A stretch of 57,300 nucleotides of DNA, from the NCBI GenBank assembly GCA_001002135.1, contig LCLP01000003.1, positions 107,198 through 164,497 of the forward strand, in the 5' to 3' direction. The stretch is from Candidatus Pacebacteria bacterium GW2011_GWA1_46_10. GTDB taxonomy: Bacteria; Patescibacteriota; Microgenomatia; UBA1400; PJMF01. The notes beneath the pieces were generated by a model. The model did not search any database. It saw only the letters and a list, made by a program, of their open reading frames with translations, and had not been told where the DNA came from. The position numbers and the translations under genes are program-made. Positions 1 through 57,300 of the stretch are shown one piece after another; position 1 is the first letter of the stretch, and the number at the start of each line of letters is the position of its first letter.

Positions 1-16
1 GAAAATTGCCTTTGAC

Positions 17-25
17 TGCTATAAT
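17..25 (+). promoter_or_regulatory. Extended -10 promoter element (TGcTATAAT)
   Basis: Perfect TGnTATAAT 25 nt upstream of the ATG at 51. Confidence 0.6.
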
Positions 26-50
26 GTGCCTTCTTGTAAACCAATAAACC

Positions 51-1055
51 ATGGACAAAAAAGAGCTTCTCATCACCACTACTCCCCGACTCCACCCGGA
101 AATTCCGGTACTGAACCTCGGCCACGAACACCCCAGTAAACGGGTGGTTGAAGTAGTCCAAGCTGTTGAAGGGTATGGTGAAAAAGTGGTCGAGGATGAT
201 GGCTTTTGTTTAGTCACTGGTCCTGCTCTCACTTCACACCACCCCGTTCCAAATGAAACGTATGACCTCGTACTCTGGGTAGGCAAATACAACGAAAGCC
301 AAGGGTTAGAACTGCCTTGGGGTGAGGAGAACGTGGTTGCCTTAGCCCAAAACCAGAGTTTTTGGCACCAAGTGGAACAATGGATTGAACTCCAACGACA
401 AACCAAACCCGACCTTCGCTTTTTTCTCTTGCTGGGTCATCCCCTTAATCATCCGCAACTAAGTCATGAAAAAGATGACCATCGCTTTTATCACATGGGC
501 ATGCAATCACTCCCCTCCATTCACGGCCACTTGACGGCTCTCATCGACAGACAAATGATCCCCCTAGATCAAATTCAGACCTTTGATCCACAAAACCCCC
601 GACACTTATTTTTGCTGTCCACATTTTTGACCACTGGCTGGGAAAGTTTTGAGAACTTTAACGATGCTTTTGAGTCAACCAACGGCAGCCTCCACACCTA
701 CGCTTCCTCTTTCCAGCTACACGGCGAGGAATACAACGTCAATCGGCCATTCATTGGCTTCCCTAGTTTCAGTGAGGCGTTTAAAACTTCGGTTGAGATC
801 CAGCAAGCGATCAAAGATGTTTGGTTAGCCCACGCCATTGCGCTGAGTGAAGAATATATTCCCCTCGCCCTCAACTCGCTCCAGCTCCACCTCAAGCAGT
901 CTTGCATACCCAACATGACACTACTTTCATTGAGTAAACACGATCAGGAAATTTTAGGTGTAAATACAGAAATTAAAGCCGCGATTTTCCCATTCAACCT
1001 GGCTAACCCACAAAGTTTGCTCGACGGCATCTTGCTGGATAGAGCAGGAAACTAA
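51..1055 (+). CDS. Hypothetical protein with a HIT-like motif
   Basis: 334 aa ORF; GMQSLPSIHGHL resembles the HIT-superfamily QSxxHxHxH motif with the first His missing. Confidence 0.6.
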   Translation: MDKKELLITTTPRLHPEIPVLNLGHEHPSKRVVEVVQAVEGYGEKVVEDDGFCLVTGPALTSHHPVPNETYDLVLWVGKYNESQGLELPWGEENVVALAQNQSFWHQVEQWIELQRQTKPDLRFFLLLGHPLNHPQLSHEKDDHRFYHMGMQSLPSIHGHLTALIDRQMIPLDQIQTFDPQNPRHLFLLSTFLTTGWESFENFNDAFESTNGSLHTYASSFQLHGEEYNVNRPFIGFPSFSEAFKTSVEIQQAIKDVWLAHAIALSEEYIPLALNSLQLHLKQSCIPNMTLLSLSKHDQEILGVNTEIKAAIFPFNLANPQSLLDGILLDRAGN

Positions 1056-1720
1056 GCTCCAAATATCCCTCTCCCAATCCTGACCATGGTGGCTCCTTCT
1101 TCAAGAGCTACCTGATAATCATTGGTCATCCCCATCGACAAGTGTGCCAAATTGAGTTGAGGATATTTTTCACTCAAGTATTTTCGCAGCTGTGCTAATT
1201 TTTGAAACGTAAGCCGGGCTTTTCTCGGATCATCAACCAGCGGCGCAATCGTCATCAACCCTCTCAAAGCGATATTTTCAAGCTTGTGGATCGCCAACAG
1301 TTCCCGCTCAAATTGAGCCGATGGTTGGTAGCCAAATTTGTTTCTTTCTTTAGAAAAACTAACTTGAACCAAGACACTAAGCTTTTTATGCAATTCTGCT
1401 GCCCTCGTATCTAACTTCTGAGCCAGTTTCAAACTATCCACCGAATCGACCCAGTCACACAACTTAACCACTCTGGCGGCTTTACGACTTTGCACATGAC
1501 CGATCATATGGAGAGTAACTTTTCGTCTCATCGTCTGAGGTAATCGAGTCCACTTCTGCTCGACTTCTTCAATTCTATTTTCTCCAAAATGAGTAAAATC
1601 GGCATCAATCGCTTCAACAATTTTACCCGGCGGTTGAGTTTTAGAAACCGCAACTACTGTCACACCGGCGGGAATTGCTTTACTCAGTTTCACTGAAGAG
1701 ATTATAACGGGCTTCAACAA
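1052..1720 (-). CDS. yggS: Pyridoxal phosphate homeostasis protein (YggS/PROSC family)
   Basis: VAVSK, FGENR, HMIGHVQSRK, LRGLMTI, LSMGMTNDY and GATMVRIGRGIFG motifs; exact start uncertain. Confidence 0.93.
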   Translation of the reverse strand: MLKPVIISSVKLSKAIPAGVTVVAVSKTQPPGKIVEAIDADFTHFGENRIEEVEQKWTRLPQTMRRKVTLHMIGHVQSRKAARVVKLCDWVDSVDSLKLAQKLDTRAAELHKKLSVLVQVSFSKERNKFGYQPSAQFERELLAIHKLENIALRGLMTIAPLVDDPRKARLTFQKLAQLRKYLSEKYPQLNLAHLSMGMTNDYQVALEEGATMVRIGRGIFGA

Positions 1721-1729
1721 CCAAAACCT

Positions 1730-1987
1730 TTATCCCCTTCGCGAGCCGGTTTTCTTTTTTCGGCGATTTTTGCCTTCTTGGCGATCAAGTTTTTTGGGGC
1801 TAACCTTGTTACCCATTTCTAAGCAGCGCAAGTTTTGCAGCGCCAAATACACGTCTGGCGTCAAATTAACATCCATCCGACCATTTTCGTAATTACGAAG
1901 CATTGATCGTGCCTGCGCAGCGGTAGTAGGGGGATACTCTCCAAAAAAATCAGCTAAAGCTTGTTCGTCTTCTTTACTAAATAACAT
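1730..1987 (-). CDS. Hypothetical protein
   Basis: 85 aa ATG ORF in tandem with its neighbours. Confidence 0.55.
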   Translation of the reverse strand: MLFSKEDEQALADFFGEYPPTTAAQARSMLRNYENGRMDVNLTPDVYLALQNLRCLEMGNKVSPKKLDRQEGKNRRKKKTGSRRG

Positions 1988-2026
1988 GATTTAATTACAC
2001 CAAAATATATCAATCACTGACTAATT

Positions 2027-2605
2027 TCAACTTGTAGATACAAAATCTTCCTCCACCCACCCACTTTTACCTTTTCTAAACATATACGCCAACCCGTTGG
2101 GTAATTCATATCCAATGTGTCCTTTGGCTGGTGGAGTTTTTCGTAAGTGATGCAACAAAATTCTCAACACCCCTCCATGACAAACAATTAAAATGTGCTG
2201 ATTTTTGTGGGTTTTTAAAGTGCTCGTAAAAGTACCTATCACTCGAGAAACAAAATCCGTAGGTGGCTCAGTATACATGTCTATCGTCTCGTGACGGGCT
2301 GCCAGTTCCTTTTGCACTGCCGGCCACAATCTTCCCTCAAAAATGCCGTAGGACTGCTCGTTAAAACCAGGCTCTTTTTCAACCGGCACCCCTAGTCTTT
2401 TGCCAACAATTGCCGCGGTTTGATACGCCCTTTTAAGATTTGAAGCGATGATTGTATCAAGCGAAAAACGCGAAAGATTCTCTGCTAATAATTTTGCTTG
2501 CTCGATCCCAACACTCGATAAAGGAATATCTCTTGCCCCTTGTAATCTTTGTTCTTTATTCCAAGTAGTTTCCCCGTGTCGAGCGAGGAAGAGCATTTGA
2601 GACAT
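2027..2605 (-). CDS. Histidine phosphatase family protein
   Basis: RHGET catalytic motif, SNLKRAYQTA and C-terminal VCHGG. Confidence 0.9.
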   Translation of the reverse strand: MSQMLFLARHGETTWNKEQRLQGARDIPLSSVGIEQAKLLAENLSRFSLDTIIASNLKRAYQTAAIVGKRLGVPVEKEPGFNEQSYGIFEGRLWPAVQKELAARHETIDMYTEPPTDFVSRVIGTFTSTLKTHKNQHILIVCHGGVLRILLHHLRKTPPAKGHIGYELPNGLAYMFRKGKSGWVEEDFVSTS

Positions 2606-2674
2606 AACCGAATTGTACCAAAAGAGAGCTCCCCTTAGTAGACATTGTTGGAACCTACTTTTTCAAACAATCGC

Positions 2675-4576
2675 TTACAAATTGCTCTCTTTACTAAAGA
2701 TGTCATCACTATTCAACTGATTCCCCCCAATTCTTATCAAAATATTATTAGCAACAGTTAATTGATCTTCTGCGGGTAAGAAAGGAAGAAGTGTGAAATA
2801 TAACTCACTTTCATTATAAAAAGTATCGCCGTATTTTTCATTCAATATACCAATTAGTCTGTCGGTGTTTTTAGTCAAATATATTTCTTTTAATTCATCC
2901 TCACCTATATCATCCACTATTTTTTCAATTATTTTCACAAGAACTGGATAACCAAGTTGTGTACTTATATTAAGTTCTTGCTTTATTGCCTTTCTAGCAA
3001 AGTATTCAGTTAAACCTTCCTCAAAAAACCCTGGCAAGACAGTTTCTTCGGAAACATAACTCGTATAGTGGAAGTATTCATGTACCAAAGTTGATAAATA
3101 ATCAGCTAATGTATTACTGCTTGTATAGTCCAAGGCTATTTTGATTATTTGATCTTCTGGCTGAAAAATACCAAGTTCATAGACAGTTTGCCCTTTTTGG
3201 GTTTCAATAAGTGTTACATAATATTCAAGATCTTCGTTTATTTGGTTCCATTCTGACGCTTCTGCCTGTGCTTGCCCAAGAATTGCTTGCCATTCTGAAA
3301 TTTCGTTTTGATATCCAATTACGATTGAATCCCACTGTCCTCTTACATTTTCACACTCTTGATCTGAATAGTATCTGTGAAATCCAGGTTCATAGTAATA
3401 AGTATAGTAGCCTGCACTTTTGCAATAATCATAATCAGCTTGTTGTTTATTTCTTGAATCCTGAACATACTGCTCTCCCAAGGTAATATTTTGTTTTGCT
3501 TGCGAAATTACCCCGTATATTCTATTTACCTCATTAGTTATTTCTGTTTGGAGATCTCTAACCTCTTTAATTTGTTCATTAAACATCGTCTCTCTATAAC
3601 TCAGGTATTCTTGTCTTCCTAATACTTCTATTTTTGGTTCACTCTTAACATATCTGTCTTCTAGATAATTTTTAACGTAAAGTTTGCCTAAAACTGGGCT
3701 AATTTTTTCTATCTCATCCTCATTTATTTTTCTAAAAACTAAACTATTCTTTACTATGACTAAATCAGAATTATTTTTAACAGTAGTAAAAACAAAATTC
3801 TCTGGTATTAAATTCAATACATTATTATTAAAGAATAAATTTTCAGAACTGTTGATTCCTTCATAGGCATCAACAATAGTTTTGCTAAAGTTCTCTTCAC
3901 CATTTCGAATCGTTGGCAAATTATTACTATCTTTTAAATAATTAACTACCTCATCTGCTCCCCATTTCACCTCAGAGGAATTATTAACCTTTATTGGTGC
4001 CCAATTTACTTGAACTAATCCAAATATCAAAGTAATTAACGGTGACAACACCCAAGCAGTTAATAATGTTAAACCCGTAAAACTAATTGCTTTTCTTATA
4101 TTTTGCTGTTTTCTATAAAGAATAAATACAAGAGCTCCTGATAATAATATTAAGACCAGCAAAATGTCTAATCTGTTAAAGAATGTGAAAAAAGTCGACT
4201 TAAAATAAGCTATAAAAATGTTATTTTCACTGCTGGCTTCTAATATTCTTAATGAAACAAATGTGAAAAAAACAGTAAATAATCCTACATAAATTAAAAA
4301 TATTTTATTATTTAACAATAATCTAAAATCAATATTTTTCACACCTTTCTTAATAGATAAATTTTTTAAATCAGGGAATTTTATTTTTGGCCTAGCTATT
4401 TTTTTATATGAAAGATCATATAAGTATCTATCAACAAAAATTGAAATGATTAAAACAACGCCAATTAATAGAAAAAAAGTGTCTTTGTAAAAGAAAGATA
4501 ACAAGAAAAATATAATTGAAATAATTATTGCAAGAGGATTTAGATTCTTCTTAATTTTCTTCTGTTTTTTTAACAT
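2675..4576 (-). CDS. Membrane protein with C-terminal gluzincin-like metallopeptidase motif
   Basis: Several hydrophobic helices, a coiled-coil-like middle and HEYFH...EEGLTE; AT-rich DNA. Confidence 0.7.
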   Translation of the reverse strand: MLKKQKKIKKNLNPLAIIISIIFFLLSFFYKDTFFLLIGVVLIISIFVDRYLYDLSYKKIARPKIKFPDLKNLSIKKGVKNIDFRLLLNNKIFLIYVGLFTVFFTFVSLRILEASSENNIFIAYFKSTFFTFFNRLDILLVLILLSGALVFILYRKQQNIRKAISFTGLTLLTAWVLSPLITLIFGLVQVNWAPIKVNNSSEVKWGADEVVNYLKDSNNLPTIRNGEENFSKTIVDAYEGINSSENLFFNNNVLNLIPENFVFTTVKNNSDLVIVKNSLVFRKINEDEIEKISPVLGKLYVKNYLEDRYVKSEPKIEVLGRQEYLSYRETMFNEQIKEVRDLQTEITNEVNRIYGVISQAKQNITLGEQYVQDSRNKQQADYDYCKSAGYYTYYYEPGFHRYYSDQECENVRGQWDSIVIGYQNEISEWQAILGQAQAEASEWNQINEDLEYYVTLIETQKGQTVYELGIFQPEDQIIKIALDYTSSNTLADYLSTLVHEYFHYTSYVSEETVLPGFFEEGLTEYFARKAIKQELNISTQLGYPVLVKIIEKIVDDIGEDELKEIYLTKNTDRLIGILNEKYGDTFYNESELYFTLLPFLPAEDQLTVANNILIRIGGNQLNSDDIFSKESNL

Positions 4577-5798
4577 AAAAACTGAAATTTAATGTTTCAT
4601 CAGTATTAGAGTTGCATTCAAATCTTATTTCACTATCATTATTAGAAAATTTTATCTCTTCAAAATCTGTTTTATTTTTAACTGAGTCAAACGAAGGAGG
4701 AACTTTATCCAACTCATTAAGGAAGTCAGCCAGATTGTTTTGGTCTGGATATTCATCTTTATACGAAGAATAAATATTTGTTTTGTACCAAATCAAATTA
4801 CATACCATTGCTCTGGTTTCCCAAGAAGTAATATGCGGAAGAATTGGATATCGTCCCAAATCATTGTCTGAAAAACTATAAAGCTTATTCAATTTATTAA
4901 TATTAATGTTAGCAATCTCGCTCTGAAGTCTGTCATGCTCCTCAAATAATTCGTCCATCACCCTATCCCAATCTAAATTGAAATCAGCTTCTTGTCTGGC
5001 AATAGCCTCATATTTATATGATGCAGAATCATAATCACCGACTGCTAAATCTTTGAGCATTAAATAAGTATCTCCAAATAATTTTTTCTGCTTAGCTAAC
5101 GTTTCTGAAAAGTAACTATAATTTTGTTCTATTACATCTTGACCATCAAAAACAAAATCACTCCTAGTATATTTTTCCAACGGAGAAACCATATTAAAAT
5201 TCTGAGAAATCAAATCTTCACTCTCACCGATATAATTGTCAACGAACTCGTTTAAGATCGCTCTGTCTTTAAAAATTAATGATAGATTTTTAATAACATC
5301 ACTTTCTATTAATGACCTATTAGAAGCATTAAGCTCCGCATCGTAGTATTGAAAGGCTAGATCAACATATTCATCAATAAATTTTCCGTTTTTTGTTATA
5401 AAAAATTTACTAAATGTGTCTATGTTTTGAAAATTTTGACGATTTTCCTGTAAAATGGCTATATATTCTCTCGCCCTTTGGTCATTAATCTTAACTTCAT
5501 TTGAAACCAGGTTGTATTCGATAACCATTTCAGCAGATGAGGAGCTTTCAAGATGTGAAAAATAGTCGCCGATTAAATTATTAATAGTGTCATTTTCATC
5601 CTGTGCATTATTGGCAAAAGAAATTTCTTCTAATTCTACTTCTTTTTGTAGTTCATTTAGCCTGGTGAGTTGATGCCACTCAACAATTCTATATGCAAAA
5701 AATAGAATTATTAAAAAACCCAAGAAAGGGAGAATGCCATGATCGTAATTCTTAACACTATTTTTTATATTTGAAAAGACTTTTTTAATATTTTTCAT
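4551..5798 (-). CDS. Hypothetical membrane-anchored protein
   Basis: 415 aa, single N-terminal TM helix, AT-rich; overlaps the next gene's start. Confidence 0.7.
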   Translation of the reverse strand: MKNIKKVFSNIKNSVKNYDHGILPFLGFLIILFFAYRIVEWHQLTRLNELQKEVELEEISFANNAQDENDTINNLIGDYFSHLESSSSAEMVIEYNLVSNEVKINDQRAREYIAILQENRQNFQNIDTFSKFFITKNGKFIDEYVDLAFQYYDAELNASNRSLIESDVIKNLSLIFKDRAILNEFVDNYIGESEDLISQNFNMVSPLEKYTRSDFVFDGQDVIEQNYSYFSETLAKQKKLFGDTYLMLKDLAVGDYDSASYKYEAIARQEADFNLDWDRVMDELFEEHDRLQSEIANININKLNKLYSFSDNDLGRYPILPHITSWETRAMVCNLIWYKTNIYSSYKDEYPDQNNLADFLNELDKVPPSFDSVKNKTDFEEIKFSNNDSEIRFECNSNTDETLNFSFYVKKTEEN

Positions 5799-5976
5799 CT
5801 TAAATTTATCTAGCTATTCTAACATATTATTGATATTTAGGGCTTTTCTTTATTTGTTCAACAAAGATATTAAATAACAACTCCGCAGTTTCAATGTCTT
5901 TGATTAATTCATCATCCGATATATTTTCAACATCTTTGTCTAAAATTATTTTCGCAGTGTTTAAATCCATGATTGA

Positions 5977-6387
5977 TTATTTTTTATTTTTAAACCACTG
6001 ATAGCCACCATATCCAACTCCTCCCAAAGCAAGTAGTCTCATGAGCCAATCATCATCCGAAGAATTGTTGGTTTGTTGTGTAATATCAGTTGAAGAACTT
6101 CTTTTTGGAACTGAGCTTGGAATTGAAGTGGGTTTAGGGGTGGAAGTTGGCTTAAGAGTGGGCTTGGGTGCTGAAGTGACTACTGGAAGCGGAATGGTTT
6201 CTACAACACCTCCACCATGACAATGCCTTGCTCCTTCAACCTCTCCCCACTTCGCACAATTAGTACGACAATAATGGCAACCGTCTGAAGCAGTATTGCC
6301 AGGATGAGCAAAAACTTTTGATATCGAGAAAACAGTAAGTAATGAACAAATAGATAAACCAAATAAAAATGACTTCACAAAACTCAT
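5977..6387 (-). CDS. Secreted YHYH-like domain protein with Pro/Thr linker and C-terminal anchor
   Basis: Signal peptide, HPGNTASDGCHYCRTNC...HCH, P/T/S linker, TM helix and KNKK tail. Confidence 0.65.
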   Translation of the reverse strand: MSFVKSFLFGLSICSLLTVFSISKVFAHPGNTASDGCHYCRTNCAKWGEVEGARHCHGGGVVETIPLPVVTSAPKPTLKPTSTPKPTSIPSSVPKRSSSTDITQQTNNSSDDDWLMRLLALGGVGYGGYQWFKNKK

Positions 6388-6422
6388 TTTACCAGAGAAA
6401 GAGGTTCTAACGTACTACAGAG

Positions 6423-6493
6423 CAGGCTCACTAGGACTCGAACCTAGGCGAAGGGTTTTGGAGACCCTCATGCTACCACTACATCATGAGCCT
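6423..6493 (-). tRNA. tRNA-Trp (CCA)
   Basis: Cloverleaf: AGGCTCA/TGAGCCT acceptor stem, loop CT-CCA-AA, T-loop TTCGAGT. Confidence 0.95.
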
Positions 6494-6565
6494 AAAAACG
6501 CTCGTCATTATACCGTATTCCTCTTGCTCTGGCTCACAAAAACCTCTAGTCTAAGATACACATTT

Positions 6566-7954
6566 ATGCTTAACCCCGCCCTAAAAAAAACCTGGTTAAA
6601 AGACCGTGAAGCACTGCAAAAAACCGCCGTGCCGATCGTGACCATCTCTGGCACCTATCGGGAAGACCTCAAGGGAGTCCATGATTTGCCAGAAGAGGAC
6701 CTCACCCAAGACGTGGTTTTTTCCCGCGCTCACTACTCCATGGCCATTGGGGTAGCTGTCCAGGCCTGGGGTAAAACCATTGATCCCCAAAAAGCTTGGC
6801 TCATTGACCCCACCAACTATGTGACCGGCGAGAGCTGGGCCAGTGTGATGATCACCGAGAAACTGGGCAAACTGGTAGCTCGCCACTTTGCCCTGAAAAT
6901 CCTCAAAAACTTAGTGGACAAATTCGGCCGGCGAAAAATCCCCCTACTAATGAGCGTTACCCCACCGTTACTGCGACTGGCACGAGGAGTAAACTCCCCC
7001 ATTTTGTCTTTCCATATCACGGCCGGCAACATCCTGCTGGAACATGGCAAAGCCGTTGTCGAGATGGTCACCGATCCTCACGTGCGCGGCGATTACCTGG
7101 CCAACTGTGACAACCCCCAGGCTTACTACTTGGTGTTTGACGAGCGAACCAAAGTCGAGTTTTTGGAAAAGGCTCATAAAATCGATAAAAAAATTGATAG
7201 TGAGCGCATTTTTGTTACCGGCCCCCCGATCGACCCCAGAATCATCGCTGCCAGGAAAAACAAGCACGTCTGGACTGAAAAAAGGCCACTGCGCATCTGC
7301 TTGACCACCGGGGGCCTGGGCACCAACAAACAAGAGATTCACACCATCATTGACCAACTCGTCCCCACCCTGCGCGCGAGAAAACCCAAGGTAGAGTTGA
7401 TGGTCTATGCCGGCACTCATGCTGATATTAAAAACACTGTCATTGCTAAAGCCAGAAAAGAAGGCGTACCCTACCAGGAAATTAATCCACCGGACCCGGC
7501 TCAGTTTGAGATCGGTCAAAAATTAAGCGTAGAGGAATTCAAGGCCGATCACCTTTCAACAGCCTTGACCATCATCTACCACCCCCAAATTATTGACGCC
7601 AATGAACTGCTCATCCACTACGCCTTCCCTTGGGCCGACGGCTTCATCACCAAGCCCTCCGGCGACATGGCTTATGACGCCGTTGCCAGCGGCGCTTTTC
7701 TCTTAACTCTCAAAGAATGGGGTGAGTGGGAAACCAATATTTTTGCCAAGTTCAAAACTCACGAGATAGCTAAAACTGCTGAAACCCAAAACATTATTCG
7801 TCAACTCGAGCAACTCACTCAAATTGAAAACGACACTTGTTGGATTAGCGATGCCATGCACCGAGCCAGAGCCATCGAGCATGAGGATCCGTTTTTTCTC
7901 CAGGGAGCAAAAAATATTTTGCAAGCGTATAAGAAAATAGCGGCAAGTTTATAG
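6566..7954 (+). CDS. GT-B glycosyltransferase, MGDG synthase/UgtP-like
   Basis: FVTGPPID, TTGGLG and ITKPSG motifs; start moved to ATG 6566 because the longer ORF overlaps tRNA-Trp. Confidence 0.65.
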   Translation: MLNPALKKTWLKDREALQKTAVPIVTISGTYREDLKGVHDLPEEDLTQDVVFSRAHYSMAIGVAVQAWGKTIDPQKAWLIDPTNYVTGESWASVMITEKLGKLVARHFALKILKNLVDKFGRRKIPLLMSVTPPLLRLARGVNSPILSFHITAGNILLEHGKAVVEMVTDPHVRGDYLANCDNPQAYYLVFDERTKVEFLEKAHKIDKKIDSERIFVTGPPIDPRIIAARKNKHVWTEKRPLRICLTTGGLGTNKQEIHTIIDQLVPTLRARKPKVELMVYAGTHADIKNTVIAKARKEGVPYQEINPPDPAQFEIGQKLSVEEFKADHLSTALTIIYHPQIIDANELLIHYAFPWADGFITKPSGDMAYDAVASGAFLLTLKEWGEWETNIFAKFKTHEIAKTAETQNIIRQLEQLTQIENDTCWISDAMHRARAIEHEDPFFLQGAKNILQAYKKIAASL

Positions 7955-7994
7955 TTCATAGTTAACAGAATCTATAAACTATGAACTATTAACT
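7946..7994. repeat. Heptamer-periodic inverted repeat (REP-like), copy 1
   Basis: Perfect 13-bp arms ATAGTTCATAGTT/AACTATGAACTAT around an AGAATCT core, between convergent genes. Confidence 0.8.
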
Positions 7995-8002
7995 CATTTA
8001 AC

Positions 8003-8206
8003 TTACTTCAACTTCTTCATCACTTTGTGAATTTGGTGCTGTTTGCAGATTTTGCAGTATTTTTTAATCGGGAAAGTACTTTCACCCGTCGTCTGTTTCT
8101 TGAGCTGTTCTTGAACTTTGTTGTACTCGGTCACATAGCCAAAGTGCTTACACACTGTGCACTGCAGCCCGACAATTTGACGTGGTCCTTTTTTCTTTTT
8201 GGCCAT
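8003..8206 (-). CDS. rpmG: 50S ribosomal protein L33 (Zn-ribbon form)
   Basis: MAKKKKGPRQIVGLQC..C...Y.T..N...KKYC..C..H..H; start at ATG 8206. Confidence 0.92.
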   Translation of the reverse strand: MAKKKKGPRQIVGLQCTVCKHFGYVTEYNKVQEQLKKQTTGESTFPIKKYCKICKQHQIHKVMKKLK

Positions 8207-8248
8207 TTTTACTTTCCAGAATTTCAGTATTGTATCACACGTGACAGG

Positions 8249-8322
8249 AGCCACCTCTGGGATTCGGACCCAGGACCTACGGTTTACAAAACCGTCGCTC
8301 TAACCAACTGAGCTAAGGTGGC
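8249..8322 (-). tRNA. tRNA-Thr (TGT)
   Basis: Cloverleaf with loop TT-TGT-AA; T-loop reads TCCGAAT (C at position 55). Confidence 0.88.
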
Positions 8323-8350
8323 TTTTTGGCCGCGACTACTCACACGAGTG

Positions 8351-8433
8351 TGCCAGGAGCAGGGTTCGAACCTACGAAGGCGAATGCCAGCAGTTTTACA
8401 GACTGCCCCGTTTGACCACTTCGGTATCCTGGC
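8351..8433 (-). tRNA. tRNA-Tyr (GTA)
   Basis: Cloverleaf with long variable arm and loop CT-GTA-AA. Confidence 0.95.
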
Positions 8434-8478
8434 TTACTTGATCGCGCTACTCACTCAAGGATGAGCCCACGACCAATG

Positions 8479-8551
8479 AGCCTTTGTCGGGAATTGAACC
8501 CGAGACCTCGTTCTTACCAAGAACGCGCTCTGCCAACTGAGCTACAAAGGC
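8479..8551 (-). tRNA. tRNA-Thr (GGT)
   Basis: Cloverleaf with loop TT-GGT-AA and T-loop TTCAATT; TATAAT about 15 nt upstream. Confidence 0.95.
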
Positions 8552-8617
8552 ATTACAGTTCAGATATTATACCGTTGTCTTTGCTCAAAACCAGATTATG
8601 AATAAATAAAAGACCCA

Positions 8618-9367
8618 TTAAAGGTGGCGTCTTGAAAGCAGGGTGGGTTCGTCAGGAGAACCAATCTCTTCCATCTCAAGCTCTCCTCGAAGTTGAGCTA
8701 GCCGAGGTAAAAGCATTCTGTTCCACAAGGCATTAATGCCCTCTCCAAGGTTGGAAATCTGTTCATGAGTTGCCGTCGGAATCAAGTCAAACACACTTTC
8801 GATAGCTTTATCTTCAGTCCCAAATTGGTTTTTCCCTTGATTGTCGTACATACGGATCTTGTATTTAATAATCGCAATTTGACCGATTTGAATCAAGGAA
8901 AGCCCCATCATTTTGGCTAAGGAACGAATCAGTTTTTCATAGATCACTGCAGCGTCAGGGTCAGTCTTTTGGAGGTGAAAAAGGTTATAAAAAATATCAG
9001 ATACCTCAGAATAAAGAGTGGGGAGAGTGTGATTTTCTTTCCCCTCTAAATAACCAGATATTTCTGGCATCACTTCAAAAACCTCCGGAACTTTGAAATA
9101 TGGAGCTGGCTTTGTTCTTACTGGAGTTTGATCGAGATTCCTGGTGCGACGCAGGTCATTGGTTACATTATCCCCAATCATGAAATAGATTTTAGTTTCT
9201 TTTCGAACTGGTTGACCACCGCGATAAGTTTCATCTTCCTTTGCTAATAAAAGCTCGTTGATAACGAAAATAACTTTCTCTTCTGTATCAATGAGTTGCA
9301 CAATTTCCCGAGGAGACAAAGAACTGAGGTGTTCGTGAGTCAACTGAGGTTCTTTTTCTGTCATCAC
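8618..9367 (-). CDS. Hypothetical protein, possible all-alpha NTP pyrophosphohydrolase-like motif
   Basis: 249 aa; SEVSDIFYNL weakly resembles the MazG/HisE EExxDxxY helix. Confidence 0.55.
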   Translation of the reverse strand: MMTEKEPQLTHEHLSSLSPREIVQLIDTEEKVIFVINELLLAKEDETYRGGQPVRKETKIYFMIGDNVTNDLRRTRNLDQTPVRTKPAPYFKVPEVFEVMPEISGYLEGKENHTLPTLYSEVSDIFYNLFHLQKTDPDAAVIYEKLIRSLAKMMGLSLIQIGQIAIIKYKIRMYDNQGKNQFGTEDKAIESVFDLIPTATHEQISNLGEGINALWNRMLLPRLAQLRGELEMEEIGSPDEPTLLSRRHL

Positions 9368-9402
9368 TAAGAAATTATCTTAGAAAAAGGAGTAATTAAC
9401 AA

Positions 9403-9597
9403 CTGCGCGCGAGGGGCGAAACCAGTTCCCCGGAAATAATCCAGGTGGGTGAAGTGATACCCACCCCACGAGATGGGCATACGACTAGACCCTTTCAAAA
9501 GCTGTTGAGGAAATATATGCTCGCCCCTCTTGCTCAGCTGTTAACGTGCTTAAATTACATAGATAGCGTAGCGAAAAAAACCAGCTGGCGCAAGAGG
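9403..9597 (-). ncRNA. Candidate structured ncRNA (6S-like rod or switch)
   Basis: Long-range stem 9403-9419/9521-9537, inner stems, two hairpins and an alternative 9526-9540/9582-9597 pairing; strand inferred from G-U pairs. Confidence 0.5.
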
Positions 9598-9692
9598 ATT
9601 TCCAGAGGTAAATTTGAAAAAAAGAACCACAGACAAGGAAAGTTTTGCCAATTTACAAAGACTGCTGTAGTGCGTCCAACACTGTCACTATT

Positions 9693-10592
9693 CTACACTT
9701 TTTTAAATTCATTCAACCAGCCCAAAATTTTGGCCCCGTATTTCTCTTTTTCCAGGACGTACTTCAAGTGAGCACGGAAATAGTTTTCCGGATCACCCGT
9801 CGTCAACCATTCACCTCTGGTTTGCTCCACCAGCACTTTCTTCTGTTTGGCCACCTGAGTGATGGCGTCCACCGTCCATAACTCACCGTCTTTGCCAGTG
9901 CCGTTGGGGTTGAGGAACTTGAAAATCGAAGGCTTTAAAAGATAACGACCGTAAGAGGCCAAACGAGAAGGTGCTTTACCTAGTTCCGGCTTTTCAATAA
10001 TGTTGTCCAGCACGTTCTCTGTTCCTTTTTTAAAAGAAATAATGCCGTACTTATTCACCACCTCTGGACTAACCGTTTGCGCCATGATCACCCCCTCTAC
10101 TTGAGGATTCTGGTCATAGGTATCAACCAGCGTCTTGGCGTCACTCGGGCTGCCAAACACCACGTCGTCACTATAGAGCACGAGAAAAGCCTCCTCGCCT
10201 TCCACATAACGCATTGCGGAGGCCACCGGCGCGCCGTTCCCATACGGCAGACTCTCGTCCTGGGTAATAACCGTGATCTTACTGGGGTAGTCCAAAATAT
10301 CCTGGACTGACTGATAACGCTCGATCTTTTCTTGCGCGGCCAACTGTTTCTTGATGCGAATAACGCTATTGTGGAAATAGTCCTCGTAAATCGGTTTTCC
10401 CTCTGGGGTGGAGACAATAATAATCTCGGTAATGCCCGCTTCCAAACACTCCTCCACCATAAACTGCATGATCGGCCGGTTCCCGAGGGGCAACATGGCT
10501 TTTGGCAGAGTTTTAGTAATGGGGAGATAGCGGCTGGCAAACCCAGCATCGGTGATGATTGCTTTACGGACACGCTTGTTTTGAACCATCAT
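9693..10592 (-). CDS. galU: UTP--glucose-1-phosphate uridylyltransferase-like nucleotidyltransferase
   Basis: KAIITDAGFASRYLPITKTLPKAMLP, GNG, YGII, IIEKP and YGRY motifs; start at ATG 10592 with an AAGGAG SD. Confidence 0.85.
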   Translation of the reverse strand: MMVQNKRVRKAIITDAGFASRYLPITKTLPKAMLPLGNRPIMQFMVEECLEAGITEIIIVSTPEGKPIYEDYFHNSVIRIKKQLAAQEKIERYQSVQDILDYPSKITVITQDESLPYGNGAPVASAMRYVEGEEAFLVLYSDDVVFGSPSDAKTLVDTYDQNPQVEGVIMAQTVSPEVVNKYGIISFKKGTENVLDNIIEKPELGKAPSRLASYGRYLLKPSIFKFLNPNGTGKDGELWTVDAITQVAKQKKVLVEQTRGEWLTTGDPENYFRAHLKYVLEKEKYGAKILGWLNEFKKV

Positions 10593-10772
10593 AGCTTCAC
10601 TCCTTGTCTTAATGGTGTTTATTGTAAGCCGTTTGCCGGCCGTTTGTAAAATCGTTTCTTCACTCAACTCAAAAAAATCTGCACGCAGTATACTATACAA
10701 AAGTGAAAAACAAGCTCTTCTGAAAGATCGCGCTTTTTCTGATAGAATACCCACTCTAACAAGATTGACGCT

Positions 10773-10958
10773 ATGAAGCAGGTGCTCCAATACTTTCGCG
10801 AAGTGGTGCAGGAATTACAGAAAGTTTCTTGGCCAACCAAGGAGCAAACGTATACCTTAACCGCGGTGGTGATCAGCGTCACGCTGATTGCGGCACTCTA
10901 TATCGGGGGTTTGGATTTTCTGTTTCAGCGTTTGATGAGTTTCGTTTTAGGAAAATAA
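10773..10958 (+). CDS. secE: Preprotein translocase subunit SecE
   Basis: EL.KV.WP motif plus one TM helix, upstream of nusG. Confidence 0.95.
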   Translation: MKQVLQYFREVVQELQKVSWPTKEQTYTLTAVVISVTLIAALYIGGLDFLFQRLMSFVLGK

Positions 10959-10961
10959 ATC

Positions 10962-11747
10962 ATGACTGACAACGACACACAACACAACAACCAATCAGTA
11001 GTCGATGACCAAGTTGATTCCACTGCTCAGTCAACCGATACAGTATCAACTACCCCAGTCGCGGATGAGCAAACTGAACCCGTTGTTGAGCAATCGGCTG
11101 ACCAAGTACCCAGCCAAGCAACCGACCAACCAACCGAATCCCAAGCACCAGTCACTCCGCCGGAGAAACAAGAGGTCAAGGTCGACGCCACCAATGTAGT
11201 CATCATCTCAGATGAGGAGAATAAAAAAGCCCGCTGGTACGTCGTGCACGCTTATTCTGGTCATGAGCGTAAGGTGGCCGAAGCCCTGAAACAGCGGGCG
11301 CAAACTCTTCACCTCACCAACAAAATTTTGGCCGTTCTCATCCCCACCCAGGAAAAAATTCAAATCCGCCGCGGTCAGCGCAAAACCGTCAAAGAAAAGA
11401 TTTTCCCCGGCTACATGCTGGTCAACATGGAAATGACTGATGACGCTTGGCTGGCAGTGCGCACCACACAGGGTGTCACTGGCTTTGTCGGCATGAGCAG
11501 TAAACCAACTCCTCTCCCCAAGCACGAAGTCGAGGCCATTCAGAAGTACATGAGCCAAGCCGAACCACAATTTAAGGCCGACTTTGTCGAGGGTGAAGCA
11601 GTCAAGATTACTGATGGACCATTCGCTGATTTCTTGGGTACCGTGGACTCAATTGATGAAGGAAAAGGGCAAGTCAAAGTACTGATTAATATCTTTGGCC
11701 GTGAAACACCGGTCGAGATGGATTTCCTCCAAGTACAGAAAGTGTAA
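10962..11747 (+). CDS. nusG: Transcription termination/antitermination factor NusG with N-terminal extension
   Basis: WYVVHAYSGHE, FPGYMLV and IFGRETPVE motifs; about 85 aa low-complexity N-terminus. Confidence 0.96.
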   Translation: MTDNDTQHNNQSVVDDQVDSTAQSTDTVSTTPVADEQTEPVVEQSADQVPSQATDQPTESQAPVTPPEKQEVKVDATNVVIISDEENKKARWYVVHAYSGHERKVAEALKQRAQTLHLTNKILAVLIPTQEKIQIRRGQRKTVKEKIFPGYMLVNMEMTDDAWLAVRTTQGVTGFVGMSSKPTPLPKHEVEAIQKYMSQAEPQFKADFVEGEAVKITDGPFADFLGTVDSIDEGKGQVKVLINIFGRETPVEMDFLQVQKV

Positions 11748-11751
11748 AAGA

Positions 11752-11848
11752 AAGTTAATAGTTTAAAGTTAATAGTAAATTTTTAAAAAATGGACGTGTT
11801 AAAATACCCCTTTCGAAACATCTATTAACTATCAACTATTAACTAACC
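11752..11848. repeat. Heptamer-periodic inverted repeat, copy 2
   Basis: AGTTAATAG units and CTATTAACT units flank a loop containing TGtTAAAAT (11797-11805). Confidence 0.7.
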
Positions 11849-11852
11849 AACT

Positions 11853-12278
11853 ATGGCAAAAAAAGTACAACAAGTTCTCAAACTCAATCTGCCGGCTGGG
11901 GCGGCTACTCCCGCACCCCCGATTGGTCCGATTTTAGGCCAAGCCGGCATCAACATGATGGAGTTTCTGAAACAATATAACGATGAAACCAAAGACAAAC
12001 GCGGTCAGGTTATTCCGGCTGAAGTCACTGTTTACCAAGACAAATCATTTACGTTTGTCCTCAAGTTACCGCCTGTTTCTGACCTCATCAAACAGCAACT
12101 CAAACTCCAAAAAGGCAGCAGTGACCCCAAGAAAGACATTGTTGGTGAACTGACTATAGATCAAGTCAAGGCTATTGCGGAAAAAAAGCTCCCTGACCTG
12201 AACACTACCAATCTCGAAAACGCCATTAATACAGTCAGCGGCACTGCCCGGAGTATGGGGGTGAAAGTCAAGGAGTAA
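11853..12278 (+). CDS. rplK: 50S ribosomal protein L11
   Basis: PAPPIGPILGQAGINMMEF...GTARSMG. Confidence 0.98.
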   Translation: MAKKVQQVLKLNLPAGAATPAPPIGPILGQAGINMMEFLKQYNDETKDKRGQVIPAEVTVYQDKSFTFVLKLPPVSDLIKQQLKLQKGSSDPKKDIVGELTIDQVKAIAEKKLPDLNTTNLENAINTVSGTARSMGVKVKE

Positions 12279-12286
12279 GGAACACG

Positions 12287-13015
12287 ATGGGTACAACTCG
12301 CAATGTAGACATGTCCAGCCAAGAGGTGAAAGTGAAAAAAGTCACCGCTCCGGCGGGCACAACCGAGGAAACTCCGGTTGAAGACGAAAAAGCGGCTAAG
12401 ACCCCAGCCAAGCCCCGCAAAATCCACGTCCGCAGTCAAAAGTACACCGCGATCAAGTCTAAAGTCGACCGCAACCGCAAGTATGACGCTTTGTCTGCCG
12501 TCGAGCTGATCAAACAACTCTCCTATGCCAAATTTGGAGGGACTGTCACAGCCGACGTAGAAGTCATTAGTACTGACGTCACGGCAGAGGTTACCCTCCC
12601 TCACCTTACTGGTAAACAGCAAAAAGTGGTGATTGCCGACGACACAATCCTCAAACAAATCGAGGCCGGTCAGCTGGACTTCGACGTGCTGGTGAGCTCC
12701 CCGCAGTTCATGCCAAAACTGGCCAAATATGCCCGAATCTTGGGTCCCAAAGGTCTGATGCCTAATCCAAAAAATGGCACCCTGAGCCCTAACCCAGAGC
12801 GCGCAGTTAAGGAGCTTGCCGCCGGCAAACAAATTATCAAAACCGAGAAGAAACAACCGTTGATGCACATTTCACTGGGGAAAACCTCAACCGAGACAAA
12901 AGCACTGATTGAAAACCTGCGCGCGCTCTATTCCCCACTCAAAAATAAAGTAATCAGCATCACCATCTCGTCCACCATGAGTCCTGGGGTAAAAATCGAC
13001 ACCGAGACCCTCTGA
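12287..13015 (+). CDS. rplA: 50S ribosomal protein L1
   Basis: LGPKGLMPNPKNGT and SSTMSPG motifs; N-terminal extension and shortened core. Confidence 0.95.
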   Translation: MGTTRNVDMSSQEVKVKKVTAPAGTTEETPVEDEKAAKTPAKPRKIHVRSQKYTAIKSKVDRNRKYDALSAVELIKQLSYAKFGGTVTADVEVISTDVTAEVTLPHLTGKQQKVVIADDTILKQIEAGQLDFDVLVSSPQFMPKLAKYARILGPKGLMPNPKNGTLSPNPERAVKELAAGKQIIKTEKKQPLMHISLGKTSTETKALIENLRALYSPLKNKVISITISSTMSPGVKIDTETL

Positions 13016-13040
13016 CTTCCTCCTCTGCTAGAATACTGTC

Positions 13041-13580
13041 ATGACCTCACAGTTACTCTGCGATGGATGTGTGCTGGATCAGACTGGTCAACCCTATAGT
13101 CTATGGGAGGGCCTTAACAAAACACACCAACAACAACTTTTTGATTTTTCCCAAAGCGACCAAGAAATTATCGCCAATACCGGCGATGCTACCCGTTTTG
13201 CCACCACCGAAAAAATGAAAAATTGGCTCTCCGGCCCACGGATCTTTTACGTTCTCACACCCCAACAAAAACCAAACGAAATGTCAGGTTTTATCTGGTT
13301 TTCATCAGAGCCACTGCCGATCAAAACCGCTGAGGAACAAGCCAAAAACAGTCACTGGACCTTTGCTGTTCGCTTGTACCAAAAAGCCCGCGGTCGACAT
13401 TTGTCTTTCCCCTACATGAAAAAAGCTTTTGAGCACTTTTGGCAAAAACAGCCGAGCGAACCAGTTTGGCTCAGTACCAGAGCCACCAATACCATCGCGC
13501 AGAAAATTTACACCAAGTTCGGTTTCACGCTGCTTGGCCAGAAAGATGATAGACTGTACTACGTCATTCGCCCAGAGTAA
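13041..13580 (+). CDS. GNAT family N-acetyltransferase
   Basis: RLYQKARGRHL (motif A-like) and N..AQKIYTKFGF (motif B). Confidence 0.8.
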   Translation: MTSQLLCDGCVLDQTGQPYSLWEGLNKTHQQQLFDFSQSDQEIIANTGDATRFATTEKMKNWLSGPRIFYVLTPQQKPNEMSGFIWFSSEPLPIKTAEEQAKNSHWTFAVRLYQKARGRHLSFPYMKKAFEHFWQKQPSEPVWLSTRATNTIAQKIYTKFGFTLLGQKDDRLYYVIRPE

Positions 13581-13585
13581 TCGTT

Positions 13586-14872
13586 ATGCCTGACCCAACC
13601 AATAATCAAAAACAGTTTTCCATTACCCGCGATCCCCGGATTAGTGCCAGAGTCGCACTCCCCACCCTCAGTACCATCATTTCAACGTTGATCATTGCTT
13701 TCTTGATCTACGCTTTTGTTTCCGGTTTAAGCTTTCAGTTTTACGCCAGCTTTTTGTTTTTGTTTTACGGTATTACGAAAACGATGTGGGTCTCAGTGAT
13801 GTTGTTGGGTCTTTTCCAGACACTCTTGATGATCCCGTTTCGCATCATTCGGGTGGTCAAAACCAATAATATTAAAGAGTTTCAACGCACTGTTGAGCGG
13901 TTGGAAGATGAAGAAAAACAAGGTTTTACTCTTAAAACTCGCTTCCGTGAGGGCAACGTCACTTTTTTGTTTTATGCGGTTGATTTTGTGATGCAGTTGG
14001 TCTCCTATGTCTCGATTGGACGACTCTTTTTAACTGATTTTTACTCGCGCGCCCTCAATCCGGCGGTGCTGTATGACTGGGTTCCCTATCCAGCCTACCC
14101 CATTCGGGATATTTTCTTTAAAATTCCCTACCCTCAGGTCACTGAGAGCGTGGATTTGGGTTGGAAAGTGGTTATTCCAGTCTGGATTGTCTTAGTGGCC
14201 GTCCAAATGATCATTCTGATTGCTCGCCGCTCCATCCGCAGTCAACATGGTCAAGCAACCGAAAAACAATTGTTCACCGGAGAATGGACTCGCTACACCT
14301 CTGGGTACTTGCTCTTCTTCATGGGCTTAGCTTACTTCCTTGTCCGCCACTTTCCCCTCCACTGGCAACTCAGTATTTTCAGTGGAGACGTCAGTATTCC
14401 TAATCGTACTTTCAACACTGTGACGGCCATCGCCACCTTTCTGGTACTGGTGTACCACGGTATCCCTCGAATCTTACGCAAAGGCCGATTGGCTCATTCC
14501 CTGGGAATCGACCAAAAAGTGATCGACACCACCCAAAAAGAGATGTTCAAAGACACGCTGTTTAGCGCCACCTTGATTGGTCTTGGCGCCTTTTATATCA
14601 CCAACCATATTCCCAGCGCCTTCGAGTTATCGATCTTTACTTTGGAAGTCATCTCATTGGCTGCCCCTTTTACTTTAGATCGGTTAGTACTAAAAGGCAT
14701 TAACGTTACCCGCAGCAGTGAAGACAATAAAGAGGATGTTATCCACGAGTTTGGCAGCGGCCAACTGCCAGCAGAAAAATCAGGCGAAGAATCACCACCA
14801 CCTTCAACCGAAGTAAAAGTCAAAGCGGAACAACCAGAAACCTCACAAAAAAACCCAGAAAATAAATCCTAG
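13586..14872 (+). CDS. Divergent YidC/Oxa1-like membrane protein
   Basis: TM - coiled hairpin - TM order, LYDWVP segment and C-terminal ...HIPSAFELSIFTLEVISL resembling the YidC FPAGLxLYW region. Confidence 0.5.
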   Translation: MPDPTNNQKQFSITRDPRISARVALPTLSTIISTLIIAFLIYAFVSGLSFQFYASFLFLFYGITKTMWVSVMLLGLFQTLLMIPFRIIRVVKTNNIKEFQRTVERLEDEEKQGFTLKTRFREGNVTFLFYAVDFVMQLVSYVSIGRLFLTDFYSRALNPAVLYDWVPYPAYPIRDIFFKIPYPQVTESVDLGWKVVIPVWIVLVAVQMIILIARRSIRSQHGQATEKQLFTGEWTRYTSGYLLFFMGLAYFLVRHFPLHWQLSIFSGDVSIPNRTFNTVTAIATFLVLVYHGIPRILRKGRLAHSLGIDQKVIDTTQKEMFKDTLFSATLIGLGAFYITNHIPSAFELSIFTLEVISLAAPFTLDRLVLKGINVTRSSEDNKEDVIHEFGSGQLPAEKSGEESPPPSTEVKVKAEQPETSQKNPENKS

Positions 14873-15219
14873 TGAAAAGAAATATCAAGGTGATAACCGT
14901 AAAGCGGAAAATCTTCTAGTTTTTCTGGATGCATAACGATCGGTCGAAGTGACTCTCGTGCAAAGGTTTCCCCCCTGGTTGGAAACTGCGCTTCTATCAC
15001 TCCACCCTCTTTAAGAGCCCTTGCTGAAATTACTCCTGCAAAATTTTTAAGTACCTCGCGCGAATCTCCCTCAATATCAACTAACACCAGGGTACCCTGA
15101 AACTCCAGAAGTGAAGCAGAGGTTTTTATACCTCGCTTTCTCCCCTCCTTTTCTACCCAATGCTTGAACCCCAGCGCTTTTTGCTCATGTTCTGGCCGAG
15201 GCCGTTGGTCTGCTTCCAT
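14869..15219 (-). CDS. Hypothetical protein
   Basis: 116 aa ATG ORF immediately downstream of thrS. Confidence 0.55.
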   Translation of the reverse strand: MEADQRPRPEHEQKALGFKHWVEKEGRKRGIKTSASLLEFQGTLVLVDIEGDSREVLKNFAGVISARALKEGGVIEAQFPTRGETFARESLRPIVMHPEKLEDFPLYGYHLDISFH

Positions 15220-15228
15220 AATCTAGGG

Positions 15229-17049
15229 TTAGTGTTTATCAACCACTTTTTGCCGAATTTCCTTGACAAGAGTGGCTACTTTCAGCGTTTTTTGTGAACC
15301 ATCTTTCTGACGGACATTAATGCTTTTACTGTCCATTTCTTTATCACCAACGATGAGCATGTAGGGGATTTTTTCCAGTTGCGCGTCACGGATTTTGGCT
15401 GGCAGGCGCTCCGGTCGATCATCGATTTCAACCCGAATTTGATTTTCTGCCAAACTTTGCCGCAATTCTCGGGCATATTTCAGATGCCGATCAGCAATCG
15501 GTAAGATCCGCGCTTGCACAGGCGAGAGCCACACTGGAAACGCGCCGGCGTAGTGCTCGATGAGAATTGATAAAAAGCGCTCGATCGAGCCCATCACGGC
15601 CACGTGAATCATCACCACCCGTTCCTGTTCGCCTTTTTCATTAATACAAAACAAATCAAAGCGCTCCGGCATGTTAAAGTCGAGCTGAATGGTGGCCACT
15701 TGCCACTCGCGGCCAAGCGAGTCATAAGCCATAAAGTCTAATTTGGGACCGTAAAAAGCGGCCTCCCCGATGGCTTCGATCGGTTTCACGCCGCGGGCCT
15801 TGGCCAACTCTCGCAGTTGTTTTTCGGCTGCTCGCCACTTCTCTTCTCCACCAAGATACTTTTCTGGTTCGGCTGGATCATGGAGCGACAGGCGTGGCCG
15901 CAACTCAAAGTCAAAGACCTTATAAAAAGCCTCCACCACATCCCAAACCGCATTGACTTCAGCTACCACTTGGTTCGGGCGACAAAAAACGTGGGAATCA
16001 TCTTGGGTAATCGACCGTACCCGAGACAAACCGCTCAGTTCACCTGTCTGCTCGTCACGATAAACCATCGTCGTGGTGGCGTAGCGCTGTGGCATCTCAC
16101 GGTAACTAAATTGCCTACGAGCAAAGATCTGGGTGTGATGCGGACAGTTCATCGGTTTCATCACAAATTGATGACCCTCTTTGGTAGTCATCCTAAAAAG
16201 CTCGTCGCCGAACTTGTCCCAATGACCGCTGACTTCGTAGAGATCTTTTTTGGTAATGTGTGGTATCTCAACTTGCTCATACCCTTTGGCTTGTCGCAGT
16301 GACCAGACAAACTCATCCAGTAGATTGCGGACAATCGTACCTTTGGGCGACCACAAGGGTAAACCGGGTCCCACCAGATCAGAAAAGCTAAATAAATCCA
16401 GTTCGCGGCCTAGTTTTTTATGATCGCGCTTTTTGGCTTCCTCAATTTTGAAGATGTAACTGTCTAACTCCTCTGGTGATGTAAAGGCGGTGCCGTAAAT
16501 GCGAGTGAGCATTTTATTCTTTTCATCCCCGCGCCAATAGGCGCCGGCAATGCTCAATAGCTTAAAGGCTTTAATTTCACTGGTTGAGCGCGCGTGTGGT
16601 CCATCACAGAGGTCCATGAAAGGAGAAGTGATCTTTAGTTCGCCTTTTTTGAGGGTTTTTTTATCAGCTTCGATTTGTTCTTTCGTGCCGGTCAAATAGA
16701 CTTTTGGCTGTTTCCCCTCTTTTTCAATCTCAGCCAACCATTCTTGTTTATACAAGTTGTCGGCAAACAGGTCGCGAGCCACGGCCAGTTTTACTTCCAC
16801 CGGGTGCATCACTAAACCTTGATTGATGATGCGCTGCATCACTTTTTCAATTTTTGGAAAATCACCCTCAGAAATTTTGAAGTCTTCCGGACTGTCAAAA
16901 TCAAAGTAAAAGCCTTCATCCGTGGCCGGACCCATAGCCATCACTACTCTGTCCGCGCCAAAAAGCTCGTGCATGGCCATCGTCAACACATGCTCCGCGG
17001 TGTGGCGAATCTTTAATAAATGATCTGGGTCATTTTCTTGCTTGACCAT
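15229..17049 (-). CDS. thrS: Threonine--tRNA ligase
   Basis: RHTAEH editing motif, DLCDGPH, RDHKKLG, KPMNCP, EAAFYGPK and GSIERF; start at ATG 17049 with an AAGGAG SD. Confidence 0.98.
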   Translation of the reverse strand: MVKQENDPDHLLKIRHTAEHVLTMAMHELFGADRVVMAMGPATDEGFYFDFDSPEDFKISEGDFPKIEKVMQRIINQGLVMHPVEVKLAVARDLFADNLYKQEWLAEIEKEGKQPKVYLTGTKEQIEADKKTLKKGELKITSPFMDLCDGPHARSTSEIKAFKLLSIAGAYWRGDEKNKMLTRIYGTAFTSPEELDSYIFKIEEAKKRDHKKLGRELDLFSFSDLVGPGLPLWSPKGTIVRNLLDEFVWSLRQAKGYEQVEIPHITKKDLYEVSGHWDKFGDELFRMTTKEGHQFVMKPMNCPHHTQIFARRQFSYREMPQRYATTTMVYRDEQTGELSGLSRVRSITQDDSHVFCRPNQVVAEVNAVWDVVEAFYKVFDFELRPRLSLHDPAEPEKYLGGEEKWRAAEKQLRELAKARGVKPIEAIGEAAFYGPKLDFMAYDSLGREWQVATIQLDFNMPERFDLFCINEKGEQERVVMIHVAVMGSIERFLSILIEHYAGAFPVWLSPVQARILPIADRHLKYARELRQSLAENQIRVEIDDRPERLPAKIRDAQLEKIPYMLIVGDKEMDSKSINVRQKDGSQKTLKVATLVKEIRQKVVDKH

Positions 17050-17120
17050 AGTAGCTCCTTTCATTGTACTTGAGTTTTACGCTTGTTCCAATCTCGTTCC
17101 AATCGCCCATTTTTAAGCAC

Positions 17121-17148
17121 TAAAAAACCCTCCGATTTCTCTGGAGGG
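17121..17148 (-). terminator. Intrinsic terminator of the thrS attenuator
   Basis: CCCTCC-agagaaatc-GGAGGG followed by TTTTTT, about 70 nt before the thrS start. Confidence 0.85.
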
Positions 17149-17180
17149 CCGTGTCTCTCTACAACAACCACACCCCCCCC

Positions 17181-17225
17181 TTAGCGGGTGGTAGTGGTGG
17201 CAGCAAGAGAGAGTCTGATTAACAT
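17181..17225 (-). CDS. thrS leader peptide MLIRLSLAATTTTR
   Basis: ATG TTA ATC AGA CTC TCT CTT GCT GCC ACC ACT ACC ACC CGC TAA: four consecutive Thr codons; TACAAT 7 nt upstream. Confidence 0.85.
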   Translation of the reverse strand: MLIRLSLAATTTTR

Positions 17226-17277
17226 TGAGTGAATTGTATACCAAGTATCAAGCAAAAGAAAAGTAGTATCTGTGTAG

Positions 17278-17739
17278 TCAACCCTGTGCGGGTTGCAGTT
17301 TTTTCCTTTTACGAAGATAAAGTTGTAAACAAATTGTCGCAAAAACAGCAATTAAGACAAAATAAACCACTGCCCCACCCCAAACCAACATCACCGATAA
17401 CTGATCTGTCGCCACATACCACCCATTATCTCTCGCTATTTTCCATAACCAACTCGAACTACCCCAGGAATGACCGGCTGTAAAGAGAAAAACAAAAAAG
17501 AAGCTGAATGGCTCCTTGAGTCTTTTCATCGCCCAATACCAAAAACCAAACCAGACTAATGAACCAAAAAGAAATAACCAAGGAGAAAATAACAAAGCGT
17601 AATAAGCGGGACTCGCCTCATTGACCACTCTCCCCGACCAATACTGCGCATCTTGACCCACTAAAGTCACAATTCCATCAACCAGTGCCGGCAATAAAAA
17701 GGCAAAAAAGAGCGGGTTTTTGGTAAGTAACTTCATCAC
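17278..17739 (-). CDS. Hypothetical integral membrane protein
   Basis: 153 aa with about four hydrophobic helices; coupled to the upstream DUF2207 gene. Confidence 0.7.
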   Translation of the reverse strand: MMKLLTKNPLFFAFLLPALVDGIVTLVGQDAQYWSGRVVNEASPAYYALLFSPWLFLFGSLVWFGFWYWAMKRLKEPFSFFFVFLFTAGHSWGSSSWLWKIARDNGWYVATDQLSVMLVWGGAVVYFVLIAVFATICLQLYLRKRKKLQPAQG

Positions 17740-19712
17740 CCCGCTCCGCCGCCGCCTCCCCCACCGCCGCCACCACCACCACCGGAAGAACCACCCGATG
17801 AACCGGAGCCAGAGGCGCCAAAGCTGCTGGTGGTTGAGCTAGAAAGTGAAGACAGTGCTGACGAAACCGAGCCTAAGGCTTGCCCCAACGAGGCAGTTTG
17901 ACCAGCCGCAAACCCTGGAGAACTGCCGGTCGTAACGCCCCAATAGGTCGCGGCACGGTTAAATTCTTTTTGATTAAATTCGATGGGCAGCTGCGACAAG
18001 GCCTTGGCCGACACGCCAAACAATGTGCCATACACTAGGTATTTTTCCCACAAAATCACCGAGTCGATGGGATATTTTTTCGTCTGCTGGTAGTCAATCA
18101 TGTGTCGCTTAAACGCTCGCCACAATGATGCTTCACGCAGACCCTGCTCAGTCCGCCACAGGGCATTGGTGCGCAAAACAGCAATGATCAGTAACACTAC
18201 CCCTGGAAAAATCAACTGAAACTGAATGAGTAGCGGTAAAAACACTCCCGAGGATTCAATGTATCGACTGTCGGCTGCCATCAGGCCATACACCACATAC
18301 ACGCCGATCATCACCAACACCAACTTGCCAAACTTTCGCAGTGGTGTAAAAAACTTCACCGCTCGCTTTGGCTCAAACATCCCCTGTGCCACGTTGTCCT
18401 CGAATGCCTCCCTACCAAGTCCTTGCAAGAAATAGTAGGCGCCGTTGCGATGACTTTTGCTGTACTTGGTTAACTGATTAAACCAAACCGTCTTCGTTCC
18501 ACCGCCAACGGTGTTAAAAATATAGTCAAATACTTTTTGCTGCACAGCCGTCAAAACTTTCTGCTTCCCCGTTTGTGCAAAACCGTATTCGTATTGCTTC
18601 ACCAACCACCCTTTTTGTTCACTACTGCGAGTAATCTTGACCACTTTTTGCTGAACGAGTGAGAGAGCAGTGGCCGTAAAAACCTTGGCTGATAGGTTTT
18701 TGGAGCCAGAAAGCAACTGCTCCACTAACGCCGGCTCCAAATCACTGGGCGGTTCCCAAAACCGATCGGCTTGATTAGCTGGCGGGATACGCTGCACATC
18801 AAAACGCAGATAATGCACAATTTCCCAGATCACTACCACCCAGACTGCCAGCAGTAGTCCACTCGCGATCAGCGTAAACCAACCTTGCATTTTGTTGGCT
18901 TGAATAGTGCGGGCAATAAACTCACTTTCCTGATCGGCAATTAATTCCCGGGAAGCGCTGCCGGCTGCCCCACCGGTCATGATCGATTTTGGAAAAATAA
19001 CTCTCCCCTCAGTAAACCGGCCAGCTGGATTTCGATCCAGTTGAAACGTGACTGTCTGATCATCGACAATCGTCACCGTCCCACCCTGTACCTCATGCAT
19101 CCACGACTGGATCAGTGTCCCATCAATTCCCTCTGGGAGTGTGACGGTGATGAAGATATTTTGCTGGCTGATTTCCCACTCACTTCCAATAAACTGCCAG
19201 TAAAGCTCCGCCACGTTTTCATGAAGAGTAATGGCGTTATCGACGATATAGCTCAACGTAAATGTCTTGGGTTCGAAGTTCGCACTGAAGTGCCACTGAA
19301 GATAGGTTCGCTCATTATCTTGAACCACCGTAAACGTGCCGGGCGGATTCTCACGCCGCTCCTCTAGATTGACCTCACTGGCAGGTAAAAACGAATAGCA
19401 CCCCAGTTCATCACACACACTTTTAACTCTGATTTGGTAAGGTTCTGAGCGATGTGGATCAAGCGCTTGATCCGGCCGGTGGTAAATATCTTCGTAAGCA
19501 AATTTGAAATCATCCTGGAAATCATAGACACGCTGCTCGGTCACCTCCATCGAGCCGTCAGGCTGCACTATGGCATTAATCAAAACCGAGTCAATGCTGT
19601 ACTCTTTCGCTTGTACTTGAGGAGAAAAAACGAGCGCGGCGCCAAGGAAAAGAGCGACCAAAAAAATCATTTTCTGCCACCAACTAACCCCGTTGCGCAC
19701 CATAAACTTCAT
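17736..19712 (-). CDS. DUF2207 family membrane protein
   Basis: I.PDGSM.V.E.R, ELYWQFIG.EW, WEKYLVYGTLFGV and a Gly/Ser-rich tail; start moved to ATG 19712 (or 19703). Confidence 0.85.
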   Translation of the reverse strand: MKFMVRNGVSWWQKMIFLVALFLGAALVFSPQVQAKEYSIDSVLINAIVQPDGSMEVTEQRVYDFQDDFKFAYEDIYHRPDQALDPHRSEPYQIRVKSVCDELGCYSFLPASEVNLEERRENPPGTFTVVQDNERTYLQWHFSANFEPKTFTLSYIVDNAITLHENVAELYWQFIGSEWEISQQNIFITVTLPEGIDGTLIQSWMHEVQGGTVTIVDDQTVTFQLDRNPAGRFTEGRVIFPKSIMTGGAAGSASRELIADQESEFIARTIQANKMQGWFTLIASGLLLAVWVVVIWEIVHYLRFDVQRIPPANQADRFWEPPSDLEPALVEQLLSGSKNLSAKVFTATALSLVQQKVVKITRSSEQKGWLVKQYEYGFAQTGKQKVLTAVQQKVFDYIFNTVGGGTKTVWFNQLTKYSKSHRNGAYYFLQGLGREAFEDNVAQGMFEPKRAVKFFTPLRKFGKLVLVMIGVYVVYGLMAADSRYIESSGVFLPLLIQFQLIFPGVVLLIIAVLRTNALWRTEQGLREASLWRAFKRHMIDYQQTKKYPIDSVILWEKYLVYGTLFGVSAKALSQLPIEFNQKEFNRAATYWGVTTGSSPGFAAGQTASLGQALGSVSSALSSLSSSTTSSFGASGSGSSGGSSGGGGGGGGGGGGGAG

Positions 19713-19720
19713 GATACAAT
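19693..19720 (+). promoter_or_regulatory. Sigma70-type promoter for rplJL
   Basis: TTGCGC-16 nt-TACAAT with a TG extension, overlapping the start of the divergent DUF2207 gene. Confidence 0.55.
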
Positions 19721-19731
19721 ACTTTTCGTTT

Positions 19732-19781
19732 CCGAAGACAGTGTGTCCCCGATGAAATCGGGGTGAAATACCACACCGAGG
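19732..19781 (+). promoter_or_regulatory. L10 leader (ribosomal protein autoregulatory RNA)
   Basis: CCGAAGACAG-TGTG...CACA-CCGAGG matches the L10-leader core, with an inner CCCCGAT/ATCGGGG hairpin, upstream of rplJ. Confidence 0.75.
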
Positions 19782-19877
19782 AGAAATCAGTACGCCTCCG
19801 CGTTTTATTTCCCTCTTTTTGTATTTCACTCTCTTCGCCAACAGCACATTAAAGTAACAGTTAAGTAAAGGATTTGT

Positions 19878-20396
19878 ATGCCAAGTAAACGTAACTTGGA
19901 GGGTGTCAAAACCCTGCAAGAAAAGTTTGCTCAAGCTAAATCAGCGGTGTTGGTCAATTACGAAGGCACTTCCGTCAATGATCAGGTGGAACTGCGATCA
20001 GCCCTGACAGTGGTCGGTGGTGAAATGTTTGTCACCAAAAACACCCTGATTGATCATGCTCTCGGGAAAGGGAAATGGACTGATTCCCTGAAAGGCATGA
20101 ATGCGATCGTCTTCTCGTACCAGGACGCCATTGCCGCCATCAAAGCGCTTTTCCAGTTCCATGAGGACCGCGAAAAACTCGAGATTAAGCAAGGTGTGAT
20201 GGCTGACAAAATTTTGTCAGCTGAGGAGATCGAAGCCTTGAGTAAACTGCCAAGTAGACAAGAACTTATGAGTATGTTGGTCATGCGTTTGAAAGGTCCC
20301 TTGTATGGCCTGACAAACGTCTTGAAAGCCGGCCCCAGAGATCTTGTTTATGCCCTGCGCGCGATTCGTGATAATAAAAGCGAATCAGCCGTGTAA
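19878..20396 (+). CDS. rplJ: 50S ribosomal protein L10
   Basis: LRSAL...VTKNTL and LSKLPSRQEL motifs. Confidence 0.96.
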   Translation: MPSKRNLEGVKTLQEKFAQAKSAVLVNYEGTSVNDQVELRSALTVVGGEMFVTKNTLIDHALGKGKWTDSLKGMNAIVFSYQDAIAAIKALFQFHEDREKLEIKQGVMADKILSAEEIEALSKLPSRQELMSMLVMRLKGPLYGLTNVLKAGPRDLVYALRAIRDNKSESAV

Positions 20397-20409
20397 AAGT
20401 AAAAGTTAA

Positions 20410-20453
20410 AAGTGAATAGTTAATAGAATCTATCAACTATCAACTATGAACTG
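20410..20453. repeat. Heptamer-periodic inverted repeat, copy 3
   Basis: ATAGTTAATAG-AAT-CTATCAACTAT with the same AGAATCT core as copy 1. Confidence 0.8.
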
Positions 20454-20462
20454 AAAGGATTT

Positions 20463-21026
20463 ATGTCAGATACCCAAAAAGCCGCAGCCCTCAAGGCTGA
20501 AGAGGCCAAGACTGAAGAGGTCAAAGAAGAAAAAGCTCAAGCTCCCGCGGCGCAAGCTCCAAAAGCTGAAGTAAAAGTGGAAGCTAAAGCCGAAGAAAAA
20601 GTAGCAAAAACGGAGAAAAAAGAAAGTAAGAAACTCTCCGCGCCAGTCAAGAAAATCGTTGACGCTGTCAAGGAAATGTCCTTGATGGAAGTCTCGCAGC
20701 TCGTCTCGGCTCTCGAGGATGAGTTTGGCGTCAGTGCAGCCGCACCGATGATGATGGGCGCCATGCCCGCCGGAGCAGGTGCCAACGGCGCTGCCCCCGC
20801 CGCCGAAGCGCAGACTGAGTTCGACGTTATCCTAAAAGATGGTGGTGCCAATAAAATCGGTGCCATCAAGGCCGTCAGAACCCTCAAACAAGAGCTTGGT
20901 CTGGGTGAGGCTAAAGCCTTCGTCGAGTCTGCTCCTAAAACCCTTTTAGAGGGTGTGAGTAAGGAAGAAGCCGAGGCTGCCAAGAAAACCTTGGAAGAAG
21001 CCGGCTGTGTGGTGGAACTGAAGTAA
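20463..21026 (+). CDS. rplL: 50S ribosomal protein L7/L12 with N-terminal extension
   Basis: [24 protein letters not shown] and LGLGEAK; about 55 aa Ala/Glu/Lys-rich extension. Confidence 0.96.
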
Positions 21027-21047
21027 GTTCGACTCAAAGCGAAAAAG

Positions 21048-21084
21048 AAAACCCCGTTGCTGGAAACAGCGCGGGGTTTTTGTT
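21048..21084 (+). terminator. Intrinsic terminator after rplL
   Basis: AAAACCCCG...CGGGGTTTT stem followed by a T-rich run. Confidence 0.85.
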
Positions 21085-21224
21085 TCTCTCTTGATCGCTT
21101 TCGATCTTTTTTGAAATCCCCTATTGACCCAGTTGCGCATACTCTGCTACTTTTATTAATAGTTGCGAAAATTTTTTAAGTAGTATGCTCACTTCATTCA
21201 AGTGGGATCAGAAGGAAAGGACGC

Positions 21225-21497
21225 ATGAACGATATGTCTGCCACTCCCGTCGGCGATTCAGACAGCAAGCGCACTGGTAGGGCTACTGACGCCGCGAAAC
21301 TGGACATCAATAACCTGCCTGACCTCTTAACAGTCCGTGAGGTGGCAGATTTATTGCGTGTTTCTCCGCTGACTATTAAGCGCTGGGGTAAACGCGGCAA
21401 GTTGCCCGCTATCCGGATTAACTCCCGCGGCGATCGCCGCTACAAGAAAGAAGCGGTGCTTTGGTTGTTGGGGGTGAACCCCAATGGTGAGGAATAA
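21225..21497 (+). CDS. MerR/excisionase-like helix-turn-helix DNA-binding protein
   Basis: LLTVREVADLLRVSPLTIKRW...G.RRY. Confidence 0.85.
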   Translation: MNDMSATPVGDSDSKRTGRATDAAKLDINNLPDLLTVREVADLLRVSPLTIKRWGKRGKLPAIRINSRGDRRYKKEAVLWLLGVNPNGEE

Positions 21498-21515
21498 GTT
21501 TTCAACTTAAAAAAA

Positions 21516-22439
21516 TCAGGTCGCGGCTTTTTCTTGCTGTGACCGCTTTTTTTCTTCAATAAAGGCCTGAATAACTGGCCCTACTGCCTTTAAGGCTTCT
21601 TCCTTAGGAATACTGGCGTAAATACTCTTTAAAACCACCTCTCCTGTTGGGGAAAAGGAGCCGTCTACTCTTACTATCGAACCATCTCCCAAATTTACCA
21701 CCACATTAGCAAATTGCTCTGAACCTAAAATCCTACCTTCAAAAATCTTAAGCTCTCCTTTTTCCTTCGCCGCTTTTACCGCCTCTGAAACTTGATTTAT
21801 AACTGCCTCAGGAGGAGTATCAATACCAGTATCTTCTGGTCCTTTGTATATATCCCCCCAATGGTAAAGCCAATCTTCTTCATGTCGTTCCCAAGAAGTC
21901 ATTGTCACATCCATCCAATATTTGGTAATCTCTTCGATTGATTGTCCTTCATTCGCACGCTGCATTACCCCCTCGGTAATCCACCCCATCTCCCCCAACA
22001 TCCTTAAAGTCCTGCTGGCGAGGGTACTAACCTTACCTTTCACATATTCAAGCACCGTCGTGGCAACCGGCTCGTTCTCAACGCGAACACTCCTGGTTTC
22101 TTGACTGGAAACATCATCCACTGTTGGCTTAGGCGCCTCGCCTGCTGCTGGTTTGACGGTTGGTGGTGGTTGTTCTTCTTGGTTCTCAACGGTGGGCTGG
22201 TCTGCTGGTCGCTCTGAACTTTGTTCTGGATTTGCTTTTAAACCAGCTACCACCTTGTTTGCCTCAACCAAAAGAGCCTCTAGGTCCTCAGGATTTAAGG
22301 CTTGTTGGCCGTCATCCAGCAAAGAGATAACCTCTTTAAGTGTATTAATTGAAGCTGTTACTTTTTCTCTATTCTCGGCCTCTTTAATCCGAGCCCAATC
22401 GTAAGGGCTCATGTCTTCTATTGCGACTTCTTCATTCAT
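21516..22439 (-). CDS. Hypothetical protein, tandem paralog A
   Basis: Shares a ~200 aa C-terminal region with 22533-23213. Confidence 0.75.
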   Translation of the reverse strand: MNEEVAIEDMSPYDWARIKEAENREKVTASINTLKEVISLLDDGQQALNPEDLEALLVEANKVVAGLKANPEQSSERPADQPTVENQEEQPPPTVKPAAGEAPKPTVDDVSSQETRSVRVENEPVATTVLEYVKGKVSTLASRTLRMLGEMGWITEGVMQRANEGQSIEEITKYWMDVTMTSWERHEEDWLYHWGDIYKGPEDTGIDTPPEAVINQVSEAVKAAKEKGELKIFEGRILGSEQFANVVVNLGDGSIVRVDGSFSPTGEVVLKSIYASIPKEEALKAVGPVIQAFIEEKKRSQQEKAAT

Positions 22440-22532
22440 AAAACTCTTCCTTGGTTGACTAGATTTATTCCAGTCTGTCTTTAGTATGGTCTGTTTTTTC
22501 CTCGCTTGTCAATCTTAACGGTGAAAAATAAA

Positions 22533-23213
22533 TCAGGCCGCGGTTTTTTCTGGTTGTGGCTGTCTTTTTTCTTCAATAAAAGCCTGAATAGCCGGCTCAA
22601 CTGCTTTTAAGGCTTCTTCCATAGGAATGTCGACGGAAATCCTCTCCAAGACCACCTCTCCTTCCGGGGAAAAGGAGCCGTCTACTCTTACTCTCGAACC
22701 ATCTCCTAAATCCACCCTCGCGAAGTTTAACTCCTCTAACTCCTCCGAATCTAAGAACTTCCTTCTAATTTCAAGCTTTCCCCCTTCTCTCGCTACTTTC
22801 ACTGCCTTTGAAACTTGGTTTATGACTGCCTCAGGAGGAGTGCTAGTACCTGTACCTTTTTTCCATTTGAATACCTCTCCAAATGTCTCACCCAGTATCA
22901 CCCCCTCATAGTAAAATTTACCTTGTTCAGGCCGTTCCGAATAAGCCAGCTCTGTATCCGCCCAATATTTGGCAATTTGTTCGACCGATTGTCCCTCATT
23001 CGCAAGCTGCATAACTCTGTCGGCAAAAGACGTCCGCAAGTAGAAGCGCACCATGCGATCGTGAACCTTATCTTTTACATATTCAAGAACCGTTGTGGCA
23101 ATAGGCTCGTTCTCTGCGCGAACATCCCCGATTTCTTGATTGGGAACATTGTCTGCCGCTGGCTCAGGCGCGTCGTCTTCTTTCGGAAGGGATTTATAAG
23201 TCTGTTCCGACAT
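22533..23213 (-). CDS. Hypothetical protein, tandem paralog B
   Basis: Shared motifs ENEP.ATTVLEYVK, TPPEAVINQVS and VRVDGSFSP.GEVVL; start reassigned to ATG 23213. Confidence 0.75.
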   Translation of the reverse strand: MSEQTYKSLPKEDDAPEPAADNVPNQEIGDVRAENEPIATTVLEYVKDKVHDRMVRFYLRTSFADRVMQLANEGQSVEQIAKYWADTELAYSERPEQGKFYYEGVILGETFGEVFKWKKGTGTSTPPEAVINQVSKAVKVAREGGKLEIRRKFLDSEELEELNFARVDLGDGSRVRVDGSFSPEGEVVLERISVDIPMEEALKAVEPAIQAFIEEKRQPQPEKTAA

Positions 23214-23391
23214 GTGTTCAGTATGATCTACTTTTTCTTCACTTGTCAATTTATGAACAACAACGGCTTTTCGTGCGGATGGCAGTTTTCACCATAGACT
23301 TACTCTACTTTATTATTAATTAAAGTATCAAAATATACAGTAATAAATCAGTTTTGTTTTGCTCTTTCCCGAGGATATCTTTTGAAAAACT

Positions 23392-23413
23392 GATATAGCA
23401 AAACTGCTATATC
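23392..23413. promoter_or_regulatory. Palindromic operator candidate, copy 1
   Basis: GATATAGCA-aaac-TGCTATATC, perfect 9-bp arms. Confidence 0.6.
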
Positions 23414-23438
23414 CCAAAAACAAATACCTTTAATCACT

Positions 23439-24245
23439 CTACTTCCTCAAGGGCTCGCGGAGAGTCAGACCAATAAACTTCAGTAACGCCAGCTGGCGGC
23501 GCCAACGAGCTGGTTCTTGCACTAACCGGTACAACCACTCCAAACCCAAGCCCCGCAGCCACCACGGCGCGCGCTTCAGCTTACCAAAGAGCGTGTCAAA
23601 CGAGCCGCCCACGACCATCACGATTTTGGCCCGCGATTTTTTCAGTAAGTTAAAATGCTCAATCACCCATCGTTCTTGCTGTGGTGCACCAAACGCCACC
23701 AACACCAATTGAGGTTTGAGTTTGGTGAGTGTAGCCACAACCATTGTCTCTTCACTCTTCGTTGGTCGACTGACATTTTCATAACCCATGAGCCACTGTA
23801 AACGCAGTTTTCCGGTCGAATTGCCGTTGGCGATCAACTCTACCCTTCTTCCTCCAGCCTGGTGGTAACCCTTTCCCCCCAAGAGCAACACTCGCCACCG
23901 CTCTTTTTTGGCCCACTCGAGTAAATCAACCGCGAGGTCAATGCCGGCAATTCGCTCTGAAATAGCCTCACCGCGGCCAAAGAGTTTCAGCCACCGTGAG
24001 GCCCAAACCAAGCCAATTCCGTCTGGAATCAACACATCTGCCTGTTGCAAAAGGCGCTGAAAATGAGGGTTTTTTCGGGCTAAAACCAGTTGTTCGGGGT
24101 TCGGAGTGAATAAAACCTGCGGTGATTGTGTCCTATAAACTGAATGCTGTAACCATTTTAGCAGTTGAGACTTTGGTCTGCTAAAAATCGGTGTTTTGAA
24201 TAAAAGGACTGTCTGATCGCTCTTTTTCATAGTTTCGTTTCTCAA
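23439..24245 (-). CDS. WecB/TagA/CpsF family glycosyltransferase
   Basis: TPNPE, PDGIG, ERIAGIDL, VAFGAPQQE, VGGSFD, RAP and EWLYRL motifs. Confidence 0.92.
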   Translation of the reverse strand: MRNETMKKSDQTVLLFKTPIFSRPKSQLLKWLQHSVYRTQSPQVLFTPNPEQLVLARKNPHFQRLLQQADVLIPDGIGLVWASRWLKLFGRGEAISERIAGIDLAVDLLEWAKKERWRVLLLGGKGYHQAGGRRVELIANGNSTGKLRLQWLMGYENVSRPTKSEETMVVATLTKLKPQLVLVAFGAPQQERWVIEHFNLLKKSRAKIVMVVGGSFDTLFGKLKRAPWWLRGLGLEWLYRLVQEPARWRRQLALLKFIGLTLREPLRK

Positions 24246-24651
24246 AATCCGTCGGAGCGGACTGAAAATAGGCCGAAACTGACGGCGCTTTTTTTGTTAT
24301 TTTAACAGCTTCGAGTGGTTTCCACAGCGTGACTTTAACAAAAAGTTCATACAAACATCATATTTTGGGTTATTTTTGGGTATTTTTTCTAGCTCACTCC
24401 CTTCACCCAAAACACCACGGAAAGTAGCACCAAAAGTCGCGTCCAAAGTGTGACCCAAAATCTGCTCTTTTTAGCTGTTTTCGAACACTTTTTTACTTGA
24501 GAAAATTAAGTTTAAATTAAAAAATCATACTTTTCCAAAAATGCCGAAATGTGACCACTGATTTTACCCGAACAAACGAGCCGCAAAATCAGTTTTTTCG
24601 CCCGAACAAAACGCTCCAATTTTACCAACCAAACTGACATATAATAGTCGT

Positions 24652-26091
24652 ATGACACTAAGCCAGCTGCGAGCCAAACACCCGCGTTTCCTCTATCGAA
24701 AAGCTAGTTGGAGCCACCAAAATAATATCCTTTCAGTCACGTTCGATTTTTTGTTGGAGCCGGATCTTGTTTTCTCGCCAATTCTCACCATAGAACCAAT
24801 CAACCAAACGGTACTCGAGTCAGTTGCTCAATCAACCGTGCAAAACTGGGTTTTTCACTTGGGGCTGATTGAGCTTTTCAGCTACTGGAAAGCTAGTGCG
24901 CCGGCCGAAATTGTGGTGCAGGCCGGCTCCCTTAACAACGCCCAATTAGCCTGGTGGAAGAAGTTACTCATCAAAAGTATGGGTGAGTTTTTCTATACCA
25001 ACCAAATCGATTTTACGTCGCCAGACTTCGTCAAATTCAGCTGTGACCACCCTCAATCGTCGACTCAGTCACCCACCCAACTACCCACTCAACCAACCAG
25101 TGTTCCGCCTTATCTCGTCCCCGTTGGCGGCGGCAAGGACTCGGCGCTGGTCATCGAATTACTTGAGGAAAACGCCCTACCGTACGATATTTTGCTTTCT
25201 CACCCCCAGTCTCCTGCCGCCGCCAAAATTACTCAGTTGAGCCGCACCCAAAACGTCTTTGAGATCAAGCGGATACTCGATCCCAAGCTGCTTGAACTTA
25301 ATAAAGCCGGCTACCTCAACGGCCACACCCCTTTTAGCGCCCGGCTCGCTTTTGAATCCAGCCTGGTAGCGCTGCTCGCCGGTTATCAGCAGGTGCTGGT
25401 TGGCAACGAGTTCTCGGCCAACGAGGGCAACGTGCCATTCCATGGCGCGATAATCAATCATCAGTACTCCAAAACTTTCGAGTTTGAGCAATTATTTAGG
25501 GCGTATGTTCAAGAGTACCTCTCCCCAGCGCCAGCGTATCTGTCGCTCTTACGACCCATTCACGAATTGCAGATTGCCGGCCTGTTCGCGAAGTACCCCC
25601 GCTACCACTCGCTTTTCAAAAGCTGTAACCGTAACCAACAGCAGGAAACTTGGTGTTGTCAGTGTGCCAAATGCTTGTTTGTGTTCACCGTCCTTTACCC
25701 ATTCCTCGAGGAAAAACAGCTCATCGGCCCGATTTTCCCCACTCATCTCTTTGAAAATGCTTCACTCAATCCGCTCGCGTTGGCCCTGTTGGGTAAAGAC
25801 GCCCACAAACCTTTCGAGTGTGTCGGCACGTACGACGAAACACTGACCGCTTTTGCCCTGAGTGTCGCCAAGTTCCGCCAACACCACCCTGGCCAATCAT
25901 TGCCGCCGGTGCTTGATTTTGTCGAAAAAAACGTACTCACTAAAGAGCAAAATCTCGAGCAAACCGCTGAAAATGTGCTGTGTTTCTGGCATAGTGAAAA
26001 CAACTTGCCAGAAAAGCTGAAAGTCATCGTTAAGGGAGGTCAAGAACGACTCTGTGAGTGGTATAAGACCGAACTGGCCAGACTGTTATGA
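24652..26091 (+). CDS. murL: UDP-MurNAc-L-Ala-L-Glu epimerase
   Basis: GGGKDS, NGHTP, NE.SA, NHQYSK, SLLRP..ELQI and SCN...WC..C.KC; coupled to a MurD homolog. Confidence 0.82.
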   Translation: MTLSQLRAKHPRFLYRKASWSHQNNILSVTFDFLLEPDLVFSPILTIEPINQTVLESVAQSTVQNWVFHLGLIELFSYWKASAPAEIVVQAGSLNNAQLAWWKKLLIKSMGEFFYTNQIDFTSPDFVKFSCDHPQSSTQSPTQLPTQPTSVPPYLVPVGGGKDSALVIELLEENALPYDILLSHPQSPAAAKITQLSRTQNVFEIKRILDPKLLELNKAGYLNGHTPFSARLAFESSLVALLAGYQQVLVGNEFSANEGNVPFHGAIINHQYSKTFEFEQLFRAYVQEYLSPAPAYLSLLRPIHELQIAGLFAKYPRYHSLFKSCNRNQQQETWCCQCAKCLFVFTVLYPFLEEKQLIGPIFPTHLFENASLNPLALALLGKDAHKPFECVGTYDETLTAFALSVAKFRQHHPGQSLPPVLDFVEKNVLTKEQNLEQTAENVLCFWHSENNLPEKLKVIVKGGQERLCEWYKTELARLL

Positions 26092-27497
26092 AAGACTCGC
26101 TCTCAAACCTCACCAACCAAAAAATCCTGATTCTAGGCCTGGGAAACGAAGGCTGGTCAACGTATCGGTTCCTGCGCCGTCAACTGCCCGATAACCAACT
26201 GGCGGTGGCCGATCAGCGTGACTTCAAAGAGTTTGCCTTTCAGCAACAAACTAGCTTGCAGCAAGACGCCAAGCTCACCCTGTTTCTCGGCAAGCAGTAC
26301 CTCAAGAAAATCACGAATTATTCGGTCATTTTTAAAGCCCCCGGCATCCCCAAGAGCAAACCCGAGATCAAGCACGCGGTCGACAACGGCGCTCAATTGA
26401 CCTCCAACACCCAACTTTTCTTTGAGCTTTGCCCCGGCCAAATCATCGGCGTCACCGGCACCAAGGGCAAAAGCACCACGGCCGCGGTCATTCATCACGT
26501 GCTGAAAACTCACGGTTTAGACGCACACTTGGTGGGCAACATTGGCCAGCCAGCCCTCGATTTCCTCGAGAAAATTAATCAAGCTACACTCGTTGTTTTC
26601 GAACTTTCTAGTCACCAGCTGGAAACCCTCACTATGAGCCCCCACATTGCTGTGGTGCAAAACATCAGTAGCGAGCACTTGGATTACTACTCGAGTACCG
26701 AAGAGTACCAAACTGCTAAATCAGCCATCACTCGCTACCAAACAACAGACGACATCGTCATCTACAACCCTGCTTTTAGTGTTGCGGCTCAAATTGCCTC
26801 ACTAAGTTCGGGAAAACACCTACGGCACAGTTTGGACGAGGGACCGGAATCGGTGGCTTTTATCAGGCAAGGAAGCATTGTTTACAAAGGTCCACAGGGC
26901 AAAGCTTATGAAATCATCCAAACCAACAAACTGCCGCTGATAGGCAAGCACAACTGGCATAATGTCTTACCGGCGGTGATCATCGGTGGACTGTTTAATG
27001 TCGAACCCGATGAAATCGGTCAGGCACTGTCAAACTTCAAACCACTCCCTCATCGCTTAGAACTTGTCCTTGAGAAAAACAGTGTGCGGTACTTTGATGA
27101 CTCACTGTCAACGTTGCCCGACGCAACTATTCAAGCTCTAGAAAACTTCACCGAACCGGTGGTGCTGATCGCGGGGGGGTATGAGCGCCACCAAGATTTC
27201 ACCCAGCTAGCCACCGTCATCCTCGAGAAAAACGTGGTTGGTCTCGTGCTTTTCCACCCCACCGGCCAGCGGTTAGCCGAAGCGATTAAGCAAGCCGCCG
27301 GTCCACACCACGCGTTGCCTACCATTAAGTTCGCCGAGACCATGGCCGAGGCCGTTGAGAAAGCCCACCCAATGGTCCCTTCAACCGGTGGTGTGATGCT
27401 GATGAGTCCAGGGAGTGCCAGTTTCGGTCGGTTTAAAGACTATCAAGATCGGGGTGAACAATTTCAGGCAGCAGTGAAAAAAACAAAAAAGCAGTAA
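26088..27497 (+). CDS. murD: MurD-family ligase, probably the L-Glu-adding MurD2 type
   Basis: GVTGTKGKSTT, VGNIG, ELSSHQL, HLDYY, HRLE and LMSPGSASF; 4-nt overlap with murL. Confidence 0.9.
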   Translation: MKDSLSNLTNQKILILGLGNEGWSTYRFLRRQLPDNQLAVADQRDFKEFAFQQQTSLQQDAKLTLFLGKQYLKKITNYSVIFKAPGIPKSKPEIKHAVDNGAQLTSNTQLFFELCPGQIIGVTGTKGKSTTAAVIHHVLKTHGLDAHLVGNIGQPALDFLEKINQATLVVFELSSHQLETLTMSPHIAVVQNISSEHLDYYSSTEEYQTAKSAITRYQTTDDIVIYNPAFSVAAQIASLSSGKHLRHSLDEGPESVAFIRQGSIVYKGPQGKAYEIIQTNKLPLIGKHNWHNVLPAVIIGGLFNVEPDEIGQALSNFKPLPHRLELVLEKNSVRYFDDSLSTLPDATIQALENFTEPVVLIAGGYERHQDFTQLATVILEKNVVGLVLFHPTGQRLAEAIKQAAGPHHALPTIKFAETMAEAVEKAHPMVPSTGGVMLMSPGSASFGRFKDYQDRGEQFQAAVKKTKKQ

Positions 27498-27537
27498 AAA
27501 AAGTGAGCCAGCGCCGGAAAAAAATGAGGTTTAGCTA

Positions 27538-27813
27538 TTAAGCCGGTACTTTTTCGGTTTTTATTGCCACTAACACATCGAATAAAATCCCGGTCGCCGG
27601 TCGACCAAGCTCTAAAGCTTTAGCATTGGCCGTCTCAACAATTTGTCCTAATTCTTCCTTAGTTGCTGTCATTCCTATCACCTCTGCCATTTTTTGAGTG
27701 GTAGCAATATCAAGGTTGTCCAAACGCTCTTCAACCTCAGTGGTTCCGGTTAACTCCCCCGATTCCTGAAGCGCATCTTCACCAATTGGAGAAATTACCT
27801 TTTCTTCACTCAT
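27538..27813 (-). CDS. Hypothetical protein
   Basis: 91 aa ATG ORF; TGtTAAACT 6 nt upstream. Confidence 0.6.
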   Translation of the reverse strand: MSEEKVISPIGEDALQESGELTGTTEVEERLDNLDIATTQKMAEVIGMTATKEELGQIVETANAKALELGRPATGILFDVLVAIKTEKVPA

Positions 27814-27832
27814 GAGAACAGTTTAACATAGG

Positions 27833-28855
27833 TTAAACTTGATAACTCAAGCTTCTTCGAAACTCATCGAGGTGGTCCACAATCGTGCCCAGGCCGCGAA
27901 TAACCGCGCGCTCAGGCTCGTCCACCACAGAGACCGGCACGCCGAGTTTGGGCACCAAATACTCCTCCAAACCGGTTAGTTTAGCCCCGCCGCCGGCCAA
28001 AAGCAGACCTTTATCAACAATGTCGACGGTCAATTCAGTCGGAATTTTAGTCAACAATTTCTTGACCAACTGCACATACCCTTCTGCCATTTGCTTGGCC
28101 GGCTGGCGTAAGTTTTCGGCCGAGACTTGAATTTCTTTGGGCGCGGCGGTTTTTTCATGCTTGCCCGTGACCAAAACCGAGCCAGTTGAAGCCTCGCTGA
28201 GGGTAACTAAAGTTTGAATCAGCATCCGAGCTACTTCCATACTGACCGACACGCGATGAGATTCTTTGAGCGCCGTGATGACTAACTGTTCAAAATATTC
28301 CCCCGCCTGCTGACTAGCCTCCACCCCGACCAAACTCCCCAGTGACACTACTCCAGCTTCATTGACACCCGCGCCCAACTGAAGGATAAAACCGCCAGAG
28401 GCATCCGCCACTCTCATCCCGGCACCAATGGCTGCTGCCAGTGGAGCGGCGGCTGTCAGCACCTCACGAGCACCCAGTGAGTACCCCAGCTGCACTGTTT
28501 CATCTTCGATGGCATGACTGAGGGTGGCCGGTACACTGAGTAGTAAAGTCGGACTAAAAAAGCTCTTGCCCAAAACATCTTTCAGCGCGGCTTGTAAAAA
28601 GGCTTTTTCGACAGCCACATCCCAGACTTGGCCGCGTTGCACCGGCCGAAACACTTTAACATTGGCCGCCACCCGGCCCAACATCTCTTGTGCATCTTTA
28701 CCAAAGGCTAAAATCTTTTGTGAAGTGGTATCAACCGCCAAGTAATGAGGGTGCTCTGCCACTAACCCTTTGCCTCTTTCCCACACCCGCACCGTACTCG
28801 TGCCAAGATCGACAGCCACTGTTTTACTTAAAACATCCAGACGTTGCAGTACCAT
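27833..28855 (-). CDS. MreB/Mbl-like actin homolog with altered catalytic residues
   Basis: AVDLGT, RPV..G, AAAIGAG, LLAGGGAKL and AVIRG; start at ATG 28855. Confidence 0.85.
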   Translation of the reverse strand: MVLQRLDVLSKTVAVDLGTSTVRVWERGKGLVAEHPHYLAVDTTSQKILAFGKDAQEMLGRVAANVKVFRPVQRGQVWDVAVEKAFLQAALKDVLGKSFFSPTLLLSVPATLSHAIEDETVQLGYSLGAREVLTAAAPLAAAIGAGMRVADASGGFILQLGAGVNEAGVVSLGSLVGVEASQQAGEYFEQLVITALKESHRVSVSMEVARMLIQTLVTLSEASTGSVLVTGKHEKTAAPKEIQVSAENLRQPAKQMAEGYVQLVKKLLTKIPTELTVDIVDKGLLLAGGGAKLTGLEEYLVPKLGVPVSVVDEPERAVIRGLGTIVDHLDEFRRSLSYQV

Positions 28856-28953
28856 TACTGATATAATAACGGCTGAACTACCGAAGAGCAATTTACTTCT
28901 TTCGTCAAATGTCGCCAATCTTTGTGCCCAAAAAACTATTTGCCGGTGTCAAC

Positions 28954-30273
28954 ATGGGTATCTTGTACACCTTATTCTCGGCCGTGGTCGTGGTGCTGGG
29001 GGCGATGATCGCCATCCAATACGCCAAAGGCGGTCTGCGTTTTACCCGTCAAGGTTTTCAGCCGGAGACCGGCTTACTCAACGCGAATTCTTTTCCGACT
29101 GGCGCTGAGGTCTATGTAGACGGTGAGCTCGTCAGTGCCACCGATAACACCGTTTACTTGGAACCCGGTCAATATACAGTGGAAATTCGCAAAGAGGGTT
29201 ATTCTCCCTGGCAAAAAACCTTGATCATCCAGGAAGAACTGGTCACTCAAACTAATGCCAAGCTGTTTCCTACTGCCCCTCGCTTGTCCCCACTTTCTTT
29301 AAGCGGCGCGAGTAACATCGTGACTTCTCCAGACGGGCAAAAAGTGGTTTTCTACACCAATAACTCCCACAGCGAAACCGGCAATGGTCTCTATCTCCTG
29401 GAGCTTACGAGCAACCTACTGCCGATCAACCGCAGTCCAAAACTAATCGCCGAAGATGTCCCCAACTTACTGCTGGATCAAGCGAGTTTTATCTGGTCCC
29501 CTAACAGCGCCGAGCTGATGATCCTGACGCCGACCAAAGAGATGGTGATCGAGGTTGGCAGCAAGGTAAATTTAGAAACTCAACCGGACATTGCCTGGAA
29601 ACGTCAACAGGTTTTGTCTGAATGGGAGGAAGAAATGTACCAGCGCGAGCGCGAGTTTTTACGTGAATTTCCGCCAGAAATGATCGAAGTGGCCACGGCT
29701 TCGGCTAAAAATGTCTATCTCTCGCCTGACAAAAAACGGATGATGTACACCGCCGCGGTTAGTCTCGTTTTGCCCGATACCATGGTGCCGCCGGTACCCT
29801 CCAGCAACACTCAACCACAAGAAAGAACTCTCACACCTAACTCAATTTATATCTACGATGCGGAAGAAGACCGCAATTTCTTGGTGGGAACGGAATTGGG
29901 GGACCGGATGGTCGCTAAACACTTGTTGGCTACCGACCTGTTTGGGCCGGCGCGGTCACTCGAAAGTTCCCCCAGCGCGTTCTCTCGCCTTCAAGCGACC
30001 TCTTCGGCTGAAACTGCCCGCCGCTTCCAAGTTCATCACACCTCGCTGGCGATCGACACCCTGCAGTGGTTCCCCGACTCCAAACATTTGCTCTTCGCCA
30101 CTGATGACCAAATTCACATCATAGAGTACGACGGCGCCAACGACACCGTGATTTACTCCGGTCCCTTCCAACCCGGCTTTGTCTACCCTTGGCCGGACGG
30201 CAGTAAAATTCTGATTTTAACCTCTTTTAGCCCCGATTCACCGCAGAATTTGTACGCGGTTGAGCTGCAGTAA
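28954..30273 (+). CDS. PEGA domain protein with beta-propeller-like C-terminus
   Basis: TM anchor, NSFPTGAEVYVDG...LEPGQYTVEIRKEGYSPWQK, then SPDG/WSP/WFPDS repeats; start at ATG 28954. Confidence 0.85.
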   Translation: MGILYTLFSAVVVVLGAMIAIQYAKGGLRFTRQGFQPETGLLNANSFPTGAEVYVDGELVSATDNTVYLEPGQYTVEIRKEGYSPWQKTLIIQEELVTQTNAKLFPTAPRLSPLSLSGASNIVTSPDGQKVVFYTNNSHSETGNGLYLLELTSNLLPINRSPKLIAEDVPNLLLDQASFIWSPNSAELMILTPTKEMVIEVGSKVNLETQPDIAWKRQQVLSEWEEEMYQREREFLREFPPEMIEVATASAKNVYLSPDKKRMMYTAAVSLVLPDTMVPPVPSSNTQPQERTLTPNSIYIYDAEEDRNFLVGTELGDRMVAKHLLATDLFGPARSLESSPSAFSRLQATSSAETARRFQVHHTSLAIDTLQWFPDSKHLLFATDDQIHIIEYDGANDTVIYSGPFQPGFVYPWPDGSKILILTSFSPDSPQNLYAVELQ

Positions 30274-30515
30274 ATATTTTCGTCCGACCGTCATTTTAAT
30301 CTATTTACATCAGGTATTAGGTATTAAGTTGTATAATGTCGTACTTTTTGGTTTTCCCGCAGGAAATGCTCTTGCCCGGAAAGCTCTTTAAGAAATTGGG
30401 GAGGAAACTTCCGAAGGTTTCAACCTAACTGGGTTGCAAAAGTGAAGTGGTCAATCAACCATTTCCCTCTCGCAGCCCAATCCTGGGTTGACACCATTTT
30501 TCGGAGGCAGAAAAA

Positions 30516-30806
30516 ATGTCCTACAGTATAGAAGATCTGCGTGCAGCACGAAGGGGGAAAGGACTTAATCCTGACCTCACTGGGCTCGTTCTCAACCTTA
30601 TTATCGAGAATGCAGAGCCAACCATGGGCGTTTTTTTGATCATCTCGGACAACGGTGATCAACTTTCTCTTATCCGCGTGGATAAGGGAGATGGCAAGTC
30701 CGAGATCATCCAACGGCCAGACAGATTGACCATCGATCAGATCATACAAGATCCGCAACCGGCCAAGTTGCCGGCGCTGGAAAGCGCCATGGCCTGGCTA
30801 CCTTAA
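30516..30806 (+). CDS. Hypothetical protein
   Basis: 96 aa, GGAGG SD and a terminator downstream. Confidence 0.7.
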   Translation: MSYSIEDLRAARRGKGLNPDLTGLVLNLIIENAEPTMGVFLIISDNGDQLSLIRVDKGDGKSEIIQRPDRLTIDQIIQDPQPAKLPALESAMAWLP

Positions 30807-30826
30807 TTTCCTTCCCCACCCTAAAG

Positions 30827-30860
30827 ATGCCCCCGACAAGTCGGGGGCATTTTACTTTTT
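30827..30860 (+). terminator. Intrinsic terminator
   Basis: ATGCCCCCGA-caag-TCGGGGGCAT followed by TTTACTTTTT. Confidence 0.88.
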
Positions 30861-30917
30861 ACTCACTTTCCGCCCAGACAAAACTTACAAGAGAAACTAT
30901 AATTGTGGGGCTTGAAA

Positions 30918-30990
30918 CGGGGATTAGCGCAGGTGGTAGCGCGCACGGTTCGGGACCGTGAGGTCGGCAGTTCGAGTCTGCCATCCCCGA
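30918..30990 (+). tRNA. tRNA-Pro (CGG)
   Basis: CGGGGAT/ATCCCCG acceptor stem, loop TT-CGG-GA, T-loop TTCGAGT. Confidence 0.95.
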
Positions 30991-31046
30991 CTATAAAATA
31001 AAGCGAAATATTTGTTTTTACCTGGAGAGTCTGCTTCAATGGTAGT

Positions 31047-34000
31047 GTGGAGTGTAGTATCTATAAAGTCTGGAAAACGATCGTTAAGTTCAAGAGTAAG
31101 TTTCTTGCCACTCTGCTGATTCTTGTCCTGCTTTTTACCCAGTTTTCCGTACTTGTTCCGATTGTCCTTGCTGCCAGTTCTCCCTGGACACAAACCGATT
31201 GGTTGGGAGGATCGGGCCAAACAAACTGGTCGGACAATACCCAATTTGACTCCTCTTCAAGTGTGGTCACTGCTACCGCCGGGCAAGTGACGCTAACGAG
31301 TACCGAAGAACTCTCCAATACTGGTTTTGAGGCTGACTTAACTGGTTGGGACACCGGAGCACAACCAGACTCTCTCACTGATCTTACCCTGTGGCTCAAG
31401 GCCGACGCAATTACTGGATTAAACGACGGCGACGGTGTTACCACTTGGAGCGACCAAAGCGGTCAAGGTTTTAACGCCAGCCAAACTGACGCAACCAGAA
31501 AACCAATTTTTAAAACAAACATCATCAATAGCCAACCAATCATTAGGTTCGATGGCAGTAATGATTACCTAGATGTAGGAACCATCAGAAGCACTCAAGG
31601 CGGTTTGGATACTTTTGTTGTTTCTCAGAGACCATCAGCCAGTGGTACTCAATGGCAAAGGCTTGTGAGTGCTTGGGATGGATCAAGCGGTGATGATTTT
31701 CAAGGGGCCGGCTGGATAATATCCGGCGCTTGGGACGGCAGCGGCAACCCGCTCGTATACAGCCCTGATATTCGGACCGCCTCAGCTGCTTCTGGAAAAG
31801 AGATTAGCAACCTTCAATTTGGTAGAAACTCAAAATATGCCTCTCAGTACTTTTTTGGCGATGTCGCCGAAGTAATTGTTTACAGCACTCAACTCTCATC
31901 TGCCGATAATGCTCGGGTTAAAAATTATCTGCGAGACAAATACGCCGTATCAGTCACTGCCGGCATTACTTCCGTAACTCAAGACACTACCACCACCTAC
32001 AACGGCAGTGCCGGCAGCGCTAAGCTGGTGACAGCCACCTCCGACACTGGCGAGTTTACCCAGTTGGTCAACGTCGGCGATACCAATTCTTATAACTTGT
32101 CTGCCTACGTTTACACAGACGGATTAGTAGTGACTTCATCTGACGCAGAGTTATTTGCCAACGGCAACACCGTCACTACCACTTACACCAGCGCTGGCGG
32201 CGGCTGGTATCAACTGACTGGCACAGTCACCGGAGTAGCCTCATCAGTCCAATACGGAGTTCAAGTCAAAGCCAACAAAACCGTTTACCTGGATGATCTC
32301 AGTCTGAACAGTTACTCTGCTTCTGGCTCACTGACTAGTTCAATTTTTGACACCGAGTTTACTGCCGGAGCAGCCTGGGGAACCTTAACCTACACAGCCA
32401 TAACGCCGACCAATACTGCCGTCACCGTCAAAGTCAGGACCAGCAACTCTTCGTCAATGACTGGGGCTACCGATTTTAGTTCATGTACCACAGTTACTTC
32501 TGGTGATGATATCTCCTCAAATGGCTGTGCCACTGACTCTCATCGCTATATCCAATACCAGTTAAACCTAACGAGCACCGATTTAGTATCCACCCCCACC
32601 TTTCAAGATATTTCAGTCACTTTTGAAACCTACGATACTAACGCACCAACCCTTGTCTTAACAGCTGTTTCACCAGATCCCGGAACTGATGACACACCAA
32701 CGTTAACGGGTACTGCCACCGAGGGAACTGGCACAGTGACAACAGTGGAATTCCAAATGGATGCGACTGCTGGTTCATGGAGTAGTTGTACGGCTGATGA
32801 TGGCAGTTTTGATGAAGCTGTAGAGACTTTTGCCTGCACGCCGTCCACTGTCCTGTCTGACGGTAGTCACATCATGTATGTCAGGGCCACAGATAGTAAT
32901 GGCAATACTACCGGCAGCGGCTCTGAATCTTCCGACACTTTTACTATCGATACCACCGCGCCAACTTCAATAAATTTAGATAGCCCGGGAAATAACAGTT
33001 ACACCAATAACGAGCGGCCAAGTCTTAAGTGGAAAGCAACCAGTGATGCCACGGCCGGACTTTCAAAGTATGTTTTGGAAATAGACAATCCTGCCATCGG
33101 CAACGACCAACCGAGTGGAGACTTTACGATCGACGACATTCCAGTTTCCAGAACCACCGATTATGAAACCAATAAATATGTTATTCACTACGAAAACTTT
33201 GCTGATTCAGACTCGACTAACGATTACATCTCTGTTTACACCAAATCACACAGTGACTGGGGATCTTCTGAAAATGACGGGCAGTTACGAGAAGGCAAAG
33301 TAAGTTGGAAAGTCAAAGCAGTTGATAACACCGGCAATGAAACCAGTTCATCAAGAACGCTATTTGTTGACCGAACTAGCCCTAAAGTAGAACTGACGCA
33401 GATTAATGATATTCCTTTCTCTACCGCTAACTTCTCAACCACCGATAAAACGCCTACCATCTATGGAAAGATCATTGATTCTCTTTCCGGCGGTGATTCA
33501 TCACAGACCCAGGATGAAAACGGACCAAAAATTGCCTCCGGTCCTAAACAAGTAGAAATCACGGTCGAGAAAAAGGAGAGCTTAGGTTACAAAATCATCA
33601 TCCTTTACACCATTAACATAGATGAATTTTGGTACTCTTGCGACAATAAAGAGATTTCAGACAACTCCAAGCAAAAGTGCGATAAATACCTCCCTTTCGA
33701 ATATACCTCCAAAGAAAATCTCGACTTGGGAACCTACAGAATCACGCTCACTGGCAAAGACGGGGTGGAAAACACCAATCAGACAAGCCTGACTTTGAAT
33801 ATTAGTACCCTAGCCGAAATTGCTACCCCAGAAGAACTGGAAACCATTGAAAAAGAGCTTAAACAGTTGTCCACAGAGGAACAGGGAATAGTCGAGGAAA
33901 AACTGGTAATCACTAAACCAACTGAGCCAAGTACTCTGGAAAAAGTCAGCACACAGCTGGCTCAAGTTGCAAAGAGTATTTTTAACTCTCTATCAAATGC

Positions 34001-35141
34001 AGCTCAAGCAACAGGGAAACTCGTCAGCGAAGTCCTGGATGGAGTGAGTAATGGAGTCAAATATACTGCTCAGATAACAAGTAAGGCCATGGTTTTTGTT
34101 GAAAACACGATCCTTCGACCGGCCCAGGACGCAGCCGGCCAAATACTAGTGTTTGTCGGCAAAGCCGCGTCAAACACAGCCAACGCAGTGAGTCAAAAAC
34201 TGGTATTTTCCGGAGGAGAGATCCTTCAAACAACTCAGAACATGGTTGGACAGGGTACTTCAATTATCACCCAAAGAACTGAAAACTGGCTGGTGTCAGT
34301 CAGCCGAAATATCAGCAACACTGAAAAAGCCATTGATGATACGAGTGAAACCATTGGGGATGGATACAACCAGTTAGCTGACAATGCTTCAGGAGTTACC
34401 AAAACAATCTTAACTGGAATAGGGCAAGGGATATCGACGACAACTCGCTCGGTGGCCAGCACGACCAATACAGTCGTCAATACAACGGGTAGGGTTGCAC
34501 AAAACACTGCTTCTAGAATCAGCAATCTCTCCCACAGTGTTAGTACAACCACTACAACTATTACTCAAGGAGTCACGGTCGTGTCGAACATGGTTAAAAC
34601 AAGCGCGACTGCTAGCGGTAAGGCTATCACTCAAGCAGCTACTCTTACAGCAAAATCCGTACTCACCAACGCCACCACTCTTGCTAAAAGTGCTGGATCA
34701 GCCGCGTCAAACACAGCCAAAGCAATTACCAGCGCCACCAAAAACGGGGTCAACAGCACCAAAAAGGGAATAGCTGATTTAGCCTTTACTATTGGAGAAA
34801 AGACAGAAGATGTTTCTTATGAAGTGGGCACCATGATTATCAAATTCGGGTACTTATTCATTCCGGAACCAACCAGAATATCCAACGTCCGCGCCGTTGT
34901 CCTTTCTCCTACATCCGTAAAAATCACCTGGGATACCAACCATCCGGCCAACGGCAAAGTTAATTGGGGGTACGAAGATGGAATTTACGAATTTGAACAA
35001 CAAACTGACAAACGAACCAGTGAACATGAATTTACCCTGACTGGTCTTCAGCCAGACACGGAATACCACTATGAAGTGATGAGTCAAAACAGAAATTATG
35101 TCTATGATGCTAACCGGAAATTTCAGACGCCGGCTGAGTAG
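31047..35141 (+). CDS. Large secreted multidomain surface protein (lectin-like, Ig-like, helical Thr/Ser/Ala region, FN3)
   Basis: Signal/TM segment, LWLKAD...W.DQSG lectin-like domain, DT.AP Ig repeats and C-terminal W.T..PA...V.WG...L.GL.PDTEYHY FN3; start uncertain. Confidence 0.8.
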   Translation: MECSIYKVWKTIVKFKSKFLATLLILVLLFTQFSVLVPIVLAASSPWTQTDWLGGSGQTNWSDNTQFDSSSSVVTATAGQVTLTSTEELSNTGFEADLTGWDTGAQPDSLTDLTLWLKADAITGLNDGDGVTTWSDQSGQGFNASQTDATRKPIFKTNIINSQPIIRFDGSNDYLDVGTIRSTQGGLDTFVVSQRPSASGTQWQRLVSAWDGSSGDDFQGAGWIISGAWDGSGNPLVYSPDIRTASAASGKEISNLQFGRNSKYASQYFFGDVAEVIVYSTQLSSADNARVKNYLRDKYAVSVTAGITSVTQDTTTTYNGSAGSAKLVTATSDTGEFTQLVNVGDTNSYNLSAYVYTDGLVVTSSDAELFANGNTVTTTYTSAGGGWYQLTGTVTGVASSVQYGVQVKANKTVYLDDLSLNSYSASGSLTSSIFDTEFTAGAAWGTLTYTAITPTNTAVTVKVRTSNSSSMTGATDFSSCTTVTSGDDISSNGCATDSHRYIQYQLNLTSTDLVSTPTFQDISVTFETYDTNAPTLVLTAVSPDPGTDDTPTLTGTATEGTGTVTTVEFQMDATAGSWSSCTADDGSFDEAVETFACTPSTVLSDGSHIMYVRATDSNGNTTGSGSESSDTFTIDTTAPTSINLDSPGNNSYTNNERPSLKWKATSDATAGLSKYVLEIDNPAIGNDQPSGDFTIDDIPVSRTTDYETNKYVIHYENFADSDSTNDYISVYTKSHSDWGSSENDGQLREGKVSWKVKAVDNTGNETSSSRTLFVDRTSPKVELTQINDIPFSTANFSTTDKTPTIYGKIIDSLSGGDSSQTQDENGPKIASGPKQVEITVEKKESLGYKIIILYTINIDEFWYSCDNKEISDNSKQKCDKYLPFEYTSKENLDLGTYRITLTGKDGVENTNQTSLTLNISTLAEIATPEELETIEKELKQLSTEEQGIVEEKLVITKPTEPSTLEKVSTQLAQVAKSIFNSLSNAAQATGKLVSEVLDGVSNGVKYTAQITSKAMVFVENTILRPAQDAAGQILVFVGKAASNTANAVSQKLVFSGGEILQTTQNMVGQGTSIITQRTENWLVSVSRNISNTEKAIDDTSETIGDGYNQLADNASGVTKTILTGIGQGISTTTRSVASTTNTVVNTTGRVAQNTASRISNLSHSVSTTTTTITQGVTVVSNMVKTSATASGKAITQAATLTAKSVLTNATTLAKSAGSAASNTAKAITSATKNGVNSTKKGIADLAFTIGEKTEDVSYEVGTMIIKFGYLFIPEPTRISNVRAVVLSPTSVKITWDTNHPANGKVNWGYEDGIYEFEQQTDKRTSEHEFTLTGLQPDTEYHYEVMSQNRNYVYDANRKFQTPAE

Positions 35142-35573
35142 TTACTCTGCCACCGCCTCGGTTGACTCCGTCGCTGTTTCCTCCAGGTTTTGGACCAAGA
35201 GCGTGCCAACATTAACGATGATATTTCTAGAGGGCGAGTAAATGATGCTACGGCCGGCGCGCGGATAAATCAGCACTTTATCGCCATTGACGGCGTTGCG
35301 GAAAAAGGCTTGAGCTTGCGCTAAGGCGGCGGCGTTCTCAATGTCAAAAATGAGTGGATCTTCTCCTTCGGGCAAAACCATCAAGCGACCCACACGAGCA
35401 ATCAGCTCTTGGCGGGCTTGTTGAGCTTGCTCAGCTGAGTCGAGAGCGTCTGTCAGTGTGTCAAGCTGGCGTTTCGTTTCCCGGTATTGCCAGAAAGACC
35501 AGGCCGAAAAACCGAGTAAAAGTAAAACTACCAGTAATCGCAGAATGGTTTTCAGTAAAGAGTTTGTAAACAT
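35142..35573 (-). CDS. Hypothetical membrane-anchored protein
   Basis: N-terminal TM helix, coiled coil and LP..E.P...FF..A.NGDKVLIY. Confidence 0.7.
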   Translation of the reverse strand: MFTNSLLKTILRLLVVLLLLGFSAWSFWQYRETKRQLDTLTDALDSAEQAQQARQELIARVGRLMVLPEGEDPLIFDIENAAALAQAQAFFRNAVNGDKVLIYPRAGRSIIYSPSRNIIVNVGTLLVQNLEETATESTEAVAE

Positions 35574-35617
35574 TTTGCCCCTATTTTAAAGCCAGTATAC
35601 TACAATACACGCTGTCC

Positions 35618-35689
35618 GCTCCCATAGTTTAACGGATAGAACGGGGGTTTCCTAAACCCTAAATCCAGGTTCGATTCCTGGTGGGGGCA
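35618..35689 (+). tRNA. tRNA-Arg (CCT)
   Basis: GCTCCCA/TGGGGGC acceptor stem, loop TT-CCT-AA, T-loop TTCGATT. Confidence 0.93.
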
Positions 35690-35692
35690 CAT

Positions 35693-38101
35693 CTACCTAC
35701 TCAATATTTCTACCACGCCCTCGTTTGCGTTTACTCTCAATTTCTGTCCTGTTTTAATCAGCTTTGTGGCCAAACCAGTACCGATGATGCAGGGTATGCC
35801 CAACTCTCTTGAAACAATGGCAGAGTGAGATGCCATACCGCCCTCATCAGTCACAATTGCCGAAGCTTTTTTAATGGCTGGCATCAGGTGAGGTAAGGTT
35901 TGGCCAACTACAAGAATAGAGCCTTTTGGCATCTTATCCATATCTTCATTTAAGTTTGGCGAATTCCAGCGAAGAATGAAAGCTTTTCCTGTCACTAACC
36001 CCACTTGAGCTACTTGTCCTGACAACTCTTTTACGTTTTTGGGCAGAGGCGGCACATTTTTTTCCGCCAATTTTCTGCCAGCAGGACCAGTAATTATCGA
36101 GGTTCGACCGTCATCATGTCGGTAAAAAAGAAACCGACTTCTCTGTTCTAACTCTTTGAGATCAACTTGTTTGCTCGTCAAAAATTGCAGCAGTTCCACA
36201 AAGGTTAACTGCATACTTAAATGAGTTGGCAACCCATAACGCTTTTCGAGTGTAGGGAATAAAGCACTCAAAAACCAAAAATACAGTGGCATCCAACCCT
36301 GAAGTCTCAATTCAAATCGGTTATAACCGACATCAGCAATAATGTTTCCTATTTTTACAGCTTGGCTTGATATTTTTAATTTTCGAGCCAAGCGGCGCTT
36401 TTCTGCAGCCACCGATAGCCAATATTTTTTCTTCTTTTTGAACTCTTGTGCGGCTTCCTGCTTATTTCTCTTTTTGAACAATTTTTGATAATATTCCAGA
36501 TCAAATTTTGCCGAACCAGCTGTGCCAATAATGCCATACATATCTGCGTGTTTTTGCAGTAAAGGAATCGCCTCTTTCTCAGTCACATTCATTGAACACA
36601 ACCCCAGCCAATCAAGCTGCTCTCTTTCAATAGTCGTCATTTGAGTCGGCCGATTTAGCTCAGCCACTATTTTAGGAATTTCTAGAGAAGAAATGTTTCC
36701 CTGTAATTCCATTTGCAACGTATTTTCCAAATCTGCCGTGCACTGAGGCTGACACATCGTAAAGTAGGCAAATAATTCAGCCAGCAAATCTCCTGCCTTC
36801 TGAGTAGCTGTATACAATTCGTCACGAGAAAAATTCTGCAAAGTAGAAAATGAATGCTTCTTAACAAAAGAGCCTGCAGATTGATAGCTTTTTTTACTTC
36901 GAGCAAAGTATTCTTTGCACCAAGCAGGATTAAGAAAGTCTTTCTTACCCCATTTAGCAGCCTGTTTCATTTCCTCTCGACTGTAATACATAGCGCATTG
37001 CGTTTTCTCCGAAGTCAGAAACCAGTTTTTTTCTGAAAAAGAAGAAAATTCCTTGCGGAACCTCAAGCTTTCCACCACAGCGACACTGACGCCAAAAGCA
37101 CCGAAACCAGCTGTCTCCCACATTTGTTTGTAAGTGTGTTTTGGGGGCTCTAGGACCTCTTTTTGTATGCCTGTGATTGGCCGAGACTGCAAAATATAAA
37201 TCTTGCCTTTCGCTACCGCCCATTCAATATCACAAGGATGGCCAAAGTGCTTTTCTACGAGGATCATTTGCTTCGCCAGTTCTTTGATTAACTGGTCACT
37301 TAATTTCTGTTTCGATCCTTGTTTTTGAGTCAGCGTCTGCTTAACCACACCCACACTTCCCCGTTTGAGAAGAAATGCCTGATGAGAAATTGTTTTGTCT
37401 AGAATTTCAAAGCTATATTTGTCGACCACATAGTTGTCAGGAGTAATTTGACCTGAAACTAAGCTCTCGCCTAATCCCAATCCCGCTTCAATGACGAGCT
37501 GTTCCGCATCATGAGTGACTGGGTTGAGAGTAAAACCGACTCCCGCCACTTCACTGGGAATCATGGTCTGCACAATTACAGCCATACCAATATTTTTAGG
37601 GTTAATTTTTTGTTCTTTTTGGTAAACGAGCGCTCTGGGATTGAAACGTGACGCCCAGCACCTCTGGATATCTTTTCCAATTGTTTTGGATGAGCGATGA
37701 AGAAAAGTATCAAATTCTCCCGCCCAGCTTGCTTCCTGGGCGTCTTCCACTATGCCCGAAGAACGGACGGCAAAGGTGTTACCAGGAAGACGAGACGCAC
37801 TTTCTTTTACTTGGGTTACTATCGATTGGGGTATCGTCTTGCTGAGGATCAGCTGTTTGATTTTTTGGGCTGATTTTCCAACGGAAACTGAGGATGAATG
37901 GTCGATTGAGCTGAGAATTTTAATAACTTCAGGTCTTATTTTTGCCGATTCGAGAAAAAGGTTGAAAGCTTCAGTCGTAACTACAAAACCAGGAGACGTG
38001 CGCACTCCGCTGCCCAACAATTTTCCGAGCTGACTTGCCTTGCCACCAACTGATAATGTCGTTTGATTTTTCAATCGATTCAGAGGCAAAACAAATTGCA
38101 T
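35693..38101 (-). CDS. PEP-utilizing enzyme: ATP-grasp, central domain and phospho-His swivel domain (PPS/RPH-like)
   Basis: VGGKA..L, AVRSS..ED...S.AG, DIEWA...YILQSRPIT and TDEGG..SHSAIVSRELGIPCIIG. Confidence 0.88.
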   Translation of the reverse strand: MQFVLPLNRLKNQTTLSVGGKASQLGKLLGSGVRTSPGFVVTTEAFNLFLESAKIRPEVIKILSSIDHSSSVSVGKSAQKIKQLILSKTIPQSIVTQVKESASRLPGNTFAVRSSGIVEDAQEASWAGEFDTFLHRSSKTIGKDIQRCWASRFNPRALVYQKEQKINPKNIGMAVIVQTMIPSEVAGVGFTLNPVTHDAEQLVIEAGLGLGESLVSGQITPDNYVVDKYSFEILDKTISHQAFLLKRGSVGVVKQTLTQKQGSKQKLSDQLIKELAKQMILVEKHFGHPCDIEWAVAKGKIYILQSRPITGIQKEVLEPPKHTYKQMWETAGFGAFGVSVAVVESLRFRKEFSSFSEKNWFLTSEKTQCAMYYSREEMKQAAKWGKKDFLNPAWCKEYFARSKKSYQSAGSFVKKHSFSTLQNFSRDELYTATQKAGDLLAELFAYFTMCQPQCTADLENTLQMELQGNISSLEIPKIVAELNRPTQMTTIEREQLDWLGLCSMNVTEKEAIPLLQKHADMYGIIGTAGSAKFDLEYYQKLFKKRNKQEAAQEFKKKKKYWLSVAAEKRRLARKLKISSQAVKIGNIIADVGYNRFELRLQGWMPLYFWFLSALFPTLEKRYGLPTHLSMQLTFVELLQFLTSKQVDLKELEQRSRFLFYRHDDGRTSIITGPAGRKLAEKNVPPLPKNVKELSGQVAQVGLVTGKAFILRWNSPNLNEDMDKMPKGSILVVGQTLPHLMPAIKKASAIVTDEGGMASHSAIVSRELGIPCIIGTGLATKLIKTGQKLRVNANEGVVEILSR

Positions 38102-38217
38102 TGGCGTGGATTTTACCCCCTGTATCAGTTTTATACAATCGTTCTCTTTTGGTTCAATTCCCCCTACTGAGTAACAAGCCCGAGTTGGCGCACATCTGGT
38201 AGAAAGACATTGAATAG

Positions 38218-38257
38218 CTCAACCAGGTTGGTAATCACCTGGTTCGGTTGCGGAAGG
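38218..38257 (+). repeat. 40-bp palindromic direct repeat, copy A
   Basis: 35/40 identical to 39014-39053; contains an AACCAGG/CCTGGTT hairpin. Confidence 0.8.
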
Positions 38258-38280
38258 TCTAGGGGCACAAAGTAAAAAGA

Positions 38281-38631
38281 TTAGGTCAGTTGGGAAAGAC
38301 CACTCTTCATCGCTTCAATCTGTTTTTTTGTTTCAGGCAGATGCTCCGACACAATTGTCCAGATTTCCTCTAAATTCACCTCGTCGTACTCGTGAGTAAT
38401 GATATTGCGCAAACCAATAATACTTTTCCAAGGAATGCTGTCATTCTGAGCGCGAATATCTTCTGGTAATTTTTTAGCTGCTTCAGCAATTATTTCCAGT
38501 CGGCGCAAAATTTTATCCTGTTCTTCAAAACTATTTTCAAATTGAGAAAAAGACAAACCGTCAATATATTGTTCTATCAAATCAATGGAAAATAGAATGT
38601 CATTGATATAAATTTCCGGATCTTTCTGCAT
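38281..38631 (-). CDS. HepT-like ribonuclease toxin (DUF86/HEPN)
   Basis: LEIIAEA, IPW..I.GLRNIITHEY (R-x4-H) and W.IV. Confidence 0.9.
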   Translation of the reverse strand: MQKDPEIYINDILFSIDLIEQYIDGLSFSQFENSFEEQDKILRRLEIIAEAAKKLPEDIRAQNDSIPWKSIIGLRNIITHEYDEVNLEEIWTIVSEHLPETKKQIEAMKSGLSQLT

Positions 38632-38632
38632 G

Positions 38633-38926
38633 TTAGTAAATCGGCATTTGGGTCGGTAAAATGTACGATTTTAAACTCGGTTTAATGAGTTTGTACTCCA
38701 CCACATCGACATCTCTACCAAGGGATTTCTTCAGCTCGTCCTCCAAATCTAACTTGAGAGCAATATAGTCAAAACCGTGTACATCGTTGGGCAGTTCAAC
38801 CAAAAAATCAACGTCGCTTTCAGCCGTCATTTCTCCTTGAACAGCAGAACCAAACACAGCGGCCCTAGACACGCGGTGTTTTTTCAGCACAGGCAAAGCT
38901 TGCTGTTTGATAGTTTGTAAATCCAT
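38633..38926 (-). CDS. Minimal nucleotidyltransferase antitoxin (MNT)
   Basis: FGS...G.....SDVDFLV and LGRDVDVV; 1 nt from the HEPN gene. Confidence 0.9.
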   Translation of the reverse strand: MDLQTIKQQALPVLKKHRVSRAAVFGSAVQGEMTAESDVDFLVELPNDVHGFDYIALKLDLEDELKKSLGRDVDVVEYKLIKPSLKSYILPTQMPIY

Positions 38927-38972
38927 AGTCTTTATTCTAAAGGATACTCAAATGATTAGCTACAACAGGAGA

Positions 38973-39009
38973 TTTCCTAAACCCTAAATTCAGGTTTGGT
39001 TCACTGGTG
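38973..39009 (+). repeat. Degenerate direct copy of the tRNA-Arg 3' half (att-like)
   Basis: 33 of 36 nt match 35648-35683, plus a 1-nt insertion. Confidence 0.85.
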
Positions 39010-39013
39010 AGAA

Positions 39014-39053
39014 CTCAACCAGGTTGCTAATCACTTGGTTCAGATGCAGAAGG
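39014..39053 (+). repeat. 40-bp palindromic direct repeat, copy B
   Basis: 35/40 identical to 38218-38257. Confidence 0.8.
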
Positions 39054-39094
39054 TGCGAGAGGCGCAATGATAAAATAGTCATTAAACCAATCAT

Positions 39095-40483
39095 ATGGAC
39101 AGAAAAGAGCGACTTAATAAGACTCCAGAAGAACTCAGTCAACTTGAACGCACGCTTGGTATTCCCCCATTATCAGAAGCTCGTGAGGCAGTTATTCAAA
39201 CTCTGTTTGTAAAAGGACACACATTACCTGGTGTCGACCTTAGCGCTCCTAAAATCATGCAATTCATGGAAGAATTAGGACCGATAGTTGGCATGAATAC
39301 CTTTTATGGTCCAGTTGTCAAAACCCCAGACTCATATGATGAAGAAACAAAACAGCGGTTGGGTGGACGGCCGCCAGAAGACATCAATTCTATCCTAATG
39401 TGGGATGACTCTGGGAGCCAAATGTATATTTTCCCCAATCAAGACAACTGGTTCACCATTTCTGTTTATGCCTGCAAAACCTTTAATGAACAGGCTGTGC
39501 TCAAATACATTTACGACAAACTTAATCTTCGTGAGGATCTGCAATTTGCTAGCCAAAATCAGTCTGGCAACGAACAGCCTGGGTGGCTAAGTTACGCTGA
39601 AACACAAGAACAAACACTTACTCCAGAAAAAAGTGTTTATGAACCATTGGCCCAGGTTTTGAATGTTGAGAGAACAAACCTGCCGGCAGTCATACAAGCC
39701 GGACAGGACATTGAAAGAATTGTTTTTCAAGCCAATCGTGAGGGCTGGGGAGATCGTTTAGGAGCGATGTTCACTCCAGAGTATGCTCAACGATTTCAAG
39801 CTATACACAGCCAATTCGAAATCGCCACAGATCGACAATTCGCTGATGACGTACTGGCCGGAAAAATCACTAACCCTGATGAATATCCATTCCAAAAAAC
39901 GTACGATCGATTAGCGCACATGGAAGCCCAAGCAGCCGAAATGCAACCCGGAAATCAGGTCGTCCACATCGGCACTGGTCACTTTCCAGGCACAGCCTAC
40001 GGATTATTGAAACTAGGTATTCCCGTGGTATGCGTTGAAATGGATTCAGCCGTCGCAAAAACCTCTGCCGAGGTATTGCAACGTCTTAATCTCCTTGGAA
40101 ATGAGAAACTAATGGTCGTTCCCATCGACGGTTCTCAACTCGACACCTCTCAATTCACCAATGTAATTATTTCCGCCATGGTCACCACGGAGGACAAAAT
40201 ACGCATTTTACAAATTCTCGAGGATCTTACAGTAGACGAAAAACAGGTTGTTTTGCGAACAACTGCCGGCGCCAGAAAACTCATTTACCCACCTCTCCCC
40301 AGGGAAGTAACAACCAATATCCGGGGAACACTAATCGCCAAAACCCGGCCTGGAACAGAAGATCCCATAGAATCTCTTGTGTACCGTTTACGACCTTCAG
40401 CCGAAATTGGTAGAGGATTAGATCGAATTTTATTCGAAACTAAAAGAAAGCTTAAGGCCCCCCAACCTCTTACTGTAGAGTAA
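39095..40483 (+). CDS. Fusion of an AdoMet decarboxylase-like domain and a nicotianamine synthase-like SAM-dependent domain
   Basis: N-terminal MWDDSGSQMYIFP...ISVYACK; C-terminal YPF..TY..L..ME, HIGTGHFPGT, ISAMV...K..IL and LRT..GARKLIYP. Confidence 0.7.
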   Translation: MDRKERLNKTPEELSQLERTLGIPPLSEAREAVIQTLFVKGHTLPGVDLSAPKIMQFMEELGPIVGMNTFYGPVVKTPDSYDEETKQRLGGRPPEDINSILMWDDSGSQMYIFPNQDNWFTISVYACKTFNEQAVLKYIYDKLNLREDLQFASQNQSGNEQPGWLSYAETQEQTLTPEKSVYEPLAQVLNVERTNLPAVIQAGQDIERIVFQANREGWGDRLGAMFTPEYAQRFQAIHSQFEIATDRQFADDVLAGKITNPDEYPFQKTYDRLAHMEAQAAEMQPGNQVVHIGTGHFPGTAYGLLKLGIPVVCVEMDSAVAKTSAEVLQRLNLLGNEKLMVVPIDGSQLDTSQFTNVIISAMVTTEDKIRILQILEDLTVDEKQVVLRTTAGARKLIYPPLPREVTTNIRGTLIAKTRPGTEDPIESLVYRLRPSAEIGRGLDRILFETKRKLKAPQPLTVE

Positions 40484-40484
40484 A

Positions 40485-40916
40485 TTAACTAAAAAGAGAA
40501 AACTTCTTCGTCAGCTGTTTAGCCAGGTAGTCTTCAGCAAAAAAGCAAATGCCAAAGTACTCCAGATCAACTTCCTTCGTTTTATTGGTCCTTTGATGTT
40601 GCTCAAAATACGTTCCTTCAACCATAGTATTGATGAAATCAGTAAAAGGAATATTTTTTTCTATCAATTCTTCCTTCAAAGTACGAAGCTTATTGCTGTT
40701 TTTGGCGCTTAAAACAATAAATGGATTATCGGAAATGTTTTTGTGAGCGTTTCCATCAGCGTCCACATAATCTCGAAATCTAAAATCGTCATTCTTGCCA
40801 ATAAGACCCACTAGTCCGGCGGCCATGTGGCCAAGAGCATTAAGCGCTCTCCCATTCTCTATTTTTTTGCTTAAAACACAAACAAATCTGTGAGTAGTAA
40901 CGCCATCGCCTTGCAT
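40485..40916 (-). CDS. DUF2000 family protein (Pth2-like fold)
   Basis: VLS..I..GRALNALGHMAAGL, Y.DADG..H..IS..PFIVL and LEYFGI. Confidence 0.75.
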   Translation of the reverse strand: MQGDGVTTHRFVCVLSKKIENGRALNALGHMAAGLVGLIGKNDDFRFRDYVDADGNAHKNISDNPFIVLSAKNSNKLRTLKEELIEKNIPFTDFINTMVEGTYFEQHQRTNKTKEVDLEYFGICFFAEDYLAKQLTKKFSLFS

Positions 40917-40998
40917 AACGAAGTGAATTATAACACCTCAAGATTCAGTCCCTAATGAGAGCATCAGTAATTTGCTAGTTTATAATTAACTAATCATT

Positions 40999-41409
40999 AT
41001 GGAACAGGAGATCAGAAAAAATCCCGACCACTACTCAATAATTTTTTTAGGGCCAAGTGGCGAGGTTGGTGGTAGGTCAATGGTTGGCAATACTCTGGAA
41101 GAAGCTAGAGAGGTTGGTGGGGGGTTTAACACATTTTGGGGAGTTTCGCGTCACCCCACAGAAGATAAATTTATCGTCGGGCCTAACGAACACAAAGTTC
41201 ATATGTATGTGATGGTTGACGAATCTTTATTTTTCCCAAGTACTCTTGTGGGCCTTCCTAGGGTTAACAAGCGTGGAGAATTAGTTGGGGTGAGAAATGA
41301 TGGACGCGAAGGTTGGAAACCATCTGAAATCGATGAGCTAATCCAAAAAAAAGGAACTATCGTCATCAACCAAGTTGGTAATCATTCGACCCAGTTACTG
41401 AAACCCTAA
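40999..41409 (+). CDS. Hypothetical protein
   Basis: 136 aa ATG ORF with no recognised motif. Confidence 0.6.
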   Translation: MEQEIRKNPDHYSIIFLGPSGEVGGRSMVGNTLEEAREVGGGFNTFWGVSRHPTEDKFIVGPNEHKVHMYVMVDESLFFPSTLVGLPRVNKRGELVGVRNDGREGWKPSEIDELIQKKGTIVINQVGNHSTQLLKP

Positions 41410-41443
41410 GGGCACTTTCGACTGCCGCTCGCATTAGAGTATT

Positions 41444-41914
41444 TCAACCGCGCTCGTAGTCGGCGTAGATCACTTGATCTTGGACGCTGGAGTAATCAGC
41501 CAATTCTTGCTCGTCAAAAATGATCTTAATTTCCCGCGCGGCATCCTCATCGCTGCTGGAAGCGTGAATCAAGTTATACTGCTGACTCATGCCGTAATCG
41601 CCGCGAATCGAGCCAGCCTCCGCCTCACGCCCGAGCGTGGTACCAACCAGCTTGCGGACCACCGGCACGGCATCAATCCCTTGCCAAACCATCGCCACCA
41701 CCGGCAATGAGCCCATAAAGCTCTTCAGATCGCCAAAAAAAGCCTTATCTTTGTGCTCAGCGTACCATTGTGAAAGCATTTCATCGGTTAAGTTGACCAT
41801 CTTGAGGCCCACCAGCTTGAGGCCTTTGCGCTCAAAGCGGCTGATGATCTCCCCAATCAGGCCTCGCTGCAGACCATCGGGCTTGACTAAAACGGCAGTA
41901 CGAGTGTGTTTCAT
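41444..41914 (-). CDS. ndk: Nucleoside diphosphate kinase
   Basis: VKPDG..RGLIGEIISRFE, GSIRGDY and NLIHAS. Confidence 0.97.
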   Translation of the reverse strand: MKHTRTAVLVKPDGLQRGLIGEIISRFERKGLKLVGLKMVNLTDEMLSQWYAEHKDKAFFGDLKSFMGSLPVVAMVWQGIDAVPVVRKLVGTTLGREAEAGSIRGDYGMSQQYNLIHASSSDEDAAREIKIIFDEQELADYSSVQDQVIYADYERG

Positions 41915-42118
41915 ATGTAGTTTCCTTTTTGGTTATTCGTCAATCTTATCACCTTTGAAAACCCGCACAAACTGTTTTTGATATGTAAAACTTTTAGATC
42001 AAAATGTAAATTAATGATTAGTACTTGATATATATTTAAGTATTAAAAGTTAGTAAAGTAGCTTTTGAAAAGAATTTAAATTCAAACAAAGTGATCAAAA
42101 ACCTGCTTACTATCAAAA

Positions 42119-42136
42119 TATAGCAAAATTGCTATA
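42119..42136. promoter_or_regulatory. Palindromic operator candidate, copy 2
   Basis: TATAGCAA-aa-TTGCTATA. Confidence 0.6.
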
Positions 42137-42216
42137 CCCAAAAAATAAGGTCACACTAAAAAAGTTAAAGTCTCCCTCACAACTTTAATAACCTCACAAC
42201 CTGAGTAACCTAGGAT

Positions 42217-42615
42217 CTAACTTTGAGGGGGAAGGTTAAATTTGTTGGCCTCATCGTCCTCTTCAAAACGAAAAACTTCTTCCAAGTGAGTGGACTGAGC
42301 AACCTCATAAAACTGGACCCTCACCCCCAAGTCAAAGGCTTTCGCTATCCGTTTGAGTAAAGCTAAAGAGGGCGTGTGCCAGCCACTTTCCAAGCGCGCA
42401 ATCACCGATTGGGTCGTACCAATTTCTTGAGCCAATTCTGCCTGAGTCCAATCCCTTGAAAACCTCAAAAGACCAACCGTTTCGGCTATTTCGATTTCAA
42501 GCGAGTTTTCCTTGTGGGGATCACGCTTTCTGATTCGGTAGCCCTGTCGGCGAAAGTAGTTTTTGAGACTGGGTCGCAGCATACTTCTGGAAATACGTTT
42601 ACCAAAGTTTTCCAA
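42217..42615 (-). CDS. XRE-family HTH transcriptional regulator
   Basis: WTQAELA..IGTTQSVIARLESG...PSL..L.RIA. Confidence 0.88.
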   Translation of the reverse strand: MENFGKRISRSMLRPSLKNYFRRQGYRIRKRDPHKENSLEIEIAETVGLLRFSRDWTQAELAQEIGTTQSVIARLESGWHTPSLALLKRIAKAFDLGVRVQFYEVAQSTHLEEVFRFEEDDEANKFNLPPQS

Positions 42616-42644
42616 AATACATTCGAAATATATTCGAAAAATCG

Positions 42645-42664
42645 ATATAGCAAAATTGCTATAT
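42645..42664. promoter_or_regulatory. Palindromic operator candidate, copy 3
   Basis: ATATAGCAA-aa-TTGCTATAT, about 30 nt upstream of the XRE gene. Confidence 0.6.
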
Positions 42665-42775
42665 TTCGCTTTTTAGCATTTCAAAAACCAGGATAAAAGA
42701 TTTTTAGTAACAAAAACCTTACACATCCGCAATCAATTTCTTAACCCAGGGTAAAAAACTTCTCTAACAAGAAAC

Positions 42776-44077
42776 TTATAAATCTTTGATCAGTTTACTA
42801 AAACGCTCTCGGTCTTGATAGGGACCAATCAGCGCCAACCGTGCTTTACCAGGCACAATCAGCCGCTTGGCCAAGTGGTGAACATCATCCAGTGTGACCG
42901 CCTGAATCCGCTCCATCACCGCCTGTACACTAGTCACTTCGTCCAGTAAAATTTTGCGCAAACCGGCAAACTCTGCCATCGCGTCACTATCCTCCGTGCT
43001 CAACGCCCATTTCCCCACCAAGTACTCTTGAGCCCGCTTAAGCTCGATTTTGGTCACTTTTTTCCGGCCTGTAGCCAGTTTATGAAATTCGCCCGCTGAA
43101 ACGGTAATCGCTTCATCAATGCGGGCAGGATCCACCCCCGCCGCCACTCCGACAATTCCTTTGTCGTGAAACTGATCGGTAGTGGAGCGCACGTAGTAAC
43201 TTAAACCCCGTTTCTCGCGCACTTGAATAAACAACCGCGAACTCATGTACCCCCCGATCAGGGCCGACAACACTGCCAGCGCATACCGGTCGGGATCTTT
43301 GGCCTTCATTCCCGGCCAGGCCAGCACAAAATGCGCCTGCTGGATGTGTCGAGATTCCAGGTGGAGGCGTGCTTTAGCCAACATCCCTTCAGAAAGAAAT
43401 GGCTTTACCGCCGCCAACCGCGCCACCCGATCGCCGCCATCTTTACTGAACAACTCACGGACCGTGGTCAGTATTTGGGGATCCTCCACCAGAGATCTTT
43501 TCCCGGCCAATACCAGGACCATATTCGGCAAGCCATACCATTGCCTCAGGAAAGCTCGAAAATCGGCGGCAGTGACACCTGCCACGGTTTCTTTGGTGCC
43601 GACCACATCATGCCCTAAACCAGACCCCTGATAGACCATACGGCCAAAAAGATCGCTGATATAGCGAGCCGGCAGATCGTGGTACATGTTGATTTCTTCG
43701 GCAATGACACTTTTCTCCCGCTCCACGTCACTGTCACGGATCATCGGAACCAACAACATATCGGACACCACGTCCAACGCTGTGCGAGCATGTTTAGCAG
43801 CAGCCTTCACGTAGTAACCGGTATATTCGTGGCTCGTGAAGGCGTTAAAGTCCGCACCCAAACCATCGACCGCGGCGGATAACTTTTGGGCAGTGGGATA
43901 ACGCCTCGTCCCTTTGAAAACGATGTGTTCAAAAAAATGAGCAATGCCTTCTTTGCCTTTTGGCTCAAAGCGCGAACCAGTATTGACAATCGCCATTACG
44001 GTCAGCGATTCTATTCCCGGCATCGGCACACTGATCACTGGTAAACCAATGTCAAGCTGAGTCAGAGTTGGTTGCAT
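42776..44077 (-). CDS. M16 (pitrilysin) family zinc peptidase
   Basis: GSRFE...GIAHFFEHIVFKGT (inverted HxxEH), NAFTS.E.T.YY and SRLF..VREKRGLSY; start at ATG 44077. Confidence 0.93.
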   Translation of the reverse strand: MQPTLTQLDIGLPVISVPMPGIESLTVMAIVNTGSRFEPKGKEGIAHFFEHIVFKGTRRYPTAQKLSAAVDGLGADFNAFTSHEYTGYYVKAAAKHARTALDVVSDMLLVPMIRDSDVEREKSVIAEEINMYHDLPARYISDLFGRMVYQGSGLGHDVVGTKETVAGVTAADFRAFLRQWYGLPNMVLVLAGKRSLVEDPQILTTVRELFSKDGGDRVARLAAVKPFLSEGMLAKARLHLESRHIQQAHFVLAWPGMKAKDPDRYALAVLSALIGGYMSSRLFIQVREKRGLSYYVRSTTDQFHDKGIVGVAAGVDPARIDEAITVSAGEFHKLATGRKKVTKIELKRAQEYLVGKWALSTEDSDAMAEFAGLRKILLDEVTSVQAVMERIQAVTLDDVHHLAKRLIVPGKARLALIGPYQDRERFSKLIKDL

Positions 44078-44552
44078 GCTGTGCATTGTAACACGCCCGG
44101 CCTTATCCCCAATATCCGAACACTACCCGAATAATATTGAGTACCTTTTTTACTCTTAGTATTTTTAGAAAAAAGGCTAAAAAAGCTATAAATATGGCGT
44201 CAAAATATGTTCAATTCTGGCCGTTTGGAAAATAAAAAGTATTTTGAACTAAAACACCCCTCGTTCGATCTTTTTTCCCAAAACAGTCAGCAATTGGTTT
44301 ATAAACTGTTTTCAAACGGTAACCGCGAGCCAAAATGTCAACCAAAAATGGTTGGTTTTAGAACGTAAGCGAAATCGAACTGACGAGCTAAACTTAAAAA
44401 AATTTTCAGTAACAAGCAGCAGTGACCGTCGAAATTGGACGGAGCGTGGAGCGGCCAAAACTGCTTTGTCAATCACCCGCCTACCAACCCACCATTTGAA
44501 CACATTTCTACTCGAGGAAATTAGCCTGGTAAAGTACGTTGGTGGTTAATTT

Positions 44553-45419
44553 TTACTCACGCAAACCGGTTGACTGCACCCAAATTGTCTCTCCGTCAGT
44601 TGCCAATTCAATGTCACCCAATTGGTCGGTACGCAAAACCGCACTGCCCACAGCAGCCAAATTTTCCAACACCGATTGAGCTGGATGACCATAGCTATTT
44701 TTCCTACCGGCACTGATGACTGCCAAGCTTGGGCTGATTTTCTCGAGGAAAACCAGGCTGGAACTGGTCGCTGAGCCATGGTGACCGACTTTGAGCACGT
44801 CTACTTGAGGAAGTAGCCCACTGGCCACCAGCCATAACTCTCCTTTTTCCTCGAGATCACCGGTAAACAACCAGCTGGTTCGCCCGTACTCGAGTAAAAA
44901 CACGATGGAGCGGTCATTTTTACTCTGTGCGGCCGGGTTTTCGCCTGGTTTCTCGAGGAAAGTGAGCCAGCCTCCTTCCGGCAAACGAACTGACTGGCCT
45001 AAAATCGGCTGTTTCAAGGCGGCGCCGTTGGCTTGTTCCTGCAAAATTGCCTCTTTTAAAGCCTGGAGAGTGGCAGTATCCTTATTTGTAGCTGGGAAAA
45101 ACAGGTATTTTGTGTCATAAAGACCCAAAATTTCCTCGAAAAAACCGATGTGATCCTCGTCGCCGTGGGTCAAAATCATCACCTCAATCGTTCGATCCCA
45201 CGCCGGCAGAAACTTTCCCAAACAGCCTAGCACTCGATCATCCTTTCCGCTATCAATCAGCACTTGAAAAAAGTCTTGCTGTATCAGAATAGAATCACCC
45301 TGACCAACATCACAAAAGATAACTTTTATTGATGAATCAGGCCATTTTTTATAGACAAAATAACCCAAAAAAGCCAAAATTGCGGCGGTGTAAAAAAGGC
45401 GTTTTTTAAACTTTTTCAT
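44553..45419 (-). CDS. ComEC-type metallo-beta-lactamase-fold nuclease domain (stand-alone)
   Basis: DVGQGDS, THGDEDHIG, NDRSIV, LFTGDLE, KVGHHGS and SYGHP. Confidence 0.9.
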   Translation of the reverse strand: MKKFKKRLFYTAAILAFLGYFVYKKWPDSSIKVIFCDVGQGDSILIQQDFFQVLIDSGKDDRVLGCLGKFLPAWDRTIEVMILTHGDEDHIGFFEEILGLYDTKYLFFPATNKDTATLQALKEAILQEQANGAALKQPILGQSVRLPEGGWLTFLEKPGENPAAQSKNDRSIVFLLEYGRTSWLFTGDLEEKGELWLVASGLLPQVDVLKVGHHGSATSSSLVFLEKISPSLAVISAGRKNSYGHPAQSVLENLAAVGSAVLRTDQLGDIELATDGETIWVQSTGLRE

Positions 45420-46740
45420 GAAAAAAGTGCGTTTTTACTTCTCTTTTTCTACGGGTCAAAATAGCAAAAATACCTATAATTCCCGCCCAAATTGCTAGAT
45501 ATCGCTGCTCCAACCCTTCAGCCACAGTTTGATTAAGAAAATACCAAGGCTGCCACCAGGCTACAGCAGCTAAATAGAGCCGCAAAACGCCAGTCATCAG
45601 CGAGGAAGTTACCTCGAGTATCACTCGCACTGGCCAATATTGCTCAAAGAAAGCCAGGAGAAACTGTAACCCTGCCGCCTGGGTAATACCGCCAATCCAG
45701 GGTAAAAGCAGTGGGTTAGCCAGGAAACTCACCAAGTTGAGTGAGTGAAAAAACCAGATCAGCAGGGGAAAAATCAGTGCCTGAGCTGAGAGAGAAACTG
45801 CTCCCTCCTCGAGAAAAATGCGTGAAACCCTCTTTAACTGTGGCTCCCCATTTTTTGGCCATCCCTCCTGCCAAAAGAGCGATAAACGCCTAGAGAAAAC
45901 CATAATCCCGAGGGTAGCCAGCACTGACAACCAGAGGGAAAGTGAGGCAACCAGGGCGGGTTGAAAGCTGAGGATAATCACCACTGACCAGGCTAAAACA
46001 CGCACTCTTTGAGTCTTTTGGCCCAAAAACTTGAGCAGGAAAACCAGCGAAAACATCCAAGCCGCCCGTAATAATGGTGGTTGAAACTTGAGAAGAATGA
46101 CATAGGTCCAAACAACTGCTAAAATGAGAGTAAGTTGCATTTTTCTCGAGAAAAACCGAGTTAGTCGACGAGCCGCACCGGCTACCAGAGCGACGTTAAA
46201 ACCAGAGGCCACCAGCACGTGCAGCATACCGGCATTAGTAAAATCGGGATAAAAACTGGCTTCGGGAGATTTTTCTCCTAAAACTAAACCTCTCGTGAAC
46301 TGAAGGTTATCTTGAGAAAAGTAGAGTTTAAGCACGTTAATTTTTTTAGCCTGGATTTCCTCAAGAAAATTTTCCAAGCGAAAAAACCGATATTTAAACA
46401 AAGCCAACCAAAAATTTAAAAGACTTTTAGATTGATTAATCAATCCTTTTACAGTAAAAACCTGCTTGTCAATCAGTCCACTTTGATTGCTAAATTTCAG
46501 CTCGTTTTGGCTTTCTACCAGGCTAAACATCTGGTTTTTTGACCTCTCCAAACATTCATAACAAAGTGTATCAAAGTAGGTATTTTCTGAGAGTGATTTT
46601 GAGCTATTTCGGTTTCTGTTCGCTAGCCAAAACTGATCTATTAATATTTTTGAAATAATTATGGTTAATATAAATAGTATTAAGTAAATCAAAAACATAT
46701 TTTGTGATACTAGCCCGTTTTCTTTAAGATGAATGAACAT
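45406..46740 (-). CDS. comEC: ComEC/Rec2 competence membrane domain
   Basis: GMLHVLVASGFNV, PPLLRAA, LSVLATLGI and LANPL motifs. Confidence 0.88.
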   Translation of the reverse strand: MFIHLKENGLVSQNMFLIYLILFILTIIISKILIDQFWLANRNRNSSKSLSENTYFDTLCYECLERSKNQMFSLVESQNELKFSNQSGLIDKQVFTVKGLINQSKSLLNFWLALFKYRFFRLENFLEEIQAKKINVLKLYFSQDNLQFTRGLVLGEKSPEASFYPDFTNAGMLHVLVASGFNVALVAGAARRLTRFFSRKMQLTLILAVVWTYVILLKFQPPLLRAAWMFSLVFLLKFLGQKTQRVRVLAWSVVIILSFQPALVASLSLWLSVLATLGIMVFSRRLSLFWQEGWPKNGEPQLKRVSRIFLEEGAVSLSAQALIFPLLIWFFHSLNLVSFLANPLLLPWIGGITQAAGLQFLLAFFEQYWPVRVILEVTSSLMTGVLRLYLAAVAWWQPWYFLNQTVAEGLEQRYLAIWAGIIGIFAILTRRKREVKTHFFHEKV

Positions 46741-46822
46741 TGAGTCTTTTTAAGCTATTTATAAGAGTGAGGCTAAAATCAACCTCAACTTTGCTGAAAT
46801 TCGTGTCAGTTGCTGTTGAAAA

Positions 46823-47458
46823 TTAGAGAGAAATCAATTCCTTTATCTCGTCAAAAATCCCCTCCGTCAGCACTTTTCTCACCACGAGCTCGTCCAGGGT
46901 GTGGTACGGCCTGTTTTCGATGATTTTAGTTGCTCTAGTCTCACCTATTCCCGGCAAAGTCTCTAGTGATTCAGCAGTAGCAGTATTCACCGAGATCTTA
47001 TCGGCAACCGAGTCAACGGATGATTGTTCACTGGCATTGCCAGCGGTTGCCTGCTGCTCTGGCTTTTCACCGGCAAACGGCACGTAAATCTTTTGCCCAT
47101 CCTTGACCGGATCTGCCAGGTTCAGACCTTTAACGGTAAAATCACGGTCTGCTCGTTGGGAAAAGCCGCCGGCCTTTTCAATCGCCAGGGCCACCCTGGA
47201 GCCAACTGGCAGCTGCCATACTCCAGGATTGACCACCGCTCCGGCCACCTCGACCGTCAGCTGCTGCTCCTTGAGAAAACTTTGTTCGCCTACCGCCGCC
47301 AAAACCTCAGCCGAGCACAGCGGCACCTCTGCTCGTTCCACCATCAAAACCTGCAGACCGTAGGCTATCCCGATGAGCCCTACGGTTCCTGAGAGCAGTT
47401 GGAGCGCCGCGCCCCAATTACCGCTGAAGTTTTTGAAGAGGTGAGCGCCCCACTGCAT
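46823..47458 (-). CDS. comEA: ComEA family DNA-binding protein (SLBB plus HhH)
   Basis: VEVAGAV.NPGV..L..GSRV..AI.KAGG, NLA..V.DGQKIYVP and INTA...L..LPGIGE.RA. Confidence 0.9.
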   Translation of the reverse strand: MQWGAHLFKNFSGNWGAALQLLSGTVGLIGIAYGLQVLMVERAEVPLCSAEVLAAVGEQSFLKEQQLTVEVAGAVVNPGVWQLPVGSRVALAIEKAGGFSQRADRDFTVKGLNLADPVKDGQKIYVPFAGEKPEQQATAGNASEQSSVDSVADKISVNTATAESLETLPGIGETRATKIIENRPYHTLDELVVRKVLTEGIFDEIKELISL

Positions 47459-47549
47459 AACTTTACTATGCGGGTGGAAACGAACAAAAAATGTAACTTT
47501 TTGGAGAGGAAATTAAAACATCTCGGGAAAAAATGAATTTTAAAACATC

Positions 47550-47576
47550 AAAAAACCCCCGATAAAATCTGGGGGT
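47550..47576 (-). terminator. Intrinsic terminator downstream of the leuS/tRNA-like unit
   Basis: ACCCCC...GGGGGT followed by TTTTT on the minus strand. Confidence 0.7.
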
Positions 47577-47590
47577 CTTTGACTTTCCTA

Positions 47591-47637
47591 AAGCTCTGAC
47601 TGGAACTTTAAGCGGCTTTGTCACTCCGCAGTTAAAG
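47591..47637 (-). repeat. Inverted partial copy of the tRNA-like 5' half, forming an anti-anticodon hairpin
   Basis: Plus strand AAGCTCTGA and GCGG-cttTGTCACTCCG match the minus-strand tRNA-like RNA; hairpin CTTTAA-GCGG/CCGC-TTAAAG with a 10-nt loop. Confidence 0.75.
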
Positions 47638-47684
47638 CGAATATAGTGTCGGAAAATTAAATTGTCAAGGTTTCATTTATGCCC

Positions 47685-47760
47685 TGGAGCTGCTGGAGGG
47701 ACTTGCACCCTCTCCTACGGAGTGACAATTCCGCCGCTCCACTATCAGAGCTTCAGCAGC
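47685..47760 (-). tRNA. Non-canonical tRNA-Asp(GTC)-like RNA with 8-nt anticodon loop
   Basis: All four stems intact and CCA encoded, but A8, D-loop TGATAGTG, loop ATTGTCAC, T-loop TGCAAGT and U73. Confidence 0.7.
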
Positions 47761-47821
47761 ACCTCACAGGGCAATTTGAGTATGCCAACTGAAACTGAAC
47801 GTTAAGTGTAACTTTGGAAAA

Positions 47822-50299
47822 CTACTTTGTCGCAAAACTGACTATTTTGCCGGGAATGTAAATTTCTTTAACAATCTGTTTATCTTTGAGCCATTTTTCT
47901 ACCCCAGCAAGCTTTCTAGCCTCAACCAAGATAGTCGTTTGATCCTCAAGCTGACCATGCTCGACCGTCAACTGCCCCCTCAGCTTACCATCCACTTGAA
48001 CAGCCACCGCCACTCGCTCTTCCTGAGCGAGCTTGGCGTCAAATTTCGGCCAGGGTTGAACGTGAACGCCTTGGTATTGTTTGGTTCCCTTAACTGACAC
48101 TAACTGCCCATAGAGCTCCTCTGCCATAAACGGCGCGAACGGGGCCAGCATCTTTATAAACATCACCAAATCCTGACTGGTTAGAGCCGTTTCATCACTG
48201 TCGCGAGCGGTTTTCTCCCAAAGATTGAGAAACTCCATCATCGCCGCAATGGCTGTATTAAATTTCAGCGCCGGAATATCGGCCGTCACTTTTTTGAGGG
48301 TTTGATGGAGTTTTCGTGCCAACGCCGGATCAGTTTGACTCGAGACTTTTAATTGGTATACAGCAAAAACCCGTTTTAAGAACCGTGCCACTCCCGCCAC
48401 CGCCCGGTCATCCCAAGGCTTAGCCGCCTCCAGTGGCCCCATGAACATCTCATAAATACGCAAAGTGTCGGCGCCAAACTTACTAATAATCTCATCAGGA
48501 TTAATCACATTGCCCTTGCTTTTGCTCATCTTCTTGCCATCTGGCCCCAGAATCATGCCCTGGTGGCGCATTTTGGTGAAAGGCTCGTTAATGGTCAAAT
48601 ACCCCTCGTCACGCAAAAACTTAGTGAAAAAACGGGCGTACAGCAAGTGCAAAACAATGTGTTCCGGACCAATAAGGTACAAATCCACTGGCAGCCAAGC
48701 TTTCAGTTGCTTGGGATCAGCAAAAGCCTTGGTATTGCGAGCATCCAAGTAGCGAAGGAAGTACCAGCTGGAGTCGACAAATGTATCCATGGTGTCAAAC
48801 TCCGGCCGCCACCCCTTGCCATAGAGTTTCTCTGTGCGCGCCACAAATTCCTGGGAAGACTTGAGCGGCGATTCACCGGTCGGCTTAAAGTCCACGTCGG
48901 TGGGCAGTGTCCACGGCAGATGTTCCTCTTTTACCGGATGTGGTTTGCCGTCAGGATCATAGACAATCGGAATCGGTGCCCCCCAGTACCGCTGACGGGA
49001 AATCAGCCAGTCACGGAGTTTGTACGTCGTCTCCCAGCGTGCAAAGCCTTGTTCAATCATCCAGGCAGCCATATTCTCCTTGCCTGCTCCCCAGGCCTCT
49101 TGGCCATCAAACTGCCCAGAATTCACGAGTTTACCAGGACCCTCGAACGAACGCTCGCTGTTTCTAACCGCCTGATCGATCTTAGAATCGTCGTAAGAAA
49201 CAACTTGCGTAATCGGCAAACTATATTTCTTAGCAAAGGCAAAATCACGCTCATCATGTGCTGGCACACCCATCACGATCGCCGTGCCAACTCCCATCAA
49301 GATATAATCAGCCACAAACAGTGGTACCTCTTGGCCATTGACCAGATTCACCACAGTCAAGCCAGTGTTAACGCCGGTTTTGTCTTTCTCACCAATCCGG
49401 CGCTCTTCTTCGGTTTTATGTTTGGCCTGATCAAGATAATCAGCCACAGCCTGCTGTCTGTCAGCGGCCACTAAATTACCCAACTTCAACGCCTCGAATT
49501 TCTCTGGCGCCATCACCACAAATGTGGCCCCATACACCGTCTCCCAAAACTTGGTCCAGACAGGCAGCGCTTGACTATTTTTTTTAAGGGTGAAATCAAT
49601 CGTTAAGCCTTTGACTTTGCCTATCCAATTGCGTTGGTGTTGTTTGGTGGCCTCTGGCCAGTCAACCTGGTTAAGCCCGTCGAGTAACTCATCTTGATAC
49701 TGCGTAATCTTGAAATACCACTGCTCCAGTTCCTTTTGGACCACCTTAGTACCGCAGCGCTCGCAGTGGCCCTCGACTACTTGTTCATTGGCCAACACTG
49801 TCTGGTCCTTGGGGCACCAATTGACTACACCGATCCCTCGGTAAGCCAAACCCTTTTTATACAACTGGAGAAACAACCACTGGGTCCAACGATAGTACCC
49901 AGGGTGGTTGGTGGCCAGTTCATTAGCCCAATCGTAGGAAATACCTAGCCGTTGAATTTGGCCGCGAAAAGTGTCAATCGCCTCCCTGGTGGTGACTGCC
50001 GGGTGAACGCCGGTTTTGATAGCGTAGTTTTCTGCTGGCAGACCAAACGCGTCCCACCCGACCGGAAAGTAAACATCCTGGCCGGTCATCCGGTAGAAAC
50101 GCGTCAACATATCTAGTGCGGTCTTTGACTCCACATGACCAACATGGAGCCCAGAGCCAGACGGGTACGCAAAAGCAAATAAGAGATATTGCTTATTTTT
50201 TGGTAAGACAGCAACTTGATCTTGAAACAACCCAACTGTCGCCCAGTATTTTTGCCACTTGGCTTCTATTTTGGCGTGATCGTACTGCATTTTCTTCAT
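47822..50299 (-). CDS. leuS: Leucine--tRNA ligase
   Basis: YPSG.GLHVGH, GWDAFGLPAEN, CP...TVLANEQV..G.CERC, ISRQRYWG and KMSKS. Confidence 0.98.
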   Translation of the reverse strand: MKKMQYDHAKIEAKWQKYWATVGLFQDQVAVLPKNKQYLLFAFAYPSGSGLHVGHVESKTALDMLTRFYRMTGQDVYFPVGWDAFGLPAENYAIKTGVHPAVTTREAIDTFRGQIQRLGISYDWANELATNHPGYYRWTQWLFLQLYKKGLAYRGIGVVNWCPKDQTVLANEQVVEGHCERCGTKVVQKELEQWYFKITQYQDELLDGLNQVDWPEATKQHQRNWIGKVKGLTIDFTLKKNSQALPVWTKFWETVYGATFVVMAPEKFEALKLGNLVAADRQQAVADYLDQAKHKTEEERRIGEKDKTGVNTGLTVVNLVNGQEVPLFVADYILMGVGTAIVMGVPAHDERDFAFAKKYSLPITQVVSYDDSKIDQAVRNSERSFEGPGKLVNSGQFDGQEAWGAGKENMAAWMIEQGFARWETTYKLRDWLISRQRYWGAPIPIVYDPDGKPHPVKEEHLPWTLPTDVDFKPTGESPLKSSQEFVARTEKLYGKGWRPEFDTMDTFVDSSWYFLRYLDARNTKAFADPKQLKAWLPVDLYLIGPEHIVLHLLYARFFTKFLRDEGYLTINEPFTKMRHQGMILGPDGKKMSKSKGNVINPDEIISKFGADTLRIYEMFMGPLEAAKPWDDRAVAGVARFLKRVFAVYQLKVSSQTDPALARKLHQTLKKVTADIPALKFNTAIAAMMEFLNLWEKTARDSDETALTSQDLVMFIKMLAPFAPFMAEELYGQLVSVKGTKQYQGVHVQPWPKFDAKLAQEERVAVAVQVDGKLRGQLTVEHGQLEDQTTILVEARKLAGVEKWLKDKQIVKEIYIPGKIVSFATK

Positions 50300-50314
50300 C
50301 GTTCAGTCTATTTT

Positions 50315-50361
50315 AACTACCAACCACTAACTATCAACTATGAACTCTAAACTATTCAACT
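50315..50361. repeat. Heptamer-periodic repeat, single arm, copy 4
   Basis: AACTATC-AACTATG-AACTCTA-AACTATT units upstream of leuS. Confidence 0.7.
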
Positions 50362-50711
50362 TTCTTTTTGTGCAAAACTGGTGGAAAAGTAACCTTCCAT
50401 AAGTAACTTCGGCTATTATTCACGCATCATTACAAGGACTATAGTGACTTAGCAAAATCGGTCTTTATTACCGCATTATTCACGATTTATTACCGAATAA
50501 TCTGGTACATCGATTAACGCAAAAATAAAAATATTGATATTAATACTATTTTGTATATCTTACTGTTTTTACTTTTCTTACATTTTCAAAAACCCGAAGT
50601 AACTTTCTAACATACCGAAAAAGAATCAGAAAAAAGAAAAAGAAAAACCAGAGTAAAAATAACCTTAAAATAAGTCAATCAAAAGGAATCAAACCAAATT
50701 ATGAATATTAC

Positions 50712-51458
50712 TTACTCTCTGGAACTTAAGTTTTGAAGCTGAAAAAGCAGTTCAACTCCGTTTGGAACTTGAGGAAAATAAAAATGTTGTAGACCATAAT
50801 CCAGCTTTAACGCCGAGAAGAGCCGATCAAAGACTGAAAAGAAGCGTAATTTAGCTTGATTTGTGAGTGAATTTAACGAACTATCCCCTGTTAGCAAACT
50901 GTCAATCTCTTTGCTAATACCAGAGTAAGTCTCTGCAAGATCAGCTAAACCAAAATTTGAACCTATAATCTCCTTCTCATCTCCGAAGAGCCAATCCTTG
51001 AGCTTGACCACCATCACCCCCCCCTCATAGGTGTTATGCAACTCAAAAGTCACTCGATCCGGTAACTCACCCGGGTAAAGAAACATTCCTCTGGCTGCCG
51101 GCAGGGCATGAGTGCCGAGTAAAGTTCGACGGAGAAAGCGAAAGTTTTTATCTTGTTTTGGCGCTCGCAAAAAGAAGATCCCATACCACTCTCCTTTCCA
51201 CTCACGCCTCGAAGGTGAAAAAACCGGAATTTGGGCCTCCAGTGCCCTCATACCGTGGGTCGTGATGCTGGCCAACGATTCGTTCTGGATTTTTTCCAAC
51301 CGGATTCTTTTCCTAGCTTGAAGAAACGAGAGAATCGACTGCAAACCGCCTGAAGTTAAGTCCGGAGCAATCATGGCAAATTCAGCAGTCTTGACCCAAC
51401 GAGCCGTTTTATCTGAGGGGTAAAGCCAGCTTAATAAGCGTTGAGCATTTTCTTTCAT
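50712..51458 (-). CDS. PaaX-like transcriptional regulator
   Basis: Winged-helix-like N-terminus (ITTHG), then WKGEWYGIFF...FRFLRRTL...GMFLYP resembling the PaaX central domain. Confidence 0.65.
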   Translation of the reverse strand: MKENAQRLLSWLYPSDKTARWVKTAEFAMIAPDLTSGGLQSILSFLQARKRIRLEKIQNESLASITTHGMRALEAQIPVFSPSRREWKGEWYGIFFLRAPKQDKNFRFLRRTLLGTHALPAARGMFLYPGELPDRVTFELHNTYEGGVMVVKLKDWLFGDEKEIIGSNFGLADLAETYSGISKEIDSLLTGDSSLNSLTNQAKLRFFSVFDRLFSALKLDYGLQHFYFPQVPNGVELLFQLQNLSSRE

Positions 51459-52039
51459 GGTAATCTTTATCTTTATTTCGCCTTACTTCTGCATCAAGAC
51501 ACTATTGCAAAATCAGCGACAAATATTTATAGCGCAAACTGGTCGTTTCTTTCATTTTTCCACATCTCTCTTTCCCGAAACTCCAAAAACAACACTGGGT
51601 ACGAAAAAAAACCGATAGGCAACACTGAGCTAAAAATAAAGTTTTAATCTGATTTATAAGGCCTTTCAAGCTATGTTTTGTTAACATATTCTCCAAGCAT
51701 AACTACAAATTACAGATTCTCGTTCACATAATACACCTTTTCTATAGACTTTCACAAGCCTCACTTGTTGTGAAAAAACGGCCGTGATCACCAACCTGAA
51801 ACAGCAGCGGTGATCATTAATGAATACTTTTGATCTCTTTTCAGCCACTTCATGGTGAGTAAGGTGATCTCTACTCGAGGAAAAAGTGCTATTTTTTGTG
51901 TAAAACTCGCAACACAATACTCCCTTTGAAAAGCCGAAATTATAGTTGCAATAGACCTTCAAAAAACCATAAACTCAAGCCTGAGTTCGTGATCTAACAC
52001 CAGTGTCTAAATCCTCTGGGTTACACACGAAAAAAAGCT

Positions 52040-55000
52040 ATGCCACGGCAGCCTGCCCGCTCCACCCTCTCCGCCCGCGAAAACACTGCCTTTTCCACAA
52101 GTCAGTCGTTCAATACGCCAAACACCCAAACTAAACCCATTAATTTCGAGAAACTGCTGGAGAAATACCTTAACAGCTTAGCGGCTAACGGGACGGCCGA
52201 CGCCACCATCAGAAATTATCGCAGTGATATTGCCCAATTTCTCTCGAGTGTACCGGATCAAAACTCCCTCAACTCTGGTGAACTACGAAAACAGCTTGTG
52301 GAAAAATTTCTCCTTTCCCAGAGAGAAAAAGGCCTCAGTGCAGCCACAGTGCGCCGGAAATTAATCAGCACCACCCAATTCCTGCAGTGGGCTGCCCAAA
52401 CCAGTACCCCTCCTGCTCGGGCGACCACTCGATCAATCACTCAGCCAACTACTCAACTGACTACTCAACCGACCGCCTTACCTCAGAGTAGCCCTCTCCC
52501 CACCGTTCCGGCCGGAAAGCCAGCAGAAGTCTATCTCATTCCTCTGGCCATTGAAAAAGTTCTCAACCAATACCTGACTACGCTCAAATACAACTCGGCT
52601 TCTGACGCCACCATCAGAAACTACCGCAGTGACATCAAGCAGTTTGCTGCCTTCATCAGGGAAAAAACCATCGACACACTGCTGGTCCTCAATAACCTCA
52701 AGCGGTTCGCCCTCTCCCAGAAAGAAAAAGGACTCAAGGCGACCTCAGTTCAACGAAAGTTGACCAGTATCACCCAATTCGCCCTCTGGGCACAACGGCG
52801 TAAATTGATCCCGACCGCCAGCAGCGACTGGTCATCGACTGCCTTAGACAGTGTTTTTTTCCCTACCTCAGACAGCCCGATTGTGGTGACCGCTCCCACT
52901 CCAGACGAAACAGTAAAACTGGGCAAACGGAAACGGCTGAAAGAAGGCTGGTTGGCCGGCTTAGTGCTTTTGCTGTTGTTGTTTGGCAGTTCGATCGGTC
53001 TCTACCTAGTCCAAACAGTCCAAGAGCTGCGGCGTCAGGCCGCGGAGACCACTGAAGTCCCGACGACCGCTGCTCAGCAAATTGACTACTCCACCCTCAC
53101 TCAAGTACTCGAGGGAAATCACGCCATTCCATTTAGCGGCAAACTGTATAAAGACACCGGCGAACAAGTAACAGGTACCACGGTGGCATTTTTTAGTCTG
53201 TTGGACGGACCGTCTGATGAGGCCGAGGTCGTTTGGGAATCAGGCGCTTGTCAAGTCAAGACCGATTCTCAGGGTATTTTCAATATTAACCTGGGTGGAG
53301 GCACCGGTAGTGGGACTGACAATAGTGAGTGTGGACCCCCACTCTCCAATGACGTCTACTACGGCGAGAGTAACCTCTGGTTATTGCCAACGATCGGCGG
53401 TCAACAACTGGCTCTTTACCCAGTTAAAACGGTTTCTTACTCCGAAGACTCACAGCTACTGGACGGCGCACCACTTGGCAACCCGGTCATCAATGAGTCG
53501 GTGCTCTACATGAATGACCAGGGTGAAGTGCTATTTGCTGACGAACCAACTTTCAATGTGCCAGCGGGAAATCTCACTTTGGCTGGCGAAAATCTGTATT
53601 TTGTGACTGAAGGTAGGGGCGATATTTTGGCAGACAGCAGAATCATCGCTCCGAGTGCCATTTTTGGCGGTGGTGAACAATCACCACTCATCCTACTTCA
53701 GGGCGAAGAGAGCACTGCCCCGCTGTTGGACCTGCGCGATAGCCAAGGTCAACAGTTAGGGGTGATCGATATCCAGGGTCGACTGGGGCTGGGCACCACC
53801 ACCCCGCAAGGACTAATCGGACTGGGAGGTAACGGCGCCTATATCAGCGCCGATAATAACAACCTGGTTTTTTATGATACTGCCACCGGCACCGTCAAAA
53901 CTCTCTCCGACTTAGCGGCCGGCGGCGTGGACACCAACTTCTGGTCTCAATCCGGCACCTCGATTTACTACACTGGCGGTCAAGTAGGAGTCGGCACCAG
54001 CAGTACCGAACAGACCTTAACTGTGGGCGGCAACATCCAGTTGGGCACCACAGACGCCGACCGATATATCTACTTTGACAATGGCACTAGTGCCAACAGT
54101 GGTATCCGTTATAACGCCACCAACGACAAAATCCAGTTTAGCCATGATGGCTCAACTTGGAGTGATTTGGGTACGACTGGGGTTACTTCGGTCACTAACT
54201 CCGACGGTACGCTGACCATCTCGCCCACCACCGGCGCAGTCGTGGCCTCACTCAATCTCGGCCACGCTAATACCTGGACAGCCACCCAAACTTTCGCCGG
54301 TCTGACCGCTTCCGGGACCGTCACTTTCTCAGGTCTGAGCGCTGGTGTCGACAACACAGTCCTCGTCCTCAACTCAAGTAACCAACTGGTGACCGATGAA
54401 ATTGATAGTCGGGTTTGGGGAACTACCCTCGTTGACGGAACTGGGACCGCTGATTATGTAGCCTACTGGTCTGATACTGATACGCTGGCCGCGGAACAGT
54501 ACTTGGCCACTGCCCGAGGTGGCCTGGGTGGGAATGTGACGGCCCTTGGGGCTGGAGAGGTGTTGTACTCGACCGGCACTACTGCCTATGACTCACTGGC
54601 AGCTGGTTCTAGTGGGCAACTCTTAACTTCTGGTGGGGCAGCTGCTCCTTCTTGGAGTAACATCGCCTCCCTGCTGACTGCTGGTGATGACATTGTCTTC
54701 ATTGAAGACGGCGGCGATGTGGGAGTAGGCACTAACGCACCTGAACAAGACCTGACCGTGGCCAGCAACATTCAACTGGGAGTGACTGACGGAGACAGAT
54801 ATATCTACTTTGATAACGGCACACTCAGTAACGCTGGTTTTCGCTATAACGCCACCGGCGATCAAATGGAGTTTAGTAACGATGGTACCACCTGGACAGC
54901 TTTCAGCGACCTGACTTCCGGCCTGGTTACCTCAGTCAGCAACTCTGATGGCACCTTGACGATCTCACCCACCACCGGGGATGTAGTAGCTTCACTCAAT

Positions 55001-55051
55001 CTCAGTAACGCTAATACTTGGTTGGCGCTACAAACCTTCAACATGACCTAG
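52040..55051 (+). CDS. Giant repeat surface protein, fragment 1: two integrase core-binding (SAM-like) domains, TM helix and extracellular repeats
   Basis: Two copies of (A/S).ATIRNYRSDI.QF...K.L...(T/S)V.RKL.S..QF..WA, then a TM helix at about aa 305-325 and GxVGVGT repeats. Confidence 0.8.
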   Translation: MPRQPARSTLSARENTAFSTSQSFNTPNTQTKPINFEKLLEKYLNSLAANGTADATIRNYRSDIAQFLSSVPDQNSLNSGELRKQLVEKFLLSQREKGLSAATVRRKLISTTQFLQWAAQTSTPPARATTRSITQPTTQLTTQPTALPQSSPLPTVPAGKPAEVYLIPLAIEKVLNQYLTTLKYNSASDATIRNYRSDIKQFAAFIREKTIDTLLVLNNLKRFALSQKEKGLKATSVQRKLTSITQFALWAQRRKLIPTASSDWSSTALDSVFFPTSDSPIVVTAPTPDETVKLGKRKRLKEGWLAGLVLLLLLFGSSIGLYLVQTVQELRRQAAETTEVPTTAAQQIDYSTLTQVLEGNHAIPFSGKLYKDTGEQVTGTTVAFFSLLDGPSDEAEVVWESGACQVKTDSQGIFNINLGGGTGSGTDNSECGPPLSNDVYYGESNLWLLPTIGGQQLALYPVKTVSYSEDSQLLDGAPLGNPVINESVLYMNDQGEVLFADEPTFNVPAGNLTLAGENLYFVTEGRGDILADSRIIAPSAIFGGGEQSPLILLQGEESTAPLLDLRDSQGQQLGVIDIQGRLGLGTTTPQGLIGLGGNGAYISADNNNLVFYDTATGTVKTLSDLAAGGVDTNFWSQSGTSIYYTGGQVGVGTSSTEQTLTVGGNIQLGTTDADRYIYFDNGTSANSGIRYNATNDKIQFSHDGSTWSDLGTTGVTSVTNSDGTLTISPTTGAVVASLNLGHANTWTATQTFAGLTASGTVTFSGLSAGVDNTVLVLNSSNQLVTDEIDSRVWGTTLVDGTGTADYVAYWSDTDTLAAEQYLATARGGLGGNVTALGAGEVLYSTGTTAYDSLAAGSSGQLLTSGGAAAPSWSNIASLLTAGDDIVFIEDGGDVGVGTNAPEQDLTVASNIQLGVTDGDRYIYFDNGTLSNAGFRYNATGDQMEFSNDGTTWTAFSDLTSGLVTSVSNSDGTLTISPTTGDVVASLNLSNANTWLALQTFNMT

Positions 55052-55632
55052 TAGTAGCCAAAACGAGCGGGAATGTTGGCATTGGCACTACCGCCCCTGA
55101 TACTGCTTTGGAAATTAACCACGCCACCGGCAACAACCTGCGCCTAACGTACAATGACGCTGACGGTAGCGCTCTCAATTACACCGATTTTACCCTCGAT
55201 AGTTCCGGCAACCTGACTATTAACAGTTCCGGCACCCAAACTACTGTGAGTGATACTTTAGTGCTGGGTACAGCTGGCGCTGGTACCACTGACAGTGTGA
55301 TTGTCAGAGAAGCCGGCGGTGATCTGGCTGCTCGTTCTATCGACTCCCGAGTCTGGGGTTCAAGCCTAGTGGATGGTTCAGGAACGGCTAACTATGTCAC
55401 TTACTGGTCAGACTCAAATACTTTAGCGGCCGAACAGTATTTAGCTACCTCCAGAGGTGGGCTGGGTGGAAATGTGACGGCCCTTGGAGCTGGAGAGGTA
55501 TTGTATTCCACCAGCACTACTGCCTATGACTCCCTGGCAGCTGGTTCTAGTGGGCAACTCTTAACTTCTGGTGGGGCAGCTGCTCCTTCTTGGAGTAACA
55601 TCGCCTCCCTGCTGACTGCTGGTGATGACATT
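54516..55632 (+). repeat. Near-identical 179-bp coding repeats (54516-54694 and 55454-55632)
   Basis: Both encode RGGLGGNVTALGAGEVLYS...LLTAGDDI. Confidence 0.85.
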
Positions 55633-55668
55633 CTGCTCCTTCTTGGAGTAACATCGCCTCCCTGCTGA
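55018..55668 (+). pseudogene. Giant protein, frameshifted fragment 2
   Basis: Same repeat family (GNVGIGTTAP, IDSRVWG) in a new frame after about 55042. Confidence 0.7.
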
Positions 55669-55685
55669 CTGCTGGTGATGACATT
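55580..55685 (+). repeat. Perfect 53-bp tandem duplication causing a frameshift
   Basis: 55580-55632 is identical to 55633-55685. Confidence 0.92.
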
Positions 55686-56432
55686 GATATTACTGGGACG
55701 ACTACCGCCACGGTTGCCCTGGAGGACGATATTGATGTCAGTGCTGTTAGGGCTTCCTCCGTTAATGGCTTGTATCTGTATGACGATGGTGGCAACCTAG
55801 GCTTGTTTGTAGCTGACCAGGGTGATGTCGGCATTGGCACTGACACGCCAGACTCAGTTCTGCACGTGGATGTTGGTGCTCAAGATAAAAACATCAAGTT
55901 TTCCGCTGACGCTACCTTTAGTACCGGTTTGGATCTTTTTAGTGGCACCCAATACTCGCAACTGATGCAGGAAACGACTGGTGAGTTGTCCCTAAAAAAC
56001 CGTAACCAAGACGAAAACATCCAGTTTCTGGTCAACGACGGCGGGGTACTCACTACCGCCATGACAGTTGAAGGTTCCAGCAGCGAAGTGGGCATCGGCA
56101 CCAGTCTTCCAGAGGAAAGATTAACGGTCAGCGATAACATTCAACTCGGGATCACTGATAGCACTCGCTACATCTACTTTGACAACGGGACCGCCAATAA
56201 CGGCGGCTTTCGCTATAACGCCACTAGTGATGTCATGGAATACTCCGATGACGGCACTACCTGGACTGCCTTTAGTGCTCTGACTTCTGGCCTAGTTACT
56301 TCTGTCAGCAATTCTGATGGCACCTTGACGATCTCACCCACCACCGGGGATGTAGTAGCTTCACTCAATCTCAGTAACGCTAATACTTGGTTGGCGCTAC
56401 AAACCTTCAACCAACTCGCTGGCGATTGCTGA
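55635..56432 (+). pseudogene. Giant protein, frameshifted fragment 3
   Basis: Frame open from the second duplication copy (WSNIASLLTAGDDIDITG...) to TGA 56430. Confidence 0.7.
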
Positions 56433-57300
56433 TACCGATGTGGCCCTGACTGGTGCTTCAACCAACTTTACTGCCACCGGCAACTTCTCAGTCAACACCG
56501 ATGATCTAGTCGTTGAGAAGTCAACGGGTGACATCGGGGTGGGTACAACCGACCCAAGTTCCAGATTAGATGTCCAAGACACCGGCACAGCCAAAGCCAA
56601 CGCTGATCTTTTTGAAATCACCAACGATGTTAATGCTCTGGACATGGATGCCACCGAAACGAGTATTCTTTTCAACCAGTACTACTATGACGCTGTTACT
56701 CCGGCCGTCGCGGATGCTGGACGAATTACGGTCGGCACGGAAACAGATTGGACGAGCACAGCCACTACTCAGGATGCTTACTTGTCTTTCCAAACCGCCC
56801 TTGATGGTACCTTGACTGAGCGATTGAGAATCACCAGTGCTGGAGTATTTGACATTGGCACAAACACTTTCTCTGATGGTAATTTCACCGGTAACTGGAG
56901 CTTTAACTCCGGCAATCTCTCTGGTATCGCCAATTTGACCGCCAGTGGCACCATCGAGTTTTCTGGTCTTGGCACCGGTACTGATAACACGGTTGTTATC
57001 CTCAACTCGAGCAACCAACTAACCACCGACGAAATTGACTCGAGGGTGTGGGGCACTTCATTGGTCGACTACTCCAGCTCTACGGCCAACTATATTCCAC
57101 TTTTCTCTGACGCTGACACGATCACTAACTCAGTCTTGAGCCAAAGTAGCGGTAACATCATTTCTGGTGGAGATATTCAACTATCTGACACTTACACCCT
57201 TGAGGTCGGCGGCCTAACCGGGGTGGCCTACAATGCCCTGGCCAACTCCGGTGAAGCCCCTGAGGAAGCCGCCATCTCCAGCGACAATGACCTGTATGTG
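56410..57300 (+). pseudogene. Giant protein, fragment 4, open to the window end
   Basis: Stop-free frame (TNSLAIADTDV...DEIDSRVWG...) running off the window; absent from the ORF track. Confidence 0.75.

Follow-up and report, generated by a model that had tools for sequence, protein, structure and literature searches.

How can a bacterium with few recognisable regulators adjust the production of an aminoacyl-tRNA synthetase to the supply of its amino acid? The genomes of CPR bacteria are tiny, recognisable regulators are few in them and amino-acid biosynthesis is largely absent, and the question is raised here by a short intergenic region directly upstream of thrS, the gene for threonyl-tRNA synthetase (ThrRS). 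In better-studied bacteria thrS is controlled by a T-box (Firmicutes) or by translational autorepression (E. coli), and the classical attenuator before a synthetase gene is that of pheST in the gamma-proteobacteria. We analyzed the region within a window of 57.3 kb, by which we mean the whole stretch of DNA under study. The sequence-only reading of this DNA had assigned it to the CPR, and the closest relatives of its ThrS support that assignment because they are Patescibacteria: the best matches (45-76% identity) come without exception from metagenome-assembled genomes of Patescibacteria (CPR), with Pacebacteria-type genomes the closest. DNA of the locus was found in 20 DNA runs, mostly groundwater and soil metagenomes. 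None of the RNA runs contained the locus, and coverage was zero in four metatranscriptomes from the same studies.

The region contains the following parts, all on the strand of thrS.

17238-17233, minus strand: P1 -10 box TACAAT, with a 7-nt spacer (17232-17226) to the leader ATG
17225-17181, minus strand: leader ORF encoding MLIRLSLAATTTTR and ending in a stop, 14 codons, ATG at 17225-17223, on an mRNA that is probably leaderless
17198-17187, minus strand: regulatory Thr codons ACC ACT ACC ACC, codons 10-13 of the leader, read from the sequence
17180-17167, minus strand: G-rich segment GGGGGGGGTGTGGT, immediately 3' of the leader stop codon
17154-17143, minus strand: ACACGG-CCCTCC, read from the sequence
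17133-17128, minus strand: GGAGGG, the 3' arm of the terminator
17127-17122, minus strand: T6, the U-run of the terminator
17212-17154, minus strand: 1:2 hairpin (anti-antiterminator), a predicted fold with the stop codon in its loop
17179-17143, minus strand: 2:3 antiterminator, GGGGGG (17179-17174) with CCCUCC (17148-17143) and UGUG (17172-17169) with CACG (17153-17150)
17148-17122, minus strand: 3:4 intrinsic terminator made of CCCUCC, a 9-nt loop, GGAGGG and U6, from sequence and fold
17091-17063, minus strand: candidate proximal promoter P2, TTGGAA (17091-17086), 17 nt, TACAAT (17068-17063), from a consensus scan
17072-17063, minus strand: box CAAGTACAAT within P2, invariant in 9 loci
17061-17055, minus strand: thrS Shine-Dalgarno sequence AAAGGAG, 5 nt before the thrS ATG
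17049-15229, minus strand: thrS, threonyl-tRNA synthetase, 606 aa, with Pfam domains tRNA-synt_2b, HGTP_anticodon and tRNA_SAD

The attenuator element is compact, at roughly 105 nt, and its U6 lies 72 nt from the thrS ATG at 17049, a start codon whose position is fixed by alignment with homologues. A TACAAT box 7 nt before a Thr ORF (ACC ACT ACC ACC) had been described in the sequence-only reading and is present on the minus strand as stated there; the description given in that reading proved right throughout. The codons of the ORF (17225-17181, minus strand) are ATG TTA ATC AGA CTC TCT CTT GCT GCC ACC ACT ACC ACC CGC TAA. The Thr leader is the sole intergenic short ORF in the 57.3-kb window that combines a single-residue run, a -10 box (at least 5/6 matches, 5-10 nt away) and a T-run within 90 nt.

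To what extent this arrangement is conserved was examined in 76 Patescibacteria thrS loci with at least 350 nt of upstream sequence, which were scanned on the sense strand for ATG ORFs of at most 30 aa containing at least 4 Thr in 7 residues. Such an ORF lies upstream of thrS in 23 of the 76 loci, compared with none on the antisense strand and 0.44 in shuffled sequences, and no amino acid besides Thr rose above background in the upstream short ORFs of these loci. When the signature also required a -10 box placed 5-10 nt ahead of the ATG, 22 matches were obtained in 21 loci, all within 350 nt upstream of thrS; the remainder of the 1.13 Mb gave 0 matches on both strands. Homologous Thr-rich ORFs were found upstream of thrS in 27 genome loci and 13 metagenome loci, and these leaders hold 4-7 Thr. 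The present leader, with 4 Thr codons, is at the low end of this range. Leader peptides rich in other amino acids were also sought, and none was convincing in the window or in the related loci; upstream of leuS in the window there was none at all.

The order of the parts is conserved as well: the -10 box is followed after 5-10 nt by the ATG of a short Thr ORF, and beyond the stop of this ORF come a G-rich segment, a GC hairpin with its U-run and then thrS. This order was found at ThrS identities of 46-75% and is identical in all ten of the closest genome loci with enough upstream sequence, where the -10 box and the ATG are about 7 nt apart. For L008 the available sequence starts within the leader, and L012, the next locus in closeness, does not have a leader. 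A GC hairpin followed by a U-run is positioned 24-38 nt past the leader stop in 22-23 of the 27 homologues, and the Thr ORF occurs without a recognizable terminator in four loci (L017, L018, L026 and L036). Conservation of the Thr run in relatives had been set by the sequence-only reading as the test of its proposal; Thr ORFs and terminator are kept down to 46% ThrS identity.

The Thr run itself was characterized in a search that did not require an ORF. ACN-periodic runs were found in 30 loci, and an in-frame ATG together with a stop within 4 codons accompanies the run in 22 loci in the Thr frame, versus 0 and 0 in the other two frames. The AC of the repeat is fixed and the third position varies (T 51, C 52, A 44, G 8). 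Restriction to one frame together with variation at third positions is the signature expected of a translated Thr run and not of an RNA motif, and suggests that the leader ORF is translated. The N-terminal sequences of the leader peptides are not conserved outside the Thr run. When sequences and folds were inspected, the C-terminal residues of the leaders were seen to track the RNA, with CCC before the stop pairing with GGG after the stop.

How this mRNA would be read depends on where transcription begins. In 23 of the 27 homologous leaders the ATG is preceded at 5-10 nt by a -10-like hexamer; several of these 23 also have a perfect TTGACA -35 element at 16-17 nt spacing, and neither this leader nor any of the 27 has a Shine-Dalgarno-like sequence before its ATG. 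From this spacing we infer that the leader transcript starts at or beside the A of the AUG at 17225 and hence is a leaderless mRNA. Several ordinary genes in the window share the arrangement of a -10 box close to the ATG, and leaderless mRNAs look common in this genome as judged from its sequence.

The predicted RNA folds provide the alternative structures of a classical attenuator. In the 1:2 hairpin the Thr codons and the CUCUCU upstream of them pair with the G-run/UGUGGU and AGAGAG, and in its minimum-energy fold the free leader combines this hairpin with the terminator (-46.8 kcal/mol, z = -3.6 relative to shuffles). The component energies are -31.9 kcal/mol for the 1:2 hairpin, -14.1 kcal/mol for the terminator and -18.1 kcal/mol for the 2:3 antiterminator; the stem of the terminator accounts for -11.0 kcal/mol and is followed by UUUUUU. 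Once segment 1 is withheld from pairing, the antiterminator state (-22.6 kcal/mol) is favored by 5 kcal/mol over the terminator state (-17.6 kcal/mol), with G47-G52 paired to C78-C83 and U54-G57 to C73-G76. The 1:2 hairpin is also predicted in homologues.

The terminator arms vary by lineage (CCCUCC, CCCUCU, CCCCGC, CCCCUU, GCUCCCC and CCUCC), and the post-stop segment changes in step with them. Alignment-based covariation analysis (MAFFT and RNAalifold) recovered only the terminator, because the subfamilies are too unlike one another in spacer length and pairing register, and it was replaced by two alignment-free measures, the duplex energies of cognate versus non-cognate segments and shuffling of the spacers. 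Cognate 2:3 duplexes have an average energy of -13.5 kcal/mol versus -10.2 kcal/mol for non-cognate ones (permutation p = 5e-5), an effect comparable to that for the terminator arms (-11.6 versus -7.4 kcal/mol). Cognate 1:2 duplexes are also stronger than non-cognate ones (p = 0.001), and the control pairings 1:3 and 2:4 displayed neither stability nor a cognate effect. By these sequence comparisons the antiterminator and terminator segments co-vary. Segment 2 can often be seen to repeat the sequence of the terminator's 3' arm, as GGAGGG in L085 and GAGGGGUUU in L038.

To model the effect of a ribosome on these structures, pairing was forbidden in the mRNA as far as 12 nt beyond the first base of the codon in the A site; the model is one of equilibrium only and takes no account of the order in which the RNA folds as it is transcribed. 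For this leader the modelled probability of the terminator is ~0.97 in the free RNA and about 0.9-0.97 with a ribosome at the stop codon. It is ~0.8-0.9 with the A site at codons 2-9, falls to ~0.0 at Thr codons 10-12 (0.00-0.07 at codons 10-11) and ~0.1 at Thr codon 13, and is ~0.9 at the Arg codon. With a mask applied on both sides of the ribosome, only stalls at the first two Thr codons formed the antiterminator. In the model, the predicted switch between terminator and antiterminator coincides with the Thr codons.

A like profile was obtained for L001-L007, L011, L028, L038, L039, L044 and L047, and the stall geometry of a classical attenuator is present in the equilibrium model for this leader and 13 of 23 homologues. 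The switch exceeded 0.5 in those 13 of 23 leaders, compared with 1.35 expected after shuffling of the spacer between stop and terminator. For the present leader its value was 0.97 versus 0.04 with the spacer shuffled, and none of 40 shuffles reached the real value. The exceptions fall on both sides, with the terminator always preferred in L010, L025 and L035 and the antiterminator preferred even as free RNA in L009, L029, L052 and L055. The hairpins proposed in the sequence-only reading fared well in these analyses: its 1:2 hairpin of Thr codons and CUCUCU/AGAGAG is reproduced in the minimum-energy fold, and its 2:3 antiterminator, excluding a CCCUCC/GGAGGG-U6 terminator, was recovered along with that terminator, with the cognate test and the loss of the switch on spacer shuffling both bearing it out.

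We propose that the locus is very probably a Thr-tRNA-sensing, ribosome-mediated transcription attenuator that acts on the P1 transcripts of thrS, a proposal whose basis is comparative and thermodynamic. Transcription from P1 would begin at the A of the AUG at 17225 or at an adjacent base, and a ribosome would translate the 14-codon ORF. When Thr-tRNA is plentiful the ribosome would reach the UAA, where its footprint would cover the downstream G-run, and after its release the Thr codons would pair with the G-run (1:2). With the G-run covered or paired in this way, CCCUCC would be free to pair with GGAGGG, and the hairpin and U6 would end transcription near 17122. When Thr-tRNA is scarce the ribosome would stall with its A site at the first Thr codons, hiding these codons and leaving the G-run exposed. 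The exposed G-run would then pair with ACACGG-CCCUCC (2:3), the terminator would be blocked, and read-through into thrS would yield more ThrRS. P2 (17091-17063) probably gives a basal expression of thrS that is independent of the attenuator. A ribosome-stalling Thr attenuator for thrS is what the sequence-only reading had put forward; conservation, coding signature, covariation and the masking model all favor it, and the comparative evidence strongly supports the attenuator interpretation.

Between the terminator and thrS lies a further conserved element, a promoter-like box that went unmentioned in the sequence-only reading. The CAAGTACAAT box is restricted to the closest clade, where its flanks vary in sequence and length; within this genome it does not behave as a general motif. 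No significant RNA structure was predicted for 17127-17030 (z = +1.0). In many more distant loci, sequences read by eye also display a -10-like box between the terminator and thrS. The entire leader cassette is missing from L081 and L082, the two closest metagenomic relatives (76% ThrS identity), which share their upstream flank with L001 and retain AGTGGAAC...CAAGTACAAT directly upstream of thrS. The simplest reading of the CAAGTACAAT box would be that it is the proximal promoter of thrS itself, and the box may have a role beyond that of a -10 element. If P2 is a promoter, its position downstream of the terminator implies that the attenuator governs only those transcripts that come from the upstream promoter P1. 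The P1-leader-terminator cassette (~190 nt) would then be an add-on, gained or lost, that gives inducible transcription. A role of CAAGTACAAT as a mimic of the tRNA-Thr anticodon arm for binding of ThrRS was considered and rejected: the box has no stem, no significant structure and a weak loop match, agreeing with the tRNA-Thr anticodon loops in the window (UUGGUAA and UUUGUAA) only at GUA.

The presence of P2 bears on a different interpretation, in which P1, the ORF and the terminator constitute an independent small gene, encoding a Thr-rich peptide or a trans-acting small RNA, and thrS is transcribed from P2 only, with no regulated read-through. The conserved promoter-like box, the existence of thrS without the leader cassette in L081 and L082, and a reading of the sequences in which thrS itself looks leaderless from the proximal -10 box in some loci are all compatible with it, and trans-acting RNAs and peptides derived from attenuators are known from Sinorhizobium. 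We nevertheless consider such a gene unlikely. Its conservation is limited to the Thr run and the nucleotides that pair in the RNA, with the N-terminal peptide free to differ; the cassette is always beside thrS and on the thrS strand, with an amino acid that always matches the enzyme; and an antiterminator that co-varies with the terminator would be purposeless unless read-through matters. Even less weight can be given to the view that the hairpin is simply the terminator of the gene upstream and the Thr ORF an accident. The upstream neighbor in the window, a 153-aa gene at 17739-17278, is indeed on the same strand as the leader and has no clear terminator of its own there. This gene has no homologue in any related locus, however, and a predicted promoter lies between it and the Thr ORF. 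Leader and terminator are kept beside thrS behind differing neighbors, which include a DUF2207 gene (upstream of the leader only in the closest clade), a tRNA-Val(GAC) gene (immediately preceding the leader in L044 and L047 and more distant in L052 and L055) and what reads in L002 as the start of a divergently transcribed gene. Because the upstream neighbors differ between loci, the cassette belongs to thrS and not to the upstream gene. With shuffle and strand controls at or near zero for Thr, an origin by chance is already effectively refuted. The upstream tRNA genes had also been considered as tRNA-Thr genes, a candidate identity that was rejected as they are tRNA-Val genes.

An RNA that senses threonine directly, with the ORF left untranslated, is the remaining alternative; here the ligand of the ACN repeats or of the hairpin would be tRNA-Thr, as in a T-box, or ThrRS, as in the thrS operator of E. 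coli. Both of these established systems control the same gene and respond to the same signal, tRNA-Thr charging or the ThrRS level, and from the sequence the UGGU in segment 2 could pair with the 3' ACCA end of a tRNA. The T-box acts by direct binding of tRNA, however, and neither the window nor 39 related loci matched the T-box model (RF00230) at the gathering score; around the leader, E values up to 10 gave no match either. In the E. coli operator ThrRS binds a mimic of the anticodon arm, whereas no such hairpin is present by the thrS ribosome-binding site here: there is no anticodon-arm-like structure near the Shine-Dalgarno sequence (z = +1.0), and the conserved box matches the tRNA-Thr loops only at GUA. 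An untranslated sensor also leaves the coding features without explanation, namely an ATG, a fixed -10 spacing and an in-frame stop that are kept only in the Thr frame and third codon positions that are free to vary. We therefore regard an RNA-only sensor as very improbable and retain the translated, ribosome-mediated attenuator.

Searches against Rfam placed the leader in no known family, with no family at threshold in the window or in the 39 related loci. The Thr_leader model (RF00506) gave no match in the window or those loci at the gathering score, nor at 16700-17700 at E values up to 10. Among the Rfam models, Phe_leader (RF01859) alone aligns with this leader over its whole length, at 17119-17226, and its score is at chance level (17.6 bits versus a gathering score of 55, E = 5), so that the architecture is shared and homology is not indicated. 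The pheST attenuator of E. coli (pheM) does resemble the present leader in its ORF of ~14 codons containing codons cognate to the controlled synthetase, in its alternative 1:2, 2:3 and 3:4 hairpins and in an intrinsic terminator before the synthetase gene. It differs in that the codons here are for Thr and not Phe, the start is probably leaderless, with no Shine-Dalgarno sequence, and the phylum is another. The leader of the E. coli thr operon, thrL, likewise uses tandem Thr codons as the sensor in a leader peptide attenuator, but its targets are the genes of threonine biosynthesis and it has Ile codons besides, whereas here it is the synthetase that would be regulated.

Attenuation of thrS had been presented in the sequence-only reading as unprecedented, and in this respect it has to be corrected. 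In Streptomyces lividans TK24, leaderless thrL, leuL, trpL and alaL have been proposed upstream of thrS, leuS, trpS and alaS (PMC8079986), and leaderless leader peptides have been proposed before synthetase genes, e.g. cysS, in Deinococcus deserti (PMC4007540). Classical attenuators are known or proposed upstream of trpS and leuS in Streptomyces (PMC1262725), and have been proposed for the hisS paralogues of Bacillus (PMC2965389). The thrL of S. lividans, proposed as a threonine-dependent attenuator, is short and leaderless and immediately precedes thrS; it contains two Thr only, and its termination was called unclear by its authors (PMC8079986). The CPR leaders, in contrast, have 4-7 tandem Thr; their GC hairpin with U-run is canonical, an antiterminator co-varies with this terminator, and they recur in many genomes. 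There is no evident sequence relation between the CPR and Streptomyces thrS leaders, and an independent origin is likely. The Deinococcus leaders (PMC4007540) are similar in that the synthetase gene is preceded by a short peptide in which the cognate residue is abundant, read from a 5'-terminal AUG that for our leader is a prediction; they belong to another phylum, the main text of that study does not name thrS, and its evidence is the mapping of transcription starts, whereas ours is comparative. The literature that we searched contained no description of a cis-regulatory attenuator for the CPR. The mechanism is thus of a known kind, and the leaders are a new, well-supported family in a new phylum.

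A more extended reading can be offered tentatively, and we consider it rather doubtful as a whole. It holds that an independently evolved, leaderless, Thr-sensing module has been gained and lost in the CPR atop a constitutive proximal promoter, giving a two-tier control of thrS, that the terminator-less loci (L017, L018, L026 and L036) use a different, undescribed mechanism, and that CAAGTACAAT is more than a -10 element. In the terminator-less loci, translation of the Thr ORF could possibly affect the activity of the adjacent promoter or the initiation of thrS translation.

Because the design recurs in many relatives, it is probable that these reduced CPR bacteria raise ThrRS production when charged tRNA-Thr runs low. 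If the attenuator operates as proposed, CPR bacteria would monitor tRNA charging, would use ribosome-coupled control of transcription and would probably translate leaderless mRNAs. A natural comparison is provided by one lineage that carries the cassette and a close relative that lacks it, and the family would add an unusually clean comparative case, with thrS under leader-peptide control beside the T-box and autorepression solutions found elsewhere.

The cassette upstream of thrS, about 190 nt long and made up of the P1 promoter, the short Thr-rich leader ORF and the terminator, distinguishes the closest relatives: it is present in L001 (compared at L001:1000-1220) and absent from L081 (compared at L081:1180-1520). 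The two loci have common flanks, with ...GTCAAG preceding the cassette site and AGTGGAAC... following it. Because the closest relatives differ by cassette presence between shared flanks, we regard the attenuator as a gain/loss module. A promoter-like box lies between the terminator and thrS:

17063-17091, minus strand: box CAAGTACAAT and upstream TGGAAC (counterpart L081:1450-1500)

The CAAGTACAAT sequence is invariant, with TGGAAC located 16-17 nt upstream, and the box is retained in L081 and L082, both of which lack the leader cassette. It is probably a proximal thrS promoter. We also observed that the box is more invariant than a -10 box usually requires.

Thr leader ORFs ending in ...TTP* were also found upstream of thrS in four related loci, L017 (~2890-3000), L018, L026 and L036. 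In these a CCCC-NUAA-GGGG mini-hairpin surrounds the leader stop, followed by a TATAAT-like box, and no recognisable terminator was found before thrS. In several Microgenomates-type loci the thrS leader is preceded by a tRNA gene:

L044:2743-2817, L047:2742-2816, L052:2543-2617, L055:2186-2260: tRNA-Val(GAC)

L044 and L047 have this gene ~45-60 nt ahead of the leader ATG, whereas in L052 and L055 the distance is 210-570 nt; tRNA-Leu(TAG) sits further upstream.

Within the window, thrS belongs to a ~6.9 kb block that sets the nusG-rplA cluster apart from rplJ-rplL (whole region 10962-21026):

10962-13015: nusG-rplA cluster
17736-19934, minus strand: DUF2207 membrane protein gene
19878-21026: rplJ-rplL

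The plus strand of the block carries two unannotated genes. Its minus strand encodes a 116-aa ORF, thrS, a 153-aa membrane-like ORF and the DUF2207 gene; the product of the DUF2207 gene closes with a long Gly run (...SGGSSGGGGGGGGGGGGGAG). As the TTG start listed for this gene overlaps the opposite-strand rplJ, its true start is probably further downstream.

Two other regions of the window were noted:

50300-50711, minus strand: 410-nt AT-rich region upstream of leuS
52040-55051, plus strand: 1003-aa protein gene

The AT-rich region contains a repeated motif, CGGTAATAAA..GTGAATAATG; neither a Leu leader peptide nor a T-box was found there. Pfam gives the 1003-aa protein a single match, to a phage-integrase SAM-like domain near the N terminus (residues 40-120), and none in the remainder.

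Six gene starts in the window have a -10-like hexamer:

2605, 9367, 38101 and 50299, minus strand
13041 and 24652, plus strand

At all six the hexamer sits 6-10 nt upstream of the start codon and a Shine-Dalgarno sequence is absent; on this sequence pattern, leaderless mRNAs look common in this genome.

Follow-up and report, generated by a model that had tools for sequence, protein, structure and literature searches.

A rare fusion of an AdoMet decarboxylase-fold domain with a nicotianamine synthase-like module in candidate-phyla-radiation bacteria

Introduction

Class 1b AdoMet decarboxylases (AdoMetDCs; 1TLU/1VR7, 2III) have protomers of four strands and two helices, and their active sites are built at the interface of the dimer. 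They have an (A/I)-E-S-H sequence around the pyruvoyl-forming Ser and a catalytic His. The His equivalent to H68 of the T. maritima enzyme acts in processing and is retained by every SpeD, SpeDA and SpeDC protein with experimentally demonstrated function (PMC10407285, Fig. S5), and a Pro after an aromatic residue marks bona fide AdoMetDCs against Arg decarboxylases (PMC10407285). SpeD homologues are known to shift substrate (PMC10407285), and the derivatives SpeDA and SpeDC, which decarboxylate Arg and Orn, occur in candidate-phyla-radiation (CPR) bacteria (PMC10407285), as does the protein family described here.

The second family of interest is that of the nicotianamine synthases (NAS), in which NAS, MtNAS, CntL and MccD are mutually homologous (PMC10491745). 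The catalytic roles of E81 and Y107 of MtNAS are established, the catalytic Glu corresponding to E84 of CntL and E77 of AtNAS1 (PMC10491745); in AtNAS1, the roles of the equivalent residues E73, E77 and Y106 are known, and the E73/E77 pair is essential (PMC10248798). MTA is a strong inhibitor of NAS enzymes (PMC10248798). In microcin C, aminopropylation is achieved by transfer of a 3-amino-3-carboxypropyl (ACP) group by MccD followed by decarboxylation by MccE (PMC10491745). The MccE decarboxylase is PLP-dependent and does not use a pyruvoyl group.

An AdoMetDC-fold domain is also found ahead of an alkyl transferase of the SAM family in the SpeD-SpeE fusions, and human spermine synthase (3C6K) likewise has such a domain ahead of a Rossmann aminoalkyl transferase. 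In the human enzyme, this N-terminal domain is non-catalytic and serves in dimerisation. Polyamine biosynthesis is considered well mapped, and to our knowledge, polyamine aminopropylation has no route beyond decarboxylated SAM (dcSAM) with a SpeE-type synthase, or aspartate semialdehyde with a carboxy-polyamine dehydrogenase and decarboxylase. Here, we describe a protein family in which an AdoMetDC-fold domain is joined to a NAS/CntL-like module.

Results

The gene and its family

The window, that is, the whole stretch of 57,300 nucleotides analysed, contains an ATG-to-stop ORF of 462 aa at 39095..40483 on the + strand, which is a genuine gene. It is apparently monocistronic, and its product is small and looks soluble. 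A HepT/MNT pair lies upstream in divergent orientation, and a DUF2000 gene is convergent with it, the two stops being one base apart. No polyamine genes were found in the window by tblastn and gene-content annotation, and tblastn of the window with SpeE, SpeD-SpeE, SET, TrmB and ABC-2 queries gave no match to any of them. Rfam detected no riboswitch near the gene, its sole matches being tRNAs; a scan for promoters around the gene gave no candidates, and terminator-like sites were no more frequent than expected by chance.

We found 11 full-length homologues of the window protein with identities of 40-62%, the nearest in a Paceibacterota MAG and others in Levyibacteriota. A profile search gave 86 matches among 1.84 billion representatives, mostly stand-alone SpeD-like proteins, while the genome scan gave 3 loci in 185,579 genomes and the metagenome scan with alignment A1 gave 5 loci. 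When the C-domain alignment was used in a word-index-limited search for stand-alone NAS-like relatives, only two already-known fusions were returned. The family is a very rare yet conserved gene of CPR bacteria. An earlier note, made from the sequence alone, had placed the gene in a CPR genome, had not recognised the fusion as a described enzyme and had suggested a survey of its distribution. The CPR setting fits both the taxonomy of the homologues and the CPR-like gene content of the window, no description of a decarboxylase-fold and NAS-like fusion was found in the literature searched, and the survey, which has now been run, shows a tiny family.

Among 17 aligned fusions, extending to ~22% identity, 15 residues are invariant, including S106, Y111 and C127 in the N-domain and E242, Y270, E277, G293, G295, R388 and Y398 in the C-domain. 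This is the pattern expected for two active sites under selection. The catalytic-position Ser, Tyr and Cys are shared even by fusions whose mutual identity is only 19-33%. Conservation is highest in the N-domain (mean identity 53%, versus 41-44% for the NAS module), which does not fit a decayed scaffold.

The N-terminal AdoMetDC-fold domain

An AdoMetDC-like domain was located at residues ~33-157 (39191..39565, +) by AF2, Foldseek, hhalign and profile search. The AF2 models of the domain had pLDDT values of 83-87 (83.4 for one N-domain model), and the tail before the core was variable and modelled with low confidence. The top five Foldseek matches in the PDB were all class 1b AdoMetDCs from T. 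maritima and Aquifex (1vr7/1tmi/1tlu/2iii; E 3e-6 to 1.4e-5, TM 0.66-0.79), with the T. maritima enzyme aligned at TM 0.75-0.79 and an rmsd of ~2.6 A. The hhalign comparison of the N-domain profile with canonical His-type SpeD gave a probability of 99.3% and an E-value of 4.6e-20. PF02675 was matched by 7/12 family members (best E 5.6e-6), and an exhaustive profile search recovered stand-alone proteins that pass the PF02675 threshold. The window protein alone matched neither PF02675 nor the NCBIfam AdoMetDC model (TIGR03330) at E<=1, and the TIGR03330 equivalog cut-off of 75.65 bits was not met by the close stand-alone relative P0014 (20.7 bits) or by the Tyr-type relatives (18-40 bits).

The predicted fold and the profile evidence together show that the N-domain has the class 1b AdoMetDC (SpeD/SpeH) fold and represents a divergent 'Tyr-type' subgroup. 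Besides fold and profile homology, it shares with the class 1b enzymes a Ser at the strand-turn-strand cleavage position and a Cys 21 residues downstream. However, the family has W-D-D-S-G and an invariant Tyr in place of (A/I)-E-S-H and the catalytic His, a family-specific 11-residue insertion (residues 77-87, ahead of the cleavage strand in the hhalign alignment) and a fused NAS-like module of ~300 aa, and it lies below every curated AdoMetDC threshold.

The putative pyruvoyl centre

The M102-W-D-D-S106-G107 motif (39398..39415, +) was aligned with the E-S of the Aquifex AdoMetDC and canonical SpeD. S106, aligned with S63 of T. maritima, which is the pyruvoyl-forming Ser, is invariant in 17/17 fusions and is located by the model's secondary structure in a tight turn between strands 97-103 and 106-113. 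We therefore predict the D105|S106 bond as the serinolysis site and S106 as the pyruvoyl precursor, with self-cleavage and pyruvoyl formation being inferred. An invariant Cys, C127 (39473..39475, +), occupies the position of the catalytic C83 of T. maritima (PMC10407285), and the conservation of the Ser and Cys is directly shown by the alignments. The AdoMetDC-type Pro after the aromatic residue is retained in 15/17 aligned fusions.

The catalytic and processing His is absent, and five residues after the Ser, the invariant Y111 (39425..39427, +) stands where T. maritima has H68. This substitution is a departure from every validated SpeD homologue, and self-cleavage may therefore fail or need another mechanism. 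One exception to the conservation of the Ser was found in a split relative (P0015), which has Leu where the pyruvoyl Ser is expected and which belongs to a split, possibly decaying gene.

Two other sequence marks were considered and dropped. 'W-x-E-S-G' was dropped as a mark of the ornithine decarboxylase SpeDC, the SpeDC motif being 'QLIETS..HF' (PMC10407285, Fig. S5), and the loss of the Glu of 'W-P-E' was dropped as evidence against AdoMet binding because proteins at or near the NCBIfam AdoMetDC cut-off also vary there (P0053, 'YPKK').

The C-terminal NAS/CntL-like module

The two domains are connected by a poorly conserved linker (residues 158-176; 39566..39622, +; 18% mean identity), which terminates at a conserved P177-E178 in which E178 is invariant and P177 nearly so. 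The alignments and Foldseek then delimit a helical N-subdomain (residues 177-280; 39623..39934, +) with E242, D246, Y270 and E277, and the alignments, Pfam and Foldseek delimit a Rossmann-type SAM-binding subdomain (residues 281-435; 39935..40399, +). The latter contains the Gly-rich stretch H291-IGTGHFPGT-300, E315 at the end of strand 2, K368, and R388-TTAGARKLIY-398, which corresponds to 'RTYTGMRAILY' of MtNAS. Other motifs of this half are Y264-P-F..T-Y270..L..M-E277, S360-A-M-V..K368..I-L and R388-T..G-A-R-K-L-I-Y398-P.

The Pfam NAS model (PF03059) matched residues 239-416 of the window protein with 34.1 bits against a gathering threshold of 27.1. Just 2/12 family members reached this model at E<=1, since it is plant-biased. 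The sequence of the MtNAS structure was found with E 6e-7 from a single-sequence search and 2e-19 from the family profile, which also gave CntL at 1.5e-10, versus 4e-6 for the best methyltransferase. The same ranking was obtained with Foldseek, in which MtNAS scored 2e-12 (TM 0.76-0.81 over ~270 columns) and CntL 1e-9, with methyltransferases at 8e-7 or weaker; the NAS-type alignments of ~270 columns take in the NAS-specific helical subdomain at TM 0.74-0.81. A relationship to spermine or spermidine synthases was poorly supported, with Spermine_synth (PF01564) matched by 2/12 members (best E 0.16) and the spermidine synthase 1mjf at E 0.19.

Y270 was aligned with the catalytic Tyr of MtNAS, Y107 (AtNAS1 Y106), and is invariant in 17/17 fusions. 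In the HMMER alignment, MtNAS E81 lies opposite D246 within a weakly aligned stretch; position 246 is Asp or Glu in 17/17, and the invariant E242 precedes it by four residues. The C-domain is thus NAS/CntL-like and not a methyltransferase, and its catalytic Tyr is conserved, together with acidic residues that may include the counterpart of the catalytic Glu; that it transfers the ACP group of SAM and releases MTA is inferred from this relationship. With MtNAS (3FPE) and CntL (7C9M), it shares the two-subdomain architecture, the Gly-rich SAM motif, 'RT..G.R..(L/I)Y' and the catalytic Tyr, and putatively the catalytic acidic residue. It differs in having only ~18% identity to them, in lacking the cnt-type operon partners of CntL, and in its N-terminal decarboxylase-fold domain, which we have not found reported for any NAS-like protein. 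A second acidic residue, the invariant E242, lies a single turn of helix ahead of the putative counterpart of E81, in an arrangement that resembles the E73/E77 pair of AtNAS1.

The domain assignments of the earlier note held well against these results. All of its quoted motifs are present in the ORF, and the likenesses are not due to chance. Its AdoMetDC-like call for the N-terminal part is supported by fold, profile-profile comparison and PF02675, and its length of ~145 aa was nearly right, the core being preceded by the variable tail. The Ser of its WDD-S-G, proposed as the pyruvoyl site, held by alignment, self-cleavage itself being inferred, and so did the Cys of its downstream YACK (Y125-A-C127-K). 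Its NAS/CntL-type call is supported by Pfam NAS, MtNAS, CntL and Foldseek, and the grouping of the C-domain with methyltransferases, which it had named as an outcome that would refute its reading, was checked and did not occur.

Related loci and the Tyr-type SpeD clade

Polyamine genes were found near a family gene in only one examined context (L002), where a canonical SpeD-SpeE fusion and a pair of speE genes are located no more than 6 kb from the family member. The SpeD-SpeE fusion there (5141-6283, 380 aa) is 2 kb away and has the canonical S-H...H-S-W-P-E...C with a spermidine-synthase domain, in contrast to the Tyr-type motif and NAS fold of our family. The L002 genome already has a complete dcSAM route, and net aminopropylation by the family member would therefore be partly redundant there. 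In L010, the two domains are encoded as separate genes, and in L024, a NAS-like ORF adjoins a stand-alone Tyr-type SpeD-like gene, with a SET gene also adjacent. In the closely syntenic loci L003 and L007, ABC-2 exporter operons lie directly upstream of the family gene. The distant family members have a conserved TrmB-type regulator as a neighbour. No CntM-type opine dehydrogenase or metallophore genes were seen among the annotated neighbours in the window and 12 related loci.

The Ser..Tyr..Cys pattern defines a clade of stand-alone proteins of ~120 aa. Tyr-type SpeD-like domains are also fused to SET domains (P0030, 31, 34, 86 and 88), and in P0044 the partner is a C-terminal domain that neither Pfam nor a PDB sequence search identified. 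The stand-alone P0024, which occurs on at least 24 contigs, belongs to an archaeal methanofuran-type cluster, where it adjoins an MfnD-like ATP-grasp enzyme and MfnB; no PLP tyrosine decarboxylase is visible there.

Discussion

The protein probably uses SAM to make a molecule resembling a polyamine or a chelator, although this is inferred and the chemistry is untested. We also lean toward the inference that both domains are catalytic and coupled. Whether the outcome is net aminopropylation, in either order of SAM decarboxylation and transfer, is an inference that could go either way. The order that we favour, ACP transfer followed by decarboxylation, is itself inferred and is held tentatively, the balance being against it.

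In the favoured reading, the protein would act on small molecules as a bifunctional enzyme whose active sites are both functional and work consecutively on one amine-bearing metabolite. First, the NAS/CntL-like module would bind SAM, Tyr270 and the acidic pair E242/D246 would deprotonate the amine of the acceptor, and the ACP group of SAM would be transferred to it with release of MTA; SAM as the donor and the identity of the acceptor are inferred. Second, the SpeD-fold module, after self-cleavage at D105/S106, would carry an N-terminal pyruvoyl on the same chain as the NAS module and would remove the carboxyl group from the alpha-amino-acid end of the ACP adduct, with C127 as the putative proton donor and Y111 in the role of the canonical His. 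The net reaction would be acceptor-NH2 + SAM -> acceptor-NH-(CH2)3-NH2 + MTA + CO2, that is, an aminopropylation giving a polyamine-type product without free dcSAM or a SpeE-type synthase.

Several points count for this reading, among them the SpeD homology and high conservation of the N-domain, the invariant residues of both domains, the NAS/CntL-like character of the C-domain and the retained AdoMetDC-type Pro. By analogy, the ancestral SpeD substrate carries an ACP group on a cationic sulfonium, and moving that group to a protonated secondary amine would be the smallest conceivable shift, in a family whose homologues are known to shift substrate. Microcin C provides a mechanistic precedent and is alike in the proposed chemistry, net aminopropylation without dcSAM, although it uses a peptide-nucleotide phosphoramidate acceptor and two separate proteins, whereas the fusion family has one chain. 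The canonical SpeD-SpeE fusions offer, again by analogy, an architectural precedent, their shared domain order suggesting coupled decarboxylation and aminoalkyl transfer. The separate-gene versions, with split domains in L010 and neighbouring genes in L024, also count for it. Against it stand the replacement of His by Tyr, the Leu of P0015, the failure of the window protein to reach PF02675 or the NCBIfam AdoMetDC model, and the occurrence of polyamine genes in a single context. In addition, the known NAS-like enzymes alkylate the alpha-amino groups of amino acids to give chelators, not polyamines (PMC10491745). The earlier note had proposed either aminopropyl transfer from dcSAM by the NAS fold or decarboxylation of the transfer product. 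Both remain hypotheses, and a third, in which decarboxylation comes first and supplies the amine acceptor, is about equally likely.

In this third possibility, the strongest rival to our favoured order, the pyruvoyl N-domain would convert an amino acid to an amine, with Orn, Arg, Lys, diaminobutyrate and aromatic amino acids as possible substrates, and the NAS-like domain would add one or more ACP groups, giving a carboxylated polyamine or a nicotianamine-like chelator in which the carboxylates are kept. In its favour, Tyr-type SpeD-like domains recur with amine-nitrogen-modifying enzymes (the SET fusions, and SET and NAS-like genes in L024), P0024 lies in a methanofuran-type cluster with no visible PLP tyrosine decarboxylase, and the validated SpeD derivatives, including those of CPR bacteria, are amino-acid decarboxylases. 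In L002, such an activity would provide the diamine needed by the neighbouring SpeE enzymes, and a secreted chelator could be compatible with the ABC-2 exporter operons that precede the gene in L003 and L007. However, the Pro separating AdoMetDCs from Arg decarboxylases is retained, the diagnostic residues of the SpeDC ornithine decarboxylase are absent, metallophore genes, the CntM-type opine dehydrogenase included, are absent from the annotated neighbours, and the ABC-2 linkage is limited to two closely syntenic loci.

Less well supported is a non-catalytic N-domain that dimerises or regulates the protein, possibly by binding SAM or MTA, with the NAS-like domain alone making a nicotianamine-like ACP adduct. 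The missing essential His, the Ser-to-Leu change in P0015 and the failure of the window protein to match curated AdoMetDC models would agree with this, and the N-domain of human spermine synthase ranks 11th in the fold search (E 6e-3), as well as being a whole-protein match. We consider this explanation unlikely. Fusions that have otherwise diverged widely all retain the Ser, Tyr and Cys of the catalytic positions, and conservation is stronger in the N-domain than in the catalytic NAS module. Stand-alone Ser..Tyr..Cys proteins cannot merely dimerise a partner domain. Bacterial AdoMetDCs are a far better fold match than spermine synthase (3e-6 versus 6e-3), and P0015, as noted, comes from a split and possibly decaying gene.

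A true AdoMetDC joined to a NAS fold recruited as a dcSAM-using aminopropyltransferase, as a functional analogue of SpeD-SpeE, is more doubtful still. It follows the same architectural logic, the Pro of bona fide AdoMetDCs is kept, and the partner domains of Tyr-type SpeD-like proteins (NAS-like, SET) all use SAM-type cofactors. However, the members score far under the equivalog cut-off and lack the His, a canonical SpeD is also present in L002, and use of dcSAM is not known for any enzyme of the NAS fold (PMC10491745). Moreover, K368 and R388, the latter in the 'RTY..R..LY' motif of MtNAS, are kept in the NAS module, and there is therefore no sign that a carboxylate-bearing substrate was abandoned. 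Finally, an ordinary SAM-dependent methyltransferase whose NAS likeness reflects only the shared Rossmann fold, suggested by weak RrnaAD, CMAS and PCMT matches in family members and by the few members reaching the plant-biased Pfam NAS model, is practically ruled out by the far stronger profile matches to MtNAS and CntL than to methyltransferases, by the Foldseek alignment through the NAS-specific helical subdomain and by the conserved NAS catalytic Tyr and the putative catalytic acidic residue.

In conclusion, the fusion family brings together a SpeD-fold decarboxylase domain and a NAS-fold transferase which, if coupled, would represent a third aminopropylation logic, and the NAS fold would then reach from metal chelators to polyamine-type chemistry. 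A bolder reading, which is inferred and which we regard only as possible, is a single-polypeptide, dcSAM-independent route to aminopropylated amines with a Tyr-for-His pyruvoyl centre. If true, genome-reduced CPR bacteria would have a new logic for making polyamines, and pyruvoyl enzymes a new catalytic variant, one common to the wider uncharacterised 'Tyr-type' SpeD clade. Alternatively, organisms credited with almost no biosynthesis may make a decarboxylated nicotianamine-like chelator of a new kind. The analysis also flags the Tyr-type SpeD clade as uncharacterised candidate pyruvoyl enzymes.

The fusion gene and its surroundings

The fusion ORF occupies 39095-40483 on the plus strand, ATG to stop codon (462 codons), and the AdoMetDC-like and nicotianamine synthase (NAS)-like motifs that the earlier note had quoted from it were all confirmed in place. 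Eleven proteins in a collection of 5.8 billion sequences matched it over nearly the full length with 40-62% identity, and the fusion is a genuine conserved gene. Directly upstream on the minus strand lies a divergent toxin-antitoxin pair (38281-38926) encoding a 116-aa HepT-like RNase and a 97-aa MNT-type nucleotidyltransferase, and downstream lies a convergent DUF2000 gene (40485-40916, minus strand), the two stop codons being one base apart. Because the upstream pair is divergent and the downstream gene convergent, the fusion is probably transcribed as a monocistronic unit, which is inferred from gene orientation only. The next gene (40999-41409, plus strand) encodes a 136-aa protein that matches nothing in Pfam or NCBIfam and has no homologue among the fetched loci. 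The content of the window is typical of CPR (MreB, PEGA, MurD-like, ComEC/ComEA and aaRS), and genes for SAM, MTA or polyamines were not found in it.

Some other features were observed in the window. A gene for a protein of ~750-800 aa with PPDK_N and PEP-utilizers (mobile) domains, in which no C-terminal PEP/pyruvate-binding domain was detected, lies near the fusion in conserved synteny in three loci (window 35693-38101, minus strand; L001, 14643-16886; L007, 11552-13792). At 2001-6000 the GC content falls to 0.28-0.35, compared with ~0.46 in the rest of the window, and this segment may be foreign or otherwise atypical. A 1003-aa ORF (52040-55051, plus strand) has N-terminal phage-integrase SAM-like domains (residues ~40-120) as its sole Pfam matches, the remaining ~880 residues having none.

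The C-terminal NAS-like half

The earlier note had assigned the C-terminal half to the NAS/CntL type and had held that grouping with ordinary methyltransferases would refute this; no such grouping was seen, and the assignment held. The single window sequence matched Pfam NAS at residues 239-416 (34.1 bits against a curated threshold of 27.1) and the crystal structure of archaeal MtNAS at E 6e-7. With the 17-member family profile, MtNAS was matched at 2e-19 and the staphylopine enzyme CntL at 1.5e-10, compared with 4e-6 for the best ordinary methyltransferase. The AlphaFold model of the window protein is of high confidence (pLDDT 86.7, pTM 0.78) and matches MtNAS and CntL with TM 0.74-0.81 across ~270 columns that take in the helical subdomain specific to NAS, and methyltransferases rank after these, starting at E 8e-7. 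Y270 aligns with MtNAS Y107, which together with E81 takes the proton off the acceptor amine (PMC10491745), a role confirmed for the plant equivalents by mutagenesis (PMC10248798). Opposite E81, in a weak stretch of the alignment, lies D246, a position held by Asp or Glu in all members, and a second, invariant Glu (E242) precedes it by one helical turn, so that the two resemble the essential E73/E77 pair of AtNAS1.

The N-terminal SpeD-like half

As a single sequence, the window protein gave no Pfam, NCBIfam or PDB sequence match within residues 1-235. Three independent lines nevertheless make us confident that residues ~33-157 are a class 1b AdoMetDC (SpeD/SpeH) domain. PF02675 was matched by seven of the 12 family members (best 5.6e-6). 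For the N-domain, modelled separately (pLDDT 83.4), the top five PDB entries were all AdoMetDC of T. maritima or Aquifex (E 3e-6 to 1.4e-5; TM 0.66-0.79; rmsd 2.5-3.5 Å). When 1.84 billion representatives were searched exhaustively with a profile, the fusions were followed by stand-alone ~120-aa proteins scoring above the PF02675 threshold, and profile-profile comparison with canonical members gave 99.3% probability (E 4.6e-20). D105-S106 aligns with the Glu-Ser cleavage site of AdoMetDC, S106 taking the position of the pyruvoyl-forming serine and C127 that of the catalytic Cys, and in the model S106 sits in a tight turn joining two strands, as in AdoMetDC proenzymes.

Across 17 aligned fusions, among them the very distant P0016, P0018, P0045, P0051, P0058 and P0064 (22-31% identity to the window protein), no more than 15 columns are invariant: P94, S106, Y111, C127, L136, E178, E242, Y270, E277, G293, G295, T300, K368, R388 and Y398. 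Among them are the residues at the three catalytic positions of SpeD, the catalytic Tyr of NAS and the glycines that bind SAM.

Tyrosine at the catalytic histidine position

In T. maritima AdoMetDC, S63, H68 and C83 are essential to processing and catalysis (Li et al., PMC10407285). Whereas SpeD is described there as having a catalytic His, this position is an invariant Tyr (Y111) in the fusion family, against the published generalisation on SpeD catalytic residues. This change is no isolated accident, as a motif survey of 96 retrieved proteins showed: besides canonical proteins with 'ESHISIHTFPE' and a group that keeps the His ('WxESGxQIHTWPEY'), the biggest group carried 'WxESGxxxYxW...(Y/F)(S/T)C' with Tyr at the His position. 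Since these Tyr-type proteins pass PF02675 (28-51 bits against a cut-off of 25) yet score far under the cut-off of the NCBIfam AdoMetDC equivalog (18-40 bits against 75.65), the N-domain is a member of the superfamily that is not classed as AdoMetDC.

Tyr-type domains were also observed elsewhere. They are repeatedly fused to SET domains (P0030, P0031, P0034, P0086 and P0088; 277-307 aa), an association of which no description was met in literature searched on other subjects. A stand-alone Tyr-type protein of 123 aa, P0024, occurs on at least 24 contigs (gene 5001-5372 in L016-L019), in an archaeal gene cluster together with 4HFCP_synth (MfnB), an adjoining MfnD-like ATP-grasp_3 protein, Hydantoinase_A and AA_kinase, which from its gene content is probably of the methanofuran-biosynthesis type. 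No PLP tyrosine decarboxylase was visible in 10 kb around P0024, which, again as inferred from gene content, might be a pyruvoyl-type substitute for MfnA; the literature searched makes no mention of such a replacement by a SpeD-like protein.

Distribution and gene neighbourhoods

The fusion family is very rare. The profile gave 86 hits at E<=1e-3 among the 1.84 billion representatives, mostly stand-alone SpeD-like proteins. Among 185,579 species-representative genomes three loci were found, one each in MAGs of Paceibacterota and Levyibacteriota and in a MAG labelled Gammaproteobacteria, and JGI metagenomes gave five. The contig labelled Gammaproteobacteria (L006, CAYGGJ010000025.1) carries sortase, PEGA, M23 peptidase and MreB genes, with M16 peptidase and Ndk genes matching those of the window, and its gene content suggests that it comes from CPR and was mis-binned or mislabelled; divergent from its fusion is an ATP-grasp gene (7877-9052, minus strand).

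Most fusion neighbourhoods are housekeeping synteny, and four contexts are informative. In locus L002, two speE paralogues (~31% mutual identity), a SET-domain gene between them (3590-4063) and a canonical SpeD-SpeE fusion of 380 aa (5141-6283), which the two paralogues flank, all lie within 6 kb of a family member. The predicted cleavage site of this SpeD-SpeE protein is T-S-H ('LLLSTSHLSVHSWPE') instead of the usual E-S-H. An ABC-2 exporter operon on the same strand directly precedes the fusion in L003 and L007. In L024, a stand-alone Tyr-type SpeD-like gene (1192-1554) and a SET-domain gene (1690-2184) come after a NAS-like ORF of the fusion family. Finally, a divergently transcribed TrmB-family regulator (273-297 aa), absent from the window, adjoins the family member in L001 (7073-7966), L011/L012 (7083-7910), L013 (7104-7925), L014 (507-1328) and L015 (5290-6174), always on the minus strand. 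It is strikingly conserved beside a fast-diverging enzyme, with 66-78% mutual identity compared with 19-33% among the neighbouring enzymes, which are distant fusion members.

Proposed mechanism and alternatives

On balance we lean towards both domains being catalytic and coupled, although catalysis is inferred and there are no functional data. Consecutive action on one metabolite is inferred from the two folds, the two conserved sets of catalytic residues and the fusion itself, or adjacency in split forms. In the order that we favour, the NAS module would first move the 3-amino-3-carboxypropyl (ACP) group of SAM onto an amine, and the pyruvoyl-dependent SpeD module would then decarboxylate the ACP alpha-carboxylate, the net outcome being aminopropylation without free decarboxylated SAM (dcSAM). 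This order, likewise inferred, is no more than a tentative proposal that may well prove wrong. It is favoured because the ancestral SpeD substrate is ACP on a cation, so that moving to ACP on a protonated amine would change the substrate least; because the fusion family retains the Pro that marks AdoMetDC and separates it from Arg decarboxylases (Li et al., PMC10407285); and because there are precedents, a direct chemical one in the aminopropylation of microcin C by MccD and then MccE, and an architectural one in the SpeD-SpeE fusion.

The main rival is the reverse order, in which the decarboxylase turns an amino acid into an amine that the NAS module then alkylates. This remains possible, and it is supported by the recurrence of Tyr-type SpeD-like proteins with amine-modifying enzymes, namely in the SET fusions, in the L024 cluster and in P0024 beside the MfnD-like ATP-grasp protein and MfnB.

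A non-catalytic N-domain is unlikely, though not excluded without experiments. Among close family members no segment is better conserved than the N-domain (mean identity 53%; NAS module 41-44%, linker 18%), which disfavours a decayed scaffold, and the AdoMetDC-like domain of human spermine synthase, which is such a scaffold, is a far weaker structural match (E 6e-3). Counting against two live sites, in the split version at locus L010 the N-domain gene (P0015, 437-892; 14-nt overlap with a separate 280-aa NAS-like gene, 879-1721) reads MWDDLGG, with Leu where the pyruvoyl-precursor Ser would stand; this pair could be a copy in decay or a variant that does not process itself. A true AdoMetDC supplying dcSAM to a dcSAM-using NAS fold, which again only experiments could exclude, is the least credible of these four readings.

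In conclusion, the SpeD-like and NAS-like domains each belong to known superfamilies, so that the fusion is not categorically new, and no description of their combination was found in the literature searched. In the absence of any functional data, the implied chemistry, if true, would be new to polyamine or metallophore biosynthesis.

What the first reader, a model, noticed from the sequence alone, without database searches (positions are those of the whole stretch)
47550..47775. tRNA-Asp-like RNA with an 8-nt anticodon loop, followed in cis by an anti-anticodon hairpin
The minus-strand element after leuS keeps perfect acceptor (7 bp), D (4 bp) and T (5 bp) stems, a 5-bp anticodon stem and an encoded CCA. 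It has lost U8, A14, the G18G19 pair and U55, has U73 instead of the Asp identity base G73, and has an 8-nt loop AUUGUCAC that could present a quadruplet UGUC anticodon. About 50 nt downstream, a hairpin displays the loop AGUGACAAAG, complementary to that anticodon loop (16 of 18 nt pair if opened). It is followed by UCAGAGCUU, complementary to the D arm, and then a terminator. Flanking GCCCUG/CAGGGC extends the acceptor helix. Stems preserved while conserved loop bases are lost argue against random decay. It could be a self-sequestering tRNA mimic, a T-box-like kissing switch or a regulated +1 frameshift tRNA.
Basis: partly seen in the sequence, partly recalled or inferred. Interest (0 to 1): 0.82.

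Follow-up and report, generated by a model that had tools for sequence, protein, structure and literature searches.

The report
Odd tRNA plus antisense-derived small RNA
Between leuS and comEA, an uncultured Patescibacteria genome carries an unusual tRNA gene with an 8-base anticodon loop, followed by a separate, strongly conserved small-RNA gene that arose as an inverted copy of that tRNA's 5' half; this is a possible tRNA/anti-tRNA pair, not a single self-folding switch.

Summary
On the minus strand, 47760-47685 is a complete cloverleaf (Rfam tRNA 43.4 bits, cut-off 29). It has an 8-nt anticodon loop AUUGUCAC, U73 and an encoded CCA. The downstream sequence pairs with 16 of 18 nt of its anticodon arm and 9 nt of its D arm.

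The interpretation needs changing in three ways.
- **The "lost" G18G19/U55 are not decay.** They mark an alternative-elbow tRNA class that I found in phage tRNA arrays.
- **The "anti-anticodon hairpin" is probably a separate transcript.** It has the window's only perfect sigma-70 promoter and its own terminator.
- **The downstream unit is conserved without the tRNA.** It is 93% identical in a relative (LeuS 82% identical, 4-fold sites 39% identical). That relative has lost the tRNA-like gene through a deletion that also removed the leuS stop codon.

The complementarity is homology: the small RNA is an inverted copy of tRNA nt 5-46 (z about 7). The copy keeps the 8-nt loop length, so that loop is old.

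Both genes look selected. Whether they interact is not shown: I found no RNA data, no second tRNA-like homologue and no way to test covariation. Whether a canonical tRNA-Asp exists elsewhere in the genome could not be checked.

The parts
47822..50299 (-). leuS (825 aa), the upstream gene. No terminator lies between it and the tRNA-like.
   Evidence: Pfam tRNA-synt_1, editing and anticodon-binding domains. The C-terminus ...SFATK* matches outgroups L397 and L081.
47773..47817 (-). Copy A of a ~45-nt direct repeat (AAAGTTACA...GCATACT...TTG). It duplicates the comEA upstream region and sits in front of the tRNA-like.
   Evidence: Local alignment to copy B reached by 25 of 2000 shuffles. AAAGTTACR occurs only twice in the window.
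47767..47772 (-). GCCCUG, the 5' leader segment complementary to CAGGGC at 47686-47681.
   Evidence: Read directly. A 6-bp inverted repeat with no comparative support.
47685..47760 (-). Non-canonical tRNA gene: 8-nt anticodon loop AUUGUCAC, A8, D-loop UGAUAGUG, T-loop UGCAAGU, U73, encoded CCA.
   Evidence: Rfam tRNA 43.4 bits. ARAGORN calls it only at a lowered threshold, as Thr|Asp. The cloverleaf is the MFE fold. Identical in all assemblies examined.
47640..47668 (-). Sigma-70-type promoter TTGACA-17 nt-TATATT for the small RNA.
   Evidence: 11 of 12 consensus matches. Unique in the window, 0.03 expected. Both hexamers are identical in L161.
47550..47633 (-). Predicted ~83-nt small RNA. Its 5' segment GGAGUGACAAAG is the anti-anticodon. 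It also holds hairpin 2 (47611-47588, containing the anti-D-arm UCAGAGCUU) and an intrinsic terminator (47580-47550). The start site is inferred from the -10 box.
   Evidence: Promoter plus RNA body is 93% identical to L161, against 39% at leuS 4-fold sites. Hairpin 2 and the terminator are kept, with one one-sided and one compensatory change. The 52-aa ORF running through it is frameshifted in L161. It is an inverted copy of tRNA nt 5-46.
47456..47502 (-). Copy B of the direct repeat: the native comEA upstream region ending at the comEA ATG.
   Evidence: GTTAC(G/A) sits 33 nt before the ATG in the window, L161, L081, L083, L396, L397 and L398.
46823..47458 (-). comEA (SLBB + HHH_3), the downstream gene, followed by a split comEC.
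   Evidence: Pfam. The order leuS-comEA-comEC is kept in all relatives examined.

Best explanation
A lineage-specific insert of about 315 nt between leuS and comEA carries two RNA genes.

**Gene 1** is a structurally intact, non-canonical tRNA. It belongs to an alternative-elbow class: T-loop UGCAAGU, a D-loop without GG, and an encoded CCA. None of the six canonical tRNA genes in the window has these features. Its 8-nt anticodon loop has the extra base next to the stem, as in SufJ.

**Gene 2** is an ~83-nt small RNA with its own strong promoter and terminator. It originated as an inverted duplication of nt 5-46 of gene 1, so it is antisense to the D arm and anticodon arm.

**Shown**
- The anatomy of both genes.
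- The inverted homology between them.
- Strong purifying selection on gene 2.
- Gene 2 persists after gene 1 was deleted in a sister lineage.
- The 8-nt loop predates the split of the two lineages.

**Inferred**
- Gene 1 has been under selection in the window's lineage. Its 21 stem pairs are intact although neutral sites are saturated.
- The two RNAs meet in trans through a loop contact (UUGUCAC with GUGACAA, extendable to 11 bp). Either the small RNA sequesters the tRNA, or the tRNA titrates the small RNA.
- The small RNA also has a role that does not need the neighbouring tRNA.
For: **Anatomy:**

**Alternative-elbow class**
- 53 of 121 IMG/VR matches to the T-arm sequence lie in ARAGORN-called tRNAs of many isotypes.
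- The UGC T-loop and the absence of D-loop GG are coupled (Fisher p = 4e-73).
- None of the six host tRNA genes encodes CCA, and all have GG and a UUC- or UCC-type (not UGC) T-loop.

**Inverted homology**
- Alignment z about 7 for both the window's and L161's small RNA.
- The anticodon arm aligns without gaps, so the loop length of 8 is shared.

**Selection on the small RNA**
- 85 of 91 nt identical to L161.
- Against that, leuS third positions are 48% identical, 4-fold sites 39%, and other intergenic regions 64-79%.
- The ORF is not conserved.
- The terminator stem is rebuilt from a different sequence.
- The G.U pairs in hairpin 2 work only on the minus strand.

**Deletion in L161**
- leuS ends ...TK*, ...TD* or ...AD* at the same position in the window, L081, L083, L396, L397 and L398.
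- In L161 it ends ...TRP*, using the TGA inside the -35 TTGACA.

**Gain in the common ancestor:** five relatives at 75-77% LeuS identity have neither element.

**Pairing potential:** the tRNA-like is the unique best duplex partner in the window.
Against: - There is no transcript evidence. No public RNA run holds the sequence, and four metatranscriptomes of the same studies give zero coverage.
- Only one sequence of the tRNA-like exists in about 15 billion proteins' worth of contigs, reached through LeuS. Covariation in its stems, or between the two loops, therefore cannot be tested.
- The small RNA is kept where the adjacent tRNA-like is gone. Its selected function is thus not simply control of the neighbour, and the complementarity may be a relic of its origin.
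- Full pairing beyond the loops would require unfolding the tRNA.
- The hairpin that presents the anti-anticodon loop is broken in L161.
- The claim that the tRNA-like is selected assumes it has sat at this site since before the split. That is parsimonious but not proven.
Confidence: 0.55

Rival explanations
1. One reading: one transcript in which the downstream hairpin folds back on the tRNA mimic. It would act as a self-sequestering or T-box-like kissing switch that controls termination before comEA.
For: No terminator lies between leuS, the tRNA-like and the downstream unit, so read-through co-transcripts are possible. The MFE of the 236 nt pairs the two regions. The loop carries GAC followed by A, like a specifier.
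Against: The unit has its own consensus promoter between the two parts. It is conserved at 93% in L161 without any tRNA-like on the 9.7 kb held. Rfam gives no T-box or other riboswitch hit at E<=10. I see no NCCA-binding bulge. Hairpin 1 is not conserved.
Confidence: 0.1
2. A translationally active tRNA with a SufJ-like 8-nt loop. It would cause +1 frameshifting at GAY-N, or decode triplets as yeast mitochondrial tRNAThr(UAG) does. The adjacent small RNA would be functionally unrelated.
For: The cloverleaf is intact and CCA is encoded. The loop reads A(31.5)-U32-U33-GUC-A37-C38, with the insertion in the same place as SufJ C31.5, which decodes a triplet in the A site and then shifts (PMC4238358). 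8-nt loops can also serve normal triplet decoding (PMC7609411, PMC3113583). The loop length is old.
Against: The amino-acid identity is ambiguous: U73 fits Thr, while the GUC context fits Asp. I found no candidate frameshift site; the comEC split has no GACA and is conserved in relatives that lack the tRNA. The gene is dispensable in L161.
Confidence: 0.2
3. A remnant of an integrated mobile element or phage. The tRNA would be cargo, and the small RNA a domesticated antisense 'immunity' RNA in the style of P1/P7 C4 or P4 CI. The flanking 45-nt direct repeats would be the old attachment-site duplication.
For: The tRNA is of a class I found in phage tRNA arrays and differs from the host tRNAs. 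The insert is flanked by a ~45-nt direct repeat of the comEA upstream region. The promoter is unusually close to consensus. The leuS-comEA spacer also received a different insertion in L396.
Against: There are no integrase or phage genes nearby. Phage records and IMG/VR hold no similar sequence. The region does not match Rfam C4. The repeat's significance is modest (25 of 2000 shuffles).
Confidence: 0.2
4. A tRNA pseudogene with a chance or neutral inverted duplication, and no function for either part.
For: ARAGORN does not call it by default. There is a single lineage, no RNA evidence, and the gene was lost in L161.
Against: The downstream unit is 93% conserved while neutral sites are saturated. 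All 21 stem pairs of the tRNA-like are intact. Its unusual loops match a natural tRNA class. The inverted homology has z about 7.
Confidence: 0.07

Closest known systems
Frameshift suppressor tRNA-SufJ (Salmonella tRNAThr(GGU) with a C31.5 insertion)
   Same: It has an 8-nt anticodon loop with the extra base between the stem and position 32, leaving 33-37 canonical (PMC4238358). Its acceptor end is Thr-like, as here (U73, G1-C72, C2-G71).
   Different: SufJ is a laboratory suppressor mutant. This is a natural gene whose loop length has been kept over long divergence. The anticodon context here is GUC/UGU, not GGU. Frameshifting is untested.
Yeast mitochondrial tRNAThr(UAG) with an 8-nt anticodon loop
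   Same: A natural, functional tRNA with an enlarged loop and mixed identity (derived from tRNAHis, charged with Thr) (PMC3113583, PMC7609411).
   Different: It is organellar, linked to a codon reassignment, and has no antisense partner.
C4 antisense RNA of phages P1/P7 and CI RNA of P4
   Same: Small RNAs released by RNase P from a tRNA-like precursor (C4: Hartmann 1995, cited in PMC4919922). They carry two short segments complementary to sites downstream in the same region. The details of that complementarity are from my memory, not tested here.
   Different: Rfam gives no match. Here the 'target' is itself a promoter-to-terminator unit that survives without the tRNA-like. There is no phage context.
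T-box riboswitch
   Same: A leader RNA that presents a codon (GAC followed by a purine) to a tRNA anticodon loop, with a terminator downstream.
   Different: There is no T-box or Stem I motif and no NCCA-binding bulge. The pairing extends into the stems and the D arm. The downstream gene is comEA.
tRNA-derived sponges such as 3'ETS-leuZ of E. coli (from memory)
   Same: A tRNA-locus transcript that base-pairs with a small RNA and titrates it.
   Different: There the sponge is a spacer, not the tRNA body. No such interaction is shown here.
Non-proteinogenic staphylococcal tRNAGly (from memory)
   Same: UGC replaces T-Psi-C and the D-loop lacks GG. These tRNAs are kept away from the ribosome.
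   Different: They are Gly-specific and work with Fem transferases. The class seen here spans many isotypes in phage tRNA arrays.

Membership tests
tRNA (Rfam RF00005) | Cloverleaf scoring above the family's gathering cut-off | tested here: met
   43.4 bits against 29, full-length model match 1-71. The cloverleaf is the MFE fold.
tRNA (canonical elongator) | 7-nt anticodon loop | tested here: not met
   The loop AUUGUCAC is 8 nt. Rfam places an insert after position 32. ARAGORN makes no call by default.
tRNA (canonical elongator) | G18G19 in the D-loop pairing with Psi55-C56 in the T-loop; the U8-A14 pair | tested here: not met
   The D-loop is UGAUAGUG, the T-loop is UGCAAGU, and positions 8 and 14 are A and U. 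The pattern matches an alternative class instead: 107/146 against 3/372.
tRNA-Asp | GUC anticodon with C38 and G10 | tested here: met
   U33-GUC-A37-C38 when counted from the 3' side of the loop; G10 is present.
tRNA-Asp | G73 discriminator | tested here: not met
   It is U73 here. All 10 ARAGORN tRNA-Asp in the fetched loci have G73. The window's two tRNA-Thr genes have U73 with G1-C72 and C2-G71.
+1 frameshift suppressor tRNA (SufJ type) | Extra nucleotide in the anticodon loop next to the 5' stem strand | tested here: met
   Read from the sequence under the Asp register; compare PMC4238358.
+1 frameshift suppressor tRNA (SufJ type) | Causes +1 frameshifting at cognate four-base sites | not testable with these tools
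   Needs reporter or ribosome assays.
T-box riboswitch (RF00230) | Stem I/specifier architecture and a T-box antiterminator bulge pairing with NCCA | tested here: not met
   No Rfam match at E<=10 in 47400-47900. I see no UGGN bulge in 47633-47550.
C4 antisense RNA (Rfam) | Match to the family model | tested here: not met
   Not listed at E<=10.
Independently transcribed bacterial small RNA gene | Own promoter and intrinsic terminator, non-coding, conserved above the neutral rate | tested here: met
   promoter; terminator; ORF broken in L161; 93% against 39-79%.
Independently transcribed bacterial small RNA gene | A detectable transcript with the predicted ends | not testable with these tools
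   No RNA run holds the sequence. Four metatranscriptomes give no coverage.

The most novel reading that the evidence does not exclude
A dedicated anti-tRNA small RNA. It would be a strongly expressed antisense RNA, born from an inverted copy of a tRNA gene, that kisses the anticodon loop of a SufJ-like 8-nt-loop tRNA. That target could be its neighbour, a trans-encoded copy, or a phage tRNA of the same class. The contact would gate recoding or neutralise a foreign tRNA, making this a new layer of tRNA control or defence in CPR bacteria.
Probability: 0.12. Interest if true: 0.85.

Novelty: new variant of a known kind. Interest (0 to 1): 0.55.

Why it matters
- **Birth of a small-RNA gene.** If the two RNAs interact, this would be a natural case of a small-RNA gene created by inverted duplication of a tRNA gene and then kept under strong selection. 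It would be a clean example of how such genes arise, and possibly of antisense control of a tRNA.
- **An old 8-nt anticodon loop.** A loop kept over long divergence in a free-standing bacterial gene bears on whether frameshift-prone or recoding tRNAs exist as normal genome content rather than only as laboratory suppressors.
- **A warning for annotation.** The alternative-elbow tRNA class (UGC T-loop with no GG in the D-loop) is scored poorly by standard detectors. Such genes may be under-annotated.

Tried and rejected
- **Synteny search for homologues.** I took 80 GTDB and 80 JGI loci around LeuS relatives. nhmmer, blastn, ARAGORN and Rfam found no tRNA-like or small RNA downstream of leuS in any of them.
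- **Exact-protein look-ups.** Only L161, reached this way, carries the small RNA. Three strain variants are identical, so they give no variation. Three more relatives at 76-77% carry neither element.
- **Paralogue search in the metagenomes.** Laying contigs at 80% likeness found no second copy of the tRNA-like. It found only a 34-nt terminator-like paralogue.
- **RNA evidence.** None exists.
- **Phage and IMG/VR similarity.** There is no extended match. The 14-15-mer hits are chance, except the T-arm hits that revealed the tRNA class.
- **Recurrent 'tRNA plus nearby anti-anticodon copy'.** Among 704 tRNAs there was one 11-mer case, as expected by chance.
- **The 52-aa ORF through the small RNA.** Rejected: it is frameshifted in L161.
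- **The comEC split as a frameshift target.** Rejected: there is no GACA and the same overlap occurs in relatives without the tRNA.
- **Isotype by overall similarity.** Inconclusive.
- **A canonical tRNA-Asp elsewhere in the genome.** It could not be searched for. None is in the window or in the fetched CPR loci.

Full report
**Context.** The window comes from an uncultured Patescibacteria (CPR) bacterium found in groundwater and soil metagenomes. On the minus strand the gene order is leuS (50299-47822), a 363-nt spacer, comEA (47458-46823), then a split comEC. Every relative I examined keeps the order leuS-comEA-comEC.

**Checking the observation.**
- Positions 47760-47688, with CCA to 47685, form a perfect cloverleaf. 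It is the MFE structure of the isolated sequence.
- Rfam's tRNA model scores it 43.4 bits against a cut-off of 29.
- ARAGORN rejects it by default. At a lowered threshold it reports 'tRNA-?(Thr|Asp)'.
- The anticodon loop is AUUGUCAC, which is 8 nt.
- Downstream, GCGG-AGUGACAAAG-CCGC pairs with 16 of 18 nt of the anticodon arm. UCAGAGCUU is the exact complement of tRNA nt 8-16. A hairpin followed by U6 comes next.
- The extra loop base is real. Contigs from the eight independent runs laid and three other assemblies are identical across the region.

**The 'lost' conserved bases define a class, not decay.** I scanned IMG/VR for the T-arm sequence GGGTGCAAGTCCCTC. Of 121 matches, 53 lie in ARAGORN-called tRNAs of many isotypes, mostly in phage tRNA arrays.
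- Among 581 unique tRNAs from the fetched loci, a UGC T-loop goes with a D-loop lacking GG in 107 of 146 cases. For UUC T-loops the figure is 3 of 372 (Fisher p = 4e-73).
- Typical D-loops of this class read ..UAGCAG, ..UAGUAG or ..AUAGUG. The last is what the window has.
- One phage tRNA-Thr(UGU) also shares A8A9, U73 and an encoded CCA.
- The six canonical tRNA genes in the window all have GG and a UUC- or UCC-type (not UGC) T-loop, and none encodes CCA.
- The tRNA-like is therefore a structurally coherent member of an alternative-elbow class. It differs from the host's own tRNAs and may be foreign in origin.

**Amino-acid identity is ambiguous.**
- Counted from the 3' side, the loop reads U33-GUC-A37-C38, which suggests Asp.
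- U73 with G1-C72 and C2-G71 matches this genome's tRNA-Thr genes. All ten tRNA-Asp I could compare carry G73.
- Overall similarity does not settle the question.

**The downstream element is a separate gene.** Between the tRNA-like and the 'anti-anticodon hairpin' lies TTGACA-17 nt-TATATT. It is the only match to TTGACA-N16-18-TATAWT in the 57 kb window, where 0.03 are expected. From the predicted start near 47633 to the U-tract at 47550 is about 83 nt.

**The decisive comparison is L161**, a contig from a relative whose LeuS is 82% identical.
- Its leuS stop codon is the TGA inside the same TTGACA. The promoter, RNA body and terminator follow. There is no tRNA-like, either by alignment or by Rfam across the 9.7 kb held.
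- Promoter plus RNA body is 85/91 identical (93%). By contrast leuS third positions are 48% identical, 4-fold sites 39%, and neighbouring intergenic regions 64-79%.
- The 52-aa ORF running through the element is frameshifted in L161.
- The terminator stem is built from a different sequence. Hairpin 2 (AAAGYUC/GAGCUUU) survives a C-to-U change as a G.U pair, which works only on the minus strand.
- Hairpin 1, the one said to display the anti-anticodon loop, is not conserved. In L161 the segment GGAGUGACAAAG sits in a mostly unpaired 5' region.

**The complementarity is homology.**
- The reverse complement of the tRNA-like aligns with the small RNA over tRNA nt 5-46. Scores are 27 and 29 for the window's and L161's small RNA, against a maximum of 24 in 2000 shuffles (z about 7).
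- Each small RNA keeps different tRNA-matching characters: CCGC in the window, GCUCCA..AUCAGAG in L161. Their common ancestor was therefore closer still to the tRNA.
- The anticodon arm aligns without a gap. The source tRNA thus already had the 8-nt loop when the copy was made, before the two lineages split.

**History of the locus.**
- Five relatives at 75-77% LeuS identity have neither element.
- LeuS ends at the same residue (...TK*...TD* or ...AD*) in all of them and in the window. Only in L161 does it end ...TRP*.
- The L161 state is therefore a derived deletion that removed the leuS stop codon, the spacer and the tRNA-like.
- In the window, the roughly 315 nt from the tRNA-like to the terminator region are flanked by a ~45-nt direct repeat of the native comEA upstream region. 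AAAGTTACA occurs only at these two places in the window, and 25 of 2000 shuffles reach the alignment score.
- This pattern suggests an insertion event, possibly the remnant of a mobile element.

**What this implies.**
- The tRNA-like, or its direct ancestor, existed before a split old enough to saturate synonymous sites. Yet all 21 of its stem pairs are intact. This is an inference of purifying selection in the window's lineage, and it rests on the parsimony argument above.
- The small RNA is under strong selection in both lineages. It does not need the adjacent tRNA-like.
- The tRNA-like is by far the best duplex partner of the small RNA in the window (-63.9 against a background of -21.4 +/- 5.7). 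A 7-bp loop contact, UUGUCAC with GUGACAA, is available.
- Nothing shows that the two RNAs meet.

**Mechanism I commit to.** These are two independently transcribed RNAs that can form an antisense (kissing) pair in trans. The tRNA is SufJ-like in loop geometry (PMC4238358). Either the small RNA sequesters the tRNA, or the tRNA titrates the small RNA, and the small RNA has at least one further role. My confidence in the anatomy and history is about 0.75. My confidence in the interaction is about 0.3.

**Known families.**
- The region is not a T-box or a C4-type RNA by Rfam.
- Natural 8-nt loops can read triplets (PMC7609411, PMC3113583), so frameshifting is not implied.
- I found no recurrence of 'tRNA plus nearby anti-anticodon copy' among 704 tRNAs.

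**Limits.**
- There is no RNA evidence.
- There is only one tRNA-like sequence and there are only two small-RNA sequences.
- A canonical tRNA-Asp elsewhere in the genome could not be looked for.
- The L161 genome beyond 9.7 kb was out of reach.

Noticed in passing
IMG/VR loci L165-L284 (e.g. L178 8028-8103, L270, L170): A class of phage tRNAs with T-loop UGC(A/G)A and D-loops lacking GG (..UAGCAG, ..UAGUAG, ..AUAGUG). It spans many isotypes and often sits in large tRNA arrays beside canonical tRNAs. The two features are tightly coupled (107/146 against 3/372).
   Followed up: partly
window 47773-47817 and 47456-47502: A ~45-nt direct repeat (69% identity) of the comEA upstream region flanks the tRNA-like/small-RNA insert. 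AAAGTTACA occurs only at these two sites in the 57 kb window. GTTAC(G/A) sits exactly 33 nt before the comEA ATG in all seven relatives examined.
   Followed up: partly
window 47549-47582: A second contig at the same depth as this genome, in four metagenomes, carries a 34-nt near-copy (4 mismatches) of the terminator hairpin with unrelated flanks. It looks like a reused terminator or a small repeat elsewhere in the genome.
   Followed up: no
window 47618-47647 (+ strand): A promoter-like site TTGTCA-18-TATAGT on the opposite strand, formed partly by the anticodon-loop sequence. It would drive transcription antisense to the tRNA-like. It is also conserved in L161, because it overlaps the conserved unit.
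   Followed up: no
window 2001-6400: A low-GC island (28-35% against about 47%) next to tRNA-Trp (6422-6493). It holds three ORFs of 633, 415 and 136 aa with no Pfam match and may be horizontally acquired.
   Followed up: partly
L396 4980-5741: In a relative at 77% LeuS identity, the leuS-comEA spacer holds a different insertion: a 253-aa ORF of unknown function on the opposite strand. The spacer seems to be a recurrent insertion site.
   Followed up: no
window 44553-46740; L161 7365-9549; L081 6292-8482: comEC is split into a Competence-domain ORF and a Lactamase_B ORF that overlap by 14-17 nt (ATGAAAAA...). The split is conserved across relatives, so it is a stable two-gene arrangement, not a frameshift.
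   Followed up: yes
window 50300-50711: The 412-nt spacer upstream of leuS is 73% identical to L161, with long perfectly conserved blocks (e.g. TATAGTCCTTGTAAT, GTTCATAGTTGATA). Rfam gives no match at E<=1. It may be an undescribed leuS leader.
   Followed up: partly
L397 1-748: A called gene of 6006 aa (Laminin_G_3, weak phage-integrase SAM-like hits) lies near leuS in a relative.
   Followed up: no

What the first reader, a model, noticed from the sequence alone, without database searches (positions are those of the whole stretch)
50712..57300. Integrase core-binding domains fused through a TM helix to a giant extracellular repeat protein, divergent from a PaaX-like regulator
The N-terminal ~260 aa holds two tyrosine-recombinase core-binding (SAM-like) domains separated by a Thr/Pro linker. 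I see no R-K-H-R-H-Y catalytic domain. A TM helix follows, then more than 1400 codons of Gly/Thr-rich beta repeats resembling tail fibres or adhesins. The topology places DNA-binding modules inside the cell and a long fibre outside. This could be a chromosome or incoming-DNA tether, or a contact-sensing one-component system, near the comEA/comEC genes. Such proteins would be mis-annotated as integrases.
Basis: partly seen in the sequence, partly recalled or inferred. Interest (0 to 1): 0.7.

Follow-up and report, generated by a model that had tools for sequence, protein, structure and literature searches.

The report
Membrane-anchored giant fibre with recombinase-derived cytoplasmic tail
An ultrasmall groundwater (CPR/Patescibacteria) bacterium encodes a giant cell-surface fibre whose short cytoplasmic tail is two DNA-binding-type domains borrowed from Xer-type recombinases. 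It always sits next to a PaaX-like regulator gene. This is a real, conserved and apparently undescribed design that may link the outside fibre to DNA inside the cell, though DNA binding has not been tested.

Summary
The N-terminal observation holds. There are two Phage_int_SAM_1 (core-binding) domains, a disordered Thr/Pro/Gln linker, no catalytic domain, one N-in/C-out TM helix, and then a tail-fibre/MAT-like ectodomain. The PaaX-like neighbour is confirmed by fold.

The window does not hold one long ORF. The ORF stops at 55051 (1003 aa), and coding continues through three frame breaks. Independent assemblies and contigs from four runs do not support these breaks, so they are assembly artefacts. 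A sibling scaffold carries an uninterrupted ORF of at least 3804 aa.

The architecture defines a family. Of the best 149 clusters (50% identity), 138 have one or two SAM-like domains N-terminal of the TM helix. Median length is 2254 aa and the maximum is 7697 aa. None has a catalytic domain, and some carry Peptidase_S74. All genomic hits are Patescibacteria.

In 20 of 20 loci of the window's subfamily a PaaX-like gene lies divergently upstream across a 420-670 bp spacer with conserved motifs. comEA/comEC synteny is limited to the closest relatives.

Best reading: a surface adhesion fibre whose basic, recombinase-derived tail binds DNA, probably at its own control region together with the PaaX-like regulator. 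DNA binding is inferred, not shown. I found no description of this architecture in the paper library I searched.

The parts
50712..51458 (-). PaaX-like regulator gene (248 aa): winged helix, Cas2-like middle domain, helical C-terminal domain
   Evidence: The AF2 model has pLDDT 83 and pTM 0.78. Foldseek's top hits are PaaX 8a39 (E 2e-5), Rv0674 3kfw and 3l09. PaaX_M matches 11 of 16 orthologues, all below the Pfam cutoff. The gene is the divergent neighbour in 18 of 18 GTDB loci plus L030 and L032.
51459..52039 (.). 581-bp divergent control region with motifs conserved across the family
   Evidence: Conserved blocks appear in the alignments. Hexamer enrichment against shuffles and strand bias are shown. 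No Rfam family matches and no conserved small ORF is present.
51574..51580 (+). CCCGAAA box
   Evidence: CCCGAA occurs 28 times against 1.3 expected, in 16 of 19 spacers. Nearly all copies are on the + strand, and the motif is about 10 times denser here than in the surrounding DNA.
51722..51758 (.). GTTCACATAATACAC...TTTCACAAG: two TTCACA boxes 28 nt apart, overlapping a sigma-70-like promoter on the minus strand (TTGTGA-18-TATTAT)
   Evidence: The 28-nt spacing recurs in 11 spacers. The promoter scan finds the minus-strand site at 51757-51728. This is the only such pair in the 57-kb window.
51871..51906 (+). Block CTACTCGAGG...TTTTGTGTAAAAC, conserved in the closest relatives; function unknown
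   Evidence: Seen in the alignment with L009-L011.
51945..51976 (+). Candidate promoter of the fibre gene (TTGCAA, 17-18 nt spacer, TAAACT), read by eye
   Evidence: The aligned TTGAC/TTGCA and TA.ACT blocks are conserved across 19 loci. The site falls below the threshold of the promoter scan.
52003..52026 (+). Leader motif GTGTCTAAATCCTCTGGGTTACAC (family consensus GTCTAAnnAATCTGG)
   Evidence: The motif is conserved 15-90 nt upstream of the start codon in most loci. It forms a GTCTAA...TTAGAC hairpin in six of them.
52040..55051 (+). Fibre gene as it stands in the window (1003-aa ORF), truncated by an assembly error
52145..52405 (+). Core-binding (SAM-like) domain 1, aa 36-122
52412..52531 (+). 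Disordered Thr/Pro/Gln linker, aa 125-164
   Evidence: pLDDT is below 50; the composition is read directly from the sequence.
52544..52858 (+). Core-binding (SAM-like) domain 2, aa 169-273, with motifs ATIRNYRSDIKQF and KGLKATSVQRKLTSITQFALWA
   Evidence: This is the most conserved part of the family.
52946..53020 (+). Single TM helix (aa 303-327) preceded by KLGKRKRLKE
   Evidence: Hydropathy and charge bias; helix 295-336 in the AF2 model.
53102..53479 (+). Cell-proximal beta-rich domain, weakly similar to Bdello_MAT_N
   Evidence: NCBIfam NF053851 gives E 0.003 for the window protein and E 2e-6 to 5e-4 in 5 of 6 family members. All scores are below the curated cutoff.
53480..57300 (+). Gly/Thr/Asp-rich fibre repeats (GNVGIGTTxP modules), continuing beyond the window end
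   Evidence: Repeat families D1-D6. Weak PHROG tail-fibre hits. The sibling scaffold reads through without a stop.
54694..54695 (+). Assembly junction: 117 nt (in frame) missing relative to L001, L003 and L006
55042..55043 (+). Assembly junction: 85 nt missing, which shifts the frame and creates the stop at 55049-55051
   Evidence: The contig that starts at 55043 is preceded by a paralogue of 56430-56500.
55580..55685 (+). Exact 53-nt tandem duplication, which shifts the frame
   Evidence: Contig depth is 0.2-0.8 over 55565-55635, against 5-20 in the flanks.
56405..56411 (+). Four extra nucleotides, which shift the frame
   Evidence: The contigs of all four runs leave out 4 letters at 56408. 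L001 lacks them too.

Best explanation
The gene encodes a type-II (N-in/C-out) single-pass membrane protein of at least 3804 aa.

**Outside.** A cell-proximal beta-rich domain is followed by a very long fibre. The fibre is probably trimeric and resembles phage tail fibres and Bdellovibrio MAT fibres. It most likely serves attachment to, or recognition of, other cells by an ultrasmall, probably episymbiotic CPR bacterium.

**Inside.** About 300 residues form two Xer-derived core-binding domains on flexible linkers. They are strongly basic and lack any catalytic domain, so they cannot recombine DNA. I propose that they bind DNA at the membrane. The most probable target is the gene's own 581-bp divergent control region, acting together with the PaaX-like regulator encoded next door. 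That would either tune expression of this very costly gene or hold the locus at the membrane while the giant chain is made and exported.

**Shown:** the architecture, the topology signals, the absence of a catalytic domain, conservation across the family, the obligate pairing with the PaaX-like gene in this subfamily, and the conserved cis motifs.

**Inferred:** fibre trimerisation, the adhesion role, DNA binding, and the identity of the target DNA.
For: - **Domain identity and fold:**
- **Topology and charge:** there is one TM helix with a positive-inside bias. The cytoplasmic part has net charge +20 (range +2 to +21 across the family), whereas the ectodomain is acidic, with D+E 12% and K+R 2%.
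- **Selection on the tail:** the tail is the most conserved part of the protein. Of about 95 columns, 21 are invariant across eight domains that are 34-68% identical. They include N, R, S, D, Q, K, R, K, S and Q in the two helices that align with the conserved Xer motifs.
- **Family:** 266 clusters score E<=1e-30. Of the best 149, 138 carry SAM-like domains, and in 136 of those 138 the domains lie N-terminal of the TM helix.
- **No catalytic domain** in any of the 168 family proteins tested.
- **Fibre nature:** weak Bdello_MAT_N hits directly after the TM helix, Peptidase_S74 in P0152 and in 28 of 168 proteins, and PHROG tail-fibre hits. The MAT paper describes the same order, a conserved beta-rich domain followed by a trimeric fibre (PMC10769870).
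- **Partner gene:** a PaaX-like gene is divergent and adjacent in 18 of 18 loci at 26-64% identity, and also in L030 and L032. LeuRS and the com genes are syntenic in only three loci.
- **Cis elements:** motifs are enriched, strand-biased and specific to the spacer.
- **Precedent:** Foldseek also returns the phage phi3T repressor SroF bound to DNA, listed among the recombinase hits.
Against: - No experiment or computation here shows DNA binding. An isolated core-binding domain may bind DNA only weakly (my recollection, not tested here).
- The TTCACA pair coincides with an ordinary sigma-70-like promoter. The other motifs could be operators of the PaaX-like protein alone.
- A more distant subfamily (L028, L034) has SAM-like domains but no PaaX-like neighbour within 2-3.5 kb. 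The pairing is therefore not universal.
- Trimerisation is not tested for this protein, and no S74 domain is seen in the 3139 aa available.
- The C-terminus of the window's gene was never seen.
- No expression data exist. The only RNA runs listed came from the same studies and hold none of the sequence's words.
Confidence: 0.4

Rival explanations
1. The cytoplasmic core-binding domains are protein-interaction modules rather than DNA binders. They dock or sequester the PaaX-like regulator at the membrane, in the way RsgI holds sigma-I or PtsG holds Mlc. The state of the fibre (assembled, engaged or cleaved) would then control how much free regulator reaches the divergent promoters.
For: The gene is paired with the PaaX-like gene in 20 of 20 loci of this subfamily. 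Surface-type residues of the tail are strongly conserved. The PaaX-like protein already supplies a winged-helix DNA-binding domain.
Against: Nothing found here shows a core-binding domain acting as a regulator-docking module. The tail's basic charge of +20 is more typical of nucleic-acid binding. SAM-bearing fibres without a PaaX-like neighbour exist. A complex could not be modelled with these tools.
Confidence: 0.22
2. The tail is a structural anchor with no specific ligand. It is a folded, basic, exapted domain that fixes the N-in orientation, bundles three chains under the membrane, or binds acidic lipids. The protein would then be simply a very large adhesin.
For: Fibres without a tail exist as second genes of tandem pairs and start directly with the TM helix (P0287 and P0276). 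Linker lengths and the number of SAM-like domains vary between members.
Against: Invariant polar and basic residues persist across proteins that are only 25-35% identical. That is more constraint than a simple plug or topology signal needs. The domain is retained in 138 of 149 clusters.
Confidence: 0.18
3. The tail tethers the chromosome in general, or incoming DNA, as part of natural competence.
For: The tail is basic and membrane-proximal. comEA and comEC lie 3-5 kb away. Pilin-like genes flank complete family loci.
Against: The com genes are syntenic only in the three closest relatives and are separated from the fibre gene by leuS. Incoming DNA is single-stranded after passing ComEC, whereas core-binding domains bind duplex DNA (the last two points rest on general knowledge, not on a test here).
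Confidence: 0.07
4. The fusion is an artefact or a dead gene: a truncated integrase pseudogene joined to a surface-protein gene by misassembly or by decay.
For: The window copy carries three frame breaks, and contigs habitually end inside this gene.
Against: The same N-terminal 885-1141 codons occur without stops in six independent assemblies. The architecture recurs in 138 clusters, including complete genes of 3321-4208 aa on long contigs. The frame breaks are not supported by independent contigs.
Confidence: 0.02

Closest known systems
Xer-type tyrosine recombinases (XerC, XerD, XerA): N-terminal core-binding (SAM-like) domain
   Same: The two N-terminal domains match PF02899 above its cutoff. 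They match the first ~100 positions of the XerC/XerD models and superpose on core-binding domains, for example 3nrw with TM 0.72 at 2.3 A. The motifs ATIRNYRSDI and S..RKL.S..QF align with the Xer motifs.
   Different: There is no catalytic domain anywhere in the protein. The domain is duplicated in tandem, followed by a TM helix, and fused to an exported fibre of several thousand residues. The protein cannot be a recombinase.
Bdellovibrio MAT (mosaic adhesive trimer) fibres and phage tail fibres or spikes with a Peptidase_S74 chaperone
   Same: A conserved beta-rich domain lies next to the membrane-targeting element, followed by a long repetitive beta fibre. Family members carry S74 and lectin-like tip domains (F5/8 type C, Laminin_G_3) (PMC10769870).
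   Different: MAT proteins have a cleaved signal peptide, about 1000 residues and no cytoplasmic part. Here an uncleaved signal-anchor retains a cytoplasmic tail of about 300 aa, and the fibres are 2000-7700 aa long. The similarity to Bdello_MAT_N is below the curated cutoff.
ToxR/CadC/TcpP-type membrane-bound one-component regulators
   Same: The topology is the same: an N-terminal cytoplasmic DNA-binding-type domain, one TM helix and an external domain.
   Different: Those regulators use an OmpR-type winged helix and a small periplasmic sensor (established knowledge). Here the cytoplasmic domain is recombinase-derived, the external part is a giant fibre, and no DNA binding or regulation has been shown.
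Recombinase-derived repressors of SPbeta-like phages (SroF of phi3T; MrpR/YopR, the latter recalled from memory)
   Same: They set a precedent for recombinase-like DNA-binding domains being reused for regulation. SroF bound to DNA appears among the Foldseek hits.
   Different: SroF is about 310-320 aa and aligns over only about 110 columns. The window's protein keeps only the core-binding domain and is membrane-anchored.
MyRF (eukaryotic membrane-tethered transcription factor with an S74/ICA domain)
   Same: It combines a DNA-binding domain, a TM helix and a phage-type S74 trimerisation module in one chain. The MAT paper notes S74 in MyRF; the rest is from memory.
   Different: In MyRF the order is DNA-binding domain, S74, TM helix, so self-cleavage frees the DNA-binding domain. 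Here S74, where present, lies far outside the cell after the TM helix, so its cleavage cannot release the tail.
PaaX (the repressor of the E. coli phenylacetate pathway), for the neighbouring gene
   Same: The three-domain fold is the same: winged helix, Cas2-like domain and helical domain. PaaX is the top Foldseek hit.
   Different: Sequence scores are far below the family cutoffs (TIGR02277 at 19 bits against 264). None of the neighbouring genes annotated here is a paa-pathway gene. The ligand is unknown.

Membership tests
Tyrosine recombinase / phage integrase | N-terminal core-binding (SAM-like) domain | tested here: met
   PF02899 scores 64 bits against a cutoff of 22.3, with two copies. 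The fold matches core-binding domains.
Tyrosine recombinase / phage integrase | C-terminal catalytic domain (PF00589) with the R-K-H-R-H/W-Y residues | tested here: not met
   No PF00589 hit in the window product, in 3139 aa of the sibling scaffold, or in P0150 and P0152. A full-length Xer HMM never aligned beyond position 140 in 168 family proteins, even at E<=10. The last 665 or more residues of this particular gene were not seen.
MAT / S74 tail-fibre-like trimeric fibres | Conserved beta-rich domain of about 130 aa directly after the export signal | tested here: inconclusive
   NF053851 Bdello_MAT_N gives E 0.003 for the window protein and E 2e-6 to 5e-4 in 5 of 6 relatives. Scores are 20-28 bits against a cutoff of 60.
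MAT / S74 tail-fibre-like trimeric fibres | Cleavable N-terminal signal peptide (secreted protein with no cytoplasmic part) | tested here: not met
   The N-terminus is hydrophilic. The only hydrophobic segment is at aa 303-327, after about 300 folded residues.
MAT / S74 tail-fibre-like trimeric fibres | Peptidase_S74 intramolecular chaperone near the C-terminus (S74 subgroup) | tested here: inconclusive
   S74 is present in P0152 (PF13884, E 1e-13) and in 28 of 168 family proteins. It is not found in the 3139 aa available for this gene, and the C-terminus is unseen.
MAT / S74 tail-fibre-like trimeric fibres | Intertwined trimeric beta-helix or beta-prism shaft | not testable with these tools
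Only composition, repeats and weak PHROG tail-fibre hits are in hand.
ToxR-like membrane-bound one-component regulators | Cytoplasmic OmpR-type winged-helix DNA-binding domain | tested here: not met
   The cytoplasmic domains are SAM-like four-helix bundles, not winged helices.
ToxR-like membrane-bound one-component regulators | Single TM helix with N-in/C-out topology | tested here: met
   Hydropathy and positive-inside bias hold in all 20 family proteins examined.
ToxR-like membrane-bound one-component regulators | Sequence-specific promoter binding and transcriptional control from the membrane | not testable with these tools
   Only indirect signs are available: a basic tail and conserved spacer motifs.
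PaaX family (neighbouring gene 50712-51458) | Three-domain architecture: winged helix, Cas2-like PaaX_M domain, C-terminal helical domain | tested here: met
   The AF2 model aligns over its full length with PaaX 8a39, Rv0674 and 3l09. PaaX_M is detected in 11 of 16 orthologues.
PaaX family (neighbouring gene 50712-51458) | Sequence membership (TIGR02277 / Pfam gathering scores) | tested here: not met
   TIGR02277 scores 19.2 bits against a cutoff of 264.6. PF20803 scores 14.2 bits against 24.
PaaX family (neighbouring gene 50712-51458) | Control of a phenylacetate (paa) catabolic operon through phenylacetyl-CoA | tested here: not met
   None of the neighbours annotated here is a paa-pathway gene. 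They are leuS, comEA, comEC and the fibre gene. Ligand binding cannot be tested.

The most novel reading that the evidence does not exclude
The protein is a contact-to-genome signalling device of an episymbiotic ultrasmall bacterium. The giant fibre senses attachment to a host cell through load, cleavage or assembly state, and transmits this through its single TM helix to a cluster of recombinase-derived DNA-binding domains. These domains then act at the membrane (ToxR-like) or after proteolytic release (Notch/MyRF-like), together with the PaaX-like partner, to switch gene expression. A related variant is that the tail, the first part of the chain to be made, grabs its own locus in cis and pins it to the membrane, so that the 11-23 kb message is translated directly into the export channel.
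Probability: 0.15. Interest if true: 0.9.

Novelty: new variant of a known kind. Interest (0 to 1): 0.62.

Why it matters
CPR/Patescibacteria make up a large share of bacterial diversity and appear to live attached to other cells. How they recognise hosts, and how they couple attachment to gene expression, is largely unknown.

This family offers a concrete candidate. It comprises at least 138 clusters of proteins 2000-7700 aa long, among the largest genes in these tiny genomes. It physically joins a host-facing fibre to a DNA-binding-type module and comes with a dedicated regulator gene.

It would also be a clean case of a recombinase DNA-binding domain being reused outside recombination.

There is a practical point as well. 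These genes are named 'site-specific integrase' in public records, and assemblies break or scramble inside them, so they are undercounted and misread.

Tried and rejected
- **Exact look-up of the 1003-aa product:** not on record. The neighbour's product was used instead.
- **Profile search with the SAM-like domain alone:** returned only proteins of 174 aa or less, so it said nothing about the architecture. It did show that stand-alone SAM-like proteins of about 170 aa are common. The exhaustive representative search answered the question.
- **Rfam on 50000-57300:** only a chance lncRNA hit.
- **Small ORFs in the spacer:** not conserved.
- **Exact 48-mer from the far end of the sibling gene, scanned against JGI metagenome contigs to reach the C-terminus:** no match.
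- **RNA runs:** six were listed from the same studies, but none holds any of the sequence's words.
- **Apparent 'SAM-less' and 'mini-domain' relatives:** most turned out to be truncated gene calls. P0274's open frame holds two SAM-like domains upstream of the called start. P0292's domain is split by a stop codon from an upstream 163-aa ORF.
- **Resemblance of GTTCACATAA to the XerD arm of dif (sequence recalled from memory):** only one arm matches, there is no inverted partner at 6-8 bp, and the cumulative GC skew does not turn in the window. I keep it as a lead only.
- **A conserved RNA hairpin around GTCTAA...CTGG:** present in only some loci, so I do not claim an RNA structure.
- **Programmed frameshifting or silent cassettes as an explanation for the frame breaks:** rejected, because independent contigs lack the changes.

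Full report
**1. What is in the window**

On the minus strand, 50712-51458 encodes a 248-aa protein. On the plus strand an ORF starts at 52040 and stops at 55051, giving 1003 aa.

Beyond 55051, fibre-like coding sequence continues to the window end, but in other frames. The frame changes near 55043, near 55633 and near 56411.

**2. The frame breaks are assembly artefacts**

The neighbour's exact protein occurs on 22 public contigs. One of them, a 209.8-kb groundwater scaffold (L001), carries at the same position an uninterrupted gene of 3804 aa that runs to the contig end. Five other contigs end inside the gene after 749-1141 codons.

Against L001, the window is 99.8-100% identical apart from four differences:
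- 117 nt missing, in frame, at 54694/54695;
- 85 nt missing at 55042/55043;
- an exact 53-nt tandem duplication at 55580-55685;
- 4 extra nt near 56408.

L003 and L006 agree with L001 across the first junction. L002 collapses the repeats in yet another way. L004 ends exactly at the branch point.

Logan contigs of four independent runs were laid on 54500-56600. All four leave out the 4 nt. They show a contig starting at 55043 that is preceded by a paralogue of 56430-56500, which is the L001 arrangement. Depth over the duplication junction is almost zero (0.2-0.8, against 5-20 in the flanks).

The true gene is therefore intact and at least 3804 codons long. The window copy is scrambled at its internal repeats (D1-D6).

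**3. The N-terminal part**

- Pfam finds Phage_int_SAM_1 at 64 bits (cutoff 22.3) in two stretches, and no PF00589. NCBIfam matches only the first ~100 positions of the XerC/XerD/XerA models.
- AlphaFold2 (10-row alignment, mean pLDDT 73) gives two confident helical bundles at aa 36-122 and 169-273, with block means mostly above 90. It also gives disordered segments at 1-30, 125-164 and 277-299, and a long helix at 295-336.
- Foldseek against the PDB returns almost only core-binding domains of tyrosine recombinases: 3nrw (TM 0.72, 2.3 A), lambda Int, Cre, Tn1549 Int, XerA and IntI. It also returns the phage phi3T repressor SroF.
- The only hydrophobic segment is at aa 303-327 (Kyte-Doolittle 2.31). 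It is preceded by KLGKRKRLKE.
- The cytoplasmic part has net charge +20. The ectodomain is acidic and rich in Thr, Gly, Ala, Ser, Asp and Asn.

**4. The ectodomain**

- Directly after the TM helix lies a beta-rich domain (relatives read SFQGRLTDTAQNPI...WDSG.C...DQDGIF...NSN.WLEV...PRQ.I..V.YA). It gives weak hits, below the curated cutoff, to NCBIfam Bdello_MAT_N in the window protein and in 5 of 6 relatives.
- Family members carry Peptidase_S74 (P0152, E 1e-13; 28 of 168 proteins by iterated search) and lectin-type domains such as F5/8 type C and Laminin_G_3.
- The window's own repeats give weak PHROG tail-fibre hits.
- No other Pfam domain is found in the 3139 aa available.

**5. A real family**

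- A word-based search found few close relatives. Two of them are named 'site-specific integrase, partial' by NCBI.
- A scan of one genome per GTDB species for ATI[RK]NYRSD found 18 loci. Those with informative labels are Patescibacteria (Pacebacteria, Woesebacteria, Paceibacterota). Seven 'Pseudomonadales' labels and three plain 'bacterium' labels are uninformative, and I take them to be placeholders.
- In 17 of the 18 loci the ORF runs off the held sequence, at up to more than 3078 aa. The apparent stop in the remaining locus (L021) follows a run of N.
- The exhaustive search of 1.84 billion representatives found 266 clusters at E<=1e-30.
- Of the best 149 clusters, 138 have SAM-like domains, and 43 of these have two. 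In 136 of the 138 the domains lie N-terminal of the strongest hydrophobic segment. Median length is 2254 aa, 21 are 4000 aa or longer, and the maximum is 7697 aa.
- A full-length Xer HMM never aligns past its core-binding part in any of the 168 family proteins.
- The membrane-proximal SAM-like domain is the best conserved region, with 21 invariant columns including ATIRNYRSDIxQF and KGLKxxSxxRKLxSIxQFxxWA.
- Several seemingly tail-less relatives are truncated gene calls, or are the second genes of tandem fibre pairs.

**6. The neighbour and the spacer**

- The 248-aa protein folds confidently (pLDDT 83, pTM 0.78) into a winged helix, a ferredoxin-like (Cas2-like) domain and a helical domain. 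Its best PDB matches over the full length are E. coli PaaX, Rv0674 and 3l09. Sequence scores are below the family cutoffs.
- It is the divergent upstream neighbour in 18 of 18 GTDB loci, at 26-64% identity. leuS, comEA and comEC are syntenic only in the three closest loci.
- The pairing also holds in two complete loci, L030 and L032. It does not hold in a more distant subfamily, L028 and L034.
- The spacer is long for these compact genomes, at 421-668 bp, and carries conserved elements:
  - CCCGAA(A): 28 observed against 1.3 expected, in 16 of 19 loci, almost always on the + strand, and about 10 times denser than in the surrounding DNA.
  - Two TTCACA boxes 28 nt apart.
  - A GTCTAAnnAATCTGG motif 15-90 nt before the start codon.
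- The TTCACA pair overlaps a sigma-70-like promoter facing the PaaX-like gene, so part of this conservation is ordinary promoter sequence.
- No Rfam family matches and no conserved small ORF is present.

**7. Interpretation**

Shown:
- The protein is a single-pass N-in/C-out membrane protein.
- Its cytoplasmic tail consists of recombinase core-binding domains that cannot catalyse recombination.
- Its exterior is a tail-fibre/MAT-like giant fibre.
- The design is conserved in many CPR lineages, and in this subfamily it forms a two-gene module with a PaaX-like regulator.

Inferred:
- The fibre is trimeric and adhesive.
- The tail binds DNA.

The most economical model has the tail acting on its own control region together with the PaaX-like protein. 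It would either autoregulate a very costly gene or keep the locus at the membrane during synthesis and export. I rate DNA binding of some kind at roughly 0.55, and the local-target version at 0.3-0.4.

The rivals are as follows. The tail could be a docking site that sequesters the PaaX-like regulator. It could be a structural or topological anchor. Or it could be a general DNA tether linked to competence, which is weakly supported because the com synteny is shallow. That the fusion itself is an artefact is excluded.

**8. Known relatives and novelty**

- The protein fails the defining test for an integrase because it has no catalytic domain.
- It resembles MAT/S74 fibres outside the cell, but differs in having a signal-anchor and a cytoplasmic tail.
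- It has the topology of ToxR-like regulators, but a different DNA-binding fold and a giant exterior.
- Like MyRF it combines a DNA-binding domain, a TM helix and S74, but in an order that rules out the MyRF release mechanism.
- Four full-text searches found no description of this architecture. That library is incomplete, so prior description cannot be excluded.

I file it as a new variant of known kinds. The chance that it is a new kind of contact-to-genome device is modest.

Noticed in passing
L020 aa ~557-800 of the fibre ORF (locus ORF 7752-12449); also L018 and L021: Three relatives carry what looks like a true intein inside the exported fibre. It is inserted in the recurrent GNVGIGTT motif (...HVVGH|CVTGDT...NFVGNDIVAHN|TYITGNVGIGTT...). 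The L021 copy is about 150 aa longer. An intein in a secreted structural protein is unusual.
   Followed up: partly
L030 16943-20627; L032 13864-17191; L027 16795-20798: In complete loci the fibre gene is followed, on the opposite strand, by two or three type IV pilin-like genes (N_methyl). In L030 and L027 these are accompanied by one gene with no Pfam hit. A large TPR-protein gene then follows. This suggests a wider conserved neighbourhood linking the fibre to pilus-like components. The window ends before this region.
   Followed up: partly
L027 1-16798; L031 1-10015; L033 540-15490; L034 3501-16966: Fibre genes often come in tandem, with overlapping stop and start codons. In L027 and L031 the second gene starts directly with a TM helix and has no SAM-like tail. 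In L033 and L034 a second giant gene follows the SAM-bearing one.
   Followed up: partly
proteins P0022-P0121: Many stand-alone proteins of about 170 aa consist only of SAM-like integrase N-terminal domains. Some sit on contigs of several hundred kb, and one is labelled Patescibacteria. I did not check whether they are gene fragments or free-standing DNA-binding proteins.
   Followed up: no
window 44553-46740 (-): ComEC appears as two overlapping ORFs: a 444-aa Competence-domain protein (45406-46740) and a 288-aa Lactamase_B protein (44553-45419). The split is the same in six assemblies and in L009 and L011, so it looks genuine rather than an error.
   Followed up: partly
window 3001-6000: A low-GC stretch (0.27-0.32, against about 0.47 elsewhere) covers two minus-strand ORFs of 633 and 415 aa. 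It may be a foreign island. I did not examine it.
   Followed up: no
window 31047-35141 (+): This is a second large surface-type protein (1364 aa) with Big_13 and a C-terminal fn3/purple-acid-phosphatase-N domain. It has no SAM-like domain and is unrelated to the fibre family.
   Followed up: partly
L029 2419-3001: In this relative the SAM-like domain is cut in the middle by a stop codon. A 163-aa ORF ends with helices A-B, and the fibre ORF begins with helices C-D. This is either a sequencing error or a real split. It explains the 'mini-domain' gene calls in the database.
   Followed up: partly
L003 4817-7274: In one sibling assembly leuS is called as two genes (464 and 372 aa) instead of one of 825 aa. 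This is another sign that these short-read assemblies contain local errors.
   Followed up: no
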